Origin: an uncultured Clostridia bacterium
GTDB lineage: Bacteria > Bacillota > Clostridia > UMGS1883
Assembly: GCA_934454525.1 (NCBI GenBank)
Contig: CAKSFM010000001.1
Location: 109,502 to 173,501 of the forward strand
Direction of reading: 5' to 3'
DNA: 64,000 nucleotides
Notes under the pieces: generated by a model
The model's database searches: none
What the model was told of the DNA's origin: nothing
What the model saw: the letters and a program-made list of their open reading frames with translations, nothing else
Translations under genes and position numbers: made by a program
In this document: one piece after another, positions 1 through 64,000 of the stretch
How the letters are laid out: each line of letters begins with the position of its first letter
Numbering within the stretch: position 1 is the first letter of the stretch

Positions 1-1
1 G

Positions 2-220
2 ATACTGCGCGGCTATGCGGAAGCGGCAGGCATTAAATCTGAAATAAACGCGCAAACACTGCGGCATTCATTTGCAATGCATCTGCTGCAGAACGGCGCC
101 GATATCAGTGCCGTTTCGGAAATGCTGGGGCATAAGGACGTTGCAACAACGCGCCGCTACAACCAGGTTTTGAAAGAAAATATAAAGAAAATATACAAAA
201 AAGCTCATCCGAGAGCTTAG
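2..220 (+). CDS. tyrosine site-specific recombinase, XerC/XerD/integrase family (C-terminal fragment; 5' end lies outside window)
   Basis: Frame-2 ORF enters from the window edge and stops at TAG 218-220. Catalytic-domain motifs are visible: LRHSFAMHLL (H-x-x-R) and GHKDVATTRRY (nucleophile Tyr). Confidence 0.8.
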   Translation: MLRGYAEAAGIKSEINAQTLRHSFAMHLLQNGADISAVSEMLGHKDVATTRRYNQVLKENIKKIYKKAHPRA

Positions 221-286
221 GCATAAATCTGAAAGACTGAAAAAGTCTGAAAATCAGGATTTTTCAAGGCGTAAGGGCTTGTCATA

Positions 287-352
287 CTGACGTATATCAA
301 GCCGGCAACACAGAAAAAGACGATTTTCAGGCTTTTTGAGCGGGCTCGGATA
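287..352. repeat. Module 'B' of a modular intergenic repeat family (copy 1); the same about 66 bp recur at 15293-15358
   Basis: 'ctgacgtatatcaagNcNgNcaacacagaaaaagacgattttcaggctttttgagcgggYtcggata' matches at both sites with about 4 mismatches. It contains the 'atactgacgtata' core. Confidence 0.8.
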
Positions 353-373
353 TTAACCGGCAGCATAATAGAC

Positions 374-684
374 GGCGGACAAAGTCAATTGGCTTTAGCC
401 ACAGCCAGATAAGGAAGTATTGCCCTGCTAAACATCTTTTTTGCGAATTTCAGCGTTAAAAAAGGCTCGAAATCCGACAGGATTACTCGCTTTTTTGCCT
501 TGAACTTCATCAAAAAATATTGTTTACAGGGTGCAGGGCAGTTTTGAAGGTCGGAATTTAAGATTTAGACAAGTAAACAGGCAGTCGTAATACTGACGTA
601 TACGGCTGCCTGTTTACGAAGTATAAACTTAAAGAACGGCTTTCAAAACCAATACTTCCTTATCGGGTTGTGGCTTTGTCCGCC
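374..684. repeat. Imperfect inverted repeats (374-422 and 650-684) bracketing a 227-bp segment; the segment holds a 12-bp-stem hairpin (573-617) and a promoter-like TAGACA-16-TAATAC (566-593)
   Basis: rc(650-684) gives 'ggcggacaaag' plus 'ccacaacccgataaggaagtattg'. The left arm is 'ggcggacaaag[14-nt insert]ccacagccagataaggaagtattg'. The internal hairpin is 'gtaaacaggcag'/'ctgcctgtttac' with the loop 'tcgtaatactgacgtatacgg'. Confidence 0.6.
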
Positions 685-695
685 GCCTCCTTTTT

Positions 696-881
696 TCAGC
701 TTTGCCGCTCTTCACCCTCCCTGAGATTTTCAAGTGCAACGCGCGCTGCCTCCACAACAAACGCCGTGAAGGTGCAGCCGGTACCGGAAATTGCCGCCTC
801 AATCTGCTCTATGACATCATTCGGAAACCGGATGCATTTATTTGTTGTCTGCGGAACCGTCGGTATTTTAAACTTTTTCAC
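696..881 (-). CDS. Small hypothetical protein, ribbon-helix-helix-like; the start is uncertain (GTG at 881 after a GAGGTG RBS, or TTG at 902)
   Basis: The six-frame ORF 696-902 reads '...KKFKIPTVPQTTNKCIRFPNDVIEQIEAAISGTGCTFTAFVVEAARVALENLREGEERQS'. It looks like a real small DNA-binding protein and is flanked by an AT-rich promoter region. Confidence 0.35.
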   Translation of the reverse strand: MKKFKIPTVPQTTNKCIRFPNDVIEQIEAAISGTGCTFTAFVVEAARVALENLREGEERQS

Positions 882-1017
882 ATTCAGCACCTCAATACAC
901 AATATATATTATTGTATATTGAAAATTCTATATTGTATGCATAACATTTGTATTGCATTTTATTTTTTTATGTTGTATAATAATTACATAAAATTTTTCT
1001 AAAAATACGAACAAATG

Positions 1018-1046
1018 TTTGCATTTTCGGAAAAAGTATGTTATAA
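1018..1046 (+). promoter_or_regulatory. Sigma-A-like promoter: TTGCAT-17-TATAAT with an extended TG
   Basis: 'ttgcat' at 1018-1023 and 'tgttataat' ending at 1046. An RBS 'aaaagga' and ATG 1072 follow. Confidence 0.5.
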
Positions 1047-1071
1047 TCTTATTAAACTGATAAAAGGATTG

Positions 1072-1590
1072 ATGAAATTGTTCTGTTGCTTTACCGGACA
1101 CAGACCTCAGCAATTACCCTGGAATACAAATGAAAAAGACCCCTCATGCATAAAGCTTAAGCAAATAATATCCGATTTGATTGATGACGCGGCAGACAGC
1201 GGAATAAGCAGCTTTTACTGCGGAATGGCGCTTGGGTTTGACACATATTGCGCTGAAGAGGTAATCAGAAAAAAGGACAGCGGTATTCCGCTGAAACTTT
1301 ATGCCGCTATCCCATGCAGCGAGCAATGCTCCGGCTGGAGCGCTGCTGACCGCGCACGATATGACGCTATTCTGGAAAGATGCGACGGACGAACGCTGAT
1401 AAGTCCGCATTACACTTCCACCTGCATGCTTGCGCGGAACAGATATATGGTAGATAACTCCTCGATGATTATCTCAGCGTGGAACGGGAGCTTCCGCGGC
1501 GGCACGGGTTACACCCTGCGCTACGGCAAGCATATGAACCGCGACATGCGCATTATTCATCTGCCCGACTTAAGCGTTACCGTGATATAA
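1072..1590 (+). CDS. SLOG-superfamily protein, DUF1273 / YpsA-YoqJ-like
   Basis: Starts 'MKLFCCFTGHRPQQLPW...'. 'ISDLIDDAADSGISSFYCGMALGFDTYCAEEV' and 'LKLYAAIPCSEQCSGW' resemble the YpsA family. The ORF-track start at 1015 is upstream of the promoter, so the start is set at ATG 1072. Confidence 0.55.
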   Translation: MKLFCCFTGHRPQQLPWNTNEKDPSCIKLKQIISDLIDDAADSGISSFYCGMALGFDTYCAEEVIRKKDSGIPLKLYAAIPCSEQCSGWSAADRARYDAILERCDGRTLISPHYTSTCMLARNRYMVDNSSMIISAWNGSFRGGTGYTLRYGKHMNRDMRIIHLPDLSVTVI

Positions 1591-1645
1591 AAGGCGGCAT
1601 GATGCAAGACCCTGCATCATGCCGCTGTTATGCCTATATAATCTG

Positions 1646-2737
1646 TTATTTAATAAAGCTTTCGGCAATGCTGTGCATTTCATCCAGCTTGGATTCCATG
1701 TCGGCAACAAGCTTGAGCTGCGTTCTCGCCCTGTCAAGATTGTGATTTTCTCTGTGAATCTTAAAATAGACATCGCCGTTGAGATAATCTGCAAGAAAGC
1801 GGATTCCACATTCATATGTCATTATAAGCACAGATTCCGGAAGAAGCTCGACTTCCCTTTTCGTAAGGCACTCGCCGACTTCACCAAGGAAGCCTTCCGC
1901 AAAGCTTTTGTACTTTTCAAGGTCGAAATAAATCTTTGACAAATCGGTTTCATCCTCAGCTCCGCTTGAAGCGCCGAACCGCAATGCGTCACCGAAATCG
2001 TACAAAACCGAGCCGGGCATAACCGTGTCAAGGTCAATAACGCAGATTCCCTTGAGCGTGTCCTTATCAAACAGAACATTGTTCAGCTTGGTGTCATTAT
2101 GAGTAACCCTTGACGGAACGCTGCCGTCCGCCATCGCGTCTGTAATAAGGGAAGCGTACTTCGAGTATTTTTTTGCTGCGGCAAGTTCTTCCGAAACGCG
2201 CGCGGTGCGGTTTTCGTAATTTTTTCTGATTGCAGCTTCAAGCTGTTCAATGCGCTTCGGCGTATTATGAAAATCCACAATCGTTTCATGCAGCAGGCTT
2301 GCGTCAAATCCGTCAAGCATACGCTGGAATTTTCCGAACGATTTTCCGGCTTCAAAAAGCAGCGCCGGGTCTTCGGCAGTATCAAATGATTTTGAGTTTG
2401 ATACGAATTTATACATTCTGAAATAATTGTTGCTGTCAGCCATGTAGCAGTTTTTCCCGAGTTTTGTCTTTATAACATTCATCGTTTCGCGCTCCGGATC
2501 TCCGCCGTTCTTCACAATTTCACTTCTGAGATACTCCGTCACATTTACAATGTTTTCCATGACGCTGTTCGGATCTTTGAACACATTCGTGTTAATTCTC
2601 TGCAAAATATATCCGGGATTTCCCTCGCGCAGATATGTATCATTGATATGACCGTTTCCGTAGGGAACTATCCCCGCCTTGACTGAAAAGTTTTCAACAA
2701 CCTTTTCAAGATTGACTGCCATACTATCTCTCTCCAC
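1646..2737 (-). CDS. Phosphotransferase-family kinase (APH / N-acetylhexosamine-kinase-like fold)
   Basis: 'GNGHINDTY' nucleotide-binding motif, catalytic 'HNDTKLNN' and 'VIDLDTV' (D-x-D) motifs. 363 aa. Confidence 0.7.
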   Translation of the reverse strand: MERDSMAVNLEKVVENFSVKAGIVPYGNGHINDTYLREGNPGYILQRINTNVFKDPNSVMENIVNVTEYLRSEIVKNGGDPERETMNVIKTKLGKNCYMADSNNYFRMYKFVSNSKSFDTAEDPALLFEAGKSFGKFQRMLDGFDASLLHETIVDFHNTPKRIEQLEAAIRKNYENRTARVSEELAAAKKYSKYASLITDAMADGSVPSRVTHNDTKLNNVLFDKDTLKGICVIDLDTVMPGSVLYDFGDALRFGASSGAEDETDLSKIYFDLEKYKSFAEGFLGEVGECLTKREVELLPESVLIMTYECGIRFLADYLNGDVYFKIHRENHNLDRARTQLKLVADMESKLDEMHSIAESFIK

Positions 2738-2880
2738 TCTTTTTATTTATTAATAATAGACCTGAATTCTTCATAGCTGTTCAGCATGCTTCTTAGTTTA
2801 GCATACTCAAAATGCAATTTATATACCAAAAAGGATATAAAATATTCGATTTTGGATAAAAAACATTTTATTTCCATAAC

Positions 2881-3105
2881 CTAAATATAAATTATAACAA
2901 AAATACTGCTGCCGGTCAATCGGCATAATTCACAAATAACAAAGGCAAAATTTGCTGCCATTGTCACCGCTCCCCTTGGGAATAGGGCACGATATATACC
3001 GGACATATCATAATTATGGCACAAAAGCGCATATGTCAGAGTAAAAAGGTGACTATATGCATTGCCTTTTGTATTTCCAAAATTCCCCGATTTTCCCGCA
3101 CCCAT
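2881..3105 (-). pseudogene. Remnant of a toxin-module start: the first 16 codons 'MGAGKSGNFGNTKGNA' are fused to non-coding sequence
   Basis: The N-terminal 16 aa and upstream 5' UTR hairpin are identical to the toxin genes at 4311 and 7244. Downstream of the junction at about 3057 the reading frame is the antisense of a spoIIID-upstream-like sequence. Confidence 0.7.
2976..3060. repeat. Diverged duplicate of the spoIIID upstream region/RBS (compare 7955-8053)
   Basis: 'ttgggaata...aaaagcgcatatgtYagagtRaaaagg...ctatatgc' is shared. The core 3023-3060 matches 8016-8053 at high identity. A microhomology junction 'atgc' is visible at 3057-3060. Confidence 0.7.
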
Positions 3106-3111
3106 TAAGCA

Positions 3112-3146
3112 GTCACCTGCTTCCCGGAATAAAGGAAGCAGGTGAT
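3112..3146 (-). promoter_or_regulatory. 5' UTR hairpin (13-bp perfect stem) whose 3' arm contains the SD-like AGGUGA, 7 nt before the toxin-module AUG (remnant copy)
   Basis: 'gtcacctgcttcc cggaataaa ggaagcaggtga'. The same stem sequence occurs at 4318-4352 with a different loop. Confidence 0.6.
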
Positions 3147-3151
3147 TTGTC

Positions 3152-3694
3152 CTATAATATTCTGCTTGTTCTAGTTACATTCACTTTGTTGGCACCATCG
3201 TCCGACCAGGAATCAACAACCTGTGATATAGGAAATATAGAATTGTAATTATCATGTTCAGATATAGTTATATCTTCGGAAAACCATATGTCTCTTGAAA
3301 ACATTATAATTTTAGTTTCCATCCTTATGATGATCGCCTGATCAAATGCAATTTCAAATTCACCATCATTTATACAAATTGCATCATTTATAATTTCTAC
3401 ATCGTTAATAGTTTCGCCTACATCAAATGTCTCAAATGGTTCTTCGCAATACGGCTTAAAAGTACTATTGCCATCTACCAGTTTACACTTAAAGCCAGCC
3501 ACCTCTTCTTCTGTATCAAAAAAAGGGGTTGTTCTTTGAAGATTGGTAATCTCTACTGATAATTTATCTGTATTGATTCTCAAGTTCCCATATACATTGC
3601 CGAAAATCTTTCCACACTCATATGAAATAAATTTAGATCCTTTTATGTTTTTTAGCATTTTTTCCATATTATTATTTAAAGTTACATATATCAT
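3152..3694 (-). CDS. Hypothetical acidic protein; putative immunity protein for the toxin at 3709-4311
   Basis: The start is 14 nt after the toxin stop, with RBS AAAGGAGTG. 180 aa, acidic, no recognised enzymatic motifs. Confidence 0.45.
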   Translation of the reverse strand: MIYVTLNNNMEKMLKNIKGSKFISYECGKIFGNVYGNLRINTDKLSVEITNLQRTTPFFDTEEEVAGFKCKLVDGNSTFKPYCEEPFETFDVGETINDVEIINDAICINDGEFEIAFDQAIIIRMETKIIMFSRDIWFSEDITISEHDNYNSIFPISQVVDSWSDDGANKVNVTRTSRIL

Positions 3695-3708
3695 TCAATC
3701 GCACTCCT

Positions 3709-4311
3709 TTATTTTATAAAATGGATTTTTTGCGGTTTAATTTTACCAGGTGTTTTAACAGTTATTTCTACCGCCGGACTATTTGGAGTCTTTGTGATTA
3801 CCCTATAAACAATATTCGATTCATCGGAAAATATTGTTTGCACTCCTTTGCCATTTGGTAAAATCCTTTCGATTCCACCTTTGCTGAGTTTTTTGTAAAA
3901 ATCGGCAGAAGATTTTATAGGGTCATTACTTTTAAATACTCTAGTATTTTTTCCCTTTGTTCCAAAATAACCATTTTCCCCAAGATTATATTTCTTAGCA
4001 ACACTTTTAGCATTATCCACCACACTTGAAATCTTTGAAGTTTTCTTAGTTGTCTTAGCGGCATCTACCGCTTTATCTGCCATTTTAGCAAGTTTTGCCG
4101 TGTCTGCAACTTCTCCGGCAAAGGGGATTATTCCCACAGCGTCAAGTCCTGCCGATAGCAAATCGCCCCGCAGCAAATCAACAGGTATTGACGCAAAATC
4201 AGTAAATGTGTCAAGTCCGGGAATTAGCGATGCCGCCGTTAAAAGGTTGCTTAATGCATCTAATGCATTGCCTTTTGTATTCCCAAAATTCCCCGATTTT
4301 CCCGCACCCAT
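3709..4311 (-). CDS. Polymorphic-toxin-like protein: shared N-terminal module (possible pre-toxin domain) plus a unique C-terminal domain of unknown function
   Basis: The N-terminal 85 aa 'MGAGKSGNFGNTKGNALDALSNLLTAASLIPGLDTFTDFASIPVDLLRGDLLSAGLDAVGIIPFAGEVADTAKLAKMADKA' are identical to the genes at 6669-7244 and 5119-5679. The C-terminus '...YRVITKTPNSPAVEITVKTPGKIKPQKIHFIK' is divergent. Confidence 0.6.
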   Translation of the reverse strand: MGAGKSGNFGNTKGNALDALSNLLTAASLIPGLDTFTDFASIPVDLLRGDLLSAGLDAVGIIPFAGEVADTAKLAKMADKAVDAAKTTKKTSKISSVVDNAKSVAKKYNLGENGYFGTKGKNTRVFKSNDPIKSSADFYKKLSKGGIERILPNGKGVQTIFSDESNIVYRVITKTPNSPAVEITVKTPGKIKPQKIHFIK

Positions 4312-4317
4312 TAAGCA

Positions 4318-4352
4318 GTCACCTGCTTCCTGAAATAGAGGAAGCAGGTGAC
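4318..4352 (-). promoter_or_regulatory. 5' UTR hairpin (13-bp perfect stem, 9-nt loop) sequestering the SD (AGGUGA) of the toxin gene at 4311
   Basis: The minus-strand mRNA reads 'GUCACCUGCUUCC-UCUAUUUCA-GGAAGCAGGUGAC-UGCUUA-AUG'. No U-tract follows, so this is not a terminator. Confidence 0.6.
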
Positions 4353-4424
4353 AAAAAATCAGCGCTTGTTATAATTATTCTAAAAATCAGCATAACACGA
4401 TTTAATATATAAAATATCTTCGTA

Positions 4425-5099
4425 TTAAATCCTAATAGTTTTATTAAACACTCCTTCAAATTTATCATCAAGCACAATATCTTTGTGGTAATGACCAAAA
4501 AACCATTTTTTAAAAATAAGTTTATTTTTTATACTCTCAAAAAAATCTGTCAGCTTGTTTTTTTCATATGTTGGAGCAATAGCATTTTGAACAGATGTCG
4601 GCGCACAATGGGTTATCACATAATCGACCTCAAAATTATTCTTTTTAAGGTTCTTTTCCGCATTACTATATTCTTGTTCATTTGGCATTTCAGCACACCA
4701 CCAGTTTTTCCTTTCTATTCTGTACTCTTTATCGTGGGAATCGGCTCCGCCAAAGACGAAGACTTTTTTCCCGTCAATCGTATATGTCTCTCCACGTATT
4801 AAATGGTAAATTCCATCATCAACTTTGTGTGCAGTTCCTCCGCAAAGTTCTACTATCGGAAGAGAATAAAGCATATCAAAATTTTCATGATTACCGTCAA
4901 TAAACAGTGTTGTAAAGTTTTTGTTTTTAAGCCACTTTATCCAATATTTTTCCTCATTGCTGCCGTCCCAAACACCACCAAAATCGCCGCATATAATCAC
5001 ATAATCATTTTTAGTCATTTCTTTTTGCTGCGGAAAATGCTTTGCAGAAAGTTTTTGAATATCAACCGGAATATGTGTATCACCTGTAATATATATCAT
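4425..5099 (-). CDS. Calcineurin-like metallophosphoesterase (MPP superfamily), sitting in the immunity-gene position after the ParB-like toxin module
   Basis: Motifs 'GDTHIP', 'ICGDFGG', 'DGNHEN', 'HCAP' and 'GHYH'. RBS AGGAAGGATGG. The start is 19 nt after the stop of 5119-5679. Confidence 0.7.
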   Translation of the reverse strand: MIYITGDTHIPVDIQKLSAKHFPQQKEMTKNDYVIICGDFGGVWDGSNEEKYWIKWLKNKNFTTLFIDGNHENFDMLYSLPIVELCGGTAHKVDDGIYHLIRGETYTIDGKKVFVFGGADSHDKEYRIERKNWWCAEMPNEQEYSNAEKNLKKNNFEVDYVITHCAPTSVQNAIAPTYEKNKLTDFFESIKNKLIFKKWFFGHYHKDIVLDDKFEGVFNKTIRI

Positions 5100-5118
5100 T
5101 GATAACCATCCTTCCTAT

Positions 5119-5679
5119 TTAATCAAACCAAAGCAAGTCATTAATTGTTTTATATCCTTTATAAGGTAACGAGACCCTTTGAGTTGGAATTTTATCCAAT
5201 CCAAGTTGTTTTGCTGCCCTCAATCTATGATGTCCGTCAACAACATACTTTGTACCTTTATACTCAACATACTTAATAGGTTCAATAATACCATTTTTTA
5301 TGCTTTCCACTAAATTTTTATATTGTTTTTTGCTCAATGTTAGCTTATGAGTTTGTGTTAACTTTGTCGGCGAAATTCTTTTTATACCTTTAGTAAAATC
5401 CGTAGCTTTGTCAGCAGCCTTAGCGGCATCTGCCGCTTTATCTGCCATTTTAGCAAGTTTTGCCGTGTCTGCAACTTCTCCGGCAAAGGGGATTATTCCC
5501 ACAGCGTCAAGTCCTGCCGATAGCAAATCGCCCCGCAGCAAATCAACAGGTATTGACGCAAAATCAGTAAATGTGTCAAGTCCGGGAATTAGCGATGCCG
5601 CCGTTAAAAGGTTGCTTAATGCATCTAATGCATTGCCTTTTGTATTCCCAATCTTGATGAATATTCTAATTGCTCGATT
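5119..5679 (-). CDS. Orphan polymorphic-toxin module lacking the first 15 codons; C-terminal ParB/Srx-like (DGHHR) nuclease-type domain
   Basis: The shared N-module runs from '...GNTKGNALDAL' onward. Nucleotide identity with the other copies ends at 5650. The C-terminus is 'IKYVEYKGTKYVVDGHHRLRAAKQLGLDKIPTQRV'. No ATG sits at the module start, so the true start is unclear (TTG or in-frame). Confidence 0.55.
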   Translation of the reverse strand, partial: NRAIRIFIKIGNTKGNALDALSNLLTAASLIPGLDTFTDFASIPVDLLRGDLLSAGLDAVGIIPFAGEVADTAKLAKMADKAADAAKAADKATDFTKGIKRISPTKLTQTHKLTLSKKQYKNLVESIKNGIIEPIKYVEYKGTKYVVDGHHRLRAAKQLGLDKIPTQRVSLPYKGYKTINDLLWFD

Positions 5680-5713
5680 CTAATTGACGGAATCGAGCAA
5701 TGCATTGTTAATA

Positions 5714-6028
5714 TTAACTTATTTGTATTTTTCCCGCAAATATTTCTTTAGGAAAGTTTAAGTAATTCACCATAAAATAATCATCTTCAGTTATACTTAT
5801 AGGCGGCTCACCAGATATGCTAATCCCCTTGAAAATAAAAGACCAAAACTCCTCATATCCTTCCTCGTCCATATCACAATCAGACTCATCCTCAATATAA
5901 GAATCAAATATTGCCCGAGCCTCGCTTCCATCTTCCCATTTTAATATTAGTTCTTGGTCTTCATAGTTATCAATGTTATTAATAAATGTTCCTATAATTT
6001 TTTCTTCCCTGTCATTCCAAAAATACAT
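5714..6028 (-). CDS. Small acidic protein, putative orphan immunity protein
   Basis: 'MYFWNDREEKIIGTF...DESDCDMDEEGYEEFWSF'. RBS GGAGGAAG. It immediately follows the stop of the toxin C-terminal fragment at 6031-6159. Confidence 0.45.
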   Translation of the reverse strand: MYFWNDREEKIIGTFINNIDNYEDQELILKWEDGSEARAIFDSYIEDESDCDMDEEGYEEFWSFIFKGISISGEPPISITEDDYFMVNYLNFPKEIFAGKIQIS

Positions 6029-6030
6029 TT

Positions 6031-6159
6031 TTACTTCCTCCAATTAATTGGTTTTTCTGGCACAAGATGTGTTCCAGATTTGGAATAATGTATTATCCCA
6101 ACCGTGGTATCATATGATTTTCCCGTCTTTGGGTCAACATATTTTCCTATTATTTTTTT
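6031..6159 (-). pseudogene. C-terminal fragment of a degraded toxin gene (no start codon). Its stop overlaps the RBS of the downstream acidic gene
   Basis: Open frame 'KKIIGKYVDPKTGKSYDTTVGIIHYSKSGTHLVPEKPINWRK*' with no ATG/GTG/TTG start. It is bounded upstream by TAA at 6160-6162. Confidence 0.4.
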
Positions 6160-6200
6160 TTAATTAACAGTTTCTCTGTTTGTGCCAATCTTTCGACCTT

Positions 6201-6267
6201 ATTGAAAATCAATCGATGGTGAAAGCCGCTGCAAAGAACTTTGCTCTTTCCAAATCGAGTGTACATA
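6201..6267 (+). repeat. 67-bp duplicate of an internal spoIIID segment (matches 8102-8168, codons 17-38), 2 mismatches
   Basis: 'attgaaaatcaatcgaYggtgaRagccgctgcaaagaactttgctctttccaaatcgagtgtacata' matches. Confidence 0.85.
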
Positions 6268-6310
6268 CAATTGTAACAAGACAGCAACCTTTTATATAGA
6301 AGTGGCTTCA

Positions 6311-6652
6311 CTAACAAGTTTGCACAGATACAGATGAAGCTTTAATTTCAATTTCAATATATTTCCCGGATAAATCATTAAACACCGTCAGTACTATCTC
6401 ATTTTCATTGTTTGATACCACTTTTGAAATTTCATCACTGTTTATCCGATATGTACTATAATGAAGATTCGTACATTCACTAAATTTTATAACTATATTA
6501 CCAGTTTCCGGCATTTCATCCGTATAACCATCTTGCTGCCAATAGCAAAAATCAACATATAACTTAACAGTTGCCGTTTTTTTATTATAATCAATTTCTT
6601 CCAAAAGACTATCATGCAAGTTGTAATTCTGAATAAATTCTTTTATTGTCAT
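6311..6652 (-). CDS. Hypothetical protein; putative immunity protein for the toxin at 6669-7244
   Basis: Starts 'MTIKEFIQNYNLHD...' at 6652 with RBS GGAGGG, 16 nt after the toxin stop. The ORF-track start at 6718 would overlap the toxin. Confidence 0.45.
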   Translation of the reverse strand: MTIKEFIQNYNLHDSLLEEIDYNKKTATVKLYVDFCYWQQDGYTDEMPETGNIVIKFSECTNLHYSTYRINSDEISKVVSNNENEIVLTVFNDLSGKYIEIEIKASSVSVQTC

Positions 6653-6668
6653 AAAATTATCCCTCCAA

Positions 6669-7244
6669 TTATGGTATGATATGTGACTTTTTAGAGTTTT
6701 TCGGCACTGGGTTTCCAAATTTATCTAAATAGTAATCATGTTTGCCTGTTGAGTTTGGATTTAAAATATGATAATGATCCTTTCCTCCATATCCTCCCAT
6801 GCTTCTTTTCCCTTTGTGAAACCTTATTGTATAACCGTTCTTTTTGAACATCCTTGATGTTGTATTCTTCTTCATTGCTGCCGGAGTTATTTCTTCCCAA
6901 CCGTTTTCCACTAGTTTCGATGGAGTTTTGTGTAATTTCAGTATTTTAACCCCCGATTTAGTAGCATCCGTAGCTTTGTCAGCAGCCTTAGCGGCATCTG
7001 CCGCTTTATCTGCCATTTTAGCAAGTTTTGCCGTGTCTGCAACTTCTCCGGCAAAGGGGATTATTCCCACAGCGTCAAGTCCTGCCGATAGCAAATCGCC
7101 CCGCAGCAAATCAACAGGTATTGACGCAAAATCAGTAAATGTGTCAAGTCCGGGAATTAGCGATGCCGCCGTTAAAAGGTTGCTTAATGCATCTAATGCA
7201 TTGCCTTTTGTATTCCCAAAATTCCCCGATTTTCCCGCACCCAT
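6669..7244 (-). CDS. Polymorphic-toxin-like protein: shared N-module plus a C-terminal HNH-like (H-Y-H...N...H) candidate nuclease domain
   Basis: The N-terminal 100 aa are identical to the other copies. The C-terminus is 'GGKDHYHILNPNSTGKHDYYLDKFGNPV'. The ATG overlaps the stop of the upstream ORF (TAATG), giving translational coupling. No UTR hairpin is present here. Confidence 0.55.
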   Translation of the reverse strand: MGAGKSGNFGNTKGNALDALSNLLTAASLIPGLDTFTDFASIPVDLLRGDLLSAGLDAVGIIPFAGEVADTAKLAKMADKAADAAKAADKATDATKSGVKILKLHKTPSKLVENGWEEITPAAMKKNTTSRMFKKNGYTIRFHKGKRSMGGYGGKDHYHILNPNSTGKHDYYLDKFGNPVPKNSKKSHIIP

Positions 7245-7807
7245 TAAGCAGTCACCTGCTTCCTGGACTTTGAAATTTCACTTTCAAAATGCACAATATT
7301 GATGCCCATATCCTTATATGGCTTAAAAATACTTTCCGGTGCACCGCCATAAACTACTATAGTTTCAGGCGATAGCCTTTGCACCATACGGGCGAGACCT
7401 ATTTCAAAAAAGATTTTATCCTCTTTGTGTTTAATACATCCGTGTGTCCCTACCGCGACAGTTTTATTTTCTTCTACCGCGTCAAAACAGAATGAGAACG
7501 TCCTCTCATCCCCAAATCTCACATTGGGGATAATTTCAACTCCGTTATTTTGAAGCCAGACCGATAAAGCTCTGCCTCTATATGTATTCCACATTTGCAT
7601 GCAAAGCGGCATATTGCGATACAGGCTGAAATCCGGCGAAATTATGCCCTTGAACTTTTTGAGTTTCGCAAGGTACTGTTTGGGATTATGCCATAGGCAT
7701 AACCTCATCTTTTTCAAACTGAAAAATATATGTAAACGTTGCATAGTTTTTTTCATTTCCCACATAAGTGTATAAATGTGGCAAAATATTGTCTTTTTCA
7801 GCGTCAA
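7244..7807 (-). CDS. Hypothetical protein translationally coupled to the first toxin gene; the true start is probably internal (about MPLCMQMW/MQMW)
   Basis: The C-terminal 110 aa 'NGVEIIPNVRFGDERTFSFCFDAVEENKTVAVGTHGC...IVVYGGAPESIFKPYKDMGINIVHFE' look protein-like. The N-terminal 70 aa look like a non-coding translation. Confidence 0.35.
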   Translation of the reverse strand: MTLKKTIFCHIYTLMWEMKKTMQRLHIFFSLKKMRLCLWHNPKQYLAKLKKFKGIISPDFSLYRNMPLCMQMWNTYRGRALSVWLQNNGVEIIPNVRFGDERTFSFCFDAVEENKTVAVGTHGCIKHKEDKIFFEIGLARMVQRLSPETIVVYGGAPESIFKPYKDMGINIVHFESEISKSRKQVTA

Positions 7808-8053
7808 GCAAGTGGGCCGTTATATCAACAACGGCAGTACACAGGCTTGATTTACCCGAGCCGTTTTTACCGATTTTGGAAATGAGTAATAAAACAAGGT
7901 TCTTTAAAGATTTTCAGGAATTTTACCTGTAAGGGTTTTAGCGCTTCGGCTGTTTTGGGAATAATAGCGCCCGATAACTTTTGCAATAATGCCGCCCTTT
8001 ATCATATTCGGGCATAAAAGCGCATATGTTAGAGTGAAAAGGGGGCTATATGC

Positions 8054-8323
8054 GTGAAAGACTATATCGAACAGCGCGCCTTAATGCTGGCAGATTACAT
8101 AATTGAAAATCAATCGACGGTGAGAGCCGCTGCAAAGAACTTTGCTCTTTCCAAATCGAGTGTACATAAAGATGTTACGGACAGACTGCTTAAAATTGAC
8201 CCGACACTTGCGCGAACCGTTAAAGCCGTGCTTGACAAAAACAAGGCGGAGCGGCACATCCGCGGCGGAATGGCAACAAAACGCAAGTACGAGGAAAAGA
8301 AGCGCCGATACGCTAATATCTGA
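8054..8323 (+). CDS. spoIIID: Stage III sporulation protein D (SpoIIID), mother-cell transcription factor
   Basis: '(M)KDYIEQRALMLADYIIENQSTVRAAAKNFALSKSSVHKDVTDRL...IRGGMATKRKYE' closely matches B. subtilis SpoIIID. GTG start with RBS AAAGGGGG. Confidence 0.9.
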   Translation: MKDYIEQRALMLADYIIENQSTVRAAAKNFALSKSSVHKDVTDRLLKIDPTLARTVKAVLDKNKAERHIRGGMATKRKYEEKKRRYANI

Positions 8324-8981
8324 GAATTGCAATCGCCGCGGCGCACATCAAAAGAGTGAACACAGCCGCGCCGTACAGTGCAAGCTTCGGTTTTCCTCCA
8401 TCGCCGCTCGGGCGCATTTCAGCCATGCCGGTTTTCCGCAGAATCTTCACAAACGGCTTGTAAAGCATGACAGCAAGCGAAGAATTTATCGTGCATTTAA
8501 TCAGATTGAACGGCAGAAAAACCGGAAGCAGCATTTTCACAATATCGCCGCGCGGAATTTCCATGTAAAGAGGCGTGAGCGCATAGTTCCACACAAGCAT
8601 GGTGGCGGCAGATGCCGCCGTTCCGAGTGCGAGTCCGGCAATTGCCGATGGCAGGCGCCTGTTTCTTCCGTATACTGCCGATGCAACACACGCAAACGCA
8701 CAGCTTGAAATTACATTCATAACAAAACCTATTAATCCCGTTTCGCTGATTGTGAGCATTTCCGCAAGTGAGACAACTGCCGAGATTAAAAACGCGGTCA
8801 TAGGACCGTACAAAAATCCTCCTATGACAATAATAATATCCTTCGGGTCATACTTTAAAAAGGATATTATACTTATCGGAACAGCCTTTCCGATGATCAC
8901 TGCCGCATATGCAAGCGCGCAGAGCAGCGCCGTGCATGTTATTTTCTTTGTTTTGTTCATAGCCGCAAACATTCCTTTCAT
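8313..8981 (-). CDS. ribU: ECF-transporter substrate-specific (S) component, riboflavin type (RibU), inferred from the upstream FMN riboswitch
   Basis: Protein with about 5-6 TM helices and the small hydrophobic S-component architecture. It lies directly downstream of the RFN element and overlaps the 3' end of spoIIID convergently by 11 bp. The start could instead be ATG 8972 or 8960. Confidence 0.7.
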   Translation of the reverse strand: MKGMFAAMNKTKKITCTALLCALAYAAVIIGKAVPISIISFLKYDPKDIIIVIGGFLYGPMTAFLISAVVSLAEMLTISETGLIGFVMNVISSCAFACVASAVYGRNRRLPSAIAGLALGTAASAATMLVWNYALTPLYMEIPRGDIVKMLLPVFLPFNLIKCTINSSLAVMLYKPFVKILRKTGMAEMRPSGDGGKPKLALYGAAVFTLLMCAAAIAILRY

Positions 8982-9148
8982 ATAAAAAATGCGCCCCTTA
9001 TAAATCGGGGCGCATTTTTATTGCATTTTAAAATCTCCTGTCATCCGGACTTTAACCGTCGGCTGCGGAGTTTCACCGCATCGGCCTCAAATGAGGTTAG
9101 TGGGCTTTGACCACCGGTAGGGAATTTCACCCTGCCCCGAAGATATAT
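8982..9148 (-). ncRNA. FMN riboswitch (RFN element) with an intrinsic terminator (8982-9019) as expression platform
   Basis: The minus strand reads 'aucuucggggcagggugaaauucccuaccgguggu...gaggccgaugcggugaaacuccgcagccgacgguuaaaguccggaugacaggagau'. This matches the B. subtilis ribD leader consensus. A hairpin 'aaaaaaugcgcccc/ggggcgcauuuuuu' plus U-tract sits just before the ribU start. Confidence 0.85.
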
Positions 9149-9152
9149 TTAT

Positions 9153-10403
9153 TTACTGATTCTGTTTTTCATCCGCCTGAGCTGCGTCCTGCGCGGTATC
9201 CTGCGTTTGCTGCGCCGAATCCTCCGCAGGAGCTGTGCTCTGCTGTGCGTCTGCATTTTTCTGAGCCGCATCAGCTGCTTTCTTTCTTGCCTTGCTCCAC
9301 TCGTCAAGGTATTTATCAATCGTTTCGTTTTCAAACTTAACGGGTTTCATTTTCTTAAGCTTCTTATCGATAAGACCCATCACTTTTTCCTGAAGCTTTT
9401 GCTTTTTATAGTCCTTGAATTCATCAATTGAGTCATCAATAGCATATCTCTTAATGATGTGATAGCCGTAATCTGTTTTAACCGGTTCTTTAGTGTAGCT
9501 TCCGATTTCAAGATTTTTTGAAGCTTCCTCAAATTCGGGAACCATCTCGCCCGTTCCGAACACATAGAACTTACCCTTTGAGATTCCGGGGTCTTCGTTA
9601 TATTTTTCTATAAGGTCATCAAAGTCCGCGCCCTCGTCAAGCTTGGCAATAACTTTCTTGGCAATTTTCTTTGCTTCTTCATCGGTTTTGGCAGGCTTTG
9701 TTTCGTTTCCGCTGCTGTCTTTCTGCGCCTGTGTTCCGATAAGAATGTGCTGAACTCTCCACTTGTCGGCATAATCCTTAAGGAAATCCTTTTTAAGCTT
9801 GCTCTTGTCAATCGATGCCTTGCCGTCCGTTTTCGTAAGTTCCTTGTAAAGGCGGTCATAAATCTCGCAGATTACAAGATAACGGTCGAACGCCTTATCG
9901 GTTGTTCTCGCTTCCTCAAGATATGCCTTGTATCCGTCAGTTCCATTGTAATTCTGTTCAATAAGATTATTCTTGTTTTTCGTAACGGCATTCTCAACAG
10001 CCGTGGAATCCGCTTTTATTCCGTTATCCTCCGCAAGAGCAACAGCGGCAACCATCTGCTTTATCTGCGCTTCGGTGTTTTCTTTCATATAATCTCCCAT
10101 GGTCTTGCCGTCCTCAATCTCCATGGCTTCCCAGTCATCTCCGTAATACGAAGAGTACTGCGACATATTGTCATACACAAGCTTATATATAAAATTATAA
10201 TCTGCCTGTGTGATCTTGGTTTTGCCTATTGTGGCAACAACGCTGTTATTAAGCGTTTTATCCCCGTCCGTTGCAATAACCTTATCTTTAAACGATTTGC
10301 CCCCGCCCGTTCCGGCTGACATTTTATCTCCGCTGCCGCAGCCGCTGAGAAGCATAACAGCCGAAAGTGCGGATGCGCACAGAGCCGTAAATTTCTTACC
10401 CAT
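9153..10403 (-). CDS. prsA: Foldase lipoprotein PrsA (parvulin-type peptidyl-prolyl isomerase)
   Basis: Lipobox 'LLSGC', the PPIase core 'RVQHILIG...GYHIIKR', and a low-complexity acidic/Q-rich tail. Start ATG 10403 with RBS AGAAAGGA; the track start at 10433 is TTG. Confidence 0.8.
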   Translation of the reverse strand: MGKKFTALCASALSAVMLLSGCGSGDKMSAGTGGGKSFKDKVIATDGDKTLNNSVVATIGKTKITQADYNFIYKLVYDNMSQYSSYYGDDWEAMEIEDGKTMGDYMKENTEAQIKQMVAAVALAEDNGIKADSTAVENAVTKNKNNLIEQNYNGTDGYKAYLEEARTTDKAFDRYLVICEIYDRLYKELTKTDGKASIDKSKLKKDFLKDYADKWRVQHILIGTQAQKDSSGNETKPAKTDEEAKKIAKKVIAKLDEGADFDDLIEKYNEDPGISKGKFYVFGTGEMVPEFEEASKNLEIGSYTKEPVKTDYGYHIIKRYAIDDSIDEFKDYKKQKLQEKVMGLIDKKLKKMKPVKFENETIDKYLDEWSKARKKAADAAQKNADAQQSTAPAEDSAQQTQDTAQDAAQADEKQNQ

Positions 10404-10500
10404 TATTCCCAATCCTTTCTCATGTGATTTCAAAAATCTAATATATTATATAACATCGGATTCGGATTTGCAAGTACTTTACACTTTATTTACAATTTTT

Positions 10501-10926
10501 TTAACCGACATAATTATCGATAATTTTTCTTTCCTGCATATTGATTTTCAAACCCTCGCCCGTGGCAACCTCCCGAAACGCGGTTTTTACATCGGATGTG
10601 ATTTTATTGCTTTCATTAATCAGAAACCAAACGCTGCGCAATTCATTCCAGTACTTCGGGTGATTGATTACACCGTGTTTTTGTATATGGTTCATCAGCA
10701 GGATGACATTTCCGTCCGACATATCAGTTTTAACATTATTATAAAGCTCTGCCCTTTTTCTCAGGAAAAACAGGTAGATATATATAAGATAGGCAGCGAC
10801 CGCGCCGAAAACGCCTGTCGGCAAAGCAAGAACAACTGCCAGTATCGGAAGCTTGTCCACCTTGATTCTGCTGTAAACCGGAATCAGAACTATAATGGAA
10901 ATCGGGATAAGATAAGCATAGTTCAT
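10501..10926 (-). CDS. Hypothetical small membrane protein (2 TM)
   Basis: Start ATG 10926 with RBS AAAGGGG. It lies downstream of a consensus promoter at 10957-10986. Confidence 0.5.
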   Translation of the reverse strand: MNYAYLIPISIIVLIPVYSRIKVDKLPILAVVLALPTGVFGAVAAYLIYIYLFFLRKRAELYNNVKTDMSDGNVILLMNHIQKHGVINHPKYWNELRSVWFLINESNKITSDVKTAFREVATGEGLKINMQERKIIDNYVG

Positions 10927-10956
10927 ATTAAACGCCCCTTTAAAATATTCTGCATA

Positions 10957-10986
10957 ATTATACCATAAACAGGCACAATCAGTCAA
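10957..10986 (-). promoter_or_regulatory. Sigma-A promoter TTGACT-18-TATAAT (minus strand) inside a 39-bp repeat
   Basis: rc(10981-10986) is TTGACT and rc(10957-10962) is TATAAT. Confidence 0.55.
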
Positions 10987-11015
10987 TATATTTTACTGAG
11001 AAATTTTACATGCCG
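10977..11015. repeat. 39-bp direct repeat (copy 1 of 2; copy 2 at 12398-12436), 2 mismatches. It carries the -35 box of the minus-strand promoter
   Basis: Both copies read 'aatcagtcaatatattttRctgWgaaattttacatgccg'. Confidence 0.8.
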
Positions 11016-11094
11016 TGCAGGTTTACACTTCCAAAGACGAATATGCTGACGCTAAACCGCGGCAGAATGCCGAGCGGAGCTGCCCCACGTATCA

Positions 11095-12120
11095 CTAAAT
11101 AATCAAACAATCTTCAATCATTACATTTTCACCGTCAAATATTAAAAGCTGCTTGCCGCTTTTGCCTGAGCACTTTCCTATAACTTTAATACTCGCGCCC
11201 TCCTTTAGCGCGGCAACGGCATCAGTTTGCGAAGTGTTAAAATTCAGCTGCACGGATTTAAAATATTCGCCGCTTTTTAAAAGTACACATAGGTTACTGT
11301 CGTGATTTGTTTTACCGAAACTGTTTATAATTCCTGAAACAATTACGGTCTTGCCGGTGTAATTCTTATCCGCATTTACGATATTTGATTCATATTCTGC
11401 CATAAGCTGATTCGCATTAAAAGAAGGATATTGTTTATATTGCTCGCTTATGTAATTATCCATATTGCGCGCCGCCGCAGTATCAGGATACTGTGTTTTA
11501 ATACTGTTGCATATATCAAGCGCGTTTCTGTAATCACCGTCTGAAAACTTTTTCGCAGCCTTTTCTAACTCTTGCTGCGACTTTTCTTCATCGGTCATTT
11601 CAGTATTTTGAGCATTTTTCACCGAGGTGGTTTTGCTGTCCGAGAATTCAACCAAATTATTCAAAAGAAAACCGAAAAGAATAACAACGGCACAGACACA
11701 ATAACCGATAATGCGCATGTTACTCTTTCTTTGTTTTTGTACCCCGAAAGGTATTTTATTCGTGCTGCCTATTGCTTTTATATCTGCTGTATAAGCATTA
11801 TTTGCGGCAAAGCTGCCATATGTCGGAATATGCGGCGCATTATCAGCATAGTCAACCGCAAAATTACCGTTCAAAACAAACCTTGTTTTCAATTTCACGA
11901 TTTCCGCATCGTCATTGACCACTGCCACAAAAGAAACATTCATTTTTTTACCGAACATACTTTTTTGTTTAAAAGACAGCATATGGCTTCCTGTTCCGAC
12001 CGCAGCTTCCACGGTTCCGCCGCAGCTTAATGTTCCGATGTATGTATTCATTATATAGACATCGAATTTACATGCACATCCGCAAATCTGCGGTTTCCAC
12101 TTAATAATAATTTTTGCCAT
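11095..12120 (-). CDS. Hypothetical protein with one central TM helix (341 aa)
   Basis: Long ORF with RBS GGGGTGA. A terminator-like hairpin lies in its leader at 12141-12173. No recognised motifs. Confidence 0.5.
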   Translation of the reverse strand: MAKIIIKWKPQICGCACKFDVYIMNTYIGTLSCGGTVEAAVGTGSHMLSFKQKSMFGKKMNVSFVAVVNDDAEIVKLKTRFVLNGNFAVDYADNAPHIPTYGSFAANNAYTADIKAIGSTNKIPFGVQKQRKSNMRIIGYCVCAVVILFGFLLNNLVEFSDSKTTSVKNAQNTEMTDEEKSQQELEKAAKKFSDGDYRNALDICNSIKTQYPDTAAARNMDNYISEQYKQYPSFNANQLMAEYESNIVNADKNYTGKTVIVSGIINSFGKTNHDSNLCVLLKSGEYFKSVQLNFNTSQTDAVAALKEGASIKVIGKCSGKSGKQLLIFDGENVMIEDCLII

Positions 12121-12397
12121 AGTATTTTCACCCCATCATAAAATAAAAAATGCGCCTACCGAAGCAGACGCATAAAAAACGCAAACTCCGATAGTCGCCA
12201 AACTAATTGATTATGACAAGAACGAATCCGTATCACTCAAATTGAAATCTGCGTTTTTTGCATAATTCATGACAGAGTGACACAAAAACTAAACTTATCC
12301 TTTATATCAAAAGAAAAGTTCCCGTCAAAATATTCAATTAGTTTGGCACAATTATGATACCATATTCTTCTGCAATTTGCAACACATTTTTATAGGC

Positions 12398-12436
12398 AAT
12401 CAGTCAATATATTTTGCTGTGAAATTTTACATGCCG
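12398..12436. repeat. 39-bp direct repeat (copy 2)
   Basis: See 10977-11015. Confidence 0.8.
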
Positions 12437-12497
12437 CAAAACCGTATTTTTAAGACGCTCCGAGGAAAAATAGAATTATGCTTAAGGAGCGGGAAAA

Positions 12498-12881
12498 ATG
12501 AAAAAACATATTTATTATTTTATAAATCTTTTTTTAACCGGTGCGGCAGGCTACTGTCTGCTTGAAATTCTGTGGCGCGGATACACGCACTGGGCAATGG
12601 CGCCGATAGGCGGTTTGTGCCTTATGATAATCGGAACGGTGAACACTCTTAACATTAAACCGGCATTAAAAGCACTGATTTGCTCGGGGGCGATTACCGC
12701 GGTTGAATATCTGTCGGGTACAATTTTGAATATTGTTCTTAAATGGAATGTCTGGGATTATTCCGACAGATTTTTAAATGTTTCCGGGCAGATATGTCCG
12801 CTGTACAGTGTGCTGTGGTTTTTCCTCAGCCTTGCGGTCATCACTGTTATGAACAGATTCCGCCGCACAGCATTTTTTTAA
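12498..12881 (+). CDS. Hypothetical small membrane protein (about 4 TM)
   Basis: RBS 'aaggagcggg'. The protein is hydrophobic throughout. Confidence 0.5.
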   Translation: MKKHIYYFINLFLTGAAGYCLLEILWRGYTHWAMAPIGGLCLMIIGTVNTLNIKPALKALICSGAITAVEYLSGTILNIVLKWNVWDYSDRFLNVSGQICPLYSVLWFFLSLAVITVMNRFRRTAFF

Positions 12882-12952
12882 ATTATATATTGCAATAATG
12901 CCGCGCGTCTGTTATAATTACATTACGACAAAACAATTCGGGAGTGAAGCAA

Positions 12953-13378
12953 ATGATGCCCGGCAAAAAAATCCTCGGACTTGATTACGGCGAAGCGCGC
13001 ATAGGAGTTGCGGTGAGCGATATTTTCGGAATGGTTGCAACACCCATGGAAACAATCTGTGAGAAAAACCGCGACCTGCAGCTCAAAAAAACAGCCGAAG
13101 TCATCGCCGGTAACAATATAGGGAAAATCGTTGTCGGTTATCCGAAAAGGATGGACGGCACCATCGGTCACCGTGCGGAGTACACAAAGGCATTTGCCGA
13201 GGAGCTTTCCGAGAAAACGGGCGTTGAGTACGTTTTGTGGGATGAGAGGCTTTCCAGCACCGAAGCTCACAGGATTCTTGAGGAGGGCGGCGTGAGCGGA
13301 AAGAAGCGCAAAACAAAGGTTGATAAGATTGCCGCCGTTATTATCCTGCAGGGTTATCTTGACAGCTGTACTCACTGA
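12953..13378 (+). CDS. ruvX: Putative Holliday-junction resolvase / pre-16S rRNA nuclease RuvX (YqgF)
   Basis: 'KILGLDYGEARIGVAVSD' N-terminal motif, 140 aa. DUF1292 follows downstream, as is typical in Firmicutes. Confidence 0.85.
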   Translation: MMPGKKILGLDYGEARIGVAVSDIFGMVATPMETICEKNRDLQLKKTAEVIAGNNIGKIVVGYPKRMDGTIGHRAEYTKAFAEELSEKTGVEYVLWDERLSSTEAHRILEEGGVSGKKRKTKVDKIAAVIILQGYLDSCTH

Positions 13379-13400
13379 AGATTTGAAACGGAGGATTATA

Positions 13401-13661
13401 ATGAACGAAAACGAAAAGGATTTTGATGCCGTTGAGGAGGAATATGAATTTCTCGACACGGTGGAATATGAAAATGAAACATATTTTCTGATGACTCCGG
13501 CAACCGATTCGGACGAGATTGACGGCGAGGTATATGTTATGAAGCTTGTTGAAATCGACGGAGAGGAAATGCTTGAGGGCGTTGACGACGGTGAAATTTT
13601 TGACGCGGTTTACAACATTTTCAAAGAAAAAAATAAGGACGAATTTGAATTTATGGATTGA
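13401..13661 (+). CDS. DUF1292 family protein
   Basis: 'MNENEKDFDAVEEEYEFLDTVEYENETYFLMTP...DEFEFMD'. Acidic protein with RBS GGAGG. Confidence 0.7.
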   Translation: MNENEKDFDAVEEEYEFLDTVEYENETYFLMTPATDSDEIDGEVYVMKLVEIDGEEMLEGVDDGEIFDAVYNIFKEKNKDEFEFMD

Positions 13662-13744
13662 TTTTTTCGGTTCGCTGTGTTAATATGGCATTGTTACCCT
13701 GCGGTGTGCGCAGTTACGGATTTATTTTAACCAACACTTCTACT

Positions 13745-13845
13745 ACGGGAGATCATATAGAGCTGTGGCGTGTAAGCCCTTACCTACGGGTCAGAGGGAA
13801 ACCCAGGAGCAGCTCCGAGATCACCCACCTGCTCACGCAGGTTTA
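13745..13845 (+). ncRNA. Candidate small structured RNA, SRP-RNA (4.5S-like) domain-IV-like motif. Boundaries are approximate
   Basis: 'ccuuaccuacgggucagagggaaacccaggagcagcuccgag' resembles the SRP RNA helix-8 consensus 'uuaccaggucagguccggaaggaagcagcc' (GUCAG...GNRA loop...AGGAGCAGC). The region is intergenic, the ORF at 13658-13846 is implausible, and I could not draw a convincing fold by hand. Confidence 0.3.
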
Positions 13846-13907
13846 GAATATTCCGAAATAAACGGCACTGCGGGGTTTTTATTTTATAATTTAAGGAAGG
13901 ATTTCAA

Positions 13908-14870
13908 ATGAAAAAAGGAATTAGAGCTTTTATACTTGCGGCGGCGCTTTCAGTTTCGCTTCCGATTTCTTCACTTGCAGCGTTTAAGGATATGCCCTCG
14001 GGCGCGGACGGTGCCTGCCTTCAGCGCGCCGTTGACAACAATTTGCTTACCGGCTTTGAGGATGAAACAATCCGCCCGGCAGACGCGATTACACGCGCCC
14101 AGATGGCGGCAATCACAGTGCGCGCTTTCGGAGCAACAAGGGCAGCCGACATTGCAAATTACACGGACGTTTCTTCTTCCGACTGGTTTTATGATTCCAT
14201 GGCAAAGGCAGTTGCAATGGAGGCGTTCCAGGGCAGCGGCAACAAGCTGAACCCCACGGACAATATATCACGCCAGGAAGCCATGATTGTGCTCTCAAGA
14301 GTTTTTGCCCTGCCGGAGTCTGACGGTGCGCTTGATAAATATACCGACGCATCTCTTGTTGCGGACTGGGCAAAGGACGGCGTTTCCAAAATTGCTGGCG
14401 GCGGGTATCTTCCGGAAAACGACTCGGCGCTTCGCCCGACAGATAAGATGACGCGCCTTGAATTTGCGCAGATTATGGATAAGCTGGTAAGTATGTACAT
14501 AACGGAAAGCGGCGAATATACGGCGGATAAGCTTTCGGACGGAAACATTCTTGTTAAAGCGTCCGATGTGTCATTTAAAGGCATGGAGGAAAGCACCTCC
14601 GTTATTATCGGCGATGGTGTGGACGGAAAAACAAGCTTTACCGACTGCAAGCCAAGCCGCGTTATTATCCGCGGCGGTACGTGCATTATAAACTCCGGCA
14701 CGTACAAAGCGGTAAATGCAATCGGTTACGGAACAAAGCTCGTGCTGATGAAACATCCTTCGGAGCTTATTATCCCCGGCAGCACAGCTGTTTTTGACGC
14801 TGAGAGAGGTAAGGGAGAGATAATTTTAACGCTTCCGAGCCTTGAAGTACCTGACAAAAAGAGCAATTGA
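13908..14870 (+). CDS. S-layer-homology (SLH) domain cell-surface protein with signal peptide
   Basis: Signal peptide 'MKKGIRAFILAAALSVSLPISSLAA', followed by three SLH-like repeats ('FKDMP...', 'YTDVSSSDWF...', 'YTDASLVADWAKDGV...'). Confidence 0.75.
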   Translation: MKKGIRAFILAAALSVSLPISSLAAFKDMPSGADGACLQRAVDNNLLTGFEDETIRPADAITRAQMAAITVRAFGATRAADIANYTDVSSSDWFYDSMAKAVAMEAFQGSGNKLNPTDNISRQEAMIVLSRVFALPESDGALDKYTDASLVADWAKDGVSKIAGGGYLPENDSALRPTDKMTRLEFAQIMDKLVSMYITESGEYTADKLSDGNILVKASDVSFKGMEESTSVIIGDGVDGKTSFTDCKPSRVIIRGGTCIINSGTYKAVNAIGYGTKLVLMKHPSELIIPGSTAVFDAERGKGEIILTLPSLEVPDKKSN

Positions 14871-14889
14871 TAAAATTTTCAGTTTTTTC

Positions 14890-14918
14890 TTGACAAAGAA
14901 TATTTTCTCTGTTATAAT
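14890..14918 (+). promoter_or_regulatory. Consensus sigma-A promoter TTGACA-17-TATAAT
   Basis: 'ttgaca' at 14890-14895 and 'tataat' at 14913-14918. Confidence 0.7.
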
Positions 14919-14924
14919 ACAACT

Positions 14925-15213
14925 AATTTAATAACCAAACGCAATGAAGGGAAGGAGTAAATACCCTGAACCGGTTATAGAGAGAGGCGGACGGTGGAAG
15001 CGCCTTATCGGAAGGTATTGAAGTAGTCCCGGAGCGGCTGACCGAACAGTGCACGGTGCGCTAAGTAGACTCAGACGGAGAAGTTTCCGCCGTATAAAGG
15101 GATTTCGGCATCGATTTATTTCCGTGCTGTATGAGGTGCAAGGATAGTTCCCTTGCATGAAGTTAGGTGGTAACACGAGTCATTCGTCCTAATACGGACG
15201 GATGACTTTTTTT
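14925..15213 (+). promoter_or_regulatory. T-box-like riboswitch leader (Stem I with AGAGAGA bulge and a distal loop containing GGUGGAA, T-box sequence, antiterminator/terminator)
   Basis: The T-box-like sequence 'aaguuaggugguaacacgag' at 15160-15179 sits upstream of the terminator. The antiterminator can form as 'uagg'-[UGGUAAC bulge]-'acga...ucgu'-'ccua'. The competing terminator is 15179-15213. The specifier codon could not be assigned by hand. Confidence 0.5.
15179..15213 (+). terminator. Intrinsic terminator of the leader (11-bp stem, U7)
   Basis: 'gtcattcgtcc taatac ggacggatgac ttttttt'. Confidence 0.8.
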
Positions 15214-15227
15214 GTTAGGCATAGCAG

Positions 15228-15378
15228 ACCCGAACACATGCGCCCAATGCTTGTTAAATTTCCGCTCAGCCGTTCTTTCGGGATTTGCAAGGCTGACGTA
15301 TATCAAGACCGACAACACAGAAAAAGACGATTTTCAGGCTTTTTGAGCGGGTTCGGATACTGACATATCTGCCTACGG
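15228..15378. repeat. Modular repeat, modules A (15228-15292), B (15293-15351) and C (15352-15378)
   Basis: A matches 17214-17275 (57 bp identical). B matches 287-344. C ('ttcggatactgacatatctgcctacgg') matches 17176-17201 and partly 589-612. Confidence 0.8.
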
Positions 15379-15465
15379 AAAACCGTCCGCAATAAGACCG
15401 CTTATTACCCGACTCTTTGTACACTCCGCGGAACACGCCTTATTTTATATTTTTCGGGAGGATTT

Positions 15466-17121
15466 ATGATGGAACTGTTAAACAACTATTTACCGAGGAT
15501 TGATTTTGACGATTACGATGATTTTAAGCAAAATTTCTCAATAAACGTACCTGAGCAATTTGACTTTGCGCGCGATATTGTTGACGGCTGGGCAAAGCTT
15601 GAACCCGGCAAGCGCGCCTTGCTTTATACAAATGACAGCGGCTGTACGCGCGAATTCACCTTTAGGGAGATATCGGAGCTTTCCAAGCGCGCAGCATCGT
15701 ATTTTATCAGTTTAGGCATAAAAAAGGGTGACAGAGTGTTCACGCTTCTGCGCAGGAGATGGGAATATTGGATTTGCGCGGTTGCGCTGCACCGCATTGG
15801 AGCTGTTGTTGTTCCCGGTTCGGTTCAGCTCACCGAGAAGGACATTCTCTACAGAATTAACGCGGCGCAGGCGAAGCTTCTTCTCGCTGTTAATGACAGC
15901 TTTGTTACGGAACAGATTAAGGATTTATTGCAGAAATGCGATTCTCTCCGCCATATTCTGATTGCCGGTGATTCCGCAGCGGATGGTTTTAAATATTTCA
16001 ACAGCGAATTTATAAAGCATGAACCGTACAGCGAACGCCCCGAGGCAGCCAACAGTGACGAAATGGTAATCTACTTCACCTCCGGCACATCAGGCATGCC
16101 TAAAATGGCAATTCATAACCGCACATATCCGCTCGGGCACATTGTGACGGCGAAATATATGCAATGCGTTCAGAACAACGGACTGCATATCACTCAGGCA
16201 GACAGCGGCTGGGCAAAGTTCGGCTGGGGCAACATATACGGACAGTGGATTTGCGGCAGCGCGGTTCTGGCATATGACCCGCTGCGGTTCAATGCTGCAC
16301 ACTTTCTCGAAACAACGGAAAAATACAAACCGACCTCAATGTGTATTCCTCCGACAATGTACCGCTTTCTTCTTCGTGACGGACTTGAGAAAAAACATAT
16401 TGCATCGGTTAAATGGTTTTCAACGGCAGGCGAGCCGCTTTCAGGCGAGGTAAACAGCCGTTTTCACGAAATCACGGGGCATTATATTCACGAGGGTTTC
16501 GGACAAAGCGAGGGTACCCCGATAACCTGCGGATTTCCCTGGATTGAGGTGCGTCCGTCATCAATGGGCAAACCCTCTCCCCTGTACCGCACGGCGATTA
16601 TCCGTCCGGACGGTTCTCCCTGCGGCTGTGGCGAGGAGGGCGAGGTTGTTATATTCACGGACGGCGGACAGCTCGGACTTCTTGACTGCTACTTTGCGGA
16701 CGGAGAAAAAATATACCCGGTTAAGGATGGAATATATCACACCGGCGACACTGCGTACTGTGACAAAGACGGATATTACTGGTATGTCGGCAGAACGGAC
16801 GATGTGATAAAATCCTCAGGCTATCGGATAGGACCGTTTGAAATTGAAAGCGTACTCAATTCGCACCCTGCCATCCGCGAAAGTGCGATTATCGGTCGGC
16901 CGGATGATATGCGCGGTCAGATCGTATGCGCAGTTGTTGCGCTCTCAAGCGGTTATGAACCGTCAGACGAGCTTACGCGTGAACTTAAGGACTATGTAAA
17001 GCACAAAACCGCACCTTACAAATATCCCCGTATTATAAAGTATATTGACGCACTGCCGAAAACAACCTCGGGGAAAATAATCCGAAATGAGGTAAAAAAG
17101 ATATACAGTGCAGTAATTTAA
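15466..17121 (+). CDS. AMP-forming acyl-CoA synthetase, medium-chain (ACSM)-like
   Basis: AMP-binding motif 'YFTSGTSGMPKM', 'GRTDDVIKSSGYRIGPFEIE', and an N-terminus 'FDFARDIVDGWAKLEPGKRALLY...GDRV' typical of the ACSM family. RBS GGGAGG. Confidence 0.8.
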   Translation: MMELLNNYLPRIDFDDYDDFKQNFSINVPEQFDFARDIVDGWAKLEPGKRALLYTNDSGCTREFTFREISELSKRAASYFISLGIKKGDRVFTLLRRRWEYWICAVALHRIGAVVVPGSVQLTEKDILYRINAAQAKLLLAVNDSFVTEQIKDLLQKCDSLRHILIAGDSAADGFKYFNSEFIKHEPYSERPEAANSDEMVIYFTSGTSGMPKMAIHNRTYPLGHIVTAKYMQCVQNNGLHITQADSGWAKFGWGNIYGQWICGSAVLAYDPLRFNAAHFLETTEKYKPTSMCIPPTMYRFLLRDGLEKKHIASVKWFSTAGEPLSGEVNSRFHEITGHYIHEGFGQSEGTPITCGFPWIEVRPSSMGKPSPLYRTAIIRPDGSPCGCGEEGEVVIFTDGGQLGLLDCYFADGEKIYPVKDGIYHTGDTAYCDKDGYYWYVGRTDDVIKSSGYRIGPFEIESVLNSHPAIRESAIIGRPDDMRGQIVCAVVALSSGYEPSDELTRELKDYVKHKTAPYKYPRIIKYIDALPKTTSGKIIRNEVKKIYSAVI

Positions 17122-17175
17122 GATATTTTGTTCATTTTTGCGCTGTAATGTCGGAAAAGGCTTCAAAAAAACGAG

Positions 17176-17275
17176 TTCGGATACAGACATACCTGCCTAG
17201 GCATAAGCGACCCGAACGCCATGCGCCCAATGCTTGTTAAATTTCCGCTCAGCCGTTCTTTCGGGATTTGCAAGG
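17176..17275. repeat. Modular repeat, modules C' (17176-17201) and A' (17214-17275). This is the same family as 15228-15378 but in a different module order
   Basis: 'gttcggatacagacatacctgcctagg' followed by 'gaacgccatgcgcccaatgcttgttaaatttccgctcagccgttctttcgggatttgcaagg'. Confidence 0.8.
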
Positions 17276-17472
17276 CGGCAGCCTTGCTTCATCCTGCAAG
17301 AACACCTGAACAAAAATTTTCCGGTGCATTGAGTCTGCGAGTTCAAAAAGAGCAAATTTTTTGCAAAAAAAGGCAAAAGCGCAGTTAATAGTTTGTCTAT
17401 TAACGAGCATTTTAACGCATTATTGCGACAAATTTGCCTTTTATGACGCTGTGGGTTCAGGTCGCTTATGCC
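17200..17472. repeat. 18-bp inverted repeats ('ggcataagcgacccgaac' at 17200-17217, its reverse complement at 17455-17472, 1 mismatch) bracketing about 237 bp. MITE-like
   Basis: rc(17455-17472) is 'ggcataagcgacctgaac'. Confidence 0.7.
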
Positions 17473-17493
17473 TATTTTTTTATTTCATTATTC

Positions 17494-17522
17494 TTGACTA
17501 TCCCTAAAATTTCATATATAAT
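17494..17522 (+). promoter_or_regulatory. Sigma-A promoter TTGACT-17-TATAAT for nifJ
   Basis: Boxes at 17494-17499 and 17517-17522. RBS AAAGGAGG before ATG 17572. Confidence 0.65.
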
Positions 17523-17571
17523 AACAGATATACATATATAATACGCTTGACGTATTAAAAGGAGGAAAAAC

Positions 17572-20500
17572 ATGGCAAGAAGAAAAAAAACTATGGATGG
17601 CAACACCGCCGCCGCATTTGTGTCATATGCGTTTACGGATGTTGCTGCAATTTACCCGATAACGCCTTCGTCAACAATGGCTGAGGTGACGGATCAGTGG
17701 GCAGCTCAGGGCAAAAAAAATATTTTCGGAAGAACCGTTAAAATTGCCGAGATGCAGTCCGAGGGCGGCGCTGCCGGCGCTGTTCACGGTTCACTCACGG
17801 CAGGCGCTCTTACGACAACCTATACGGCTTCGCAGGGACTTTTGCTTATGATTCCGAATATGTACAAAATTGCCGGTGAGCTTTTGCCGTCGGTTATCAA
17901 TGTTTCGGCACGCGCACTTGCATCGCACGCACTTTCGATTTTCGGCGACCATCAGGACGTTTACGCCTGTCGGCAGACGGGGTATGCAATGCTTTGCTCC
18001 GTCAATCCGCAGGAAGCAATGGATCTCGGCGCGGTTGCACATCTGACGACAATTAAATCGCGTGTTCCTTTCCTGCATTTCTTCGATGGTTTCAGAACAT
18101 CGCATGAATATCAAAAGGTAGAATGTTGGGATAACGAGCAGCTTGCCGATATGCTTGATTTTGATGCGGTTGACGCTTTCAGGCGCCGCAGCCTTAACCC
18201 CGAGCATCCGGCGCAGCGCGGAACGGCGCAGAATCCCGATGTTTTCTTCCAGGCAAAGGAAGCAAATAACAAATATTATGACGCCGTACCCGAAATATGC
18301 CTTGATTATATGAACAAGGTAAACGAAAAAATCGGAACGGATTACAAGCTGTTCAACTACTATGGCGCAGCTGACGCGGAGCACGTTATCATTGCAATGG
18401 GCAGCGTTTGCGACACTATTGAGGAAACGGTTGATTATCTTAATAAAAACGGCGCAAAAGTCGGCGTGATAAAGGTAAGACTGTATCGTCCGTTCAGCGC
18501 AAAGCACCTTATTGAAGCTATTCCCGATTCCGTTAAGAAAATCAGTGTGCTTGACAGAACCAAAGAATGCGGCGCTGTCGGCGAACCTCTTTATCTTGAT
18601 GTTTGCGCAGCTCTCCGCGGAAGCAAATTTGCAAACGTTGATATTTTCGGCGGACGTTACGGTCTTGGTTCAAAGGATACTACACCGGCGCAGATAATCG
18701 CCGTTTACAAAAACAAAGACAAGGAGCACTTCACCATCGGCATTAACGATGATGTTACGCACCTTTCGCTCGAAATCACGGAAAATCCCGACACAACCTC
18801 TGACAAAATTACCAGCTGCAAATTCTGGGGACTCGGTGCGGACGGAACTGTCGGCGCAAATAAAAACTCCGTTAAGATTATCGGCGACCACACCGATATG
18901 AACGTTCAGGCTTACTTTGATTACGATTCCAAGAAATCGGGCGGTCTGACGGTTTCGCACCTGCGCTTCGGCAATGCGAAAATCACAAGCACATACCTTA
19001 TCAACAAGGCTGACTTTGTTGCATGCCACAAGGCTTCATATATCAGAAAGTACGACATGGTAAGCGATGTTAAACCCGGCGGTGTGTTCCTTTTGAATTG
19101 CCCGTGGACAACCCCCGAGGAATTTGACACTCATATTCCCGGACAGGTTAAACGCTATATTGCTGAAAATAACATTCAGTTCTATGTAATTGACGGTGTT
19201 CAGATCGGCAAGGAAATCGGCCTCGGCAGCAGAATCAACACGGTTCTTCAGTCAGCGTTCTTCAAGCTTGCAAACATCATTCCGGCTGAGGACGCAATCA
19301 AATATATGAAAGACGCCGCAACGGCTTCCTACAGCAAAAAAGGCGAGGCCATCGTTAAGATGAATCACGATGCTATCGATATGGGCGCTCAGCGCGTTGT
19401 CAAGGTCAATGTTCCCGCCGAATGGAAGAATGCCAAGGACGAGGATCTCTCTGTTCGTGTTGACGGCAAGGGCAGACTTATTGAATATGTCAACAACATT
19501 CTTCATCCCATCAACGCATTTGAGGGAATGAAGCTCCCTGTTTCCGCATTTGAACCGTACGTTGACGGCGAAGTTCCGCTCGGAAGCGCAGCTTTCGAAA
19601 AGCGCGGCATTGCAATCGATGTTCCGGCATGGAACGGGGAAAACTGCATTCAGTGCAACTTCTGTTCATTCGTATGTCCGCACGGCTGTATCCGCCCCGT
19701 TGTTCTCACGGAAGATGAGGCGAAAAATGCTCCCGAGGGCACGAATTATGTGAATATGACGGCTATGAACGGTCTTTATTTTGCGATGGCTGTTTCCGTG
19801 CTCGACTGTACGGGCTGCGGCTCCTGCGTGAACGTTTGCCCGGGCAAAAAGGGTGTAAAAGCGCTTGAGATGAAGCCGCTCGAAACTCAGGAATCACGCC
19901 AGGCAGTGTTTGATTATGCCGTAACGATTCCGTCAAAACCGGAGGTTTCCGAGAAGTTCAAAGAAACAACCGTTAAGGGCAGCCAGTTCAAGCAGCCGCT
20001 GCTTGAATTTTCCGGTGCATGTGCAGGCTGCGGCGAAACACCGTATGCAAAGCTTGTAACGCAGCTTTACGGCGACAGAATGTATATTGCAAATGCAACA
20101 GGCTGTTCGTCCATTTGGGGCGGAAGCTCCCCCTCAACGCCTTACACAACGAACGCCGCAGGCGAAGGTCCGGCATGGGCAAACTCGCTGTTTGAGGATA
20201 ATGCAGAGTACGGCTATGGAATGCTTCTTGCACAGGAAACGCTCCGCAGCGACCTTATTTCCAAGGTTGAAGCAGTTAAGGAAACAGCCGATGATAAAGC
20301 AAAGAGCGTTATTGATAAATTCCTTGACACAAAGGACAGCTCCTCCGACAACAAGGTTGCGGCTGCCGAGCTTATCAAGCTTCTTTCCGACATGAACACT
20401 CCCGAAGCTGCCGCAATCCTCAAGGACAAGGAATATCTCTCCAAGAAATCCGTTTGGGTGTTCGGCGGCGACGGCTGGGCATACGATATCGGATTCGGCG

Positions 20501-21093
20501 GACTTGACCATGTTCTTGCAAGCGGCGAGGATGTGAACGTGCTTGTATTCGATACCGAGGTTTATTCCAACACGGGCGGTCAGTCCTCCAAATCGACTCC
20601 CACAGGTGCAATTGCAAAATTTGCCGCTGCCGGCAAGGAGGTTAAGAAAAAGGATCTTGCCGCAATTGCAATGAGCTACGGTTATGTATATGTTGCTCAG
20701 GTTGCGCAGGGCGCCGACTACAATCAGTGTATGAAAGCGTTTGTTGAAGCCGGTTCTTATCATGGTCCGTCACTCATCATTGCATATGCTCCGTGTATCA
20801 ACCATGGTATTAAGGGCGGCATGAGCATTGCTCAGACGGAGGAAAAGAGAGCCGTTCAGGCAGGTTACTGGCATCTGTTCCGCTATGATCCCAGGCTTGT
20901 TGCTGACGGCAAAAACGGATTCATTCTTGATTCCAAAGAGCCGACCGAGAGCTATGAAGAATTTATAATGAACGAAGTTCGTTATAATTCGCTTGCGCGC
21001 AGCAACCCCGAAAGAGCGAAAGAGCTGTTTGCAAAGGCTTCGGAAAATGCAAAGAAAAAATATGCTCATCTTGTTGAGCTTGCAAACAAATAA
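17572..21093 (+). CDS. nifJ: Pyruvate:ferredoxin (flavodoxin) oxidoreductase, single-polypeptide PFOR
   Basis: 1173 aa. An N-terminal PFOR domain, two 4Fe-4S ferredoxin motifs (CIQCNFCSFVCP, CTGCGSCVNVCP), and a TPP-binding region 'GGDGWAYDIGFGG'. Confidence 0.95.
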   Translation: MARRKKTMDGNTAAAFVSYAFTDVAAIYPITPSSTMAEVTDQWAAQGKKNIFGRTVKIAEMQSEGGAAGAVHGSLTAGALTTTYTASQGLLLMIPNMYKIAGELLPSVINVSARALASHALSIFGDHQDVYACRQTGYAMLCSVNPQEAMDLGAVAHLTTIKSRVPFLHFFDGFRTSHEYQKVECWDNEQLADMLDFDAVDAFRRRSLNPEHPAQRGTAQNPDVFFQAKEANNKYYDAVPEICLDYMNKVNEKIGTDYKLFNYYGAADAEHVIIAMGSVCDTIEETVDYLNKNGAKVGVIKVRLYRPFSAKHLIEAIPDSVKKISVLDRTKECGAVGEPLYLDVCAALRGSKFANVDIFGGRYGLGSKDTTPAQIIAVYKNKDKEHFTIGINDDVTHLSLEITENPDTTSDKITSCKFWGLGADGTVGANKNSVKIIGDHTDMNVQAYFDYDSKKSGGLTVSHLRFGNAKITSTYLINKADFVACHKASYIRKYDMVSDVKPGGVFLLNCPWTTPEEFDTHIPGQVKRYIAENNIQFYVIDGVQIGKEIGLGSRINTVLQSAFFKLANIIPAEDAIKYMKDAATASYSKKGEAIVKMNHDAIDMGAQRVVKVNVPAEWKNAKDEDLSVRVDGKGRLIEYVNNILHPINAFEGMKLPVSAFEPYVDGEVPLGSAAFEKRGIAIDVPAWNGENCIQCNFCSFVCPHGCIRPVVLTEDEAKNAPEGTNYVNMTAMNGLYFAMAVSVLDCTGCGSCVNVCPGKKGVKALEMKPLETQESRQAVFDYAVTIPSKPEVSEKFKETTVKGSQFKQPLLEFSGACAGCGETPYAKLVTQLYGDRMYIANATGCSSIWGGSSPSTPYTTNAAGEGPAWANSLFEDNAEYGYGMLLAQETLRSDLISKVEAVKETADDKAKSVIDKFLDTKDSSSDNKVAAAELIKLLSDMNTPEAAAILKDKEYLSKKSVWVFGGDGWAYDIGFGGLDHVLASGEDVNVLVFDTEVYSNTGGQSSKSTPTGAIAKFAAAGKEVKKKDLAAIAMSYGYVYVAQVAQGADYNQCMKAFVEAGSYHGPSLIIAYAPCINHGIKGGMSIAQTEEKRAVQAGYWHLFRYDPRLVADGKNGFILDSKEPTESYEEFIMNEVRYNSLARSNPERAKELFAKASENAKKKYAHLVELANK

Positions 21094-21100
21094 CAAAAAA

Positions 21101-21316
21101 GGGGATGTTAAAAAACTCCGGAACGCAAGAAAAGAAGAAAAAGCAGATATTACAGGCAGCATAGCTATTGTAATTAGCTTTTATTAAAGGTAGAAAAATC
21201 AAAAATTTGATTTTTCAAAGAATCACTTCTTTTCTTGCTATCAACAAACTTCGCCGCTCGGCGTACCTATGTACGCCGTCGGGTAACCCAAAGCTAACGC
21301 TTTGGCTCAGTTTGTT
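21101..21316 (+). repeat. About 200-bp intergenic element (copy 1). It begins 7 nt after the nifJ stop. An inverted copy lies at 54812-55015
   Basis: Conserved blocks 'ggggatgttaaaaaRctccggaacgcaagaaaagRagaaaaagca' and 'tagaaaaatcaaaaatttgatttttcaaagaatc...ttttcttgctatcaacaaacttcgccgctcggcgtacctatgtacgccg'. Confidence 0.85.
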
Positions 21317-21356
21317 AATTCCAAAGCTTTTTTCCTATCCCCTTGTAAAAGCAGGA

Positions 21357-21399
21357 GCTGTTTAAAAAGTCAATTGGCTTTTTAAACAGCCCCTTTTTA
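21357..21399 (+). terminator. Intrinsic terminator (13-bp stem) downstream of nifJ and the repeat
   Basis: 'gctgtttaaaaag tcaattgg ctttttaaacagc ccctttttat'. Confidence 0.75.
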
Positions 21400-21481
21400 T
21401 CATAATATGCTGACGAGTATTGACAAAATCTGACCTTTATGGTAAAGTTAAAACATAAAGCTGTAAAGGCAGGCTTGCTTA

Positions 21482-23008
21482 ATGATTGTCAAGGTATTCA
21501 CCGGCGCCGTTTCCGGACTGGACGGTAATATTGTGATTGTTGAGGCGGACTTTTCAAACGGTCTGCCTTCTTTTGATGTTGTGGGATTGCCCGATGCAAC
21601 CGTTAAGGAAGCAAAGGAGCGTGTGCGCGCGGCGCTGCGCAACAGCTCGTTTGAATTTCCGGCAAAGCGCGCCGTTATCAACCTTGCGCCTGCCGATTTG
21701 CGAAAAGAGGGAACGCAGTTCGATTTGCCGATTGCCGTTTCTGTTCTTGCAGGTACCGGTCAGCTTAAAGCCGATTTGAACGAATACATTCTCATCGGAG
21801 AGCTTGGGCTTTCCGGCGAGCTGCGCCCTGCCCGCGGTGTTTTGTCGATAGCCGCGTGTGCAAGGGAGCACGGATTCAGAAAGATAATTGTTCCGTGCCA
21901 AAATGCTGATGAAGCGGCGCTTGCCGGAAATATTGAGGTGTACGGCGCGCGCTGCCTTGCAGATGTTTACTGTCATCTCACCGGCGAAAAAACGCTTGAG
22001 CGCGTAGTATGCGACATTGAGGGGATTTTCCGCCGCGAGGCTGAATATGACGTTGACTTCTCCGATATGCGCGGTCAGCAGCTGCTGCGCCGCGGTATTG
22101 AGGTCGGGGTCAGCGGCGGTCACAACCTGCTTATGATCGGCAGTCCCGGAAGCGGAAAATCAATGGCTGCGCGCAGGATTCCGACAATTCTTCCCGAGAT
22201 GACTCTGGACGAAGCAATTGAGGTTACTAAAATTTACTCAGTTGCCGGCGAGCTTGAAGAAAACAGGCAGCTGATTGCGCAGCGCCCGTTCAGAGCGCCG
22301 CATCATACTGCCAGCGCCGCAAGCATAGTCGGCGGCGGCGCAAAAGCACGACCGGGGGAAATTTCGCTTGCGCATAACGGAGTTCTTTTTCTTGATGAAT
22401 TCCCGGAGTATCGCAAGGACGTTATCGAATCGATGCGCCAGCCGCTTGAGGATAAAAAGATAACCGTGACGCGGTCAGCATGTTCATACACATACCCGTG
22501 CAACACAATGCTTGTTGCGGCGCTGAACCCCTGCCGCTGCGGCTACTACGGCGACGGCAGCGGCAGATGCCGCTGCTCGGAAAGCGATGTGCATAAATAT
22601 CTCGGGAAAATCAGCGGACCGATGCTTGACAGAATAGATATACAGCTTGAAGCCGCACCGGTGAAATACGGTGATTTGAAAGCGGCGCGCGGAGAAAGCT
22701 CCGCGGTTATTAAGGAGCGCGTTGAAGCTGCAAGGCGGATTCAGGCGCTGCGGTATAAAAATGAGAGTATTACAACGAATGCGCAGCTCGGCGGCGCACT
22801 CGTTGAAAAATACTGCCCTGTCGGCGAAGAGGAAAGCGAAATGCTTAAAAGAGCCTTTAATGACCTTGGACTGACGGCAAGAGCATATACGCGTATTCTT
22901 AAGGTTGCGCGCACAATTGCCGATATGGATGCACGCAGGGAGATAAACACAATGGATATTGCCGAGGCGATAGGCTATCGCAGCCTTGACAGAAAATATT
23001 TCAGATAA
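21482..23008 (+). CDS. comM: YifB/ComM-family Mg-chelatase-like AAA+ ATPase
   Basis: Walker A 'GSPGSGKSM', Lon-like N-domain, 508 aa. Confidence 0.85.
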   Translation: MIVKVFTGAVSGLDGNIVIVEADFSNGLPSFDVVGLPDATVKEAKERVRAALRNSSFEFPAKRAVINLAPADLRKEGTQFDLPIAVSVLAGTGQLKADLNEYILIGELGLSGELRPARGVLSIAACAREHGFRKIIVPCQNADEAALAGNIEVYGARCLADVYCHLTGEKTLERVVCDIEGIFRREAEYDVDFSDMRGQQLLRRGIEVGVSGGHNLLMIGSPGSGKSMAARRIPTILPEMTLDEAIEVTKIYSVAGELEENRQLIAQRPFRAPHHTASAASIVGGGAKARPGEISLAHNGVLFLDEFPEYRKDVIESMRQPLEDKKITVTRSACSYTYPCNTMLVAALNPCRCGYYGDGSGRCRCSESDVHKYLGKISGPMLDRIDIQLEAAPVKYGDLKAARGESSAVIKERVEAARRIQALRYKNESITTNAQLGGALVEKYCPVGEEESEMLKRAFNDLGLTARAYTRILKVARTIADMDARREINTMDIAEAIGYRSLDRKYFR

Positions 23009-23132
23009 TAGGGAGGAAAATGGATTGAAGAAAAATTCAAGAATCGGATTAGCGCTGATTACGGTGCTGATTCTGGCAGCGGCAATGCCTTGCGGCGTTT
23101 TTGCTGCTGACAAAGCAAAGGAAACGATTAAA

Positions 23133-24629
23133 ATGGCAGGCACGTTCTGGGCGCTTGTGCCGCCGATTATTGCCATTGCGCTTGCGCTCATCACAAAAGA
23201 GGTTTACAGCTCTCTTTTCGTAGGCATTGTTGTCGGCGGACTTTTTTCCGCAAACTTTTCGCCCGTAAAAGCGCTTGACAACATGGTAAATGAAGGATTG
23301 ATTGCAGCCGTTTCCGGAACTGCCGGAATATTTATATTCCTTGTTATTCTCGGCGTTATTGTTGCGCTTGTAAACAAAGCCGGCGGCAGCGCAGCATTCG
23401 GCGAATGGGCAAAGAAGAATATAAAATCACGCAGCGGCGCAATGCTTGCAACGTTTGCACTCGGCGTACTTATATTTATTGACGACTATTTTAACTGTCT
23501 GACGGTCGGGTCGGTTATGCGCCCCGTAACGGATGGTCATAAAATCTCACGTGCGAAGCTTGCGTATCTTATCGATGCAACAGCGGCGCCGGTCTGCATG
23601 ATAGCGCCGATTTCATCATGGGCGGCTGCCGTTTCGGGATATATCGAGGGCAGTGACGGACTTGCACTTTTCATACGCACAATTCCTTACAACTTTTATT
23701 CACTTTTCACATTTGTATTTATCATTGCAATTTCTCTCATGCAGTTTGACTACGGTCCGATGAGGCTTCATGAATACAATGCTGCCGAAAAAGGCGATTT
23801 ATATACCTGCGGCGACCGCGCTGAGGCGCAGAAAACAGAGCCGTGCGCAAGGGGCAGGGTTATTGACCTTGTTCTTCCGGTTGTGCTCCTCATTATTATG
23901 TGCGTACTCGCGCTTATATATGCCGGCGGATTCTTCTCCGGCGAAAGCTTTGTAAATGCATTTGCCGGCACCGATGCAACGGTCGGTCTTCCTATGGGCG
24001 GTCTTGTTGCGCTTGTACTTATAATCATTTATATGGCGCTGCGCGGCATTGTTTCATTCAAAGAATCAATGGAATGTATTCCTCAGGGATTTATCGCCAT
24101 GGTTCCGGCAATTCTTATTCTCACGTTTGCAACATCACTTAAAAACATGACCGGTCTTCTTGAAGCCGATACATTTGTTGCAGGACTTATGGAAGGCTCT
24201 GCAAAGGGACTGGCAAACTTCCTCCCGGCAATCATTTTCCTTGTCGGCTGCGGACTTTCGTTTGCAACCGGAACATCTTGGGGAACATTCGGCATACTCA
24301 TTCCGATTGTTGTCGGCATATTCCCGCGCGAAAGCGAGCTTTTGATAATAGCAATGTCGGCTTGCCTTGCAGGCGCTGTTTGCGGCGATCACTGCTCCCC
24401 CATTTCCGACACAACAATTATGTCCTCAGCAGGAGGCGAATGTAACCATATAAACCACGTTTCAACGCAGCTTCCGTATGCTATTACGGTTGCAGCCATT
24501 TCATTCGTGATGTACATTGTTGCGGGCATGGTTCAAAACGTTTGGCTGCCGCTCATTCTCGGCACGGCAGCAACGCTGGGATTTCTGTTTATTATGCGCT
24601 CAGCGACTCGCAGCAAGCCTATAGAATAA
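23133..24629 (+). CDS. nhaC: Na+/H+ antiporter, NhaC family
   Basis: Polytopic membrane protein. The start is preferred at ATG 23133 (RBS AAGGAAA). An in-frame TTG at 23025 after GGAGGA would add a signal-peptide-like 36-aa extension. Confidence 0.7.
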   Translation: MAGTFWALVPPIIAIALALITKEVYSSLFVGIVVGGLFSANFSPVKALDNMVNEGLIAAVSGTAGIFIFLVILGVIVALVNKAGGSAAFGEWAKKNIKSRSGAMLATFALGVLIFIDDYFNCLTVGSVMRPVTDGHKISRAKLAYLIDATAAPVCMIAPISSWAAAVSGYIEGSDGLALFIRTIPYNFYSLFTFVFIIAISLMQFDYGPMRLHEYNAAEKGDLYTCGDRAEAQKTEPCARGRVIDLVLPVVLLIIMCVLALIYAGGFFSGESFVNAFAGTDATVGLPMGGLVALVLIIIYMALRGIVSFKESMECIPQGFIAMVPAILILTFATSLKNMTGLLEADTFVAGLMEGSAKGLANFLPAIIFLVGCGLSFATGTSWGTFGILIPIVVGIFPRESELLIIAMSACLAGAVCGDHCSPISDTTIMSSAGGECNHINHVSTQLPYAITVAAISFVMYIVAGMVQNVWLPLILGTAATLGFLFIMRSATRSKPIE

Positions 24630-24632
24630 CCT

Positions 24633-24659
24633 AAAAAAACTGCCGGCGGCAGTTTTTTT
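24633..24659. terminator. Bidirectional intrinsic terminator
   Basis: 'aaaaaaactgccggcggcagttttttt'. Confidence 0.8.
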
Positions 24660-24741
24660 AGTTATATTATATTCCGCATAGCAAAAAAGACGCTTCACAG
24701 GGTGAAACGCCTTCCTCCGTTCATTTCAATGAAAGCTCAGA

Positions 24742-24930
24742 TCAGATAGCTCTGACAACTTTGCCGCTTCTCAGGCAACGTGAGCAAACATGGATTGTCT
24801 TAGGAGTGCCGTTAACAACAGCCTTAACTGTTTTAACATTGGGCTTCCAGGCACGGTTGCTTCTTCTGTGAGAATGGCTTACCTTAATTCCGAAAGTAAC
24901 GCCCTTTCCGCATACATCACACTTAGCCAT
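24742..24930 (-). CDS. rpmB: 50S ribosomal protein L28
   Basis: 'MAKCDVCGKGVTFGIKVSHSHRRSNRAWKPNVK...HVCSRCLRSGKV'. Confidence 0.95.
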   Translation of the reverse strand: MAKCDVCGKGVTFGIKVSHSHRRSNRAWKPNVKTVKAVVNGTPKTIHVCSRCLRSGKVVRAI

Positions 24931-25052
24931 ATATTTTACCTCCTTAGGATTACATTACATAATAACGTGCAAGAGATATTTTAACAGATAACACGGTAAA
25001 ATGCAAGCTTTTTTTTAATTTTTTTAAAAAAAATCGAATAAATTGCCTATTT

Positions 25053-25544
25053 TTAATATCCAAGCATATTCCCCAGGCTGTCATCGTCATCTATCCAATC
25101 ACGCTGAACATCAATCACGGTATATTTATCCTTGGAGTTTCTGATAATAACCTTATCAATACCGGAGTTAATCACAAGCCTTTTGCACATTGAGCAGCTT
25201 GTGGCATTTTCAACGTACTCACCTGTTTCCATATCCCGTCCTGCAAGATAAAGCGTTGCGCCGATCATATCGCGCCGCGATGCACTGATTATAGCGTTTG
25301 CTTCGCTGTGAACGCTGCGGCAAAGTTCATAACGCTCTCCGCGCGGAATATTAAGCTGCTGACGGCGGCAAAAGCCGAGATCAATGCAGTTCTTCCTGTT
25401 TCGCGGCGCACCTGTATAGCCTGTTGATATAATCTCATCATTTTTTACAATAATTGAGCCGTAGTTCCTCCGCAGACATGTTCCGCGCTCCAAAACGGTC
25501 GATGCAATGTCAAGATAATAATTATGTTTGTCGCGTCTGTCCAT
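25053..25544 (-). CDS. dCMP deaminase (cytidine/deoxycytidylate deaminase family, ComEB-like)
   Basis: Zinc motifs 'HSEANAI' and 'CSMCKR'. Confidence 0.8.
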   Translation of the reverse strand: MDRRDKHNYYLDIASTVLERGTCLRRNYGSIIVKNDEIISTGYTGAPRNRKNCIDLGFCRRQQLNIPRGERYELCRSVHSEANAIISASRRDMIGATLYLAGRDMETGEYVENATSCSMCKRLVINSGIDKVIIRNSKDKYTVIDVQRDWIDDDDSLGNMLGY

Positions 25545-25637
25545 AATAAAAGCTCCTTTCCGTGCTGCAGTTACTATAGATTTTATCCTAAAACAGCCGT
25601 TTTGTCAATAAAAATCGGCATTTTATGCGTTAATATT

Positions 25638-26288
25638 CTATTTTCCGGTCACCTTCGTTAAATAAGTGTTCGGTACTGAGCCGACAATCAGTGTTTGCGC
25701 AATCGGCATCCCCGAATTGATATGCAGCGTACTGCTTGCCATCGGAATGAGCACCTCCATATCCACCGTGACAGTCAGATTCACAGTATGAATCGTTTGA
25801 TTTATTCCGGCTTCTTCAAAGGTATGCGAAATATCCGCATTTGTAACGGAAATCGGAACAAAGCGCACCGAAATGCTCGGCCCTATCCCGGCAAGGAGAT
25901 CCAGTCCGAAAACACTGCTCAGGGGGATTTTTCGTTTAACGCGCGAAATTTTGTCAAGCTCATCTCCGATTGAGATGCCAAGGTCGTTTGTGAAACGGTT
26001 AATCAGCGTACTGTTCGATGAAACGGAGGTCACCTTGCCGTCCTTATCCCTTGAAATCAGAACGATTTTATCATAACTGAAAAATTCCTCCAGCATGACT
26101 TTTTTCACCTCATCGTCAACAACCTGCGAAACAACGTTTTTTGCATATGCCTGCGACACGCGGATAATCGCCGGGCGCAGAGATACCGAAAAAACATATA
26201 AAAAAGCCGTTATCATCGCTGTTATTGCCGAAAGAATCATAATAGCGCCGAGTTTATTCCGGCGTGATTTTCTTTTCATAAACATCAC
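25638..26288 (-). CDS. yunB: Sporulation protein YunB-like
   Basis: N-terminal TM helix followed by a conserved YunB-like domain; size and composition fit. This is a motif-recall call only. Confidence 0.5.
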   Translation of the reverse strand: MMFMKRKSRRNKLGAIMILSAITAMITAFLYVFSVSLRPAIIRVSQAYAKNVVSQVVDDEVKKVMLEEFFSYDKIVLISRDKDGKVTSVSSNSTLINRFTNDLGISIGDELDKISRVKRKIPLSSVFGLDLLAGIGPSISVRFVPISVTNADISHTFEEAGINQTIHTVNLTVTVDMEVLIPMASSTLHINSGMPIAQTLIVGSVPNTYLTKVTGK

Positions 26289-26385
26289 CTGTCATTATAA
26301 TTTATGCGGTGCCTGAATTTTTAGTGCTGTTACTATTGAATTGATTGAATTAATGTGCTATACTTACAGTTAGGCAGGTGATAAA

Positions 26386-27324
26386 ATGGAAAAACAGCAG
26401 CATATGACAAGCATCGGCGGCAGCGCCGTTATGGAGGGCGTTATGATGCGCGGACCGAAAGAAATTGCAACCGCAGTCCGCAAGCCCGACGGAGAAATAG
26501 AAATCGATAAAAGAGCTGTCAGCTCGCTTGTTACAAAGTATCATGTGAATAAAATCCCGGTTATCCGCGGAGTGTTCGCATTTTTTGACTCGATGATTTG
26601 CAGCATCCGCTCACTTATGTGGAGTGCGGAGTTTTTTGACACTGAGGATGACAGCAGCAAGGAATCGAAGTTTGACAAGTGGCTTGATGACAAGTTCGGA
26701 GACAAGGTTAAGGACATTGTGATTTACTTTTCGGTTTTTGTTTCACTTATTTTTTCAATCGGACTTTTCTTCCTCCTTCCGAACCTTGTTGTCGGATTCG
26801 CGGGAAAATACATCCACGGAAATGCGGTAAAATCACTTCTTGAGGGCGTTATAAGAATTGCAATTTTCCTCGGATATATTTTGCTCGTTTCGCAGATGGA
26901 GGACATAAAAAGAGTGTTCCAGTATCACGGAGCGGAGCATAAGACAATTTTCTGCTATGAAGCGGGACTTCCGCTGACGGTTGAAAATGCGCGCACAATG
27001 CCAAGGCTTCATCCGCGCTGCGGAACAAGCTTTCTTGTGTTCGTTATGGTAATAAGCATTGTTTTATTTTCATTTATTTCGTGGGATAATATGCTTACGC
27101 GCCTCGGGTTGAGGCTTCTGCTTCTTCCCGTTGTTGCCGGACTGAGTTATGAGATTATCCGCTGGGCGGGCAGAAGTCAGAATATTATTGTGCGCATTAT
27201 AAGCAAGCCGGGGATGTGGATTCAGAAAATCACCACGCGTGAGCCTGACGACAGCCAGCTTGAGGTTGCAATCGCATCAATGGAGGCAGTTATTACGGGG
27301 AATAAAGAGGATGACAAATGGTAA
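26386..27324 (+). CDS. DUF1385 (YqhQ-like) membrane-associated protein, co-transcribed with prmC
   Basis: 'IGGSAVMEGVMMRGP...YHGAEHKTIFCYEAG'. It overlaps the prmC start (ATGGTAA). Confidence 0.75.
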   Translation: MEKQQHMTSIGGSAVMEGVMMRGPKEIATAVRKPDGEIEIDKRAVSSLVTKYHVNKIPVIRGVFAFFDSMICSIRSLMWSAEFFDTEDDSSKESKFDKWLDDKFGDKVKDIVIYFSVFVSLIFSIGLFFLLPNLVVGFAGKYIHGNAVKSLLEGVIRIAIFLGYILLVSQMEDIKRVFQYHGAEHKTIFCYEAGLPLTVENARTMPRLHPRCGTSFLVFVMVISIVLFSFISWDNMLTRLGLRLLLLPVVAGLSYEIIRWAGRSQNIIVRIISKPGMWIQKITTREPDDSQLEVAIASMEAVITGNKEDDKW

Positions 27325-28160
27325 ACGAAATTCTCCGCAGCGCCGCGGCACAGCTGACGGATTCGGACGAGCCGCTGCTTGACGCGCGTGTGCTTCTGGC
27401 GCATGCCGCCGGTATGCGCGATTCCGCACTTCTGTTCCGTGATTTAACCGAGAGCGAAAAAAAAACGTTTGACGGCTATATTGCACTCCGGAAAAAGGGA
27501 ATACCCGTTGCCTATATATTAAAGGAAAAGGAATTTATGGGTCTTTCGTTTTATGTGGATGAAAGCACACTTATTCCCCGGCCGGACACAGAGTGTCTTG
27601 TTGAAAAAGTGCTTGAGCTGAACATAAATAAGCCGCGTATTCTTGATATATGCACGGGGAGCGGCTGCATCGGGATCAGTCTTGCATATATGGCTGAGGA
27701 TTCCGAAGCGCTTTTGACAGACATTTCTGACGGTGCGCTTAAAGCCGCCGAGATTAACATTGAGCGGCATAATCTTAAAAGCCGCGTTTCGGCACAAAAA
27801 CTGGACGTGCTGACGGAGGAATTTCCGGCAGGCTTTAATATCATTGCGTCAAATCCGCCATATATCCCCACAGATATTGCAAGCTCTCTCGACGTGAGCA
27901 AAAGCGAGCCGTTTCTTGCTCTTGACGGCGGCGCGGACGGACTTAAGTTCTATCGTGAAATAATAAAAAAAAGCGCTGCCGTGCTCCCTGCGGACGGGGT
28001 GCTTGCGCTTGAAATCGGGTTTGACCAGGGAAAAAGCGTGAAAGCGCTTGCACTCGAATATTTCCCTTATGCCGATGTTTTTTGTGATTATGCGGCAAAT
28101 GACCGCGTTGTGATATGCCGGCGCTGCGATATCGGCATAAAAAAGGGCGAAAATGTTTGA
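27318..28160 (+). CDS. prmC: Release-factor glutamine N5-methyltransferase PrmC (HemK)
   Basis: 'NPPYIP' motif and SAM-binding 'LDICTGSGCIG'. Confidence 0.9.
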   Translation: MVNEILRSAAAQLTDSDEPLLDARVLLAHAAGMRDSALLFRDLTESEKKTFDGYIALRKKGIPVAYILKEKEFMGLSFYVDESTLIPRPDTECLVEKVLELNINKPRILDICTGSGCIGISLAYMAEDSEALLTDISDGALKAAEINIERHNLKSRVSAQKLDVLTEEFPAGFNIIASNPPYIPTDIASSLDVSKSEPFLALDGGADGLKFYREIIKKSAAVLPADGVLALEIGFDQGKSVKALALEYFPYADVFCDYAANDRVVICRRCDIGIKKGENV

Positions 28161-28167
28161 AAAAAGT

Positions 28168-28196
28168 ATTGCATTTTCAAAAATGTTATGCTATAA
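28168..28196 (+). promoter_or_regulatory. Sigma-A promoter TTGCAT-17-TATAAT for rpmE
   Basis: Boxes at 28168-28173 and 28191-28196. Confidence 0.6.
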
Positions 28197-28259
28197 TGGG
28201 TAGTGCTTGATTGATGTTAATTATTTTTTATTTATTTTTCTCAGAAAGAGGTGAATTCC

Positions 28260-28463
28260 ATGAGAGAAGGTATACATCCGAATTACAAGCAGACCGTTAT
28301 CAAATGTGCCTGCGGAAACGTGATTGAAACCGGTTCTACGAAAGAGAATATCAACGTAGAAATTTGTTCAAAATGTCATCCTTTCTTTACAGGTAAGCAG
28401 AAGCTTGTTGATACAGGCGGACGTGTTGAAAAGTTCAGAAAGAAGTTCAATATGGACAAGTAA
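28260..28463 (+). CDS. rpmE: 50S ribosomal protein L31
   Basis: '[27 protein letters not shown]...[13 protein letters not shown]'. RBS AAAGAGGTG. Confidence 0.95.
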
Positions 28464-28472
28464 TTCAGAGAG

Positions 28473-28499
28473 GAGCAGCAATAAGCGCTGCTCTTTTTG
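28473..28499 (+). terminator. Intrinsic terminator after rpmE
   Basis: 'gagcagcaataagcgctgctc ttttt'. Confidence 0.8.
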
Positions 28500-28504
28500 T
28501 ATAA

Positions 28505-29686
<1,182 letters not shown>

Positions 29687-29720
29687 TTATCATTTTTATT
29701 AATTTTGGTTATCTTTAACG

Positions 29721-29749
29721 TTGACAATCGTCACTGCGCAACTTATAAT
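29721..29749 (+). promoter_or_regulatory. Consensus sigma-A promoter TTGACA-17-TATAAT
   Basis: Boxes at 29721-29726 and 29744-29749. Confidence 0.65.
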
Positions 29750-29791
29750 AAAATCATCGGATTTAATAAACACCTGAAAGGAGCTGTTTGT

Positions 29792-30028
29792 ATGATACAA
29801 CGTAAATTGGACGAGCTTGGAAGAGTTCTTATTCCGGAGGAAATGACGCGCCGGCTTGGCATATCTCCGAAAACCATGCTCAATATTCACCTTGACGGCG
29901 AAAAAATTGTAATTGAAAAGGCCGGAGACAGCTGCCTTTTCTGCGGAGATTCGGAAAATGTTATTGACGGATTCCATGTGTGCCGCAGCTGTGCACAAAA
30001 GGTTGCGGACGTTTTAAAGCTCGTTTAA
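29792..30028 (+). CDS. AbrB/SpoVT-family transition-state-regulator-like DNA-binding protein with a Cys-rich C-terminus
   Basis: 'MIQRKLDELGRVLIPEEMTRRLGISPKTMLNIHLDGEKIVIEK' is a swapped-hairpin AbrB-N domain. The C-terminus carries 'CLFCG...CRSC'. Confidence 0.7.
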   Translation: MIQRKLDELGRVLIPEEMTRRLGISPKTMLNIHLDGEKIVIEKAGDSCLFCGDSENVIDGFHVCRSCAQKVADVLKLV

Positions 30029-30042
30029 TTGCCGGCAAACAA

Positions 30043-30729
30043 CTACATAGCATAGACCGTCAGTGAAGCGTTCTTGTCGCACACGGCAAGAAAAACCTCG
30101 CCGGGGGTTTTATACCCCTGTGCTTTAAGCATACTGAGAAGCCAGTCTGAGCTGCGCCCCACCGCGCGCAGCGCCGGCATATTTATCACGCCGTCGGTCA
30201 CAACGGGAACGGCAATTGATTGCTGCTGCGGACTGAGATTCATGTCCTGCGGAGTGAGCGGACGGTTTTTCTCAACAGGCATGAAGCTTACTGCACCGTT
30301 TGATTCCATAATTGCAGTGTCGATTTCATTTATATTATAATATCCGGCAAGGCGCGCGCACATAAGGAACTCGTTCAAATCAAAGCGCGATTTTTTGAAC
30401 GAGTTGCGGATAATCTGTCCGTTGCGCATCAGTATCACAGGTGTTCCGGTGAGGAAACGGCGCATCTTCAGACTTTTTTGCGCTGCAAGAGAGATCAGCA
30501 CCGCCATGACGGCATAAACCGCCATTGCCACAATTCCGCGCAGCATGCTTCTGTCAAGATTAGTTGCCATTTCCGCCGCAATTGAGCCGATTGTTATGCC
30601 GATTATATAATCGAAAAGGCTCATCTGGGAAATCTGTTTTTCGCCCATAATTTTCGTGAGAAAGAAAAGTACAACTGCGGAAGAAACGGAATAACCGATA
30701 ACTTTAATAATCATAAAAAATCCCTCCAC
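30043..30729 (-). CDS. DUF421 (YetF-like) membrane protein
   Basis: Two N-terminal TM helices plus a conserved C-domain. Confidence 0.6.
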   Translation of the reverse strand: MEGFFMIIKVIGYSVSSAVVLFFLTKIMGEKQISQMSLFDYIIGITIGSIAAEMATNLDRSMLRGIVAMAVYAVMAVLISLAAQKSLKMRRFLTGTPVILMRNGQIIRNSFKKSRFDLNEFLMCARLAGYYNINEIDTAIMESNGAVSFMPVEKNRPLTPQDMNLSPQQQSIAVPVVTDGVINMPALRAVGRSSDWLLSMLKAQGYKTPGEVFLAVCDKNASLTVYAM

Positions 30730-30797
30730 AGCGGATTGTAACCGCTATGGAGGGATTTTAAACATATACTGCCGAAAAATCGCCTCATACTATATTT

Positions 30798-32183
30798 TTA
30801 TTCCGTGAGACTTTCCACAATTTTCGGGAAGTCCATGAAATGAGAAGCCTTGACCAGTATAACATCGTCCTGCAAGAGAACCGAGCTGCAGCTTTCAAGG
30901 AATTCTTCCTTTGTTTCAAAATAAAGGCAGTTTCCGCCGTTTTGCAGGCAACCCTCATACATATTTTCCGAAAGCGCACCGATTGCAACAAGCAGACCAA
31001 CGCCGCATTTTGCAGCATGCTCACCCACATGGCGGTGCAGCATCGGCGCTTCTTCACCAAGCTCACCCATATCTCCAAGAATACATACCGTGCGCTTGGC
31101 ATTACATTTGGTAAGCAAATCAATTCCCGATTCCATCGACTGCGGCGCTGCGTTGTAGCAGTCATCAATAACGGTATATTTTTCGGTACGGATAACATTC
31201 ACTCTTCCGCTGATGGTTTTTGCGGCTGCAACACCTTCAACAAGCTGTTCTTTCGGGATTCCCAGCCAGCTTCCGGCAGCCATGGCTGCCATTGCGGCAA
31301 ACAAAATATGACGCCCCGGAACGCTCACCCGGCATTCAAGCTGTTCGCCGAACAGATTCACGGTGAAATCCGTTCCGTTAAAGCCATGCTCGCAGAAAGA
31401 TTCTATGTTAACATCATTATTTTTACCGAAACCGTAAAAACACATATTATTGCGCTGCGCGGTGCGGAGCAGGTCATCATCACCATTTAAAATACAGCGC
31501 GCCGTCGGAGGCATATATTCAAATATTTCGCTTTTCGCCTCAAAAATATTCTCACGCGAACCGAAATTTTCGATATGCGATACACCGATGTTTGTCATTA
31601 TACACATCGTTGGTCTTGCGACAGATGACAAGAGCCGCATCTCGCCGTAATGATTCATGCCCATTTCTATAACGGCAATTTCTGCGTCGGCATGAATGGA
31701 CAAAATTGTGAGCGGCACACCGAGTCCGTTATTATAATTCCCCTCGGTTTTCACAACTCTGTATCTTTGAGAGAGAACGGAGGCAACTACCTCCTTGGTT
31801 GTTGTTTTTCCAACGCTGCCGGTAATCCCGACAATCGTTATATTAAGCATAGCACGATATGCGCGCGCAATATCCTGGAGCGCTTTTACAACATCACTGA
31901 CAACAATGCAGTTATAGCCGTCATACGCTCTTTCACAAACGCAGCAAAGTGCGCCTTTTTCGGCGGCGGACGGAATGTAATTGTAGCCGTCCGTGTTCTC
32001 GCCCCTGATTGCAAAGAAAGCGCTTCCGTGCACAGCCTTGCGGCTGTTGATAACTGCGGAGGTTATCTCCGTATCAAGCACGGCTTCATCGCCGATAAAG
32101 CTGCCCTCTGCCGCCGCAGTCATTGCGCGGACGGTCAGTCCTTTAAGTGTTTTGTATCCATTTTCCATTGCGTTCTCCTCCAT
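30798..32183 (-). CDS. murF: UDP-N-acetylmuramoyl-tripeptide--D-alanyl-D-alanine ligase
   Basis: 'ITGSVGKTTTKE' P-loop, Mur ligase architecture. Confidence 0.9.
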   Translation of the reverse strand: MEENAMENGYKTLKGLTVRAMTAAAEGSFIGDEAVLDTEITSAVINSRKAVHGSAFFAIRGENTDGYNYIPSAAEKGALCCVCERAYDGYNCIVVSDVVKALQDIARAYRAMLNITIVGITGSVGKTTTKEVVASVLSQRYRVVKTEGNYNNGLGVPLTILSIHADAEIAVIEMGMNHYGEMRLLSSVARPTMCIMTNIGVSHIENFGSRENIFEAKSEIFEYMPPTARCILNGDDDLLRTAQRNNMCFYGFGKNNDVNIESFCEHGFNGTDFTVNLFGEQLECRVSVPGRHILFAAMAAMAAGSWLGIPKEQLVEGVAAAKTISGRVNVIRTEKYTVIDDCYNAAPQSMESGIDLLTKCNAKRTVCILGDMGELGEEAPMLHRHVGEHAAKCGVGLLVAIGALSENMYEGCLQNGGNCLYFETKEEFLESCSSVLLQDDVILVKASHFMDFPKIVESLTE

Positions 32184-32206
32184 CTGAAGAAAATATCAAA
32201 GAACCG

Positions 32207-33241
32207 TTATCTTCTGAGCGAAATATTTATAATCTCCTCGCACAGCTCACCGTAGCTTATGCCGACAGCCGCCGCAGACTGGGGGATGAGGCTTGTCGGG
32301 GTCATGCCGGGCAGTGTGTTTGCTTCAAGGCAGTATGCGTCACCCTTTGAATCAAGAATAAAGTCCATTCTTGCATATCCGAAAAGGCCGAGCGCGTTAA
32401 ACGCTTTAAGCGCCGATTCGCCGAGCATCTTTTCTGTTTCAGCCGGAATCTCCGCCGGGCAGATTTCAACCGTCATTCCTGCCTGATACTTATTTTTGTA
32501 GTCATAAAAGCCTTCTTTCGGAATTATCTCAATGGACGGAAGCACACGGTCACCGAGCACCGTTACGGTAAGCTCACGGCCGCTCACATACTGCTCGACC
32601 AAAATTTCATCCTCATATGCAAAAGCTTCCGCAAGCGCCTTATGAAGCTCCGCCGCTCCGTGTACAATTGAAACGCCGATTGACGAACCGCCGCTGCAAG
32701 GCTTGATTACAAGCGGATATCCGCCGAGAGCGTCCGCATCAACCGTTTCTCCCCTTTTTATCATCTTTCCGGCAGGGGTTTTAACGCCTGCGGAAAGGAA
32801 AAGCTGCTTTGTGAGATTTTTGTGCATTGCGCAGGCGCTTGCAAGATAGCCGCAGCCCGTATATTTAATCCCGAGGAGGTCAAACGCCGCCTGAAGCCTG
32901 CCATTCTCTCCGTTTTCACCATGAAGCGCAAGAAAAGCAATATCCGCTTTTTTGCACAGCTCGATTATATTTTCGCCGAAAAACACATTCGGATCGCCCC
33001 CGCGGCTCTTTTTAACAGCCTCGATATCGGGAACTGTTTCGCTGATTTTCTCAACAGCAGCCGGGGTTACAGCCTTTTCAAATTCTTCCTCAATGCTTCC
33101 GCTGAGCTTATATCCCATAAAGACATCCGCCAAAATTGCATGATGCCCGCTTTCAATTAATGCGTTCTGCACCTTTGCGCCCGTTGTTAATGAAACGTTG
33201 CGCTCCGAGCTGATGCCGCCCGCCAAAACAACTATGTTCAT
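32207..33241 (-). CDS. ddl: D-alanine--D-alanine ligase
   Basis: ATP-grasp fold, 344 aa, adjacent to murF. Confidence 0.9.
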   Translation of the reverse strand: MNIVVLAGGISSERNVSLTTGAKVQNALIESGHHAILADVFMGYKLSGSIEEEFEKAVTPAAVEKISETVPDIEAVKKSRGGDPNVFFGENIIELCKKADIAFLALHGENGENGRLQAAFDLLGIKYTGCGYLASACAMHKNLTKQLFLSAGVKTPAGKMIKRGETVDADALGGYPLVIKPCSGGSSIGVSIVHGAAELHKALAEAFAYEDEILVEQYVSGRELTVTVLGDRVLPSIEIIPKEGFYDYKNKYQAGMTVEICPAEIPAETEKMLGESALKAFNALGLFGYARMDFILDSKGDAYCLEANTLPGMTPTSLIPQSAAAVGISYGELCEEIINISLRR

Positions 33242-33282
33242 GACAATCTCCGTTCTGCCGCAGCTGCTGCGGCTGATTTATA

Positions 33283-34500
33283 TTATTGCGGTTCTAAAAC
33301 AAAGACCGCTTTTTTTTCCGATTCAAATATTTTTCTTGCCGCCTGCATAACATCCTGTGCGGTTACGCTTTCAATGCGGCGGATTATTTCACTGTCGGTT
33401 CGTATGCTTCCGCGGAGAAGCTGCGCTTTTCCGTTTCCGATCATAACACTGTTTACGCTTTCCTGACTCATTATTATACTGCAGCGAAGCTGCGCACGCG
33501 TTTTTTCTAACTCGTATGACGAAACCTCAGTTGTGCAGAGTCTTTCCGCTTCCTCACTGATTACTTTTTCCGCCTCGGGGAGCGAATCCGGCTTCAGTCC
33601 GGCATATATACCGAGCATTCCGACAGTCGGGAATTTTGCAGTGTATGAATATATGCTGTAGCACAGTCCGCGGTTTTCGCGCACCGACTGAAACAATCTG
33701 CCCGACATACTGCCGCCGAAAATCTCGTTAAGGACCCCCTCTGCATAGATTTCGTCGCTTCCGTCAGTGAAAGCGGAATAGCCGATCGAAAGATGCGTTT
33801 GCTCAATCTCCTTTTTTCGCTGCCATCTCCCGCCGTGCATCTGAGCTTTCGGAACGGGAATTATTTCCGAACCGGCGGTTTTTCCGAAATATTTTCCGCA
33901 AAGCCTGACAAGTTCGCCTTCGTCAAAGCAGCCGGCAACTGAAATAACAGTGTTTGCAGGCGTGTAGTGACGGCGCATATATGAAAGCATTTGACTGCGC
34001 GTCAGTCCGGAAACAATTTCGGCGCTGCCGGCAACCTGATACCCGAGCGGACTGCCTTTCCACATATGTTCGCACAGCGAGTCAAGGGCAACATCCTCCG
34101 GTGAATCCTCATACATATTTATTTCTTCAATGATAACGCCGCGTTCAAGCTCAATATCATCGATCCTGAAAAGCGAATTGTAATACATATCGCTCAGCAA
34201 ATCAAGCGATATTTCAAGACTTTCGGGAAGCGCCTTTGTATAATAACAGGTACATTCCCTTGCGGTATATGCGTTCATCTGACCGCCCACAAAGTCCATT
34301 TCCTCCGCAAGACGCGCTGCGTTTCTTCTTTCCGTTCCTTTAAAAAGCATATGCTCGATAAAATGGCTTATTCCGTTTTCCTCCGCCGATTCGAACATAC
34401 TGCCGGCGCGAACCCATATCCCGACGCTGACCGTCCTGGCAAACGGCATTTGTTCATATACAAGACAAGTTCCGTTGTCAAGGTTAAACTTTTTATACAT
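33283..34500 (-). CDS. M16-family (insulinase-like) zinc peptidase
   Basis: Inverted zinc motif 'HFIEHMLFKGT'. Confidence 0.85.
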   Translation of the reverse strand: MYKKFNLDNGTCLVYEQMPFARTVSVGIWVRAGSMFESAEENGISHFIEHMLFKGTERRNAARLAEEMDFVGGQMNAYTARECTCYYTKALPESLEISLDLLSDMYYNSLFRIDDIELERGVIIEEINMYEDSPEDVALDSLCEHMWKGSPLGYQVAGSAEIVSGLTRSQMLSYMRRHYTPANTVISVAGCFDEGELVRLCGKYFGKTAGSEIIPVPKAQMHGGRWQRKKEIEQTHLSIGYSAFTDGSDEIYAEGVLNEIFGGSMSGRLFQSVRENRGLCYSIYSYTAKFPTVGMLGIYAGLKPDSLPEAEKVISEEAERLCTTEVSSYELEKTRAQLRCSIIMSQESVNSVMIGNGKAQLLRGSIRTDSEIIRRIESVTAQDVMQAARKIFESEKKAVFVLEPQ

Positions 34501-34579
34501 CTGATCTCCTTATAAGGTATAAGCTAAGCCGCACCGCAGTGAAGCTTAACTGCAATGCGGCTCTCTTTATGCCCGTATA

Positions 34580-36679
34580 TTATTCCTCTTCCGGGGTTTG
34601 CTTCGGAAGCGCATCCCTGCGCGAGAAGTTGTAGCGGCCCATGCGGTCAACCTCTATAAGCTTAACCTTAATCTGATCGCCGACATTTACAACATCCGTC
34701 ACTTTTTCAACGCGCTTGTTGTCGAGCTTGCTTATATGCACAAGTCCCTCCTTGCCGGGAAGATATTCAACAAATGCACCGAAATCCATAATTCTTGTTA
34801 CAGTTGCGTCAAAGACATCGCCGATTTCGATATCGCCGGCAATTCCGCGCACAATCTTAAGTGCGCGCTGCGCTGCTTCGGAATCGCTTGTTGCAAAGAA
34901 AACTGTTCCGTCATCCTCAATATCAATCTTAACACCCGTTTCCGCAACAATTCTCTGAATTGTTTTTCCGCCGCTGCCGATAACTTCGCGAATCTTGTCG
35001 GGGTCAATCGTTGTTGAAATAATCTTTGGAGCATACTTATTAAGCTCTGCGCGCGGCTCGGAAATGCACGGAAGCATGCACTCGTCAAGAATCTTAAAGC
35101 GCGCTTTCTTTGTTTTCTCAAGAGCCTCACGGATTATTTCAGGTGCTAATCCGTCAATCTTTATATCAACCTGAATTGCTGTGATACCTTTCTTTGTTCC
35201 GGCAACCTTAAAGTCCATATCGCCGAAGAAGTCCTCAAGACCCTGAATATCAACCATTGTTATATAACGGTCACCCTCTGTTACAAGACCGCACGAAATG
35301 CCGGCAACCGGCGCTTTAATCGGAACGCCTGCGTCCATAAGCGCAAGTGTGCTTCCGCAGATGCTGCCCTGCGAGGTTGAGCCGTTTGAGCTGAGAACCT
35401 CGGAAACCATGCGGATTGTATACGGAAAATCTTCCGTTGACGGAATTACGGGAACAAGCGCCTTTTCAGCAAGTGCGCCGTGACCGATTTCACGTCTGCC
35501 CGGGCCGCGGCTTGCCCTTGTTTCTCCAACAGAGTATGACGGGAAGTTATAGTGATGAATGTAACGCTTCGTTTCCTCCTCATCTATTCCGTCAAGCAGC
35601 TGTTCCTCGGAAACCGTGCCGAGTGTGCAGACTGTAAGAACCTGCGTCTGTCCTCTTGTGAAAAGACCGCTGCCGTGCGTTCTGGGAAGAATACCGACCT
35701 CTGCCGAAAGCGGGCGGATATCATCAAGCTGTCTTCCGTCAACACGCTTGCCGTCATCAAGAATCCAGCGGCGGACAACATATTTCTGGAGCTTGTAGAG
35801 CGCCTCATCAATAGCGGCTTCCATTTCGGGATATTTTTCCGCAAGCTCGCCGTAAACATATTCATAAACCGTTTTGAGATTTTCCTCACGGATATTTTTA
35901 TCATCAGTGTCAAGAGCTTCGCGCACTTTATCAATTGCAACAGCCTTAACATCTTCGTAAAGTTCCTCCGGAACAACCATGTGCTCATATTCAAATTTCG
36001 GCTTGCCGATTTCTTTCTGTATACCCTCGATAAACTCGCAAATCTTTGCAATTTCGCGGTGGGCAGCCATGATTCCCTCGAACATCAGGTCTTCGGGAAC
36101 TTCCTTTGCACCTGCTTCAATCATGTTAACCTTTGCCTTTGTTCCGGCAATTGTCAGGAACATTTCGCTCTTTTCGCGCTGTTCCTTTGTGGGGTTAACA
36201 ACAACCTTGCCGTCAACCAGACCGACAGTTGCACCGGCGATCGGACCTGCAAACGGGATGGACGAAATGCTGATAGCAATTGAAGCGCCGATCATCGCCG
36301 TGATAACCGGGTCGTTATCCTGCTCAACGCTCATAACGGTTGCAACAACCGCAACATCATTTCTTAAATCTTTCGGGAAAAGCGGACGAATCGGGCGGTC
36401 AATGCAGCGCGAAGCCAAAATTGCCTTTTCGCTCGGGCGGCCTTCTCTTTTCAAAAACGAGCCGGGAATTTTTCCGACTGAGTAGAGCTTTTCCTCATAA
36501 TCAACCGCGAGAGGGAAGAAATCAATTCCGTCACGCGGCTTTGCCGAAGCCGTTGCCGTTGCGTGAACAACTGTTTCACCATAGCGCACAAGGCAGCTGC
36601 CGCCGGCAAGCTGAGCCATCTTTCCCGTTTCAACAACGAGCGGACGGCCGCAAAATTCTGTTTCAAATACTTTAAACAT
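34580..36679 (-). CDS. pnp: Polyribonucleotide nucleotidyltransferase (PNPase)
   Basis: Two RNase PH domains, KH, and S1 ('GKIIDFGAFV'-like '[21 protein letters not shown]'). Confidence 0.95.
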
Positions 36680-36813
36680 ACCTAACCTCCGTAAAATTTA
36701 TTTTTTCAGAGGGGGAAGTTGTTTATATCACTTAAGAAAAAAGCCATTTACAGCCAAATAAGCGTCTTTCTTAAGTGCTAAAACGACATTCCCCTCCGCT
36801 TTGCAGATAAACA

Positions 36814-36848
36814 GCGAAAAACGGAGCGCAGGGAAGCCCTGCACTCCG
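36814..36848 (-). terminator. Intrinsic terminator after rpsO (within the pnp leader)
   Basis: Minus strand reads 'cggagugcagggcuucccugcgcuccg uuuuu'. Confidence 0.75.
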
Positions 36849-36855
36849 GCATCGA

Positions 36856-37119
36856 TTACTTTCTCAGACCAAGCTTCTCAACTATTGCACGATAGCGGTT
36901 GATATCGATTTTCATAAGATAGTTAAGCAAACCGCGGCGCTTACCAACCATTTTAAGAAGACCTCTTCTCGAATGGTGATCCTTCTTAAACACCTTAAGA
37001 TGCTCGTTGAGGTGATTGATTCTCTCTGTGAGAATTGCAATCTGAACCTCGGGAGAACCCGTGTCACCCTCATGCAGCTTGTACTGTTCGATAATACCCT
37101 GTTTCTTTTCCTTAAGCAT
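36856..37119 (-). CDS. rpsO: 30S ribosomal protein S15
   Basis: 87 aa '[42 protein letters not shown]...'. RBS AAGGAGGA; the track's longer ORF overruns the start. Confidence 0.95.
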
Positions 37120-37468
37120 TGAAAAATCCTCCTTAATGTTTATCGGTAAAACCTCCTCGCCGCCAAGCGCAGAGCCGGAGCAGCTGCTGTACATAGCAAC
37201 GGGATAATATACCATATGACATAATAACACAACGCGGACCGTTTGTCAACCGTTTATTTCAGAAAAAACGAACGTATTTTCCAAATTAATACTTTCCGCA
37301 AACAAACGGACTTTCGCCGGCGTATCGCAGTGAAGCGGCAATGCGCAGTACGAAGCCGTCATAATTGACAGAATGACAAACGCCGTAATACCATCCATTG
37401 CCGCTTCAAAAAGAAAAATGCACAATTTTTTTGTAACCGCCGCCGCGTTTTATAGCGAGATTCTGCGA

Positions 37469-37660
37469 TTATTCATCGATAATAACATCGAGCGCTTCCT
37501 CAAGCTCCGCAGCAGGCACAAGGATTTCATAGCAGTCTTCAACCGCTTTATCCGGAACGCGAATACTCCTCAGCATAACAATTATGTTTCTTTCTTCAAT
37601 CGCGTTTCTCAAAACCTCGGCTTTTTCCCTGCTCCTTGCCATATAGACAGATGTCCACAT
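37469..37660 (-). CDS. Small hypothetical protein, DUF2007-like
   Basis: 'MWTSVYMARSREKAEVLRNAIEERNIIVML...'. It is co-directional with dnaE. Confidence 0.4.
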   Translation of the reverse strand: MWTSVYMARSREKAEVLRNAIEERNIIVMLRSIRVPDKAVEDCYEILVPAAELEEALDVIIDE

Positions 37661-37702
37661 AACACCGTTTCCTTTCACAGTTTAATACCCGATTATAATA
37701 CA

Positions 37703-40700
37703 CTATTTTTTTTCAGATTGCAACTGTTTTTTTAACTGCGCACTGCTTTTTCCGCAAATTTTGTCAATTTCTCCAATTAACTCATCGCTTCCGTCACAAT
37801 TTCCGGCATTATTTACGCTTATATTTCCGTAATCACATGAAACAATAACCGGAATTTCACCCCGATGTGCTCCGATAACCGGGCGGATTTTGTCCAGAAG
37901 TGCAACTTTGTCACCCGGCAGACTGATTACAAGCGACTCGGAATCCGCGCTGAAAGGAGCTGCCGATTCAAGAATAATTTTAGGGTTTTCGTCATCGCGG
38001 ATATCCAGTCTTCCGTGCACTGCAACAATTTCACCCTCGGCAATAACCGCGTCAAGCTTGGCAAGCGTTTTCGGAAATACAATAACCTCAATGCTGCCGG
38101 TGAAATCCTCAAGCGACAAAAACGCCATGTTTGTGTTTGAGCGCGTCAGCTTTTCGCGGCGTGTTTCGATGATTCCGGCAACGGTTACCGATGCGCCGTC
38201 ACGCAGGGAGGGAGATTCCGTCTCCGATGCGCTTAAAAGCTCTGCAATTTTCGGATAACCCATCATTTCTATCTTTTCGCGGTAGGAGCTGAGCGGATGC
38301 CCCGAAAGATACATTCCCGCAGCTTCTTTTTCCATTGCCAAAAGCTCATTTTGCTCCATTTCGGGTATTGCTTCATCAAAATCGTTTTCGCTGTTTTCCT
38401 CCTCTGCGGCAAAGAAAGAAAACTGACCGGCAAGATTCGTTTTTCCTGCCCGCGATTCGGAATCGATAACTTCTTCGTACGCTGCAAGCAGCTGCGCGCG
38501 GTTATTGTGCAGCGAATCAAACGCTCCGCTTTTAATAAGGCACTCAACCGAGCGCTTGTTAAGCTCCGTTATCATGCGCTTAACAAAATCGCGCAGGCTT
38601 TTGAAATCACCGTTTTCGCTGCGTTCCGACACGCAGGCGCGCGTGAATCCATCGCCGACATTTTTAATTGTTGTCAGTCCGAAACGGATGTTTTTCCCCT
38701 CAACGGTGAAAAACGCATTGCTTTTATTTATATCCGGCGGAAGAATTTTTATACCCATCTGAATGCAGTTGTTTATATAAAGCGCAACCTTGTTGGAATC
38801 GTCCATAACGCTTGAAATCAGCGCCGCCATGAACTGCGCCGGGTACAGGCATTTTAAGTATGCCGTCTGATATGTTACAAACGAATACGCCGCCGCATGG
38901 CTCTTGTTAAATGCGTACTGAGCAAAGGCATCCATATCGTCAAATATACTTTCAGCCGTCTTTTCATCGATTCCGTTTCTGATGCAGCCGGGAACGATAA
39001 CGCTTCCGTCCGGCGCTTCCTCTCCGTAAATAAAGCTTTGGCGCGCGCGCTGCATTTCTTTTGCCTTTTTCTTGCTCATTGCGCGGCGCACTTCATCGGC
39101 ACGCCCCATTGAAAAGCCGGCAAGTGTGCGGACAATCTGCATTACCTGCTCCTGGTACACAATGCAGCCATAGGTCATTTCAAGAATATCCTTAAGGAGC
39201 GGATGCTTGTAAGTAATATTTTTCGGATTGCTTTTGTTCTTTATATATGCCGGGATAAAGTCCATCGGCCCGGGGCGGTAAAGCGCGATTCCGGCGGTTA
39301 TATCTTCTATGTTCTCCGGTTCAAGCCTTTTCATGAATGAGCGCATACCGCCGCTTTCAAGCTGAAACACACCGTCCGTGTCGCCGCGTGAAATCATTTT
39401 ATATACCTCGGGAACATTGTAATCGATGTTATGAATATCAATGTCAATCCCCATTGATTCTGCAATTTTTATCGTGTCATCAATAACCGTAAGATTCCGG
39501 AGTCCCAAAAAGTCCATTTTGAGAAGTCCAAGCTCCTCAACAGTGTCCTTTGTGTACTGCGTTGAAATTATATCATCGCTCCGCTGCACAGGCACAAAGC
39601 TTGAAACCTTGTCTCCCGCGATAACAACACCGGCGGCATGTGTGCCTATATTCCGCGGCAATCCCTCAACGGCGCGCGCCGTGTCGATAAGCTGCTTAAT
39701 TTCGCTTGATGATTCGTACGCGCTTTTCAGCTTCGGGTTCTGAAGCGCAAGGTCAAGCGTCATCCCAAGATCCATCGGCACCATTTTTGCCACGGCGTCA
39801 ACATCGCCGTAGGGCATTCCGAGAACTCTGCCGCAGTCGCGGATTGCGCCGCGCGCTTTCATTGTGCCGAAAGTTCCGATTTGGCTCACATTGTCGGCGC
39901 CGTATTTTCCGATAACATAGTTTATGACCTCGCCGCGGCGCTTGGGGCAGAAATCAACGTCAATATCAGGCATGCTTACGCGCTCCGGATTTAAAAACCG
40001 CTCAAAAATCAGGCTGTAACCGGTCGGTTCAATATCAGTTATTGCAAGGCAGTACGACACTATGCTTCCTGCCGCGCTTCCCCTTCCCGGACCGACCGGA
40101 ATACCGTTTTTCTTGGCATAATTGATAAAATCCCATACTATTAGGAAATAATCAACAAAACCCATGCTTTTTATAACGCCAAGCTCATATTCAAGCCTTT
40201 CGGAAAGCTCGCCGTCCGTCCGCCCGTAACGCGATTTCATTCCGCTTACGCACAGCTCATGCAGATACTCATAATGGTCGCGTCCGTCGGGAACGTCAAA
40301 CGACGGAAGATGCCTTTCTCCGAACTTAAATTCAAAGCTGCACTTTTCGGCAATCCTTTCCGTGTTATCAATCGCTTCGGGTACATTCGGAAAAAGCGAA
40401 CGCATCTCATCCTCGCTTTTAAGATAAAACTCGTCCGTTTCAAAGTGCATTCTGTTATCATCGTCAAGCGTTTTTCCCGTTTGAATACAAAGCAGCACGT
40501 CCTGATTCTTCGCGTCTTCGCGCATGAGATAGTGCGCGTCGTTCGTGGCAACAAGCGGAGTGTCCGTTTCGCGCGCAAGCTTAATGAGCAGCGGATTCAG
40601 CCTTTTCTGATCCTCAATTCCGTGATCCTGAAGCTCTATGTAAAACTCGTCAAAAAGCTCTTTATATTCATAAACCTTTGCTTTGGCGCGCTCAAAATCT

Positions 40701-41143
40701 CCGTTTAAAAGGGCGCGCGGAATCTCGCCGGCAAGGCACGCGGAAAGTGCAATCAAGCCGCCCTTGTATTCGTTCAGAATTTCCGAATCCACACGCGGCT
40801 TGTAATAAAATCCGTCAATAAAGCCTGCCGAAACAATTCTTATAAGATTTTTATATCCCTGCTCGTTTTTACAGAGCAGCACAAGGTGGTTTGTTTCATT
40901 TTCACCCCTGCCGCCGCTGCGGTCAAGCCTGTTTTTCGCAGTATAGACCTCGCAGCCGATTATCGGCTTTATTCCCTCGCTGCGGCAAGCCTTGAAGAAG
41001 TCAACCGCGCCGTACATAACGCCATGATCGGTCAGCGCAAGCGCCGTCTGCCCAAGCTCCTTTGCTCTTTTGGGAAGCTCCTTTATCCTGCACATTCCGT
41101 CAAGCAGGCTGTATTCACTGTGCACATGCAAATGAGTAAACAT
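37703..41143 (-). CDS. dnaE: DNA polymerase III alpha subunit (DnaE-type)
   Basis: PHP domain 'FTHLHVHSEYSLLDG', 1146 aa. Confidence 0.95.
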   Translation of the reverse strand: MFTHLHVHSEYSLLDGMCRIKELPKRAKELGQTALALTDHGVMYGAVDFFKACRSEGIKPIIGCEVYTAKNRLDRSGGRGENETNHLVLLCKNEQGYKNLIRIVSAGFIDGFYYKPRVDSEILNEYKGGLIALSACLAGEIPRALLNGDFERAKAKVYEYKELFDEFYIELQDHGIEDQKRLNPLLIKLARETDTPLVATNDAHYLMREDAKNQDVLLCIQTGKTLDDDNRMHFETDEFYLKSEDEMRSLFPNVPEAIDNTERIAEKCSFEFKFGERHLPSFDVPDGRDHYEYLHELCVSGMKSRYGRTDGELSERLEYELGVIKSMGFVDYFLIVWDFINYAKKNGIPVGPGRGSAAGSIVSYCLAITDIEPTGYSLIFERFLNPERVSMPDIDVDFCPKRRGEVINYVIGKYGADNVSQIGTFGTMKARGAIRDCGRVLGMPYGDVDAVAKMVPMDLGMTLDLALQNPKLKSAYESSSEIKQLIDTARAVEGLPRNIGTHAAGVVIAGDKVSSFVPVQRSDDIISTQYTKDTVEELGLLKMDFLGLRNLTVIDDTIKIAESMGIDIDIHNIDYNVPEVYKMISRGDTDGVFQLESGGMRSFMKRLEPENIEDITAGIALYRPGPMDFIPAYIKNKSNPKNITYKHPLLKDILEMTYGCIVYQEQVMQIVRTLAGFSMGRADEVRRAMSKKKAKEMQRARQSFIYGEEAPDGSVIVPGCIRNGIDEKTAESIFDDMDAFAQYAFNKSHAAAYSFVTYQTAYLKCLYPAQFMAALISSVMDDSNKVALYINNCIQMGIKILPPDINKSNAFFTVEGKNIRFGLTTIKNVGDGFTRACVSERSENGDFKSLRDFVKRMITELNKRSVECLIKSGAFDSLHNNRAQLLAAYEEVIDSESRAGKTNLAGQFSFFAAEEENSENDFDEAIPEMEQNELLAMEKEAAGMYLSGHPLSSYREKIEMMGYPKIAELLSASETESPSLRDGASVTVAGIIETRREKLTRSNTNMAFLSLEDFTGSIEVIVFPKTLAKLDAVIAEGEIVAVHGRLDIRDDENPKIILESAAPFSADSESLVISLPGDKVALLDKIRPVIGAHRGEIPVIVSCDYGNISVNNAGNCDGSDELIGEIDKICGKSSAQLKKQLQSEKK

Positions 41144-41147
41144 ACTT

Positions 41148-42035
41148 TTACAGTTCCTCCGCCAATTCTATAAGTTTTTTCATTCTTCTGCTGACCGCGC
41201 TTTTGCTTACGGGCGGCTGCATCATTTCCCCGATTTGGGCAAGACTTTTGTCAGGATTTTCGGCACGAAGCAGCGCCATTGTGCGCGTTTCCTCGGAAAG
41301 TGCGTCCCATCTGGGACTTGTGACCAATTTTTCAATCGCCTCACACTGGCTGACAGACGTTCGGATGGATTTGTCGATATTCGCCGCGCGGCAGTTTGCC
41401 TGGCGGTTCACATTGTTGCGCACGTTTTTTTCAATCTGCGTCATCATCAGCTCCATCATGGATTTATGCGCTCCGATGATGTTAAGAAAATCAACTGCCG
41501 ATTCAAAATCCCTTATATATGTCACAAAATAATTTTTTCTTTTGACCGTGTTTGCACGAACGGAAAAACCCTCCATCAGCTCGGCAGCAAGGAGCGCCAT
41601 CATTTCGTTGGCTGTGAAAAGCTCACACCGGTAATTTTTCACCGGCGAAGCTATCGTTCCGCCCGAAATAAACGCACCGCGCAGAAATGCGCGCGCACAT
41701 TCTCCCTCAGAGTACACATCCTCGTCAAGCTCAATATCGCCCTCATCGGAAAAATACAACCCCGATTTTTCCGTCAGTTTTTCCGATATGCTGACGGAAT
41801 AGCTTCTTTTCCCCGTTCCGATGTCGATTGCGGCGTCCTCTCCTATTGCTTTTTTTATCAGCACACGGATTCGGTTCGCTGTTTCCGCCCTGTCGGTCCG
41901 CACGGTCACGGTGCCGCGTTCGCAGCTTTCACCGAACAGCAGTATCGCGTCAAGCTCGGCAGCAGCCTCCGCAGCATTTTTTATATTCAGTTCGCACAGC
42001 TCGTCCTTAACGGCGGACGAAAACGATTTTTGCAT
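41148..42035 (-). CDS. whiA: DNA-binding protein WhiA (sporulation/cell-division regulator)
   Basis: LAGLIDADG-like N-domain plus C-terminal HTH; conserved rapZ-whiA context. Confidence 0.85.
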   Translation of the reverse strand: MQKSFSSAVKDELCELNIKNAAEAAAELDAILLFGESCERGTVTVRTDRAETANRIRVLIKKAIGEDAAIDIGTGKRSYSVSISEKLTEKSGLYFSDEGDIELDEDVYSEGECARAFLRGAFISGGTIASPVKNYRCELFTANEMMALLAAELMEGFSVRANTVKRKNYFVTYIRDFESAVDFLNIIGAHKSMMELMMTQIEKNVRNNVNRQANCRAANIDKSIRTSVSQCEAIEKLVTSPRWDALSEETRTMALLRAENPDKSLAQIGEMMQPPVSKSAVSRRMKKLIELAEEL

Positions 42036-42048
42036 AGTTATCTCCCGT

Positions 42049-42903
42049 TCAGCCCTTTATCATATCACGATGACGGATTATCGAATTAAAGCTCTTTGCA
42101 CTGAGCTTCTTATGGATTGCCTCGGCAATGGCAACGCTGCGGTGTCTGCCGCCTGTGCAGCCGATTGCAATCACCAGCTCGCTTTTGCCCTCCTCCATAT
42201 AATGAGGAATCAGCATTGTAAGCATGTCGTCAAGCTTGGTGAGAAACTCCCTGCTTTGGTCATACTTCATAACGAAATCGCGCACACATTCTTCGGTTCC
42301 GTTGTGCTCCTTAAGCGAATCGATATAAAACGGATTCGGCAGGAAGCGCACGTCGAAAACAAGATCTGCATCGCGCGGAATTCCGTACTTAAATCCAAAG
42401 GATTCAACCTGTATTCTGAAATAGTTTTCTTCTGTTTCTCCGTATATATCGAGAATAATCTGCTTAAGTTCGCGCGTTAAAAGGCGCGATGTGTCGATTA
42501 TATGCGTTGCCTGTCCGCGCAGATATGCAAGGCGTTCACGTTCGCGCATTATTCCGTCCTCAATAGTTCCGTTCAGCGAAAGCGGATGCTTTCTGCGCGT
42601 TTCTTTATAACGCTTCACCAAAATGCTTTCGCGCGCTTCGAGGAACAGGATTTCATACGGAAAATTCTGCTGGTCAAGTTCTTTAAGCGCACCGCCGATT
42701 TCGTCAAACATATCGCCGCCGCGGATATCGACTACAATTGCAACATTTTCAAATTTGTTTGTTTCCTTAAAGCACATTTTTGCAAACGGAACCAAAAAAA
42801 CAAGCGGCATATTATCAATGCAGTAATACCCCATATCCTCAAGCACATGCATAACCTGGGTTTTCCCGGCACCGCTCATGCCTGTTATCATCACAAAACG
42901 CAT
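42049..42903 (-). CDS. rapZ: RNase adapter protein RapZ (YvcJ)
   Basis: P-loop 'GMSGAGKT', 284 aa. Confidence 0.9.
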   Translation of the reverse strand: MRFVMITGMSGAGKTQVMHVLEDMGYYCIDNMPLVFLVPFAKMCFKETNKFENVAIVVDIRGGDMFDEIGGALKELDQQNFPYEILFLEARESILVKRYKETRRKHPLSLNGTIEDGIMRERERLAYLRGQATHIIDTSRLLTRELKQIILDIYGETEENYFRIQVESFGFKYGIPRDADLVFDVRFLPNPFYIDSLKEHNGTEECVRDFVMKYDQSREFLTKLDDMLTMLIPHYMEEGKSELVIAIGCTGGRHRSVAIAEAIHKKLSAKSFNSIIRHRDMIKG

Positions 42904-42924
42904 ATTAACAGCTCCTTCCGCGTT

Positions 42925-43827
42925 TTATTCATCATCCGACCAATACTTAACCTCCGGCTCAAGCTCAACGCCGTGCTTTTCAAGCACCGCGCAGCGCACG
43001 TAATTTATCAGTGCGAGAATATCCTCCGTTGTTGCACCGCCGCGGTTTATAATGAATCCGGCATGCTTTTTGCTGACCTGTGCGCCGCCGATGGAATACC
43101 CTTTAAGCCCTGTCTGCTCGATGAGCGTTCCTGCAAAATACCCCTCCGGGCGCTTAAAGGTGCTGCCCGCGCTCGGAAATTCAAGCGGCTGCTTTTCGCG
43201 CCGAAGCCTTGCAAGCTCCTGCATTTTTTCATTGATTTCCGCCTGTTCTCCGCGCCTGAGTTTCAGCACGGCACCTGTTATAATGCAGCCGGTGTCGCTC
43301 AAAGCGCTGCGGCGGTAGGAAAATTCCATTTCATCGTTTGAGGCAATATGCTCCTCCCCCGACGGGTCAATATAGCTGACGGCTTCGGTTATCTGTTTCA
43401 TTTCTCCGCCGTATGCCCCGGCGTTCATGATGAGTGCACCGCCGACAGTTCCCGGAATTCCCGATGCAAATTCCATGCCTGCAAGCGAATTCTGCATTGC
43501 CGCGCGTGCTGCCGATGAGAGCGTTGCCCCCGCGGAAACTCTGATGCAGTCCTCAAAAATGCCGATTTCCGAAGCTGTTTTCCCGATGTGAATTACCGGG
43601 CGGCGCAAACCCCTGTCCGAAACAAGAATATTGCTGCCGTTGCCCAAAACATAGTACGGGCAGCCGTTTTCATAAAGGCACTTTATAACGTTTTTAAGCT
43701 CCTCCGCATTTGACGGAGTAACGAATATATCGGCTTTTCCGCCCGTTCGGAATGTTGTCCTTTCCGCCATGCTGACGTTTTCTTCTATCCTGCTTTTATC
43801 AATAACTTCGCCGAGTATATTTCGCAT
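42925..43827 (-). CDS. murB: UDP-N-acetylenolpyruvoylglucosamine reductase
   Basis: FAD-binding PCMH domain, 300 aa. Confidence 0.9.
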   Translation of the reverse strand: MRNILGEVIDKSRIEENVSMAERTTFRTGGKADIFVTPSNAEELKNVIKCLYENGCPYYVLGNGSNILVSDRGLRRPVIHIGKTASEIGIFEDCIRVSAGATLSSAARAAMQNSLAGMEFASGIPGTVGGALIMNAGAYGGEMKQITEAVSYIDPSGEEHIASNDEMEFSYRRSALSDTGCIITGAVLKLRRGEQAEINEKMQELARLRREKQPLEFPSAGSTFKRPEGYFAGTLIEQTGLKGYSIGGAQVSKKHAGFIINRGGATTEDILALINYVRCAVLEKHGVELEPEVKYWSDDE

Positions 43828-43844
43828 AAGCTCATTCCCTTCAA

Positions 43845-44807
43845 TTAAAACATATCGCGGCCGCTGATATTCTGCCCCTGCATCTGGCGCGTGAGCCGTT
43901 CGGAAAGCTCCTCCGCCGCGTTGTAACCCATGTTCTGCTGACGGTGATTCATCGCCGCAATTTCAATTATAACGGCAAGATTTCTGCCCGGGCGCACCGG
44001 CACCGTGAGCGACGGAATATTTATCCCCAAAATATTCGTAACCTCCTTGTCAAGACCGAGGCGCTCGTAATTCTTGCCGTGCTGCCATGCCTCAAGGTTT
44101 ATAACAAGGTTAATATTCTCGGTGTTTTTAACGGCGCCCATACCGAATATCTTTTTAACATCGATAATTCCTATGCCGCGCAGCTCGATAAAATGACGGA
44201 TAATCTCGGGTGAGCTGCCGACGAGCGTTTTTGCCGACACACGCTTTATGTCAACCGCATCGTCCGCAACAAGGCGGTGACCGCGCTTTAACAGCTCAAC
44301 CGCCGTTTCGCTTTTGCCCACGCCGCTTTCGCCGAGCAGCAGCACTCCCTCGCCGTATACCTCAACCAAAACGCCGTGCCGCGTGATTGACGGGGCAAGA
44401 TAAACGTTAAGGCTTGCGATAAGCGCCGCCATAAACGCCGATGTGCTCTCCTCCGTCCGAAGCAGCGGCACATTATGGCGAACCGCAGCGCTCAAAAGCT
44501 CCGGAGTATATTCGAGATTCCTTGTTATAACAACGGCAGGTATGCCGGTTGCCATCAGCATGTCGTAGGCTTCATTCCTCTCGTCAGGCGTTTTTGAGAG
44601 CATATAGAACTGCTCAACCTTTCCGAGAATCTGGATTCTGTCACTGTCGAAGTAGTCAAAATACCGCTCACTGAGCTGTATTCCCGGGCGGTGAACATCG
44701 CTGCACCCGATTTCAACGGTGTCCATATTTTCGGGACTGTAAATGGTTTCAAGATGAAATTCGCCGATAATTTTTTCCAGTTTAACCTTTTCCCTGCGTC
44801 CTTCCAA
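43845..44807 (-). CDS. hprK: HPr kinase/phosphorylase
   Basis: P-loop 'GESGVGKSE', 320 aa. Confidence 0.9.
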   Translation of the reverse strand: MEGRREKVKLEKIIGEFHLETIYSPENMDTVEIGCSDVHRPGIQLSERYFDYFDSDRIQILGKVEQFYMLSKTPDERNEAYDMLMATGIPAVVITRNLEYTPELLSAAVRHNVPLLRTEESTSAFMAALIASLNVYLAPSITRHGVLVEVYGEGVLLLGESGVGKSETAVELLKRGHRLVADDAVDIKRVSAKTLVGSSPEIIRHFIELRGIGIIDVKKIFGMGAVKNTENINLVINLEAWQHGKNYERLGLDKEVTNILGINIPSLTVPVRPGRNLAVIIEIAAMNHRQQNMGYNAAEELSERLTRQMQGQNISGRDMF

Positions 44808-44825
44808 GTTAATCTCCTCCTGTTT

Positions 44826-45896
44826 TTATTCTTCCGTATTTTTCAGTTTTTCACTCTGATAATGCGTTATCAGAGCGTCAATTATTTCATCAAGCTCTCC
44901 GTCCATAATTGCGTCAATTTTATAAAGCGTCAGATTAATTCTGTGATCGCTCACGCGTCCCTGCGGAAAGTTATAGGTACGGATGCGTTCGCTCCTGTCG
45001 CCGCTGCCGACCTGGCTTTTCCTTTCGCGGCTGATTGCATCGCTCCGCTCCGCCTCCATATGCTCATAAAGGCGGCTTCGCAGCACTTTCAGCGCCTTAT
45101 CCTTATTTTTATGCTGACTTTTTTCATCCTGGCACGAAACGACAATCCCTGTCGGAATATGCGTCACACGAACGGCTGAGTCGGTTGTGTTTACGCACTG
45201 GCCGCCCGGCCCGCCTGCGCGGAACACATCGATTCTGAGGTCATTCGGGTTAATTTCAAGCTCAACCTCCTCAACCTCCGGCAAAACGGCAACGGTTGCC
45301 GCACTTGTGTGAATCCTGCCGCCCGATTCCGTTTCGGGCACACGCTGAACGCGGTGGACGCCGCTTTCATATTTCAGGCGGCTGTATGCCCCCTCTCCCT
45401 CCACGGTGAAAGTGATTTCCTTATATCCGCCAAGCTCGGTGGGGTTTGAGTTCATTATATCTATTTTCCAGTTATGCTTTTCGGCATACATACTGTACAT
45501 TCTGAAAAGCGAGCCTGCGAAAAGCGCCGCTTCATCGCCGCCCGTGCCGCCGCGGATTTCAACAATAACGTTTTTCTCATCGTTCGGATCCTTCGGCAGC
45601 AGCAAAATTTTTAGCTCCTCCTCGCATGCTGCCGTCTTTTCCTCATTTTCTTCAATCTCCGCGCGGAGCATCTCCTCAAAATCACGGTCAGGCTTTTCGG
45701 AAAGCATTTCCTTTGCTTCATCAATTGCGGACTGTGCCGCCTTATACTCCCTGAATTTCTCCACAATCGGCGTTATGTCCGAATGTTCTTTGCAGAGCTT
45801 TCTCCATTTTGCCTGATCGGCAATTATTTCGGGGTCGCTGATTTTCCTTGCAAGCTCCTCATATCTTTCCTCTATAAATTCCAGTTTGCTTATCAT
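44826..45896 (-). CDS. prfA: Peptide chain release factor 1
   Basis: 'GGQ' motif '[28 protein letters not shown]'. '[18 protein letters not shown]' is RF1-type, with P-E-T at the PxT position. Start 45896 with RBS GGAGGG. Confidence 0.9.
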
Positions 45897-45909
45897 CAGA
45901 ATCCCTCCG

Positions 45910-46773
45910 TCAATTTTCACGCTTAAGCAGATAATCTGCAAGGGCGGACAAAAATTCTCCGCTTCCGTCAAGCTTATCTGCCGCAGCCTTTGCGCGCTGC
46001 GTTTCCTCCGCAAGGCGTTTTTTTGCACCGCCTAAGGTATACAGCGTTACAAATGTATTTTTTCCGTTTTTTTCGTCACTGTTTATCGGTTTTCCGAATT
46101 TCTCCGCATTTCCCTCAACGTCTAAAATATCATCGCGGATCTGGAACGCAAGTCCGAGTGCCGATGAATAATCCGAGAGAATATCCTCATCCTTTCCGGC
46201 GCACAGAGCGCCGAGCGAAACGGCAGCGTTAATCAAAGCGCCTGTTTTCTTCCTGTGCAGCGTGAGGAGAGTTTCTCCGTCTATTGCTTTGCCCTCATTC
46301 TCCATGTCGATAACCTGACCGCCGATCATTCCGTCCGCGCCCGAGGCACAAAATATTATTTTGAGCGCTTCAACCGTTATTTCCGCACCGAAGCCGCCGC
46401 CAAGCACCGTTTCACACGCACGGTTCAAAAGTGCATCCCCGGCGAGCGTTGCCATTGCTTCGCCGAAAACCCTGTGATTCGTCGGCTTGCCGCGCCGCAG
46501 ATCGTCATTATCCATGCACGGAAGATCATCATGAATCAGTGAATATGTGTGAATCATTTCAAGCGCGCAGCCGAAGCAGAGCGCCGCATTTTTCTCTCCG
46601 CCGAAAGCGTCGCACACTGCGAGCGTCAGCACGGGGCGGATTCTTTTCCCTCCCTCGTAAAGGCTATAGCGCATTGCGTCATATATATGCCCTGTTTCGC
46701 CGTCCATAAGAGTGTGCATATTGTCATTTATTCTATTGCGGTAATATTCAAGCTGTTTTGTAAATTCCATCAC
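45910..46773 (-). CDS. ispA: Polyprenyl synthetase (farnesyl/geranylgeranyl diphosphate synthase)
   Basis: FARM '[17 protein letters not shown]' and SARM 'DDILD'. Confidence 0.9.
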
Positions 46774-46985
46774 ATATTCTCCGTATCGAAAGGAACTTCC
46801 TCTTTTTCCTCGCCGCCGACAAGCTGCGTGACCTTAAGCTGCGCGTCCGAAAGCAGTTTGCGGCAGGTGCGCGTCAGTGATATGCCCTTTTCGAAAAGCT
46901 CCATCGATTCGTCAAGCGTTGTTTCGCCGCTTTCAAGCTTTTTAACGGTTTCCTCAAGTTCCTTTAATGCTTCTTCAAATTTCAT
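46770..46985 (-). CDS. xseB: Exodeoxyribonuclease VII small subunit
   Basis: 'MKFEEALKELEETVKKLESGETTLDESMELFEKG'. Confidence 0.9.
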   Translation of the reverse strand: MKFEEALKELEETVKKLESGETTLDESMELFEKGISLTRTCRKLLSDAQLKVTQLVGGEEKEEVPFDTENM

Positions 46986-48193
46986 TTCGTTAATCTCCTT
47001 TCGGTAACGCTGCAGTCAAGCTCTCCGCCTGTCATTTTAACCGTTATCGCGTCACCCTTGTTTACCTCTGCCGCCGATGCAATGCTTTTTCCGTTTTTCG
47101 TGGCAACACTGTAGCCGCGCTCGAAAACGGCAATCGGACTGAGTGCCGAAAGCTTGCCGCACAGCGCTGCAAGGCGCTTTTCCGCAAGCTCTGTTTTATT
47201 TTTATAGGCGCGCACGGCAGCCGTCTGTGCGCGGTCAACGCACTGTTCCGCATCAAGCAGGCGCCGCGAAAAACGCTCTGCCGAAATTCTTTCGTTCAGC
47301 AGCGCAAAATGTTTTTGCTGCATTGCAAGCTTTTGCCTGAGAAGCGCGGAAAGCCTGCTTTCGGCGGACGAAAGCGTTGTATACAAATCCATCACGTCCG
47401 GCACTGCAAGCTCCGCTGCCGCAGACGGCGTCGGAGCGCGCAAATCCGCAACGAAATCGCTTATCGTGAAATCCGTTTCATGCCCGACAGCCGAAATAAC
47501 CGGAAGCTCCGATGCTGCCACGGCGCGCGCCGTGATTTCCTCGTTAAATGCCCACAAATCCTCAATGCTTCCTCCGCCGCGCCCGATGATAATAACATCA
47601 ACGCTTTTCGTACGGTTGAAGTGCTCAATTGCCGACACAACCGTTTTTGCCGCGCCCTCGCCCTGAACAAGGCACGGGTAAAGGATAACATGCACCATCG
47701 GGTAACGGCGGCGCAGAATATTAATCATGTCGCGCACGGCAGCGCCCGTCGGACTTGTTGCAATTCCTATTGCAGCCGGAAACTGCGGAAGCTTTTTCTT
47801 GCGCTGCTCATCAAACAGACCCTCTTCGCCGAGCTGTTTTTTCAGCGCTTCGAATTTTGCATACAAATCACCCTGCCCCTCGGCTTCCATTTCCTCTATA
47901 TATAGCTGATACTGACCGCCGGCTTCGTACACGCTTATTCTTCCGCGCGCAAGCACTTTCATTCCGTCCTCCGGGCGAAAGCGCAGTGACTGCGCAGCGC
48001 CGCGGAACATCACAGCGCGCAGCACCGCACCGCTGTCTTTAAGCGTCAGATAAATATGCCCCGATGAATGAAGCTTAAAGTTGCTGATTTCGCCCTTTAT
48101 CCACACATTCTGCAAAACGGGCGTCTGCTCCATTATCGCCTTTATGTAATTGTTAATCTGCGTTACGGTTGCAATTCTTCGGGTTTCATTCAT
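46982..48193 (-). CDS. xseA: Exodeoxyribonuclease VII large subunit
   Basis: OB-fold N-terminus plus catalytic domain, 403 aa. Confidence 0.9.
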   Translation of the reverse strand: MNETRRIATVTQINNYIKAIMEQTPVLQNVWIKGEISNFKLHSSGHIYLTLKDSGAVLRAVMFRGAAQSLRFRPEDGMKVLARGRISVYEAGGQYQLYIEEMEAEGQGDLYAKFEALKKQLGEEGLFDEQRKKKLPQFPAAIGIATSPTGAAVRDMINILRRRYPMVHVILYPCLVQGEGAAKTVVSAIEHFNRTKSVDVIIIGRGGGSIEDLWAFNEEITARAVAASELPVISAVGHETDFTISDFVADLRAPTPSAAAELAVPDVMDLYTTLSSAESRLSALLRQKLAMQQKHFALLNERISAERFSRRLLDAEQCVDRAQTAAVRAYKNKTELAEKRLAALCGKLSALSPIAVFERGYSVATKNGKSIASAAEVNKGDAITVKMTGGELDCSVTERRLTK

Positions 48194-48633
48194 TCGCTTT
48201 CACCCTTTTTCATACCGAGAACGGAGCCGAGCACTCCGTTCACAAACGGCGCGGATGATTCTGCCCCATATTTTTTCGCAAGGTTTACCGCCTCGTTCAC
48301 CGAAACCTTTTCGGGAATGTCATCCATATACTCTATTTCATACACAGCGAGCTGCAAAATTGACAAATCCACCTTTGAAAGGCGGTCAATGCTCCATTTT
48401 TTCAGCTTTGAAGCTATCTCGCCGTTAATATCATCAAGATGCTCCTCAACTCCGTACATAACGGACTGAAGATAACGCAGGTTTTCGCGCGTTACCTCTT
48501 TTTGCGCCCACATTTCATTATTTTCGTCAGCCGTTTCGCAAAGATATGCCATAACGGCTTCGGGGCGCACACCCGTAATTCTCATTTCAAATATCATCTT
48601 AAACGCGTCCTCGCGCGATTCCGTTCTGCTCAT
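48190..48633 (-). CDS. nusB: Transcription antitermination factor NusB
   Basis: 147 aa all-helical protein in the nusB-xseA context. Confidence 0.85.
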   Translation of the reverse strand: MSRTESREDAFKMIFEMRITGVRPEAVMAYLCETADENNEMWAQKEVTRENLRYLQSVMYGVEEHLDDINGEIASKLKKWSIDRLSKVDLSILQLAVYEIEYMDDIPEKVSVNEAVNLAKKYGAESSAPFVNGVLGSVLGMKKGESE

Positions 48634-48643
48634 CTTGTTCTCC

Positions 48644-49663
48644 TCACATAAATATTTTGCGGATATCCCCGACCGTTACAATCACTGCCAAAGCCATAAG
48701 CAGCACAAATCCGGCAATGTTGATATATGCCAGAATGTCGGGGCGCACCTTTTTTCCCGTTATAAACTCCCACAGAGCAAAGATAATGCTGCCGCCGTCA
48801 AGCGCAGGGAACGGAAGCAGATTGAACACACCCAGATTCACGGTTATCATTGCAAATAACATCAGCACGTTTATCGCCGTGTACGGATTATCCTTTTCTT
48901 TTGTAACCTCGCCGACAACGGAAACAATCTCAACGGGACCGGAAAGCGTGTCAATACCGGTTTTTCCCGTCACCAAATCTCCGACTGCGCTCACAACCGC
49001 CTTTGAAATATAAACCGTGTCGTAAAACGCATACCGCGGAGCGGTAAGCACCGTTGCCTTTTCGCGGCGGAACGATACTCCCAGCTTATAGCCGTACGGC
49101 GTTTCAATGGGTTTAAGCTTTATAACCTTTTTCTCACCGCCGCGTTTAAGAGTTACCTTTATGTCACTGCCGTCCGCATGACCCATAAAAAGCGACACAT
49201 CGTCAAACGTGTGTACACGCGTTCTGTCGAGCTTCAGCAGCTCATCCCCCGGCTTCAGCTGCGTCTGAACCGTTTCGTATCCCTCTGCAATATTTTCTAT
49301 AACCGTCGGAATAATACCGGTTTGAGAATTTATTATCATGAATATTATCCACCCCAGGATAATATTCATCGTTGCACCGGCAATCAGAATTGCAATTCTT
49401 TTCAGCGGGGGAAGATTCAGAAACGAGCGCGGATTGTCGCTCTCCTCCATATCATTTTCGCCCTCAAGCTGCACAAAGCCTCCGATCGGGAAAAGACGGA
49501 TTGAGTAACGCGTTTCACCCTTTCCGAAAGACGCAAGCCGCGGTCCCATTCCGATGGCAAATTCATGCACCTGAACGCCAAAGCATTTTGCAACCGTGAA
49601 ATGTCCGAGCTCGTGCAGAATAATCATTATTCCGAATCCGATAACAGTAATTAAAACAGCCAA
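48644..49663 (-). CDS. rseP: Site-2 protease, M50 family (RseP/RasP)
   Basis: 'HELGHF' HExxH in TM1 and a PDZ domain. Confidence 0.85.
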   Translation of the reverse strand: MAVLITVIGFGIMIILHELGHFTVAKCFGVQVHEFAIGMGPRLASFGKGETRYSIRLFPIGGFVQLEGENDMEESDNPRSFLNLPPLKRIAILIAGATMNIILGWIIFMIINSQTGIIPTVIENIAEGYETVQTQLKPGDELLKLDRTRVHTFDDVSLFMGHADGSDIKVTLKRGGEKKVIKLKPIETPYGYKLGVSFRREKATVLTAPRYAFYDTVYISKAVVSAVGDLVTGKTGIDTLSGPVEIVSVVGEVTKEKDNPYTAINVLMLFAMITVNLGVFNLLPFPALDGGSIIFALWEFITGKKVRPDILAYINIAGFVLLMALAVIVTVGDIRKIFM

Positions 49664-50803
49664 TCAATCACATTCTTTCACAATTTCTCGCGCCGCTCTG
49701 TCAGCGGCAAAAATATCCTCAATGCGCGGATTTTCAACGCTTCTGCATCTGCGCATTGCTTCTTCAATCAGCATTGTTATCTCGGTAAAGCGGCACTTCC
49801 CCTTTAAGAACATTGAAACCGCTTCCTCATTCGCTCCGTTGAACACTGCGCACATTGTTCCGCCCTCGGCAGCCGCTTTTTTTGCAAGGCGCACAGCCGG
49901 AAATGTTTCGTTATCGACATCATAAAACGTCAGTTTTCCGGCTTTCACAAGGTCAAGCCTTTCCGACACGGGCGCACTGCGCTGAGGATATGAAAGCGCA
50001 TAGCTTATCGGAAGCTTCATATCGGGCACTCCGAGCTGTGCGATAACGCTTCCGTCGCACATTTCAACCATTGAATGGACTATGCTCTCGCGGTGAATAA
50101 CGGGGTCAATGCAATCCGCTCCGACGCCGAAAAGGTGCATTGCTTCGATTATTTCAAGTCCTTTATTCACAAGCGTGGCGCTGTCAATTGTGATTTTTGC
50201 GCCCATAGTCCAGTTCGGATGCTTCAGCGCCTTTTCCGGGGTTACACTTTCAAGCTCTGCGCGCGTTTTTCCGAAAAACGGACCGCCCGAAGCCGTGATT
50301 ATAATTCTTTTCAGGAAACTGCGCTGATTCGATATCGACTGAAAAATCGCGCTGTGCTCGCTGTCAACGGGAATTATTTCAACGCCTTTTTCCCTTGCGC
50401 GCTTCATAACCGATTCCCCTGCGGTGACAAGCGTTTCTTTATTCGCGAGCGCAATTCTTTTTCCGGCGTCAATTGCACAGAGCGTCGGGCGAAGTCCCGC
50501 AATGCCGACAATCGCCGTCACAACTGTTTCGGCGGCGGTTTCAGCCGCACATTCGCATAAGCCGTCCGCCCCGGAAAGAACACGCACGGACGTATCGCGC
50601 ACACGCATTTTCAAATCCGCGGCGCTTTTTTCATCTGTCATGCAGGCAATGCGCGGTTTGTATTTCCTTATCTGTTTTTCCAAAAGACCCACATTGCTGT
50701 GCGCCGTTAAAGCGTCAACCGAGTATTCGCCGGTAATATCGCAAACATCAAGCGTTTGCGTTCCGATTGAACCCGTTGAGCCGAGTATCGCAATTTTTTT
50801 CAT
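49664..50803 (-). CDS. dxr: 1-deoxy-D-xylulose 5-phosphate reductoisomerase
   Basis: 'KKIAILGSTGSIGTQTLDV' NADPH-binding N-terminus. Confidence 0.95.
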   Translation of the reverse strand: MKKIAILGSTGSIGTQTLDVCDITGEYSVDALTAHSNVGLLEKQIRKYKPRIACMTDEKSAADLKMRVRDTSVRVLSGADGLCECAAETAAETVVTAIVGIAGLRPTLCAIDAGKRIALANKETLVTAGESVMKRAREKGVEIIPVDSEHSAIFQSISNQRSFLKRIIITASGGPFFGKTRAELESVTPEKALKHPNWTMGAKITIDSATLVNKGLEIIEAMHLFGVGADCIDPVIHRESIVHSMVEMCDGSVIAQLGVPDMKLPISYALSYPQRSAPVSERLDLVKAGKLTFYDVDNETFPAVRLAKKAAAEGGTMCAVFNGANEEAVSMFLKGKCRFTEITMLIEEAMRRCRSVENPRIEDIFAADRAAREIVKECD

Positions 50804-50806
50804 TTG

Positions 50807-51616
50807 TTACCTCGCTGTGAATATCGGGAAAAAGGATATGAAGTAATAAACGATCGGCGAAACGAAAATCAGGCTGTCAAATCTGTCCATAACACCGCCG
50901 TGACCGGGCATTATATGCCCGAAATCCTTAATCCCATGCTCCCTTTTGATAATAGAGGCGCACAAGTCGCCCGTCTGCGAAAAAATACCGCACAGAATTC
51001 CGAGAACGATTACTCCCGGCAGGTTAAGGTTTACAGCGGCAAAATGTTTAACGCAGAGTGCATACACAGCCATCACAAGCATTGTGCCGAGTGCGCCGCC
51101 GACTGCGCCCTCAACCGTTTTTTTCGGACTGATTGACGGCGCAAGCTTATGCTTTCCGAACAACATTCCGCAGAAATATGCGCAGGTGTCCGTTATCCAG
51201 CTTCCTATAAAAATCAGAAACAGATTCAAAAGACCGTAATCCGTGTGCCGGACGCCCGTTATATGGAAGAATGACAGCGACAGCATCATCGTTACCGAAA
51301 AAAACTCCGTAACGGACAGGAAATTATACCGCTTGTGGTCAAACAGCATCGTAAGCAGCAGAACCGCAATATACAAAAACACTGTGATTTCGAGCGGCAT
51401 ATCCGTAAGACTCATTCGGAACGGCATGAATACCGCAACCAAGATGCTTGCCGTCATCATAATTTTATGCGTTTGCAGTCCGAGTGCTGACATCACCTCA
51501 AAAACCGCCAGTGCCGTTATAACGGCAACCGCAATATCCAGAACAAGCGCATTGCTGAATATTACAAGCATAAGCAATATTATTCCAAAAAAAGCGCTGA
51601 TTAGTCTTTGCTTCAT
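50807..51616 (-). CDS. cdsA: Phosphatidate cytidylyltransferase
   Basis: Polytopic membrane protein with a C-terminal 'GHGGVMDRFDSL' signature. Confidence 0.9.
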   Translation of the reverse strand: MKQRLISAFFGIILLMLVIFSNALVLDIAVAVITALAVFEVMSALGLQTHKIMMTASILVAVFMPFRMSLTDMPLEITVFLYIAVLLLTMLFDHKRYNFLSVTEFFSVTMMLSLSFFHITGVRHTDYGLLNLFLIFIGSWITDTCAYFCGMLFGKHKLAPSISPKKTVEGAVGGALGTMLVMAVYALCVKHFAAVNLNLPGVIVLGILCGIFSQTGDLCASIIKREHGIKDFGHIMPGHGGVMDRFDSLIFVSPIVYYFISFFPIFTAR

Positions 51617-51687
51617 ATAAAAATGCTCACTTTCTTATGCGCGGTATCCGCGCATTTTTTCCAAACGGCTGCGTTCGCAGTCCGGTT

Positions 51688-52437
51688 TCACACTCCGCCG
51701 AAACGCCGGTTTCTCTTCTGATAATCATGAACTGCGCGCCGCAAGTCATTTTCCGAAAAATCCGGCCAGAGAACATTATCGAACCACAGCTCGCTGTAGG
51801 CGCTCTGCCACATAAGGAAGTTGCTGAGCCGATACTCTCCGCTCGGTCTGATGATAAGGTCAGGGTCATGCTGACCGCTCGTGTCAAGGTATTCTTCAAT
51901 CGTTTTTTCGTCAATGTCCTCTGCACTGAGCTTTCCCTCGGCGCAGAGCTTTGCAATTTTGCGCACGGCAAGGGTTATTTCCCTCCGTCCGCCGTAATTT
52001 AGCGCAACATTAAGCAAAAGACCACCGTTGTTTTCAGTGGCCTTTTCCATGTAGCGAAGTTTTCTTTGAAAATCTTCGGAAAACGCCGATTCATCGCCTA
52101 TAAAATGGATTTTAACATCACGGCCGGCAAGTCTTGTCAGACCGTTGTCAAGATAATCCTCCAAAAGAGACATCAGCATGTCGACTTCTTCTTTCGGGCG
52201 TCGCCAGTTTTCCGTGGAAAATGCGTAAATGGTAACAATTTTTATTCCCATGTTACCGGCGTACTCCACAATCTTTTCAAAGGTTTTCGCTCCCGCTGCA
52301 TGACCGGCAGTTCTGGGAAGACCGCGCCGTTTTGCCCAGCGGCCGTTCCCGTCCATTATAATGCCGATATGCACCGGTAAATTTTCAAGGTCCACTTCAG
52401 TGCGGTTTCTTTTGCCGAAAATTTCTTTCAGCTTCAT
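51688..52437 (-). CDS. uppS: Isoprenyl transferase (undecaprenyl diphosphate synthase)
   Basis: 'HIGIIMDGNGRWAKRRGLPR'. Confidence 0.95.
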   Translation of the reverse strand: MKLKEIFGKRNRTEVDLENLPVHIGIIMDGNGRWAKRRGLPRTAGHAAGAKTFEKIVEYAGNMGIKIVTIYAFSTENWRRPKEEVDMLMSLLEDYLDNGLTRLAGRDVKIHFIGDESAFSEDFQRKLRYMEKATENNGGLLLNVALNYGGRREITLAVRKIAKLCAEGKLSAEDIDEKTIEEYLDTSGQHDPDLIIRPSGEYRLSNFLMWQSAYSELWFDNVLWPDFSENDLRRAVHDYQKRNRRFGGV

Positions 52438-52447
52438 TTCACACCAC

Positions 52448-53002
52448 TCATATTTCCATTATTTCTTTGTTTTTCTTGTCCGCAAGCTTGTCAATTTCCT
52501 TAATCTGAGCATCGATTATGTCCTGAATTTCTTTTTCGATATTCTTAAGGTCATCCTCGGTTATTTCGCTCTTTTTCTTCATTGCCTTGTATTTTTCGAT
52601 TTCATCGCGCCTGATTCCGCGGATAACAACCTTGCAGTCCTCCGCTTTTTTTGCAACACTCTTTGTAAGCTCCTTACGTCTGTCCTCCGTCAGCTGAGGA
52701 AATGACAGGCGCAGCATTTTACCGTCATTCTGCGGATTGATGCCGATTTCCGACGCCTGAATTGCCTTCTCAATTGCTTTTACAAGGCTTGCATCCCACG
52801 GCTGAATTGTGATTGTGCGCGCGTCCGGCGTTGCGATTGCCGCAACCTGACTCACGGGCGTCTGCGTTCCGTAATAGTCAACGCTTACCTTATTAAGCAC
52901 TGAAGCGTTTGCCCTGCCGGCTCTGATTGTTCCGAGATCCTCCAGAAAGTAGTTAATCGCCTTGTCAATTTTTGCATTAAGCTCCGGATATTCGTTTTTC
53001 AT
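52448..53002 (-). CDS. frr: Ribosome recycling factor
   Basis: 184 aa, RRF family. Confidence 0.95.
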   Translation of the reverse strand: MKNEYPELNAKIDKAINYFLEDLGTIRAGRANASVLNKVSVDYYGTQTPVSQVAAIATPDARTITIQPWDASLVKAIEKAIQASEIGINPQNDGKMLRLSFPQLTEDRRKELTKSVAKKAEDCKVVIRGIRRDEIEKYKAMKKKSEITEDDLKNIEKEIQDIIDAQIKEIDKLADKKNKEIMEI

Positions 53003-53066
53003 GTTTTGATTCCTCCCGAATTATTATATTATATTGTAAAAGAAATTATCAAACCTGAATTCATCT

Positions 53067-53792
53067 TTATTCAGCATAAACAAGTGTTCCGATTTCCGCT
53101 CCCTCAAGCACACGCTTTATGTTGTCCGGTTCGGAAAGTCCGAACACGCGTATCGGCATCTTATTATCCATGCAAAGGGAGGTTGCCGTTGTGTCCATAA
53201 CGCCCAGCCCCTTGTTAAGCACATCGATATAAGTAATTTTGTCAAACTTCACTGCGTCGGGATTGAATGCCGGGTCGCTGTCATAAACGCCGTCAACCTT
53301 CTTCGCCAGTAAAATAGCCTCTGCGTCGATTTCCGCAGCACGAAGCGCAGCCGTTGTATCCGTTGAGAAGAACGGATTTCCCGTGCCGCAGCCGAATATT
53401 ACAACGCGCCCTTTTTCAAGATGACGGATTGCGCGCCCTCTGATATACGGCTCGGCAATCTGGCGCATTTCAATCGCCGTCTGAACGCGCGTTTCGATTC
53501 CCGCTCTTTCAAATGCGTCGCACAAAGCGAGCGAGTTTATAACCGTTGCAAGCATTCCCATATGGTCGGCACGTGTGCGCTCCATGTTTTCGCCCGTTCT
53601 TCCGCGCCAGAAGTTTCCTCCGCCGACAACAACCGCAATCTGCACACCGAGGGCAACGCACTCCTTAATTGTTTTCGCAATCGATTCAAGCGTCGGTTCG
53701 TCAAGACCGAAACCTTTTTCTCCGGCAAGCGCCTCTCCGCTCAGCTTTATAAGCACTCTTTTATATTTTGTCTGCATTTTCCAATACCTCAC
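53067..53792 (-). CDS. pyrH: UMP kinase
   Basis: '[11 protein letters not shown]' N-terminus, 241 aa. Confidence 0.95.
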
Positions 53793-53879
53793 TTTTTATC
53801 TTCTGAATACTATTTTAACATATTTATTTGCATTTTGTAAATATCTATAGTATAATAAGTTTAAATTATTTTTTTAGAG

Positions 53880-54803
53880 GTGAGTTTGATGAGTAATTTC
53901 CCTCGTTTATGGGAGAATCTGTTAAATTCCGAAACCGGATTGCCGGTCGTTGTCAAGTCCATTCAGCGAATTATGGACGATCATTATCATCCCGACTCCG
54001 TGAGTATGCACGAGGAGTTTGAGCTTGTCTATATTCAGGAGCTGGAACGCGGCGCATTTGAAATAGACGGCGAACTTGTTATGCTCAGACCGAATGACCT
54101 GCTGCTTATAAAACCGAGAACGCCGCATGTGCTTAAAATCGAAAGCAACCGCCCGTGCCGCTTTCTTGTTCTGAAATTCTCTTTTGCGCGCAGCCAGGAA
54201 AAAAATTATTCCGGAATAAGCCTCAATGATTTCCTTTCATTTATATCTGACAGCACCGACAGCTGCAGTTACTTCACAATTTCAAATATATACTGCACAA
54301 ACATCGCAGCGCTCATGCAGCAGATTATGCATGAGAACAAATCTCCCGATGCGGAAAGCGACTTTCTCCGCAGCCTGCTCACAATGGAGCTGTTTGTCTG
54401 GCTGAGCCGCAGCCTGCGTACGCAGTGGGAAACAAATCTTTCAACCAAAGGGCACAAGCTTCAGGAAATGCTTGAGGCGGCGCGTGTATATATTGATGAA
54501 AATTATAATACCGACATATCTCTTTCCGATATTGCCGGCTATGTTTACATATCCACAAGCCATTTTGCGCGTGCGTTTAAGAAATATTATGACATCAGTC
54601 CGATTCAGTATCTTTTAAGCGTACGCATTGAAAAAGCGCGGCAATATCTTGAGGAAACAAATCTCAAGGTCGGAGAAATTGCCTCCGCTGTCGGATTTTC
54701 GGCTCAGCAGCGCTTCAATGATATTTTCCGCAAGCAAACCGGAATGTCGCCGAGCGAATACCGCCAGCACTACAAGGAAAGTGTTTTGAACATGGAGCAG
54801 TAA
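53880..54803 (+). CDS. AraC-family transcriptional regulator (N-terminal cupin, C-terminal AraC HTH)
   Basis: C-terminal 'ISLSDIAGYVYISTSHFARAFKKYYDISPIQY...VGFSAQQRFNDIFRKQTGMSPSEYR'. Confidence 0.85.
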   Translation: MSLMSNFPRLWENLLNSETGLPVVVKSIQRIMDDHYHPDSVSMHEEFELVYIQELERGAFEIDGELVMLRPNDLLLIKPRTPHVLKIESNRPCRFLVLKFSFARSQEKNYSGISLNDFLSFISDSTDSCSYFTISNIYCTNIAALMQQIMHENKSPDAESDFLRSLLTMELFVWLSRSLRTQWETNLSTKGHKLQEMLEAARVYIDENYNTDISLSDIAGYVYISTSHFARAFKKYYDISPIQYLLSVRIEKARQYLEETNLKVGEIASAVGFSAQQRFNDIFRKQTGMSPSEYRQHYKESVLNMEQ

Positions 54804-54811
54804 CGCGTGGC

Positions 54812-55015
54812 TGCGAACAAACTTCGCCGCTCGGCGTACATAGGTACGCCGAGCGGCGAAGTTTGTTGATAGCAAGAAAAGGGGGATTCTTTGAAAAATC
54901 AAATTTTTGATTTTTCTACTTTAATGAATCCAAACTGCAAGAATTATATTTCATGTAAATATATGCTTTTTCTCCTTTTCTTGCGTTCCGGAGCTTTTTA
55001 ACATCCCCGTCGTTT
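54812..55015 (-). repeat. About 200-bp intergenic element (copy 2, inverted relative to copy 1). It begins at the first base after the upp stop and contains a perfect 24-bp-stem palindrome (54816-54867)
   Basis: rc(54812-55015) aligns with 21101-21316 in two blocks of about 50 and about 90 bp. The palindrome is 'aacaaacttcgccgctcggcgtac-atag-gtacgccgagcggcgaagtttgtt'. A second, AT-rich hairpin is 'gaaaaatcaa attt ttgatttttc'. Confidence 0.85.
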
Positions 55016-55645
55016 TTATTCTGTTCCGAAAAGCCTGTCACCGGCGTCACCGAGACCGGGAAGGATATAACCCTTTTCATTCAGTTTTTCGTCCATCACG
55101 CCAAGATAAACCTGCACATCGGGATGTGCCTCCAAAACTCTCTTAACGCCCTCCTGAACGCCGACAATGCTGAGCACCTTAATGTGCTTTGCGCCATGCT
55201 CTTTGAGCATTGTAACGGCAGCGGCAAGCGAGCCGCCCGTTGCAAGCATGGGATCAAGCACGAAAACAGTTCTTTCGCTTATATCAGCCGGGAGATTACA
55301 GTAATACTCCTCCGGCTCAAGCGTTTCGTGATTGCGGCACAGACCGATATGACCGATTTTGGAAGAAGGAAGTATTTTTAACATTCCGTCAACCATGCCG
55401 AGTCCGGCTCTGAGAATAGGAACGATAACCGGCTTATCTGTTGTAATCATCTGACATTTCGCAGTCATCAGCGGCGTAGGAACATCTACGGCATTTGTTT
55501 TCATATCTCTGGTAGCTTCATAACAAATCAGCATCGCTATTTCGCTGACAAGTTCGCGAAATGCCTTGCCGTCAGTATTCTGATGGCGCAGCAAGCCAAG
55601 CTTGTGTGAAATAAGCGGATGATTCATAATTGTGAGGTTTTCCAT
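55016..55645 (-). CDS. upp: Uracil phosphoribosyltransferase
   Basis: 'MNHPLISHKLGLLRHQNT' and a PRPP-binding motif, 209 aa. Confidence 0.95.
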   Translation of the reverse strand: MENLTIMNHPLISHKLGLLRHQNTDGKAFRELVSEIAMLICYEATRDMKTNAVDVPTPLMTAKCQMITTDKPVIVPILRAGLGMVDGMLKILPSSKIGHIGLCRNHETLEPEEYYCNLPADISERTVFVLDPMLATGGSLAAAVTMLKEHGAKHIKVLSIVGVQEGVKRVLEAHPDVQVYLGVMDEKLNEKGYILPGLGDAGDRLFGTE

Positions 55646-55744
55646 TATGTTTCTCCGTCCTTTTCATTTTATTCCGAGTATTTCAGCTCTGCGTTTTATT
55701 ATACAACAGATTTCTCCTGTTGTCTACATATTTATTTATATTTT

Positions 55745-56338
55745 TCAGCTGCGCCTGTTCACCGCATCAATAATCAAATCAACCGCGCCGTCTATTCCGA
55801 GCGCTCCGCTGTTTATGCACAGGTCATATGTAGCTGCCGCACCCCACGCTCCATCAGTATAATAAGAATAATATTTTGCGCGCTTTTTGTCGATTTTTCT
55901 GATATGCGCTTCAATTTCACTGTCGGATTTTCCGGGAAGAACGGATTTTTTCCTTTCAATTTTATCTTTCATCGGAGCATGGACGAACACGCTGAAAAGC
56001 GCAGCGTCATCATTGAGAACATAATTAGCGCACCTTCCGACAATCACACAGCTGCCCTTTGCCGCAAGCTCACGCAAAACATCCGCCTGCGCAATATAAA
56101 CGCGGTCGCTCATCGGCATTTGGTAAATGTCAAAAATGTTCGATGACGAAAATGCCGGAAACGAGTGTTTCTCGTCATATCTCTCAACAACGCTTTCCTC
56201 AAGATTCGTCTTTTCCGCCGCATGTACGATAAGCTCCTTGTCATAAAACGGGATACCGAGCTTTTCCGCAAGCTTCAGACCGATTTCACGGCCGCCGCTG
56301 CCGAATTCACGTCCTATAGTAATAATGACTTTTTTCAT
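55745..56338 (-). CDS. Cytidylate-kinase-like family protein (P-loop NTPase)
   Basis: 'MKKVIITIGREFGSGGREIGLKLAEKLGIPFYDKELI'. Confidence 0.7.
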   Translation of the reverse strand: MKKVIITIGREFGSGGREIGLKLAEKLGIPFYDKELIVHAAEKTNLEESVVERYDEKHSFPAFSSSNIFDIYQMPMSDRVYIAQADVLRELAAKGSCVIVGRCANYVLNDDAALFSVFVHAPMKDKIERKKSVLPGKSDSEIEAHIRKIDKKRAKYYSYYTDGAWGAAATYDLCINSGALGIDGAVDLIIDAVNRRS

Positions 56339-56426
56339 ATATATCACCTCTTACTTATAATATAGCACAAGCTGCTGAAATTTACAAGTTTTTTTTGATA
56401 TGAGGAGAAGAGAATTATATGTTTTG

Positions 56427-58910
56427 TCACTCTGTCTGTGCCGCAAACACGCGGTTTATTCCGAACGGCAGCAGCTCTTCTCCGCTTTCCGAAAACAGAT
56501 TGTGTGCGGAACAGCATATTTCGATTTCCGCCGTGCAGTCTGCGTCAAGTCCGAACAGCTCTGTTCTTGCAGGAGACGAAAAAAACGTTTTTTCACGCCG
56601 CCCGATTCTGATAACCGCCGCGTCAAAGCCGCCCTCAGCCGTAAGCAGGGTTCCGCGCGGAATTTCCGGCGGAAGTCTCAGCACATATGTGAGTTTGCCG
56701 AAGCAGTGCGGCATTGCAGATGAAACATCGCCCGCGTTCAGTTCGCTCCCGGCAATGCCTTTACCGTCCGTATCGAAATCTCCCTCAAGGTATATCGGCG
56801 AAAGACCAGCCGGACTGCCGGAGTCATACCGTGCACCATTCGGATATGCACTGTTTTTTTTGTATTCAAGCGCAAATGTGTTTTTTCCGTTTGAAAGCAT
56901 ACCGGCAATTTCAGCGCACCAAAGACCTCTTCCGGCATTTGTGAGCTTAACCTCCCTGCCGTTGAGCAGAACCGCGTCCATGCTTCCGCCGTATTCTATG
57001 TATGCCGCTATATCTCCGCAGGCGGAAAGGTCAGCTTCAAACGGATATTTCAGCCTAATATGTTCCCCGTTCGGAAGCGCATAAAATTTTTTCCGCAGAT
57101 TATCGATATTGTCGTTCCTGAGCGCTTTTTTCCCGAAGCAGGCATTAACCTCTTTCAGCGGCAGAATGTTTCGGCACACCTCTGCAAGCTCACACGGAAG
57201 TCCGGTACTTTCACGAGCCTTTTTCAGCAGTATACCGTCCGCGGCAAGCGGCGCTTCATCGGCATACATCGTTTTTCCGCAGATAAAAACAGTTATAGCT
57301 CCGGCATCGGCAAACAGCTTCACTTCTCCGCTTTCGGCAGCCGGAAGCAAATAAATCTCTCCGCCGGAAGCATCGGCAAGATGGATATCTCCGCCGTACT
57401 GCGCTTCAATCTTTCCTCCGTGCGGCGAGAACACAAATGTAAATATTCTTTCCCCGTCCGTTCGGCTCGAAACAAGTGTATCAGTTCCCGAAACGGAAAT
57501 GACTCCGCAATCCGGACTGTAATCCGCTTCGGGAATGAAAAAGTCCGGCAGATCACGCTGCGCAAAGCACGGCACTCCGGGCAGGAGCGCTGTTTTATAC
57601 ACATTGCCGCCAACAGAAAGTCCGTCCGCGGTGCAGCAGCCGGGATCAACCATATCCTCGTCTATAATATGAAAATCCGTGCCGCGGTGCAGCAGTTTTT
57701 TTGTTATCTTTTCAATTTCGGCATATGCTTCTTTATATTCGTTTTCCGAAAGACCCCGCAGATACTCTGTCGGGAACACCAGGCACACATCCGCCGTGCT
57801 GCGCGTTTCCGCTTTGATCCGCGCAAGTCTTGCAATATACTCCGACAGCGCATTTTCGCCCAGAAGGCTTAAATGAAAACGGCTGCTTTCATACTTTTCG
57901 CCGTCCGCAAACGAAAACGGAATTCCGTCATACCTGATCTCGTCCGCACCGAGCATAATGCAGAGTGCGGCTGCACTTTTCCGGTCGTTCGCAGCAGCAA
58001 GGCGCTGCGTTTTAATACTGACAGCCGTCCTGATTCCGAATATTTCTCCGCACGATGTCAGCCTTTTAACAGCCGTTAAATCGGGTGCGGAACAATCAAA
58101 CTCAATGCACGGCAGCTCACTCATCCGATAAACGGATTGGTTTTCAAGCAACCTGCCGCCGGGCAAAAGCGAAAAATGCAGTCCGCTCTTTCTGCATTCC
58201 TCAGCATTTTTTTCAATAAATCCGTTTTTTGCGGCGTCGGCTATTTCAGCCAGATATTTTCTGCGGCAGCTGCGCCCGTCCGTACCCTCGAGGAGCATAC
58301 AGGCGGCGTCTTTCCCTGTGGTTCTGCAAAAACTTTCGTATACCTCTCCGCTGTACGGAAGTTTTGCATCAATCCGCGGATTTGATACCATTCCGCTGAT
58401 TTCAATTCCCAAAAATCTGTGACATTCACCGCGCAGAGCGCTGTAGAAATGCTCCGTGAAGCAGTCGGCTGCCTCTCCCGAGCAGATATCCGCGCAATCG
58501 TTCATTTGTGCGGCAATAACAGTGTTTTTGCCGTTTTCGCATATAATATTGTCCGACTTGCGCACACTTCCCGACGGCACTTCTTCAAACCCGGCTGCTC
58601 TGTATTCGGGTACACTCGTTATTTCTCCGCCGCAAAATCCGCTTGACTCTCCGTTATCATCATAAAGCCACAATTCCGTGCCGTAATGCGCACTGCGGCG
58701 CGCCGCAGTGCGCACAAGCTCAAAATAATCGCGGCTCATATATTTGACCGAAAGCCGCATGGTCGGTCTGAGATATATCCGCCCGATTCCTTTTTCCGCA
58801 AATTCTTTAAGCCCCGCATCAATTTCTTCCGCCGTCGGTTCGCCGCAGAGATACCAAACCACAGACGGACGATATTCATTTTTTACGGTTTTAAAATCAT
58901 GCAAATCCAT
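56427..58910 (-). CDS. Large hypothetical cytoplasmic protein (827 aa), possibly glycoside-hydrolase-like
   Basis: Long ORF with protein-like composition. The N-terminus 'VVWYLCGEPTAEEIDAGLKEFAEKGIGRIYLRP' is suggestive of a TIM-barrel glycosidase-like fold. No confident family assignment. Confidence 0.5.
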   Translation of the reverse strand: MDLHDFKTVKNEYRPSVVWYLCGEPTAEEIDAGLKEFAEKGIGRIYLRPTMRLSVKYMSRDYFELVRTAARRSAHYGTELWLYDDNGESSGFCGGEITSVPEYRAAGFEEVPSGSVRKSDNIICENGKNTVIAAQMNDCADICSGEAADCFTEHFYSALRGECHRFLGIEISGMVSNPRIDAKLPYSGEVYESFCRTTGKDAACMLLEGTDGRSCRRKYLAEIADAAKNGFIEKNAEECRKSGLHFSLLPGGRLLENQSVYRMSELPCIEFDCSAPDLTAVKRLTSCGEIFGIRTAVSIKTQRLAAANDRKSAAALCIMLGADEIRYDGIPFSFADGEKYESSRFHLSLLGENALSEYIARLARIKAETRSTADVCLVFPTEYLRGLSENEYKEAYAEIEKITKKLLHRGTDFHIIDEDMVDPGCCTADGLSVGGNVYKTALLPGVPCFAQRDLPDFFIPEADYSPDCGVISVSGTDTLVSSRTDGERIFTFVFSPHGGKIEAQYGGDIHLADASGGEIYLLPAAESGEVKLFADAGAITVFICGKTMYADEAPLAADGILLKKARESTGLPCELAEVCRNILPLKEVNACFGKKALRNDNIDNLRKKFYALPNGEHIRLKYPFEADLSACGDIAAYIEYGGSMDAVLLNGREVKLTNAGRGLWCAEIAGMLSNGKNTFALEYKKNSAYPNGARYDSGSPAGLSPIYLEGDFDTDGKGIAGSELNAGDVSSAMPHCFGKLTYVLRLPPEIPRGTLLTAEGGFDAAVIRIGRREKTFFSSPARTELFGLDADCTAEIEICCSAHNLFSESGEELLPFGINRVFAAQTE

Positions 58911-59142
58911 ACCATCATTCCAATCATATATAAATGTACGCCTTGCACAGCGTTTGTTTTCATTATATAAGTATACAGAAAAAACGAAGAAACGTCAACA
59001 TAAATTCCGCTTTTCCGGCTGCAGCCATGCTTTTCACCGCCGTTTCATTGCTCCTGCAAATTTTTTTGATTCTTTTTCTAAAAAAAGCTTTACAAACCTG
59101 CAAAACTGTGCTATAATATTTCTTGTTCGAAAGAAACGATAT

Positions 59143-59220
<78 letters not shown>

Positions 59221-59224
59221 CGAA

Positions 59225-59270
59225 AAAACCGCTTAACTAAGCCATTTGTGCAAAGTTAAGCGGTTTTCTT
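59225..59270 (+). terminator. Intrinsic terminator after the tRNA
   Basis: 'aaaaccgcttaact...agttaagcggtttt cttt'. Confidence 0.65.
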
Positions 59271-59396
59271 TATGTTCGGAAAACAGGCGAATAATTCAAC
59301 TATAATTCAACTCTATTTTAGAATTATGCTTTTTTAAGAAATATTTCCTATAAGTATATCTCGTTGCAAAAAAGCCGTGTTTTTTCGGCAAAAGCG

Positions 59397-59425
59397 TTGA
59401 CAACACTTATAATAATTGATATAAT
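59397..59425 (+). promoter_or_regulatory. Consensus sigma-A promoter TTGACA-17-TATAAT for glnA
   Basis: Boxes at 59397-59402 and 59420-59425. Confidence 0.7.
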
Positions 59426-59439
59426 ATTGTGCGGACGAT

Positions 59440-59474
59440 GGCGTTCATCCTTGTGAGGCTGAACGCCCTTTTTG
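59440..59474 (+). terminator. Leader terminator/attenuator in the glnA 5' UTR, probable ANTAR target
   Basis: 'ggcgttca tccttgtgaggc tgaacgcc ctttttg' lies between the promoter and the RBS GGAGGAG. Confidence 0.65.
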
Positions 59475-59493
59475 AATGGAGGAGATATGTGCC

Positions 59494-60702
59494 ATGTATA
59501 CGAAAAGCGATGTTCTCGATTACGTTGAAATGGAGGATGTTAAGTTCATCCGCCTTGCATTTTGCGATGTGTTCGGAAAGCAGCGCAATATTTCCGTGCT
59601 CTCGGGCGAGCTTGAGCGCGCGTTTGACGCGGGTATTTCGATTGACGCATCGGCAATCAGGGGTTTTACCGATGAAAAACGTTCCGATCTGCTTCTGCAC
59701 CCCGACCCCTCCACTCTGACAGTTATTCCGTGGCGCCCGACGCATTGCAGAGTTGCGAGAATGTTCTGCGACATTACATATCCCGACGGAACTCCTTACG
59801 AAAAGGATTCGCGGCAGATACTCCGCTCCGCCGAAAAAGCCGCGGAAAAGCTCGGAATCAAATGCCTTTTCGGTTCGGAGTTTGAATTCTATCTTTTCAA
59901 AACCGATGAATACGGCAATGCCACCGATATTCCGTTTGACAATGCCGGATATATGGACATTGCGCCCGAGGACCGCGGCGAAAACGTCCGCCGCGAAATA
60001 TGCCTTAATCTTGAAAGCATGGGCATCCGCCCGGAATCTTCGCACCATGAAGAAGGTCCGGGGCAAAATGAGATTGACTTTCGCTTCGCCTCTCCTCTTG
60101 CCGCTGCCGACAACGCTGTAACTTTCCGGTCGGTTGTGGAAACGGCCGCGCTCAGAAACGGGGTCACGGCGTCCTTTATGCCGAAACCGATTAAAGATAA
60201 GCCCGGCAGCGGAATGCACATTAACATTTCCGTAAAGGGAACGGAGGAAAAAGCTGAGGAATTCTTCATGGCAGGCGTTATGAAGCATATCCGTGAGATA
60301 ACGGCTTTTCTCAATCCCTCGAAAAGCTCTTACGACAGGTTCGGCGAGCATAAAGCGCCGAAGTACGTTTCCTGGTCACGCGAAAACCGCTCGCAGCTCA
60401 TACGAATTCCGGCAGCCGACGGCGAATACAGGCGCTTTGAATTGCGCTCACCCGATCCGAGTGCGAATGTCTATCTGGCATATGCGCTGCTTATTCATTC
60501 CGGAATTGACGGAATAAAGAATAAGCTTACGCTTCCGAAGCCGTGCGACACGAATCTTTTCAGCGCGCCGAAAAGCGTGACTGATAAGCTTGAAATGCTG
60601 CCGTGTTCAATTGATGAAGCCGTTAAGCTTGCACTTGAAAGCAGCTTTGTAAGCAGCATAATTCCGAAATCAATAACCGAGTGCATTGCGGAAAACGAGT
60701 GA
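59494..60702 (+). CDS. glnA: Glutamine synthetase (type I-like, about 402 aa)
   Basis: GS beta-grasp plus catalytic domain ('...GSEFEFYLF...', 'NEIDFRF', 'SWSRENRSQLIRIP'). Confidence 0.85.
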   Translation: MYTKSDVLDYVEMEDVKFIRLAFCDVFGKQRNISVLSGELERAFDAGISIDASAIRGFTDEKRSDLLLHPDPSTLTVIPWRPTHCRVARMFCDITYPDGTPYEKDSRQILRSAEKAAEKLGIKCLFGSEFEFYLFKTDEYGNATDIPFDNAGYMDIAPEDRGENVRREICLNLESMGIRPESSHHEEGPGQNEIDFRFASPLAAADNAVTFRSVVETAALRNGVTASFMPKPIKDKPGSGMHINISVKGTEEKAEEFFMAGVMKHIREITAFLNPSKSSYDRFGEHKAPKYVSWSRENRSQLIRIPAADGEYRRFELRSPDPSANVYLAYALLIHSGIDGIKNKLTLPKPCDTNLFSAPKSVTDKLEMLPCSIDEAVKLALESSFVSSIIPKSITECIAENE

Positions 60703-60716
60703 GAGGGGTATTGCTT

Positions 60717-61304
60717 ATGATCAGCGAAAGGCATCCCGTAAGCATACTTGTTGTTTCCTCGGCGGCAAAAAGCCGTGATTTTTTCAGCGATACCTTTTCC
60801 GCGGCAAGCTCCGATGAAATATTTTTTGCTCAGAATGCCGGTGAAGCGCGGCGGTTTCTCAGCCGCGAGGCTGTGGACATTGTGCTTATCAACGCACCGC
60901 TGACCGATGACTCGGGGCCGCACCTTGCAATGGACATTGCGCAGGACGCGGAAACGGGCGTTATCCTGCTTGTGAAAAATGAGCTTTACGAACAGGCGGC
61001 GTATCAGGTGGAGGATTACGGAATTTACACCGTTTCAAAACCGACAAGCAGACAGATAATTATTCAGACGGCACGGCTTGTGGCTGCAACCCGTATGCGG
61101 CTGCGGAAATATGAGAAAAAAGCTGCGTCGCTCCAGGCAAAAATGGAGGAAATACGGATTGTAAATCATGCGAAATGGGTTCTTATAAGAAATCTCGGAC
61201 TGTCGGAGGACAGTGCGCATAAAACCATAGAAAAACAAGCGATGAATACCCGCTCCAGCAAGCGCGAGGTTGCGGAGCAGATTATAAAAACATATCAGAA
61301 TTAG
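60717..61304 (+). CDS. ANTAR-domain antitermination regulator (pseudo-receiver plus ANTAR), NasR/AmiR/clostridial GlnR-like
   Basis: C-terminal 'EEIRIVNHAKWVLIRNLGLSEDSAHKTIEKQAMNTRSSKREVAEQII' matches the ANTAR consensus. The N-terminal receiver-like domain lacks a clear phospho-acceptor context. Confidence 0.75.
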   Translation: MISERHPVSILVVSSAAKSRDFFSDTFSAASSDEIFFAQNAGEARRFLSREAVDIVLINAPLTDDSGPHLAMDIAQDAETGVILLVKNELYEQAAYQVEDYGIYTVSKPTSRQIIIQTARLVAATRMRLRKYEKKAASLQAKMEEIRIVNHAKWVLIRNLGLSEDSAHKTIEKQAMNTRSSKREVAEQIIKTYQN

Positions 61305-62927
<1,623 letters not shown>

Positions 62928-62946
62928 ATTTGAAAGGATGATATAA

Positions 62947-64000
62947 ATGTTAACTGCAATTGTCGGAATAAACTGGGGCGATGAAGGCAAGGGAAGAATG
63001 GTTGACCTTCTCAGCGAAAAGTATGACGTTGTTGCACGCTATCAGGGCGGCAATAATGCCGGACACACCGTTATAAACGAAAAGGGCAAGTTCGTGCTTA
63101 ATCTGCTTCCTTCGGGAATACTGCGCGGCGACACCGTGAATGTTATGGGTCCGGGAATGGTAATTGACCTTGAGCATCTTTTCGGCGAGGTTCAGCGCCT
63201 GCGCGAGGGCGGCATTGATATCACGCCCGACCACCTTAAAATCAGTGACCGCGCAACAATCTGCATGCCTTATCACAAGCTGCTTGACTGCCTTGAGGAG
63301 GATCGCCTGGGCGATGCAAAGTTCGGCTCGACAAGGCGCGGAATTTCTCCCGTGTATTCCGATAAATATATGAAAAAAGCGTTCAGAATGGGCGACCTTC
63401 TCCAGATGGACGAGGTTAAGGCAAAGCTCCCGTCCGTAGTAGAGTGGAAAAATCTGACCGTAAGCGGCGGCTATAAGCATGAACCGATTACGGCGGAAGC
63501 AATGTACGAATGGCTTGAAAAGTACGGACTTCCGTTCAAGGATTATATCTGCGACACAACGCAGTACCTTAAAAAGGCTGATGACGAGGGCAAATCAATA
63601 ATGTTCGAAGCACAGCTCGGCGCTCTGCGCGACATTGATTTCGGCATATATCCCTACACCTCGGCATCATCCACTATTGCCGCATATGCTCCCATCGGCA
63701 GCGGTATTCCGTTTAAAAAGCTCAGTAAAACCATCGGCATTATGAAGGCATATTCCACATGCGTCGGCGAAGGTCCTTTCACCTGCGAACTGTTCGGCGA
63801 TGAAGCAGACAGGCTCAGAGAAGCCGGCGGAGAGTTCGGCGCAGCAACCGGCAGACCGAGAAGAGTCGGCGGTTTTGATATTCCGGCGTCAAAGTACGGA
63901 GTGCTGATGCAGGGTGCTGACGAAATTGCGCTTACAAAGCTCGATGTGCTTTCGTATCTCGATAAAATCCCAGTTTGCGTAAAATATGATGTTGACGGCG
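62947..64000 (+). CDS. purA: Adenylosuccinate synthetase (3' end outside window)
   Basis: 'GDEGKGRMVD', 'GGNNAGHTV'. The ORF stays open to the window end. Confidence 0.9.
   Translation, partial: MLTAIVGINWGDEGKGRMVDLLSEKYDVVARYQGGNNAGHTVINEKGKFVLNLLPSGILRGDTVNVMGPGMVIDLEHLFGEVQRLREGGIDITPDHLKISDRATICMPYHKLLDCLEEDRLGDAKFGSTRRGISPVYSDKYMKKAFRMGDLLQMDEVKAKLPSVVEWKNLTVSGGYKHEPITAEAMYEWLEKYGLPFKDYICDTTQYLKKADDEGKSIMFEAQLGALRDIDFGIYPYTSASSTIAAYAPIGSGIPFKKLSKTIGIMKAYSTCVGEGPFTCELFGDEADRLREAGGEFGAATGRPRRVGGFDIPASKYGVLMQGADEIALTKLDVLSYLDKIPVCVKYDVDG

Follow-up and report, generated by a model that had tools for sequence, protein, structure and literature searches.

The window is a stretch of 64,000 nucleotides from a contig of an uncultured Clostridia bacterium, and positions are counted from its first letter. 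It carries a decayed polymorphic-toxin array in the Clostridia chromosome, with its genes on the minus strand. At the head of the array is a chimeric ORF (7244-7807) whose C-terminal ~150 aa are DUF4417, the conserved gene that precedes toxins with a shared N-terminal region ('PTN'). A deletion has fused this gene to the remnant of an AAA_15/21 ATPase (7689-7913). PADLOC matched only this upstream ATPase well (PDC-M12A, AbiLi-like) and has no model for DUF4417 or the PTN toxins. The DUF4417 stop codon overlaps the start codon (TAATG) of the primary PTN toxin, type T2 (6669-7244), which is the sole module directly coupled to DUF4417 and is followed by its small acidic partner I2 (6311-6652; 113 aa, pI 4.5). 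Downstream lie the 3' remnant of a displaced T4 toxin module (6031-6150), ending in YSKSGTHLVPEKPINWRK and a stop codon, and I4 (5714-6028; 104 aa, pI 4.05), an orphan acidic immunity-type gene cognate to T4.

A ParB-type toxin module (5119-5679) and a metallophosphoesterase (MPP) gene (4425-5099) come next. Beyond them are an orphan PTN toxin of type T3 that has kept its own ATG (3709-4311), its acidic partner I3 (3152-3694; 180 aa, pI 4.45) and a terminal PTN fragment (2881-3105). Homology of this fragment to PTN is limited to the first 16 codons, and the remainder runs on into a duplicate of sequence found upstream of spoIIID. The orphan T3 gene is immediately preceded by a perfect hairpin of 13-14 bp (4319-4352, minus strand) whose 3' arm contains the Shine-Dalgarno-like AGGTGA. 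A second copy lies at 3112-3145, and the pair have folding energies of -36 and -27 kcal/mol (z -6.3 and -4.0). A PTN DNA repeat of 294 nt is found at 5404-5697 with further copies at 4039-4332 and 6972-7265.

The toxin C-termini of the array are all basic (pI ~10). Partners other than the MPP are 104-180 aa long with a pI of 4.05-4.51, which bears out the original prediction that the other modules are followed by small acidic proteins. Pfam, at E <= 5, gave no credible match for the PTN region, the T2 and T3 C-termini, I2, I3, I4 or the WQF family described below. The same was true in NCBIfam for I2, I3, I4 and two full-length PTN toxins. A PDB sequence search with DUF4417 returned chance-level matches only, and a literature search found no paper linking DUF4417 to toxins. 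Together, DUF4417, PTN toxin and immunity gene seem to make up a polymorphic toxin system of gut Oscillospirales-like bacteria that has not been described before.

The open frame from 5679 to 5119 (minus strand) ends in a ParB domain. Its C-terminal ~90 aa match Pfam ParB_N at 28.5 bits, where the gathering cut-off is 26.3 bits. The Tox-ParB domain, with a ParB/Srx fold and the DGHHR motif, occupies 5119-5409, and a partial PTN region starts at ~5652. The Tox-ParB domain of polymorphic toxins is defined by DGHHR (Zhang et al. 2012, PMC3482391). The form carried here, VVDGHHR, is unchanged in all nine aligned sequences. DGHHR is conserved in both MPP-linked and WQF-linked ParB groups, and in another alignment it is present in 13 of 14 sequences, the exception being NGHHR. 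In a profile search the domain matched sulfiredoxin (6ky4, E 6e-7) as well as ParB, Noc, SerK and SbnI. The AF2 model (pLDDT 86) recovered ParB, Noc, Srx and SbnI in Foldseek with TMq of 0.65-0.70 and an rmsd of ~2 Å. Relatives that are 57-61% identical terminate proteins of more than 1100 aa in two loci (L093, L096), and the one checked (L093) is an RHS-repeat protein. When the 85-aa ParB core was used as query for homologs, the yield was 28 short proteins only, without domain architectures. Within the PTN toxins ParB is one among ten alternative C-termini. Together the Pfam, profile and fold matches, the DGHHR motif and the RHS C-terminal relatives support the predicted ParB/Srx-like toxin module as a putative member of the Tox-ParB toxin family with the ParB N-terminal/sulfiredoxin fold.

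The earlier reading of this module needs one correction, as it is a 5'-truncated orphan cassette without a start codon. PTN homology begins at 'GNTKGNALD'; the ribosome-binding site is gone, as are the initial ~9 codons (MGAGKSGNF), which belong to a head of the pattern MGxGxxGxFGNTxG. The earliest in-frame start is a TTG at 5541, and there is a one-residue deletion relative to relatives. Because these elements are missing, the module is a silent orphan. In its present state the toxin cannot be expressed, and thus the ParB-MPP pair in the window is currently no working system. The 294-nt PTN repeat supplies homology through which recombination could swap the ParB-MPP cassette in behind DUF4417, and homologous recombination of this kind could reactivate the silent spare.

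The stop codon of the ParB frame is followed by 19 nt (ataggaaggatggttatca), which include a GGAAGGA ribosome-binding site, and then by the ATG of the MPP gene at 5099. The gene encodes 224 aa in the immunity position, with its own ribosome-binding site and intact catalytic residues. The coordinates, the gap, the ribosome-binding site, the length and the motifs GDTHIP, GDFGG, GNHEN and GHYH given in the original prediction were all confirmed on the sequence, and all five superfamily motifs (GDxH, GD, GNHE, H and GHxH) are present. The protein matches Pfam Metallophos (E 3.8e-12) and phrog_1649 (E 6.7e-35); matches to NCBIfam YfcE and to PADLOC PDC-S10 are weak. The AF2 model (pLDDT 92.7) has the beta-sandwich MPP fold, and Foldseek aligned it with the phosphodiesterases Dbr1, PptH, LpxH, GpdQ and Mre11 (E 1e-6 to 1e-3, TMq ~0.5-0.65). 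The best hit of a PDB sequence search with the MPP was only E 0.08, so that the fold search alone was informative. The immunity families named for Tox-ParB are Imm20, Imm27 and Imm-SuFu, and a phosphoesterase is not among them (PMC3482391). The MPP lies outside these three families, as Pfam gives Metallophos and Metallophos_2 only.

Residues D7, H9, D39, N70, H71, H164, H203 and H205 are intact in the window copy. These eight metal-binding or catalytic residues are invariant in 49 clade and 33 outgroup members (82 sequences, down to 44% identity). The pI of the MPP is near neutral, 6.1 vs 4.05-4.51 for the partners of the other modules in the window. The wider family is common (more than 7900 homologs). 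Outgroup MPPs are located in nrdD-nrdG-dut operons, and on a phage contig the gene is flanked by those for a dCMP deaminase and ThyX. The invariant catalytic residues could reflect a separate housekeeping role of the MPP, a point that would count against catalytic immunity.

The association of ParB-like toxin domains with MPP genes was sought in other polymorphic-toxin loci, and adjacent pairs were found in 43 loci from 21 species-level genomes. Among 80 genome loci picked by the MPP, most of those without the pairing being short contigs or arrays without ParB, ParBC lies directly upstream of the MPP in 21, all of them within the 47 whose MPP identity is at least 53%. The pairing also occurs in six of 48 metagenome loci picked by ParBC alone, namely the closest ones and L108, and in further loci (L129, L135-143). 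Candidate loci with an intact PTN-ParB beside its MPP are L001/L129, L135 and L042, the last in the cultured Papillibacter cinnamivorans DSM 12816 (NZ_FWXW01000001.1, first 7 kb). When the profile match had to extend to the end of the model, ParBC of the MPP-linked clade was never found without the MPP (0, among 43 adjacent pairs). With one genome per species, the MPP directly follows 19/19 ParB-type toxins vs 0/15 toxins of other types (Fisher p = 5e-10), and therefore the adjacency exceeds chance. When all loci were typed, the MPP followed T1 (ParB) in 33/33 cases and the remaining toxin types in 0/27. The ten toxin C-terminal types correspond to ten partner families strictly 1:1. The trees were built from short domains by neighbor joining without bootstraps, and many of the loci come from metagenome-assembled genomes or short contigs.

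The MPP could be an unrelated nucleotide-metabolism cargo gene that happens to lie beside ParB, with self-protection absent, unnecessary or encoded elsewhere. The size of the wider family, the presence of members in phages and nrdDG-dut operons, and the about nine members of the same clade without a nearby toxin are what such a gene would lead one to expect. However, cargo does not account for the 19/19 vs 0/15 specificity, nor for the MPP start, which is always within ~4-22 nt of the ParB stop. Moreover, the pair relocates as a unit. L135 and L136 are the same chromosomal site; in L135 ParB-MPP immediately follows DUF4417, and in L136 a newer toxin and immunity pair has pushed ParB-MPP downstream together, like in the window. 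Each other toxin type in the arrays has a dedicated partner at exactly the position that the MPP occupies, no further conserved ORF accompanies ParB-MPP on either strand, and the MPP and the WQF partner are mutually exclusive. We give the cargo reading only a slim chance.

Two other candidates were considered and rejected. The MPP does not simply mark the array end: both in the window and in L082 the array goes on with further cassettes, and the modules that adjoin the MPP are exclusively of the ParB type. The second candidate was a small immunity ORF concealed downstream of the MPP, but neither strand had a conserved ORF.

The MPP is found without ParB in 14 arrays and at about nine toxin-free sites, and frameshifted copies are present in four loci (L004, L018, L038, L064). 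About nine MPPs of the same clade and all outgroup MPPs live without any toxin. The original prediction held that a phosphoesterase conserved elsewhere without toxin modules would point to unrelated cargo. On this the evidence is divided: the wider family and the ~9 clade members are indeed toxin-free, but orphan immunity genes look likewise. Within this clade the MPP is frequent without ParB and ParB never occurs without the MPP, an asymmetry that is typical of immunity genes.

Twenty-nine sister ParB domains, 50-64% identical and some of them on RHS proteins, share the same invariant core with no fixed differences. They are followed by an acidic ~145-aa 'MAxWQF' (WQF) family that is unrelated to the MPP, and a homolog search with the WQF protein returned unnamed 'hypothetical proteins' only. 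The WQF family is missing from all MPP loci, so the two are never together. The 1:1 pairing of toxin and partner, the co-inheritance of the cassette, the orphan and pseudogene MPPs and the exclusivity with WQF thus uphold the proposal of the MPP as cognate partner. From these sequence patterns, the MPP as the putative cognate partner of ParB, in the immunity slot, is strongly supported.

The genomic contexts also bear on a reading in which DUF4417, ParB and the MPP form a three-enzyme unit of phage origin (e.g. for DNA or nucleotide modification or defence). The MPP would then be a co-worker and not an antidote, and the array would reflect effector-domain swapping in intracellular defence. Fusions of ParB and DUF4417 are phage-enriched (phrog_940; preprint 10.1101/2025.10.10.680097), and there are short forms in which DUF4417 is followed by a 108-110-aa ParB and the MPP, with the PTN linker absent. 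In addition, some loci lie in defence islands beside genes for a PDC-M12A/AbiLi-like ATPase, type I R-M, Fic and HipA, and a secretion signal or secretion system is not evident. Yet the C-terminal modules behind DUF4417 are of ten unrelated basic kinds, each paired with an acidic partner of its own, and the nearest relatives of ParB are RHS warheads with a downstream partner. ParB-MPP also occurs where DUF4417 is not directly upstream, behind MuF-like or other N-terminal regions (L027, L085, L037, L043), and the MPP is frequently alone while ParB never is. We consider a three-enzyme unit very unlikely.

We favor, at slightly better than even odds, a reading of the cassette (5679-4425) in which the MPP is the cognate protective gene of the ParB toxin and most likely acts catalytically. 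Srx, SerK and SbnI, all proven to transfer phosphate in an ATP-dependent manner, have the ParB/Srx fold. The ~90-aa Tox-ParB of the cassette would belong to the same family as RHS C-terminal warheads and the CdiA 'ToxB' ATPase toxin, with DGHHR as the nucleotide-phosphate motif. The ParB-fold domain would consume ATP to form a phosphoester, which would be a phosphorylated nucleotide, a phosphorylated metabolite or a macromolecule-bound phospho-adduct, and the binuclear-metal MPP would hydrolyse this product. In contrast, one-to-one blocking is presumed for the small acidic proteins that accompany the other cassettes and the sister ParB toxins. Enzymatic reversal is a plausible and favored mode of immunity over binding; it is suggested by the eight invariant active-site residues, the near-neutral pI and the location of outgroups in deoxynucleotide-metabolism operons. 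The recurrence of ParB-MPP hints at a toxin whose product is phosphate-linked and reversible by an enzyme.

Alternatively, the MPP may be a cognate immunity protein that binds the toxin 1:1 and occludes its nucleotide pocket, with the phosphoesterase chemistry irrelevant or with both modes in operation as in Tri1. The immunity protein of CdiA-ToxB, iToxB, is a small dimeric stoichiometric binder that occludes the ATP site of ToxB (bioRxiv 10.64898/2026.05.05.722872). Together with the small acidic partner of the sister ParB domains, this means that binding is clearly sufficient against this toxin type. The strict ParB-MPP pairing and the correlated divergence of the two proteins (r = 0.88) fit binding as well, although such a correlation is equally expected from simple co-inheritance. 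Binding leaves unexplained why eight catalytic residues should be invariant in sequences as distant as 44% identity. It also does not predict a partner that is not acidic, or intact clade members that persist in toxin-free, housekeeping contexts. We regard immunity by binding as unlikely.

The preferred catalytic reading can be extended, at rather less than even odds, to the toxin family as a whole. Tox-ParB/ToxB toxins may be ATP-dependent phosphotransferases, rather than nucleases or simple ATPases, and the toxic phosphoester that they form would most likely be a phospho-adduct or a phosphorylated (deoxy)nucleotide. A Clostridia lineage would have swapped the blocker for an MPP 'antidote' from deoxynucleotide metabolism, protective whatever the toxin surface, with the cassette housed in an undescribed DUF4417-headed system.

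Catalogues of toxin domains have listed the ParB fold since 2012 (PMC3482391). CdiA-ToxB is toxic on expression; ATP binding is essential, and ATP depletion is not the cause of death (bioRxiv 10.64898/2026.05.05.722872). The same preprint detected ADP only and no modified nucleotide in vitro, and left open a toxic ATP-derived product. Because the mechanism was left open, the substrate of the MPP would be a direct clue: by hypothesis it is the product of the toxin, and an enzyme immunity gene is a biochemical pointer to it. If this is true, a phosphoesterase joins the short list of reversal-type immunity proteins, so far mostly ADP-ribosylhydrolases, and the persistence of stand-alone MPPs in gut Clostridia is explained as broad, surface-independent protection. 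The arrangement of DUF4417, PTN toxin and immunity gene, apparently an undescribed polymorphic toxin system, is of secondary value. A literature search found no metallophosphoesterase or calcineurin-like immunity protein and no ParB-MPP pairing, an absence that is in itself no proof.

The cassette resembles Tox-ParB as first described (PMC3482391) in the ParB fold, the DGHHR motif, the C-terminal position in polymorphic toxins including RHS proteins, the dedicated partner gene and the occurrence of orphan cassettes. It differs on the N-terminal side, where a short PTN region, not described before, follows a DUF4417 gene. With CdiA-ToxB it shares, compared by description, the ParB fold of the warhead and a phosphate-binding GxHR motif (GNHR in ToxB, GHHR here). 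Both are monomeric and reduced to the minimal fold, lacking domains for DNA binding or dimerisation, and the ToxB/iToxB pair also occurs standalone or orphan. However, ToxB is delivered by CDI in Proteobacteria and its immunity protein is a small dimeric occluder of the ATP site, from which the MPP is set apart, again by description.

In sequence and in fold the toxin domain, similar in size to Srx, is matched best by sulfiredoxin, SerK and SbnI, which illustrate that the minimal fold can transfer phosphate to a substrate. Unlike the toxin domain they are housekeeping proteins with known substrates, and the catalytic Cys of Srx (GCHR) is His here (GHHR). The array as a whole is like three-component polymorphic toxin systems such as S8-PTS (PMC9424270) and the MuF phage toxins (PMC5576092) in having a constant upstream or N-terminal part, a variable C-terminal toxin and an immunity gene, and in one related locus, L027, the PTN region is preceded by a MuF-like domain. 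In contrast to both, the constant partner here is DUF4417; the MuF paper mentions neither DUF4417 nor ParB (PMC5576092).

The closest parallels for the predicted mode of immunity are systems based on ADP-ribosylation. In Tre1-Tri1 and DarT-DarG the modification is reversed by ADP-ribosylhydrolases or macrodomains. Bxa-BAH is likewise a case of enzymatic immunity in which ADP-ribosylation is reversed (PMC11699363). As in these three systems, the enzyme in the immunity slot would reverse the modification made by the toxin, but here a binuclear MPP would reverse the phospho- or nucleotidyl product of a ParB/Srx-fold enzyme. Since an immunity enzyme of this kind acts on the modification, an orphan copy could protect without matching any particular toxin surface.

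The genes considered here all lie on the minus strand of the window, from about 7913 to 2881, and form an array headed by a DUF4417 gene (7244-7807; Pfam E 2e-51). The 5' end of this gene is lost and it is deletion-fused to an AAA_15/21 ATPase remnant (7913-7689; about 75 aa including a GxNGSGKSS P-loop), a deletion that took out the larger part of the ATPase together with ~60 N-terminal aa of DUF4417. A 191-aa toxin follows (7244-6669), the first ~95 residues of which are the constant N-terminal region, PTN (MGAGKSGNFGNTKGNALDAL...), with its acidic 113-aa partner (6652-6311). Next, a fourth toxin type is represented by its 3' stump (6150-6031, ending in YSKSGTHLVPEKPINWRK), to which the gene of its acidic 104-aa partner (6028-5714) is still joined; this pair is intact in the related loci L038, L020 and L040. 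The PTN-ParB module (5679-5119) and the 224-aa metallophosphoesterase (MPP; 5099-4425) precede a further PTN toxin (4311-3709), its acidic 180-aa partner (3694-3152) and a PTN stump (3105-2881). A 294-nt DNA repeat spanning the PTN region occurs in three copies in the array.

Chromosomal housekeeping genes flank the array. One side has spoIIID and the genes for an ECF transporter and a PrsA-like isomerase; the other has those for an APH-family kinase, YpsA and a XerC/D-type integrase. Neither the distal YpsA/DUF1273 (SLOG-family) gene (1015-1590, plus strand) nor the APH-family phosphotransferase (1646-2737, minus strand) showed a connection with the array. Parts of the spoIIID 5' region recur as duplicates within the array and at its far end (3013-3060 and 8006-8053, 48 nt, 85% identity; 6196-6277 and 8097-8178, 82 nt, 90% identity), which suggests that successive insertions at the spoIIID 5' end brought in the cassettes, with the target sequence duplicated each time. 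The same array configuration, damage included, is present in 16 contigs from several samples. The related contigs are Clostridia or Oscillospirales-type metagenome-assembled genomes from gut samples.

DUF4417 is the constant head of the system in the window and in seven related loci (L001, L005, L129, L135, L136, L139 and L142), and is translationally coupled (TAATG) to short PTN toxins. The PTN region, ~95 aa long, begins with a conserved MG[AG]Gxx G[ND]FGNTxG and has no Pfam match. Ten different toxin domains can follow it at the C-terminus, and each of these has a partner of its own. From sequence, DUF4417, PTN toxin and partner appear to make up a three-component polymorphic toxin system that has not been described; in the literature searched, DUF4417 was nowhere linked to toxins. 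An intact ATPase precedes DUF4417 in nine searched genome or metagenome loci and in L129, and is absent there in others; the full-length L129 ATPase matches PADLOC PDC-M12A (E 4e-119) and AbiLi. Some PTN loci lie in defence islands, so the PTN system as a whole may conceivably have an intracellular defence role; that DUF4417, ParB and MPP form a functional unit of phage origin, such as a modification or defence module, is very unlikely. In L027 (3470-4618 and 5170-5976) a MuF-like (phage head-morphogenesis) Cys-rich segment was spotted by eye before PTN (…NCDDCN…PMHPNCNCRVG…). If this by-eye identification is correct, it connects the PTN toxins with the MuF family of phage-borne polymorphic toxins.

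The assignment of the 5119-5679 module as ParB/Srx-like holds: ParB_N exceeds the Pfam threshold and VVDGHHR is present. The best profile match is plant sulfiredoxin (E 6e-7), followed by ParB, Noc, SerK and SbnI; the NCBIfam matches agree, and an AF2 model (pLDDT 86) superposes at ~2 A on the ParB/Noc NTP-binding domain, Srx, SbnI and SerK. Among metagenome loci fetched by the ParB domain alone are proteins of >1100 aa with a 57-61% identical C-terminal domain, and the one checked (L093) is an RHS-repeat protein. Because of these matches, the DGHHR motif and the relatives that end such long proteins, the domain is classed, on sequence and model, as a genuine polymorphic-toxin warhead. It belongs to Tox-ParB, which is defined by DGHHR and has Imm20, Imm27 and Imm-SuFu as its listed immunity families (Zhang et al. 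2012, PMC3482391); every testable feature of Tox-ParB was found in it. The window copy lacks the first ~9 PTN codons, the start codon and the ribosome-binding site, and therefore this cassette is a silent orphan; it also carries a one-residue deletion relative to its relatives. The ParB-MPP pair in the window is expressible only after recombination.

Perfect 13-14 bp hairpins (GTCACCTGCTTCC-N-GGAAGCAGGTGAC) at 4319-4352 and 3112-3145 (-36 and -27 kcal/mol; z -6.3 and -4.0) lie directly upstream of both orphan PTN genes that retain an ATG. The 3' end of DUF4417 forms their 3' arm, in which a Shine-Dalgarno-like AGGTGA lies; a matching partner arm is lacking at the primary toxin (7244). These hairpins may be translational silencers or terminators for orphan toxins.

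The original prediction placed the phosphoesterase in the immunity slot. Its local observations were reproduced: all five MPP superfamily motifs are present, GGAAGGA lies within the 19 nt from the ParB stop to the MPP ATG, and the other modules have small acidic partners (pI 4.05-4.51, versus 6.1 for MPP). The toxin C-termini all have a pI of about 10. Among 80 species-level genome loci fetched by MPP homology, a ParB C-module ends 4-22 nt before MPP in 21 of the 47 whose MPP is at least 53% identical, usually in the order DUF4417, PTN-ParB, MPP; the others mostly lie on contigs too short for the arrangement to be read, or carry MPP among other PTN toxins and immunity-type genes in an array. 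In the reverse direction (48 metagenome loci fetched by the ParB domain alone), MPP stands directly behind ParB in the five closest loci (at least 68% identity) and in one at 56%. Behind a further 29 ParB domains (50-64% identical) comes a member of an acidic ~145-aa family that starts with MA[IV]WQF; the remainder have other small ORFs in this place. This WQF family was found neither in any MPP locus nor in the window, and the ParB domains linked to it share the invariant core of the MPP-linked ones, with no fixed differences. Its toxins (L086-L120, metagenome) include RHS proteins, on Firmicutes-like and high-GC contigs. The family has no Pfam or PDB match and is annotated at source only as 'hypothetical protein'. 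It is probably a Tox-ParB immunity family missing from the catalogues.

Further look-ups added pairs, including short forms in which DUF4417 is followed by a 108-133-aa ParB and MPP. Co-occurrence of ParB toxin domains with MPP genes, proposed originally as a check, amounts to 43 adjacent pairs in all. In all loci gathered, no ParB of the MPP-linked clade was found without MPP, and no other conserved ORF accompanies the pair. When PTN toxins were clustered by C-terminus and downstream genes by family, ten toxin types matched ten partner families in a perfect one-to-one table. MPP is directly behind 19/19 ParB-type toxins versus 0/15 of other types (p = 5e-10; species-level genomes with MPP in every locus). 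Near-duplicates were handled by this species-level subset; many of the loci come from metagenome-assembled genomes or short contigs. The space between metK and rpoB is the shared site of L135 and L136. In L135 it holds ParB-MPP as the primary cassette; in L136 this cassette is intact but pushed downstream by a new toxin-immunity pair, exactly as in the window. That MPP occurs without ParB but ParB of this clade never without MPP, that the two are inherited as a cassette and that MPP and WQF exclude each other gives MPP the standard comparative signature of a cognate immunity gene, and it is very probably the protective gene of the ParB toxin.

The competing possibility of a gene conserved elsewhere without toxins is borne out in part. 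In neighbour-joining trees without support values, members without a toxin, array orphans and ParB-linked copies are interspersed in one clade. Several orphan copies carry frameshifts. In more distant MPP clades (44-52% identity) a toxin link was never seen. An outgroup clade (L069-L072, L080) adjoins an AAA_15/21 ATPase and a RloB-like (~200-aa) gene, a defence-type pair.

Eight metal-binding or catalytic residues are invariant in 82/82 MPP sequences. The predicted structure is a canonical MPP, nearest to Dbr1, PptH, LpxH, GpdQ and Mre11, phosphodiesterases with nucleic-acid or nucleotide-linked substrates; protein phosphatases fit less well. Homologues at 44-52% identity directly follow nrdD-nrdG-dut in Ruminococcus-type genomes (L049, L053, L060, L062, L068), and one lies between dCMP deaminase and ThyX on a faecal phage contig (MT835745.1); these neighbours suggest an ancestral role in (deoxy)nucleotide metabolism. 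MPP is also the only non-acidic partner in these arrays, and the ParB/Srx minimal fold includes proven phosphotransferases. In the simplest mechanism, the ParB domain would phosphorylate or phospho-modify a nucleotide, metabolite or macromolecule, and MPP would hydrolyse the phospho-product. These features make catalytic protection fairly likely if MPP is the protective gene, and the catalytic-immunity reading moderately probable overall.

ToxB, a CdiA-borne ParB-fold toxin, binds ATP and slowly hydrolyses it via a GNHR motif. It kills with neither DNA damage nor early ATP depletion, and its neutralising partner, a small dimeric protein, works by occluding the ATP site (bioRxiv 10.64898/2026.05.05.722872). 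Binding is thus demonstrably enough in that case, and the WQF family presumably acts in the same way. ADP is the sole in vitro product of ToxB, and the conserved MPP active site might serve another role. Protection by binding is nevertheless unlikely for MPP, given its invariant active site. The ToxB authors regard the mechanism as unresolved and do not exclude a toxic ATP-derived product (bioRxiv 10.64898/2026.05.05.722872). The main value of the ParB-MPP pairing, read as catalytic immunity, is the handle it gives on this ParB-fold toxin mechanism. As a calcineurin-like superfamily member, MPP belongs to none of the recorded Tox-ParB immunity families, and no phosphoesterase immunity protein was found described in the literature searched. 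The logic of Tre1-Tri1 and DarT-DarG is similar to that of ParB-MPP, but the chemistry and enzyme family are different. Bxa-BAH (PMC11699363) likewise resembles the ParB-MPP pair in logic and differs from it in both respects.

What the first reader, a model, noticed from the sequence alone, without database searches (positions are those of the whole stretch)
14890..17121. T-box-like riboswitch leader in front of an ACSM-type acyl-CoA synthetase
A perfect consensus promoter (14890-14918) drives a roughly 290-nt leader. The leader contains Stem-I-like elements ('AGAGAGAGG' bulge and a 'GACGGUGGAAG' distal loop). It also contains a sequence resembling the T-box consensus AAUUAGGGUGGUACCGCG ('AGUUAGGUGGUAACACGAG') that can form the canonical antiterminator (helix, 7-nt UGGUAAC bulge, helix) competing with a strong terminator (15179-15213). 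The next gene on this strand, 250 bp downstream, is an AMP-forming medium-chain acyl-CoA synthetase. Part of that 250-bp gap is the A-B-C repeat insertion. T-boxes normally control aminoacyl-tRNA synthetases, amino-acid biosynthesis and transport. tRNA-charging control of an adenylate-forming CoA ligase would be unusual. Possibly the enzyme activates an amino-acid-derived acid, or the repeat insertion displaced an original target gene.
Basis: partly seen in the sequence, partly recalled or inferred. Interest (0 to 1): 0.6.

Follow-up and report, generated by a model that had tools for sequence, protein, structure and literature searches.

The report
Valine T-box controlling an acyl-CoA ligase
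A genuine valine-sensing T-box riboswitch switches on a branched-short-chain acyl-CoA ligase in this gut Clostridium and dozens of relatives, which suggests the cell activates isobutyrate to make valine when valine runs short.

Summary
A 12/12 sigma-70 promoter (14890-14918) drives a leader that Rfam calls a full-length T-box (14935-15194, 95.4 bits, cut-off 93), with a terminator at 15177-15215.

The ligase is the ancestral target. Over 40 related loci carry the same leader 57-145 nt upstream of the orthologous ligase (222 in L087, which also has a repeat insertion). All have Val specifiers: GUA, or the synonymous GUC in two. In 11 species the ligase is co-transcribed with valS. So "displaced target gene" is refuted. 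The 250-nt gap is a recent MITE-like insertion, absent from an 88%-identical relative. The downstream PFOR has its own promoter and is not conserved there.

The ligase most resembles enzymes that activate 2-methylbutyrate or isobutyrate (MacsMa/3ETC, MbcS). A parallel system turned up: Ile (AUC) T-boxes before a second ligase subfamily in five loci.

Best reading (inferred): uncharged tRNA-Val induces isobutyrate activation, probably for reductive carboxylation to valine. I found no prior description. The RNA is ordinary; its regulon membership appears new.

The parts
14890..14918 (+). Sigma-70-type promoter TTGACA-17 nt-TATAAT with an extended-10 TG. The transcription start is inferred at about 14925.
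   Evidence: 12/12 matches. It is conserved in close relatives L084 and L087.
14935..15194 (+). T-box leader, as a full-length match to Rfam RF00230.
   Evidence: 95.4 bits (gathering score 93), E 1.2e-19, model positions 1-219.
14941..15035 (+). Stem I. It comprises a basal helix with a GA/K-turn motif, the specifier loop, the AG bulge (14976-14983) and the distal loop (14990-15000).
   Evidence: Rfam alignment. Covariation is shown on alignment A1 (92% paired, 14 compensatory pairs) and on A4 (91% paired, 18 of 21 pairs compensatory). My own Stem I model R1 scores 104 bits here.
15023..15025 (+). Specifier codon GUA (valine), followed by the conserved purine G15026 and the closing helix UCCC.
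   Evidence: Rfam alignment. The position follows the TBDB rule, nucleotides 2-4 from the 3' end of the specifier bulge (PMC7778990). Orthologues read GUA or GUC in this frame only.
15164..15191 (+). Antiterminator carrying the T-box sequence. The 7-nt bulge UGGUAAC is at 15168-15174. UGGU (15168-15171) would pair with the tRNA 3' end ACCA, implying discriminator base A.
   Evidence: alignment. All pairs are invariant in 26 distinct orthologous leaders.
15177..15215 (+). Intrinsic terminator: a 13-bp hairpin at 15177-15208 plus a U-run. It is mutually exclusive with the antiterminator.
   Evidence: RNAalifold recovers it across 27 leaders, with G-C/G-U/A-U exchanges.
15216..15377 (+). MITE-like repeat insertion between the terminator and the ribosome-binding site. 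Its ends are imperfect inverted repeats, TAGGCATAGCAGACCCGAAC ... GTTCGG..TGCCTA. The boundaries are approximate.
   Evidence: It is absent from the 88%-identical syntenic relative L084. It has no predicted + strand promoter or terminator and is not unusually structured (z = -0.3).
15466..17121 (+). AMP-forming short/medium-chain acyl-CoA synthetase of 551 aa. The probable true start is 15469 (MELL...), with RBS GGGAGG at 15456-15461. It is the regulated gene, and isobutyrate is the predicted substrate.
   Evidence: Pfam. (3ETC MacsMa, E 7e-169). (MbcS model is the best hit at 370 bits, below its cut-off of 850; Acs models are far below their cut-offs). Searches show the conserved T-box upstream.
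17198..17474 (+). Second MITE-like copy, bounded by 20-nt terminal inverted repeats (95% complementary), in the ligase-PFOR spacer.
   Evidence: It is absent from L001, where the spacer is about 123 nt.
17494..17522 (+). Separate promoter-like site TTGACT-17-TATAAT in front of the PFOR gene.
   Evidence: 11/12 matches. It is conserved in L001.
17572..21093 (+). Pyruvate:ferredoxin oxidoreductase of 1173 aa. It is adjacent to the ligase but probably transcribed independently. Read-through from the ligase is not excluded.
   Evidence: TIGR02176, 1828 bits. The adjacency occurs only in the window, its identical-protein copy L081, and the roughly 93% relatives L001 and L087. The terminator is at 21357-21390.

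Best explanation
This is a transcription-attenuating T-box riboswitch specific for tRNA-Val, and its regulated gene is the acyl-CoA ligase.

How the switch works (standard T-box mechanism; the anatomy is shown, the tRNA response is inferred): RNA polymerase starts at the consensus promoter and transcribes a leader of about 290 nt. Stem I presents the codon GUA to the anticodon of tRNA-Val(UAC). If the bound tRNA is uncharged, its free 3' ACCA pairs with UGGU in the T-box bulge. That stabilises the antiterminator (15164-15191), and transcription continues into the ligase gene. If the tRNA is charged, the terminator (15177-15215) forms and transcription stops.

What the ligase does (inferred): it activates a branched short-chain acid, predicted to be isobutyrate, to isobutyryl-CoA. 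The most likely fate of that product is reductive carboxylation by a 2-oxoacid:ferredoxin oxidoreductase to 2-oxoisovalerate, then transamination to valine. This is the classical rumen route. Valine shortage would therefore switch on salvage of the isobutyrate that is plentiful in the gut.

Other points: the 160-nt repeat between the terminator and the gene is a recent mobile-element insertion that does not obviously break the coupling. The downstream PFOR is probably an independent gene.
For: T-box identity
- Rfam gives a full-length match above the gathering score.
- The promoter and terminator are in place.
- Stem I covaries strongly.

The ligase is the target
- 26 of the 29 genome loci with ligases 62-70% identical (L002-L030) have the T-box core 62-118 nt upstream. 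Rfam confirms 8 of 13 tested at or above the gathering score, and the other 5 at 68-91 bits, full length.
- 15 further metagenome loci have it too, including ligases only about 53% identical.
- My own Stem I model, run over 1.66 Mb of all fetched loci, hits only these leaders plus two unrelated T-boxes.
- The T-box-bearing ligases form one clade.

Valine specificity
- The specifier reads GUA in every leader read, except L025 and L026, which have the synonymous GUC.
- In loops one base longer (GAA-G-GUA-G, GAA-C-GUA-G, GAA-U-GUA-G) the codon stays anchored before the closing purine. The -1 frame would give Ser, Gly or Arg inconsistently.
- UGGU is invariant.
- In 11 loci the order is T-box, ligase, valS, folC, with ligase-valS gaps of 8-16 nt in nine, a 20-nt overlap in L017, and an overlapping junction in L008.

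Substrate class
- The best solved homologue is MacsMa (3ETC, E 7e-169), which prefers 2-methylbutyrate (PMC10455477).
- The best NCBIfam model is MbcS, an enzyme selective for 2-methylbutyrate and isobutyrate (PMC10026030).
- Acetate-CoA ligase models score far below their cut-offs.

A parallel system
- Ile (AUC) T-boxes precede an HTH-cupin gene plus a second MbcS-like ligase subfamily in 5 of 5 loci that have upstream sequence. Each ligase subfamily is tied to one branched-chain amino acid.

Pathway plausibility
- T-box-less sister-clade ligases sit in apparent operons with VorB-type 2-oxoisovalerate:ferredoxin oxidoreductase genes in 12 loci.
- Valine synthesis from isobutyrate is established physiology (Allison and Peel 1971, cited in PMC7356843).
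- AMP-forming ligases run in the acid-to-CoA direction (established knowledge).
Against: - No biochemical data exist for this enzyme. Its best-characterised relatives prefer 2-methylbutyrate, the isoleucine-related acid, although MbcS also takes isobutyrate. It fails the MbcS equivalog cut-off (370 bits against 850).
- No oxidoreductase or aminotransferase gene is co-transcribed with the ligase in any T-box-bearing locus. Whether these genomes encode VOR, or lack ilv genes, could not be checked.
- VOR synteny in the sister clade does not by itself separate amino-acid synthesis from supply of fatty-acid primers.
- Some T-box-regulated orthologues are fused to NUDIX or GNAT domains, which the model does not explain.
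- Three nested orthologues have lost the T-box.
- The window's Rfam score is only 2.4 bits above the gathering score.
- No tRNA-Val gene was available to check the discriminator base.
Confidence: 0.6

Rival explanations
1. The T-box mechanism is the same, but the isobutyryl-CoA made by the ligase mainly primes iso-branched fatty-acid synthesis, as MbcS does in Staphylococcus aureus. When valine, the normal source of the primer, is scarce, the cell scavenges isobutyrate for its membrane lipids rather than for valine.
For: MbcS is the best-scoring NCBIfam model, and its demonstrated role is branched-chain fatty-acid synthesis (PMC10026030; PMC11167679). VOR and the ligase could be two alternative sources of the same acyl-CoA, so VOR synteny is compatible with this reading. 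A FabH gene lies about 4 kb upstream in L085 and L086, and an acyl-ACP thioesterase lies two genes downstream of the ligase in L069 (Pfam) and in its cluster-mates L066 and L077.
Against: T-box-regulated genes described in the comparative studies read here serve the supply of aminoacyl-tRNA, through synthetases, biosynthesis or transport (PMC2494555, PMC3766115). Co-transcription with valS in 11 species fits valine supply better than lipid supply. No fatty-acid synthesis gene is in the same transcription unit in any T-box locus.
Confidence: 0.2
2. The MITE-like insertion has uncoupled the ligase from the T-box in this genome. It might do so through a new promoter or an RNA processing site. In that case the leader would be a relic here, even though it is functional in relatives.
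For: About 160 nt of mobile repeat lie between the terminator and the RBS. Relatives have only 57-145 nt between the T-box core and the start codon.
Against: No + strand promoter-like or terminator-like site is predicted at 15216-15465. The insert is not unusually structured (z = -0.3). The promoter, Stem I, specifier, antiterminator and terminator are intact and nearly identical to those of L084 and L087. The same arrangement with an identical protein recurs in independent gut metagenomes. L087, a 93% relative, also carries a repeat insertion at this site.
Confidence: 0.07
3. The ligase and the downstream PFOR form one functional unit. The ligase would activate acetate or another small acid, and PFOR would carboxylate acetyl-CoA to pyruvate, the carbon precursor of valine.
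For: The ligase and PFOR are adjacent on the same strand with no predicted terminator between them. PFOR is a bona fide pyruvate:ferredoxin oxidoreductase.
Against: PFOR has its own conserved 11/12 promoter. The adjacency exists only in the window species and its roughly 93% relatives. The 88% relative has a xanthine/uracil permease there instead. The ligase scores far below the acetate-CoA ligase cut-offs (243 against 725, and 350 against 729).
Confidence: 0.04
4. The T-box originally belonged to another gene, such as valS or a lost gene, and sits next to the ligase only by accident of rearrangement.
For: In 11 loci valS follows the ligase in the same operon. In those species the leader therefore also controls valS.
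Against: The leader-ligase pair is conserved without valS in most lineages, including the deepest branches of the clade. The valS-linked loci form one nested subclade. The pair extends to ligases only 53% identical. valS is not in the window.
Confidence: 0.02

Closest known systems
Valine-specific T-box leaders of valS (Rfam RF00230; class I transcriptional T-boxes of Firmicutes)
   Same: The architecture is the same: Stem I with K-turn, specifier loop, AG bulge and distal loop; then the Stem II and III region; then an antiterminator with a UGGN bulge competing with an intrinsic terminator. The specifier is a Val codon. In 11 relatives the very same leader controls valS, as the second gene of the operon.
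   Different: The first gene, and usually the only regulated one, is an AMP-forming acyl-CoA synthetase. It is not a synthetase for tRNA, a canonical ilv biosynthetic gene or a transporter. I found no description of this target class in the T-box surveys I could read (PMC2494555, PMC3766115 with its supplements, PMC7778990).
T-box control of branched-chain amino-acid biosynthesis operons in Bacillales and Clostridia (PMC2494555)
   Same: The logic is the same if the main hypothesis is right: an uncharged branched-chain tRNA turns on a route that makes the amino acid.
   Different: The route here would be salvage of an external short branched acid by activation and reductive carboxylation, not the acetolactate pathway. 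Only the activation enzyme is under the T-box.
MacsMa, the medium-chain acyl-CoA synthetase of Methanosarcina acetivorans (PDB 3ETC)
   Same: It is the closest solved structure (E 7e-169, aligned end to end). The SGW-x4-W-G-x4-GQW segment and the FGQ(T/S)E motif are shared. MacsMa prefers a small branched acid, 2-methylbutyrate (PMC10455477).
   Different: It is archaeal, with no T-box. Its preferred substrate is the isoleucine-related acid, whereas the Val T-box here predicts isobutyrate. The substrate of the window enzyme is untested.
MbcS, the methylbutyryl-CoA synthetase of Staphylococcus aureus (NCBIfam NF047394)
   Same: It is the best-scoring curated family. MbcS is selective for 2-methylbutyrate and isobutyrate (PMC10026030).
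   Different: The score of 370 bits is far below the equivalog cut-off of 850, so the window enzyme is not a member. MbcS feeds fatty-acid synthesis, and no T-box control of it is described in the MbcS papers retrieved here.
Reductive carboxylation of isobutyrate to valine in rumen anaerobes (Allison and Peel 1971), using 2-oxoisovalerate:ferredoxin oxidoreductase (VOR)
   Same: It gives a physiological role for isobutyrate activation in gut and rumen Clostridia. Sister-clade ligases are syntenic with VorB-type genes in 12 loci.
   Different: The pathway is known from labelling studies. I found no assignment of this ligase family, or of T-box regulation, to it in the searchable literature. A VOR in the window organism was not demonstrated.

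Membership tests
T-box leader (Rfam RF00230) | The covariance-model score reaches the curated gathering threshold over the full model. | tested here: met
   95.4 bits against 93, E 1.2e-19, model positions 1-219. Orthologous leaders score 68-110 bits, all full length.
T-box leader (Rfam RF00230) | Stem I has a basal GA/K-turn motif, a specifier loop (AGUA ... GAA), an AG bulge and a distal loop. | tested here: met
   alignment. Pairing is 91-92% across 27 leaders against 34-50% in slid controls, and 14-18 pairs show compensatory changes.
T-box leader (Rfam RF00230) | A specifier codon sits at nucleotides 2-4 from the 3' end of the specifier loop and is followed by a purine. | tested here: met
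   GAA-GUA-G at 15020-15026. Orthologues have GUA or GUC in this frame only. The rule comes from PMC7778990.
T-box leader (Rfam RF00230) | The conserved T-box sequence forms an antiterminator with a 7-nt bulge that begins UGGN. | tested here: met
   AGGUGGUAACACG, with bulge UGGUAAC at 15168-15174. It is invariant in orthologues.
T-box leader (Rfam RF00230) | A mutually exclusive intrinsic terminator overlaps the 3' half of the antiterminator. | tested here: met
   The 13-bp hairpin at 15177-15208 plus U-run shares 15177-15189 with the antiterminator.
T-box leader (Rfam RF00230) | The cognate tRNA matches: its anticodon pairs with the specifier, and its discriminator base pairs with the N of UGGN. 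| tested here: inconclusive
   No tRNA-Val gene is present in the window or in 31 loci scanned. UGGU implies discriminator A, which agrees with bacterial tRNA-Val from general knowledge only.
T-box leader (Rfam RF00230) | Read-through depends on uncharged tRNA. | not testable with these tools
   This needs in vitro antitermination or in vivo reporter assays.
ANL superfamily, short/medium-chain acyl-CoA synthetases (MACS/ACSM type) | An AMP-binding N-terminal domain plus an AMP-binding_C domain, with end-to-end similarity to solved MACS/ACSM enzymes. | tested here: met
   (8e-58 and 5.5e-22). (3ETC 7e-169; ACSM2A 1e-87).
MbcS (NCBIfam NF047394, equivalog) | The score reaches the curated equivalog cut-off of 850 bits. 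| tested here: not met
   370.3 bits. This is the best-scoring model, but the enzyme is not a member.
Acetate-CoA ligase (TIGR02188, NF003313) | The score reaches the curated cut-off. | tested here: not met
   243.5 against 725, and 350.5 against 729.
ANL superfamily, short/medium-chain acyl-CoA synthetases (MACS/ACSM type) | The acyl pocket is of the MacsMa type: Gly replaces the Acs pocket Trp, and an alternative Trp (Trp259 of MacsMa) lines the pocket. | tested here: inconclusive
   The window protein has FGQSE where MacsMa has FGQTE, and it keeps all three Trp of the SGW..W..GQW segment. I could not map the published residue numbers onto the chain numbering because PMC2767475 is not held.
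Isobutyrate-to-valine reductive carboxylation pathway | Isobutyrate-specific CoA ligase activity. | not testable with these tools
   This is inferred from Val T-box specificity and from homology.
Isobutyrate-to-valine reductive carboxylation pathway | A 2-oxoisovalerate:ferredoxin oxidoreductase and a branched-chain aminotransferase are present in the same genome. | not testable with these tools
   Only 64 kb of the genome is available. There is no VOR in the window or within 5-6 kb of any T-box-bearing ligase. VOR is adjacent only to sister-clade ligases.
Pyruvate:ferredoxin oxidoreductase (TIGR02176), the downstream gene | The score reaches the equivalog cut-off. | tested here: met
   1828 bits against 911.

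The most novel reading that the evidence does not exclude
Branched-chain-amino-acid-specific T-boxes define a previously unrecognised regulon of branched short-chain acyl-CoA ligases in gut, rumen and sediment Firmicutes. Val T-boxes control a MACS-like isobutyrate ligase, and Ile T-boxes control an MbcS-like 2-methylbutyrate ligase. These ligases would be the missing activation enzymes of the classical pathway that turns branched volatile fatty acids into valine and isoleucine. tRNA charging would be the switch that turns this salvage on.
Probability: 0.5. Interest if true: 0.7.

Novelty: new member of a known kind. Interest (0 to 1): 0.58.

Why it matters
The RNA itself is a textbook T-box. 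Its value lies in what it says about the gene it controls. A specifier codon is an independent, sequence-encoded statement of which amino acid a gene serves.

A large family of proteins annotated only as "AMP-binding protein" or "acetyl-CoA synthetase" is tied strictly to valine in more than 40 loci. A sister family is tied to isoleucine in five.

That gives a concrete, testable candidate for a step left genetically unassigned since the 1960s and 70s: activation of isobutyrate and 2-methylbutyrate for amino-acid synthesis in rumen and gut anaerobes. These organisms' need for branched volatile fatty acids matters for fibre digestion and ruminant nutrition.

It also extends the known range of T-box targets, and it supplies a natural valine-responsive switch coupled to an acid-activating enzyme.

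Tried and rejected
- Single-sequence MFE folding of the leader gave the terminator but not Stem I. I relied on the covariance model and comparative alignments instead.
- I first suspected a ligase-plus-PFOR operon for reductive carboxylation. I dropped it because PFOR has its own conserved promoter and is adjacent only in this species and its roughly 93% relatives.
- Gene neighbours of T-box-bearing ligases other than valS-folC are unrelated and lineage-specific: rnpA-yidC-jag, GGDEF, FAD proteins, LRR/MORN proteins, MGDG synthase and ClpB.
- I looked for valS in the window and found none. I looked for tRNA-Val in the window and 31 loci and found none.
- I looked for specifiers other than Val in front of this ligase family and found none. 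The Ile T-boxes belong to a different ligase subfamily, 46% identical.
- Literature searches for T-box plus acyl-CoA synthetase found nothing relevant. So did searches for the ligase of the isobutyrate-to-valine route.
- Vitreschak 2008 (PMC2271356), Gutierrez-Preciado 2009 (PMC2650889) and the 3ETC structure paper (PMC2767475) are not held. Prior mention there cannot be excluded, and pocket residues could not be mapped.
- I did not run structure prediction. It would not settle substrate choice.


Full report
**1. What is in the sequence**

The region has a 12/12 sigma-70 promoter with an extended-10 TG at 14890-14918. It is the best promoter-like site in the 11 kb scanned.

Rfam's T-box model RF00230 matches 14935-15194 on the + strand over its whole length. 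The score is 95.4 bits against a gathering score of 93, with E 1.2e-19. The alignment places the elements as follows.
- Basal helix and GA motif.
- Specifier loop.
- AG bulge (14976-14983).
- Distal loop GACGGUGGAAG (14990-15000).
- T-box sequence, forming an antiterminator at 15164-15191 with the bulge UGGUAAC at 15168-15174.

A 13-bp terminator hairpin (15177-15208) with a U-run to 15215 overlaps the 3' half of the antiterminator.

The next gene on the strand is 15466-17121. It has AMP-binding and AMP-binding_C domains.

**2. The specifier**

The 3' side of the specifier loop reads GAA-GUA-G, followed by the closing helix UCCC. The codon occupies nucleotides 2-4 from the 3' end of the loop, the position TBDB uses (PMC7778990). 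That gives GUA at 15023-15025, which is valine. The bulge UGGU implies a discriminator A.

Comparative data remove the frame ambiguity.
- Most orthologous leaders read GAA-GUA-G.
- Five genome loci (L011, L015, L024, L029, L030) and four metagenome loci (L089-L091, L095) have a loop one base longer: GAA-G-GUA-G, GAA-C-GUA-G or GAA-U-GUA-G. The codon stays anchored before the purine.
- L025 and L026 have GAA-GUC-A, a synonymous change.
- The -1 frame would give Ser, Gly or Arg inconsistently.

**3. Is the structure real**

I aligned 27 leaders and tested the Rfam-derived Stem I plus antiterminator. Pairing was 92.2% of cells, against 34-46% when partners were slid. Fourteen pairs showed compensatory changes, and 0 of 500 shuffles reached the observed values.

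A second Stem I alignment included leaders of more distant ligases. It gave 91% pairing, with 18 of 21 pairs showing compensatory changes.

The antiterminator never varies, so it carries no covariation signal in either direction. RNAalifold recovers the terminator with G-C/G-U/A-U exchanges.

**4. Which gene does it control**

A scan of one genome per species returned 80 loci with ligase relatives.
- Of the 29 loci at 62-70% identity (L002-L030), 26 have the T-box core 62-118 nt before the start codon.
- L001, at 93% identity, has only 149 nt of upstream sequence before the contig end.
- L018, L022 and L027 lack a T-box and are nested within the clade, which points to loss.
- None of the 50 loci at about 50% identity has one.

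Rfam confirmed 8 of 13 tested at or above the gathering score. The other five scored 68-91 bits over the full model.

Exact-protein look-ups and a metagenome scan added 15 more leader-ligase pairs. These are L084-L095, L108, L110 and L112, and they include ligases only about 53% identical in high-GC organisms.

I built a covariance model from Stem I and ran it over all 1.66 Mb of fetched loci. It hit only these leaders, plus one Trp T-box after a ligase (L138) and one other T-box in L163.

The ligase is therefore the ancestral and usual target. The idea that a repeat displaced the original target is refuted.

**5. The link to valS**

In ten loci the gene after the ligase is valine-tRNA ligase (NF004349, 1284 bits), followed by folC. 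The ligase-valS gap is 8-16 nt, holding only a ribosome-binding site, in nine of them. In L017 the two called ORFs overlap by 20 nt. L008 has the same arrangement before its contig ends, with an overlapping junction.

These loci form one nested subclade of the ligase tree. The T-box-ligase module is therefore older than its fusion to valS. The fusion independently confirms valine specificity, and it shows that the cell co-regulates the ligase with valine charging.

**6. The gap, the repeats and PFOR**

L084 encodes an 88%-identical ligase in a locus that is syntenic upstream (CmpB, RuvX, DUF1292, SLH protein). It has the same promoter, T-box with GUA, and terminator. About 95 nt then follow to the start codon, with no repeat.

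The window carries an extra element of about 160 nt at 15216-15377, with imperfect terminal inverted repeats. Related copies lie elsewhere.
- 17198-17474 is bounded by 20-nt inverted repeats that are 95% complementary.
- A partial copy is at 287-357.
- L001 and L087, the roughly 93% relatives, carry a shorter version. L001's contig begins inside it.

The insert has no predicted + strand promoter or terminator and no unusual structure (z = -0.3). Coupling to the T-box is therefore probably intact.

The downstream 1173-aa gene is a canonical pyruvate:ferredoxin oxidoreductase (TIGR02176, 1828 bits).
- It has its own 11/12 promoter, conserved in L001.
- It follows the ligase only in the window species and the roughly 93% relatives.
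- L084 has a xanthine/uracil permease there instead.

I treat PFOR as an independent neighbour.

**7. What the ligase probably does**

The closest solved structure is MacsMa (3ETC, E 7e-169, aligned end to end). Its preferred substrate is 2-methylbutyrate (PMC10455477).

The best curated family is MbcS. The score of 370 bits is below the 850 cut-off, so the window enzyme is a relative and not a member. MbcS is selective for 2-methylbutyrate and isobutyrate (PMC10026030). Acetate-CoA ligase models score far below their cut-offs.

A Val-specific switch on an enzyme of this class predicts isobutyrate, the acid that corresponds to valine.

AMP-forming ligases work in the acid-to-CoA direction (established knowledge). 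Induction on valine shortage therefore makes sense for assimilation and not for fermentation.

Isobutyryl-CoA can be reductively carboxylated to 2-oxoisovalerate and then aminated to valine. This route was shown by labelling in rumen bacteria (Allison and Peel 1971, cited in PMC7356843).

In the T-box-less sister clade, 12 loci place the ligase directly after VorB-type oxidoreductase subunits and an HTH-cupin regulator, on the same strand with small gaps. This shows a link between the ligase family and branched 2-oxoacid:ferredoxin oxidoreductases. On its own it does not separate valine synthesis from supply of fatty-acid primers.

**8. A parallel isoleucine system**

The extra hit in L163 is a T-box scoring 92.5 bits over the full model, with specifier AUC followed by a purine and a UGGU bulge. 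It precedes an HTH-cupin gene and a second ligase. That ligase is closer to MbcS (480 bits) and 46% identical to the window enzyme.

I looked up five homologues of that ligase. Four had upstream sequence, and all four (L168-L171) have the same arrangement with an AUC specifier, scoring 78.6-110.6 bits. L170 also has a divergent VOR-like cluster beside it.

So two ligase subfamilies are each tied to one branched-chain amino acid. This is what one expects if each activates the cognate branched acid.

**9. Known or new**

The RNA is an ordinary class I transcriptional T-box.

I found no paper in the searchable library that links T-boxes with acyl-CoA synthetases. The papers checked included two comparative T-box surveys, the RegPrecise-based regulon paper with its supplements, and the TBDB paper. 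I also found no paper that assigns a ligase to the isobutyrate-to-valine route.

Public annotations call these proteins "AMP-binding protein" or "acetyl-CoA synthetase".

**10. Verdict**

Shown here:
- T-box identity.
- Val specificity.
- The ligase as the conserved target.
- The recent origin of the repeat.

Inferred:
- The response to tRNA-Val.
- Isobutyrate as substrate.
- Valine synthesis as the purpose, with about 0.55-0.6 confidence. The fatty-acid primer role is the main rival.

The feature is a new member of a known RNA family. Its value is the functional prediction it makes for a large, poorly annotated enzyme family.

Noticed in passing
L163:1610-4189 (- strand); L168:2092-4668; L169:2093-4707; L170:2139-4641; L171:2069-4659: Isoleucine-specific T-boxes (specifier AUC plus a purine, UGGU bulge) precede an HTH-cupin regulator gene and an MbcS-like acyl-CoA ligase that is 46% identical to the window enzyme. 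This held in all five loci that had upstream sequence. It looks like a second, undescribed pairing of a T-box with a ligase.
   Followed up: partly
L035, L044, L048, L052, L079, L103, L109, L118, L121, L133, L146, L159 (upstream of the ligase match): In the T-box-less sister clade (about 50% identity) the ligase follows a P-loop Fe-S carrier-like gene, VorB-type alpha, beta and gamma subunits of a 2-oxoacid:ferredoxin oxidoreductase, and an HTH-cupin regulator, all on one strand. About 50 further loci have the HTH-cupin gene alone directly upstream. The regulator may sense the acid or the acyl-CoA.
   Followed up: partly
L024:6001-8070, L089:4035-6104, L091:3097-5148 (NUDIX); L110 and L112:4977-7208 (GNAT): Some Val-T-box-controlled ligases carry a C-terminal NUDIX domain (about 683-689 aa), and others a C-terminal GNAT acetyltransferase domain (743 aa). 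The role of these fusions is unexplained.
   Followed up: no
window 287-357, 15216-15388, 17172-17474: A family of small modular intergenic repeats has MITE-like terminal inverted repeats (TAGGCATAAGCGACCCGAAC / GTTCAGGTCGCTTATGCCTA). One copy inserted right after the U-run of the T-box terminator. Related contigs break inside the repeat (L001).
   Followed up: partly
window 9029-9148 (-) and 8313-8981 (-): An FMN riboswitch (110 bits) lies upstream of an ECF-transporter S component, presumably a riboflavin transporter. This is a standard arrangement.
   Followed up: no
window 13693-13880 (+): A 6S RNA gene (RF00013, 101.8 bits) lies just upstream of an SLH-domain protein gene (13908-14870).
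   Followed up: no
window 3013-8178: There are several long direct repeats: 294 nt in three copies at 4039, 5404 and 6972 (87-98% identity), 89 nt in three copies, and 82 nt in two copies. They are spread among small - strand genes that include DUF4417, ParB_N and metallophosphoesterase proteins. This looks like duplicated gene cassettes or a mobile or defence-type island.
   Followed up: no
L138:4787-4892 (+): A T-box with an apparent Trp (UGG) specifier starts about 120 nt after a sister-clade ligase. Its target gene is cut off by the contig end.
   Followed up: no
window 21243-21278 and 54816-54851: A 36-nt GC-rich sequence, AACAAACTTCGCCGCTCGGCGTAC..., occurs twice at 94% identity, 33.6 kb apart, in intergenic positions. 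The first copy lies between the PFOR stop codon and its terminator.
   Followed up: no
window 59143-59217 (+): This is the only tRNA gene in the window. Its anticodon is CAU and its acceptor stem begins CGCGGGG, so it looks like an initiator tRNA-Met. No tRNA-Val is present.
   Followed up: no

Follow-up and report, generated by a model that had tools for sequence, protein, structure and literature searches.

Repeats known as bcr1 in the Bacillus cereus group are intergenic, about 155 bp long and have the properties of non-autonomous transposons (MITEs, as defined in PMC3184786). They show 5-bp direct repeats, are distributed differently among related strains and are predicted to adopt a cruciform-like fold of two stem-loops with compensatory changes (PMC3184786). 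The Correia/NEMIS elements of Neisseria, the ERIC elements of enterobacteria and the RUP elements of pneumococcus combine terminal inverted repeats and short duplications with the lack of a transposase gene and a long RNA stem-loop, are intergenic and differ in presence between close strains, and ERIC-type elements carry 5'-TA-3' at both termini (PMC3184786). Among insertion sequences, duplication of a YTAR target is typical of IS5 (PMC10359306).

We analysed a window of 64,000 nucleotides (the whole stretch of DNA under study) from an uncultured Clostridia bacterium, for which the initial annotation had proposed a family of three intergenic repeat modules, A, B and C, shuffled around an acyl-CoA-synthetase-like (ACS-like) gene. 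The modules belong to two related, non-coding, hairpin-forming mobile elements of about 275 bp, here called F1 and F2, which are represented by a single intact copy and several fragments. The family is of a familiar kind, its hosts are uncultured human-gut Clostridia, and it is undescribed; literature searched by description gave no report of it. The repeats are probably copies and relics of MITEs from a superfamily abundant in such Clostridia.

Units behind the repeats

The sequence likenesses reported among the repeat copies are all present at or near the positions first given. Module A relates 15216-15293 to 17198-17276 (94% over 79 nt, including a run of 57 nt with 100% identity), module B relates 287-357 to 15293-15364 (93%) and module C relates 15348-15388 to 17172-17212 (80%). 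The unit at 17200-17472 was rightly described as MITE-like, and its 18-bp terminal inverted repeats extend to 20 nt with one mismatch when the flanking TA is included. Such repetition is far beyond chance: terminus searches allowing up to three mismatches gave 3 and 2 matches against 0.01 and 0.00 expected, counts reached in 0 of 100 shuffles. The places of the copies were correct while the units proved longer, the first spanning 225-357 instead of 287-352 and C' reaching back to 17133.

What did not hold was the reading as three shuffled modules, since two sister elements, truncated and in differing orientations, account for A, B, C and C' (Table 1). As a reference for F2 we used an intact copy of about 275 bp (L041, 700->425; F1 and F2 measure 273-276 bp), to which the window segments 357-225, 15375-15293 and 17133-17199 are 90-92.5% identical, with F2 nt 1-83 matching 15375-15293 at 90% (blastn). 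Relative to the parent element, B/C and C' have opposite orientations (blastn against intact F2). The F1 fragment at 15218-15294 stops where the first hairpin arm of F1 has its apex, the 3' fragment of F2 adjoins the intact F1 with TA 17198-17199 common to both, and the F2 copy at 225-357 begins just past the stop codon (218-220) of a recombinase gene. F1, F2 and a further element, F3, have a common design of GGCA...TGCC-type terminal inverted repeats, a closing stem formed by both ends and two long hairpins.

Table 1. Elements, element fragments and neighbouring features in the window.
Feature	Position	Strand	Details
XerC/D-type tyrosine recombinase gene, 3' end (...HPRA, stop), cut by the window edge	2..220	+	Pfam Phage_integrase, E = 3e-16
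F2 5' half (F2 nt 12-146), inverted, including first module B (287-352)	225..357	-	91.9% over 135 nt (blastn)
F3, third element of the same design	373..687		Inverted repeat; closing stem 373-422 with 650-684, two long hairpins
T-box leader	14935..15208	+	Rfam RF00230, 95.4 bits; terminator 15177-15208 (terminator scan)
F1 5' fragment (nt 1 to ~78), module A	15218..15294	+	94% to 17198-17276; TA before, at 15216-15217
F2 5' fragment (F2 nt 1 to ~83), modules B + C, inverted	15295..15373	-	TA after, at 15374-15375
AMP-binding (acyl-CoA-synthetase-like) gene	15466..17121	+	Pfam AMP-binding and AMP-binding_C
F2 3'-terminal fragment (F2 nt 210-276), including C' (17175-17199)	17133..17199	+	92.5% over 67 nt to intact F2 (blastn)
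F1, intact, 273 bp, module A' at its 5' end	17200..17472	+	Terminal inverted repeats 17200-17217 and 17455-17472; TA at 17198-17199 and 17473-17474
Sigma-70-type promoter of PFOR-like gene (17572-21093)	17494..17522	+	TTGACT-17-TATAAT, 11/12 matches

F3 lay outside the original finding and is an element of the same kind. It folds into a Y shape with a minimum free energy of -149.6 kcal/mol, and a second copy was found at an unrelated locus (L028, 971-1250).

The intact F1 scores 294.8 bits over the full length of covariance model R1 and folds into a 20-bp closing stem and two long hairpins. The initial annotation had called for a search for module copies elsewhere, and such copies do occur at many gut metagenome loci. 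Searching metagenomes with a 22-nt F1 core gave 13 genuine copies with flanks that were all different, so that F1 occupies 13 or more loci in gut metagenomes; at least 6 of the 13 copies lie within one assembly and several at contig ends. Including the one in the window, eight copies are full-length (272-274 bp, 94% column identity in the alignment), all eight with matched termini of 18 nt, or 18-20 nt with 0-5 mismatches. TA stands on both flanks in four of the eight. At L037, F1 sits at the TA of CCCTGC-TA-AAC inside an F3-like copy, as seen by comparing the filled site with the consensus, and no clean empty sites for other F1 copies were found among the fetched loci. We rejected TA as a firm target duplication of F1, since only the four copies fit and the L033 copy is flanked by CA...TG, which fits pairing rather than duplication. 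The case is weak because TA...TA is also expected from a 2-nt extension of the inverted repeat; a duplication of at most 2 bp (TA) is no more than suggested.

The variable part of the F1 terminal stem differs by 29% between copies, compared with 7% for the interior, which is unusual for ends bound by a transposase. A guide-like link between this variable stem and the flanking target was considered and dropped, as L034 and L042 have the same stem and different flanks. The sole open reading frame of F1 (MRPMLVKF..., starting in module A) lacks conservation, being thrown out of frame in other copies by an indel at alignment column 82, and a scan detected no promoter- or terminator-like signals inside F1.

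Insertion alleles around the ACS-like gene

In the window, the fragments at 15218-15373 are inserted between the T-box leader and its ACS-like gene. Comparison of orthologous loci, another check that had been proposed, showed that the repeat-bearing intergenic regions are structurally polymorphic among strains. The T-box-ACS spacer exists in four alleles, and two states, filled and empty, occur at the downstream site. The F2 fragment at 15295-15373 corresponds to a 77-bp insertion relative to L020 and is confined to the window lineage (the window, L001-L003 and L057-L059). In L020, L045, L046, L048 and L049, the F1 piece is present alone and followed directly by TTACGG, and in other relatives a deletion of 100 bp between ACCCGA repeats has left only an 18-nt F1 stub. 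Downstream of the gene, the ACS-PFOR spacer of the window lineage measures 450 bp; that of every relative of 93% identity measures 124 bp, and these relatives also have no counterpart of the F2 fragment at 17133-17199. The -35 box of the PFOR promoter lies 19 nt downstream of the F1 end, and the same promoter is found without the element in L020.

The idea that the gene, bracketed by repeats, forms a mobile or polymorphic segment was contradicted by these comparisons. In L020, L021, L022 and L045-L056, the gene resides behind the same T-box without one or both repeats, and the bracketing is therefore a by-product of independent insertions in two neighbouring intergenic gaps. As judged from sequence, the ACS-like gene is a resident gene under putative T-box control and not cargo. 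The recombinase mentioned in the initial annotation is probably the XerC/D-type gene end at 2-220, the alternative being RuvX at 12944-13378. No association with the repeats could be established for either, as neither the XerC/D-like gene nor RuvX accompanies copies at other loci, and the proximity of both is coincidental. The neighbours in the window also include an SLH protein.

Structured relatives of 172 nt

The core hairpin of the elements is present in 48 gut contigs. A related type of 172 nt, with termini GGCAAYACCGCA... and ...TGCGGTRTTGCC, is represented by its terminus in more than 120 gut contigs, and the superfamily is abundant in uncultured human-gut Clostridia. Perfect 4-bp direct duplications flank this type at 11 of the 20 distinct insertion sites examined (TTAG, TAAA and CTAA twice each; TTAT, TTAA, GGAG, TTTA and AAAG once each), and most of the imperfect sites agree at three of four positions. 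L082, an ordinary bacterial chromosome, holds five copies in 10.6 kb, and copy density is about one per intergenic gap. We discarded the notion that small contigs labelled viral are ssDNA phages with a replication-origin hairpin, since L065 is a tailed-phage fragment and L082 plain chromosome. A plasmid collection gave no match, and a phage collection nothing but a 53-nt match in unverified faecal scaffolds.

Base pairing is maintained in both types. In the F1 alignment, 96.9% of cells are paired, as opposed to 34-46% with partners slid, and nine pairs have changed on both sides (3.2 +/- 1.4 in shuffles, with 0 of 500 reaching nine). For the 172-nt lineages the paired fraction is 93.6% against 31-46%, and 33 compensated pairs compare with 15.7 +/- 2.6 in shuffles, none of 500 reaching 33. 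Length is exactly 172 nt in all four lineages. The given strand is more stable by 8.5-27 kcal/mol in five of five sequences and holds 29 G.U cells versus 7 A.C cells. In case of F1, folding energy favours no strand, and a strand call from G.U excess was abandoned; because the two disagree, the strand-specific claim is kept for the 172-nt relatives only. An apical hairpin is invariant, consisting of AAAGCGCAG, an 8-bp stem, a loop, the returning stem and CGAGCAUUUU, with flanks conserved in F1, F2 and the 172-nt types. Searching F1, F2, F3 and the 172-nt relatives with the Rfam 15 covariance models yielded no match with E-value cut-offs relaxed to 0.5-10, the highest score being 18 bits for c-di-GMP-I (threshold 35).

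Mobility, rival readings and known systems

The copies are dispersed, occur as other alleles or are absent in close relatives, and carry 4-bp duplications in the 172-nt relatives; we therefore interpret them as MITEs. This upholds the mobile-element origin first proposed in place of simple REPs. Terminal inverted repeats are found in F1 and the 172-nt relatives, target duplications are clear in the latter and only suggestive for F1, and the elements are small (172-315 bp) and carry no transposase gene. Presence and absence among relatives includes filled and empty alleles at the window's own sites. A cognate transposase with matching termini was not found in GTDB representatives, in 1.4 Mb of fetched loci or at L061. 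In the GTDB representative genomes, a degenerate F1 terminus gave about 14 matches, which is about chance level, and no autonomous element; the only related matches, L015, L016 and L017, are one partial copy each. Termini spaced 0.7-3 kb apart did not occur in the 1.4 Mb of fetched loci, and the IS30-like transposase of L061 was rejected as parent since termini of the family do not flank it.

We propose that a transposase acting in trans recognises the conserved tips and that insertion would occur in AT-rich intergenic DNA at sites centred on TA, often beside an existing copy. Inserted copies would then decay through truncation and deletion, presumably with frequent breaks between short direct repeats or at the apexes of hairpins, and this decay would be why modules A, B and C were seen in the fragments. 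Within the element, the sequence would be held base-paired in one strand, most likely as RNA arising from co-transcription with neighbouring genes, and the apical hairpin AAAGCGCAG...CGAGCAUUUU is a candidate protein-binding site. In the window, insertions lengthen the leader between the T-box riboswitch and the ACS-like gene and others lie just 5' of the PFOR promoter, where effects on expression are conceivable; they do not mobilise the ACS-like gene.

A different emphasis would make the elements chiefly structured non-coding RNA genes or modules that serve the cell, for instance as protein-binding scaffold or transcript stabiliser, and have been spread by transposition. Very strong compensatory covariation, the exact 172-nt length over divergent lineages, one-strand stability with G.U excess, the invariant apical hairpin with its conserved flanks in F1, F2 and the 172-nt types, and an interior better conserved than the terminal stem all agree with a functional fold. 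We nevertheless consider this unlikely, given that F1 has no internal promoter- or terminator-like signals, no strand bias in folding energy, and that no Rfam family matches; copies also occur in both orientations and as decaying fragments, and one copy per intergenic gap fits selfish spread. Compensated folds are moreover reported from accepted MITE-like repeats such as bcr1 (PMC3184786). Quite unlikely, too, is a superfamily of transposon-borne structured RNA with its own function, in which the rod or Y fold, the exact length and the hairpin are kept for specific protein binding. If true, the bound protein could be the mobilising enzyme, giving an RNA-assisted transposition system, or else a host factor whose binding site the element spreads over hundreds of intergenic regions of gut Clostridia. 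Movement as single-stranded DNA hairpins, either by an HUH transposase in the manner of REPIN/RAYT or IS200/IS605 or as relics of phage or plasmid single-strand origins, would account for nearly complete self-complementarity, strand-specific structure in the 172-nt relatives, arms that evolve in concert and matches in contigs labelled viral. HUH-mobilised elements (IS200/IS605, REPINs) are not known to have target duplications or terminal inverted repeats, whereas clear 4-bp duplications and true terminal inverted repeats are present here, and we regard such movement as highly unlikely. The examined viral contigs are ordinary chromosome or tailed-phage fragments and the plasmid collection lacks a match. 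REP and REPIN units are small G+C-rich stem-loops not known to carry target duplications, and for REP units PMC3733652 gives 20-40 bp, in contrast to 172-315 bp, terminal inverted repeats and 4-bp duplications here.

Extremely improbable is the view that the repeats are recombination sites of attC or Xer/dif type around a mobile cassette, at which the nearby tyrosine recombinase excises, duplicates or inverts the ACS-like gene. Direct module A repeats with a spacing of 1983 bp do lie on either side of the gene, the copy at 225-357 has the end of a tyrosine recombinase gene next to it, and conserved tips with a variable complementary stem look superficially like attC. However, the gene is found behind the same T-box without one or both repeats and a homologue with 72% protein identity lies in an unrelated neighbourhood, while the flanking pieces are different fragments from independent events, with four alleles upstream and a filled or empty site downstream. 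No integron integrase is present: the recombinase ends in ...HPRA like XerC/D, is 15 kb away and does not co-occur with copies elsewhere, RuvX is a resolvase, and the ACS gene is found in all relatives. The integron idea had arisen from GTTAGGC-like motifs and the recombinase label, and was given up with RuvX, an SLH protein and a T-box as neighbours and a resident ACS gene. Further, the termini GTTCGGG / CCCGAAC do not fit GTTRRRY/RYYYAAC, and the target duplications of the 172-nt relatives are not a product of site-specific recombination. One contig (L019) has another copy of module A attached to the ACS locus, which could reflect repeat-mediated rearrangement and could equally be an assembly chimera, because coverage is 2.75x and the switch falls inside the 79-bp repeat.

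The interpretation as MITEs removes a false lead, as neither is the ACS-like gene a mobile cassette nor do the recombinases nearby have anything to do with the repeats. It also defines an undescribed superfamily of small, structured mobile elements that is very abundant among uncultured human-gut Clostridia. These elements break metagenome assemblies, with many contigs beginning or stopping inside a copy, can give chimeric joins and yield N-terminally extended gene calls; the 601-aa ACS proteins are such calls, made from an ATG in module A that is in frame with the gene. A further consequence is strain-level structural variation in regulatory regions, namely in the interval between T-box riboswitch and gene and just 5' of a strong promoter. 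Covariation is pronounced enough to warrant a new RNA or repeat family model, which would improve annotation of gut genomes and would permit a test for RNA-level action of the folds.

Compared by description, bcr1 matches F1 and the 172-nt relatives in architecture and evolutionary pattern, and differs in that the present elements measure 273-276 bp (F1/F2) or 172 nt, have a putative TA or a 4-bp, partly YTAR-like duplication instead of 5 bp, and reside in uncultured gut Clostridia. With Correia/NEMIS, ERIC and RUP they have in common the traits listed at the outset, with a predicted RNA stem-loop and including the terminal TA of the ERIC type. Unlike these classical MITEs, they are of greater length and branch into two arms above a closing stem; the terminal stem, though hypervariable, remains complementary, and several sister families insert beside and into one another. 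We know of no cognate insertion sequence. IS5 may be the source of the transposase, as the 4-bp duplications of the 172-nt relatives resemble YTAR: TTAG, CTAA and TTAA fit, while TAAA, TTAT, TTTA, GGAG and AAAG do not strictly do so and F1 shows only TA. IS5 inverted repeats begin with GG, as do the termini of the present elements, though the genomes and loci searched yielded no DDE transposase, IS5-like or otherwise, whose termini match. BOX of Streptococcus pneumoniae (boxA-boxB-boxC), in which three module types are variously combined, was the implicit model of the initial annotation. In contrast to BOX, the modules described here are what truncation has left of two complete elements, in differing orientations, and the complete copies are fixed in architecture and length.

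Composition of the repeats around the ACS-like gene

The initial annotation described intergenic modules A, B and C in shuffled order around an acyl-CoA-synthetase-like AMP-binding (ACS) gene. The underlying similarities are confirmed: copies of module A (15216-15293 and 17198-17276) are 94% identical over 79 nt with an identical 57-nt run, those of module B (287-357 and 15293-15364) 93% and those of module C (15348-15388 and 17172-17212) 80%. Also confirmed are the 18-bp inverted termini (17200-17217 and 17455-17472), reaching 20 nt with one mismatch when the flanking TA is included. Both terminus kinds far exceed shuffled sequence (0.01 and 0.00 expected; observed counts attained in 0 of 100 shuffles), while sensitive self-comparison found no additional module copies within the 64-kb window. 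The repeats are a real, non-random feature and form a family that is new but of known type.

Beyond the window, a 22-nt core of module A matched 17 metagenome loci, 13 of them genuine copies with unrelated flanks (six from a single assembly, several at contig ends). Eight are complete, measure 272-274 bp and are built like the 17200-17472 unit. This element is termed F1, and module A forms its initial 78 nt. With a covariance model of these copies, F2 (86 bits) was identified as a diverged full-length sister abutting an F1 copy in contig L041. Comparison with F2 accounted for the other pieces (see table). The shuffled module order is an artefact, the pieces being oppositely oriented, truncated parts of two related elements, and C resembles C' because they are F2's two inverted termini. 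A further element of like design, F3 (ca. 280-315 bp; closing stem of at least 26 nt plus two long hairpins), lies immediately beside the first F2 fragment and is likewise dispersed, with another copy at a separate locus (L028, 971-1250). The palindromic motif ATACTGACGTAT or a near variant, corresponding to the previously noted 'atactgac.tat' core, occupies hairpin apexes in F2, F3 and one F1 sublineage.

Other repetitive sequence was also observed. A ca. 190-bp intergenic repeat unrelated to F1, F2 or F3 occurs inverted at 21089-21278 and 54832-55020 (ca. 90% identical, 33.5 kb apart), with a perfect 24-nt palindrome at 54816-54867. Positions 3000-8200 hold clustered short paralogous genes alongside repeats of families D1-D3 and D15.

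Features of the window and of related contigs (window positions unless a contig is named)
Feature	Position	Strand or orientation	Remark
XerC/D-type tyrosine recombinase C-terminus	2-220		extreme window start; ends ...HPRA*
First B copy, F2 nt 12-146	357-225	inverted	comparison with F2
F3	373-687		beside first F2 fragment
Metallophosphoesterase	4425-5099		within 3000-8200 cluster
DUF4417	7244-7807		within 3000-8200 cluster
FMN riboswitch	9029-9148	-	Rfam; unrelated to repeats
RuvX	12944-13378
DUF1292 protein			near repeats
6S RNA	13693-13880	+	Rfam
SLH-domain protein	13908-14870
T-box leader	14935-15194		terminator 15177-15208
Modules B and C, F2 nt 1-83	15375-15293	inverted	comparison with F2
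AMP-binding (ACS-like) gene	15466-17121
C' plus ca. 45 nt upstream, F2 nt 210-276	17133-17199	forward	comparison with F2
Near-consensus promoter	17494-17522
PFOR-like gene	17572-21093
tRNA	59143-59217	+	Rfam; unrelated to repeats
ATACTGACGTAT-type motif	283-294, 586-601, 15354-15365		also in L034 and L042 F1 variants
pemK RNA motif	L041 889-984		Rfam; adjoins F1/F2 pair

Dispersal and insertion of the elements

Flanking sequence differs at every F1 locus compared. Between L015 and L017, sequence on the right side of TA|GGCATAAG... is orthologous and that on the left is unrelated, and the element end is therefore a true breakpoint. The spacer between the ACS-like and PFOR genes measures 450 bp in the window lineage. 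In relatives with 93% ACS protein identity it is 124 bp and contains neither F1 nor the F2 fragment. Four alleles of the T-box-ACS spacer exist among relatives: no element (L021, an 88% relative), F1 nt 1-78 only, the same F1 piece with the inverted F2 fragment added (window lineage), and an 18-nt stub that remains after loss of 100 bp between two ACCCGA repeats. Copies tend to insert beside or inside one another: in the window F2 is followed by F1 with a common TA, L041 has F1 and F2 tail-to-tail, and in L037 an F3-like element is interrupted by F1 at the TA of CCCTGC-TA-AAC. Both fragments in 15218-15373 terminate at the apex of the parent element's first hairpin arm, suggesting that breakage or template switching may occur at the tips of hairpins.

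The clearest signature of mobility comes from shorter relatives of 172 nt. Scans for the conserved apical hairpin and for the 172-nt terminus found 48 gut contigs and more than 120 contigs, respectively. Perfect 4-bp direct duplications (TTAG, TAAA, CTAA, TTAT, TTAA, GGAG, TTTA, AAAG), the mark of staggered-cut transposition, flank the 172-nt type at 11 of 20 distinct insertion sites, the remainder mostly matching at three of four positions. The contigs bear viral labels. One of them, L082, carries five copies in 10.6 kb (1-10636), approximately one per intergenic gap. It is listed as viral in IMG/VR but is ordinary bacterial chromosome encoding a tRNA synthetase, a Mur ligase, a ClpB-like ATPase and ABC transporters; the 172-nt repeats may contribute to false viral calls or contig breakage.

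The ACS-like gene and its T-box leader

The ACS-like gene had been proposed to be a bracketed cassette, excisable or invertible through its flanking repeats and near a recombinase. This is not supported, as the same T-box leader precedes the gene in relatives whether they carry no repeat, one repeat or other combinations. Even at 72% protein identity and in an unrelated neighbourhood the gene follows a T-box, with the leader only ca. 54 nt away. The recombinase, probably the XerC/D-type gene end at the window start, does not co-occur with repeat copies at other loci. The sole hint of repeat-mediated rearrangement is contig L019 (2480-2700), where, compared with L020 and L029, a different module-A copy that follows a DNA ligase gene, with two substitutions in its terminus, runs into the ACS locus. 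Because the switch falls inside a 79-bp repeat at 2.75x contig coverage, chimeric assembly is no less likely. The genes surrounding the repeats are ordinary chromosomal genes, and a scan of the 1-9 kb region of the window revealed no transposase gene.

In alleles without the F2 fragment, an ATG inside module A (window 15238) is in frame with the ACS gene, and gene callers therefore yield extended forms of 601 aa, as in L019 and L020 (P0003), with a spurious 50-residue N-terminal extension, MRPMLVKFPLSRSFGICKA....

An AMP-binding ACS-like gene is an unusual T-box target. The leader was also seen upstream of this gene in L022 (4667-4946), and relatives with as little as 72% protein identity retain the linkage. 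Judged from its place in the alignment, the specifier appears to be GUA (Val). Together with the downstream PFOR-like 2-oxoacid:ferredoxin oxidoreductase, this arrangement could serve valine salvage from a branched-chain acid.

Conserved folds and class of the elements

In the eight F1 copies the termini pair into a 20-bp closing stem, which is accompanied by two long hairpins (102 pairs in all, ca. -113 kcal/mol). In this fold 96.9% of cells are paired versus 34-46% with partners slid, and nine pairs are altered on both sides versus 3.2 +/- 1.4 in shuffles (0 of 500 attain nine). Copies diverge mainly in the middle of the closing stem (29%, compared with 7% for the interior and 3% for the tips), yet the variable stem strands remain mutually complementary. 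The 172-nt type comprises four divergent lineages, each exactly 172 nt long and folding into a rod in which 33 of 66 pairs are compensated versus 15.7 +/- 2.6 in shuffles (0 of 500 attain 33) and 93.6% of cells are paired versus 31-46% with partners slid. This rod is strand-specific, with the given strand favoured by 8.5-27 kcal/mol in each of five sequences and G.U cells outnumbering A.C cells 29 to 7. An excess of G.U cells (54 versus 8) favours the same strand in F1, but this remains suggestive only since folding energies disagree. One apical hairpin with invariant flanks AAAGCGCAG...CGAGCATTTT is common to F1, F2 and the 172-nt types, its 8-bp stem varying in a compensated manner. No Rfam family matched F1, F2, F3 or the 172-nt relatives.

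These repeats are best explained as a superfamily of non-autonomous transposons (MITEs) with sequence constrained to fold, most likely as RNA. They combine inverted termini, target duplication and a long stem-loop fold with the absence of a transposase gene from the elements, as described for MITEs (PMC3184786). A cognate transposase or autonomous parent, also expected of MITEs, was found neither in the GTDB scan nor in the fetched loci, and an IS30-like gene in L061 is not bounded by termini of this family. The elements are of moderate interest owing to their abundance in uncultured gut Clostridia, their covariation, which is unusually strong and partly strand-specific, and their practical effects on assembly, gene calling and regulatory-region variation. 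The 4-bp duplications partially resemble the YTAR duplication of IS5 (PMC10359306). The closest described analogue of the superfamily is bcr1 of the Bacillus cereus group, a transcribed repeat of ca. 155 bp with flanking 5-bp direct repeats, strain-variable distribution and a cruciform-like two-stem-loop fold kept by compensatory changes (PMC3184786).
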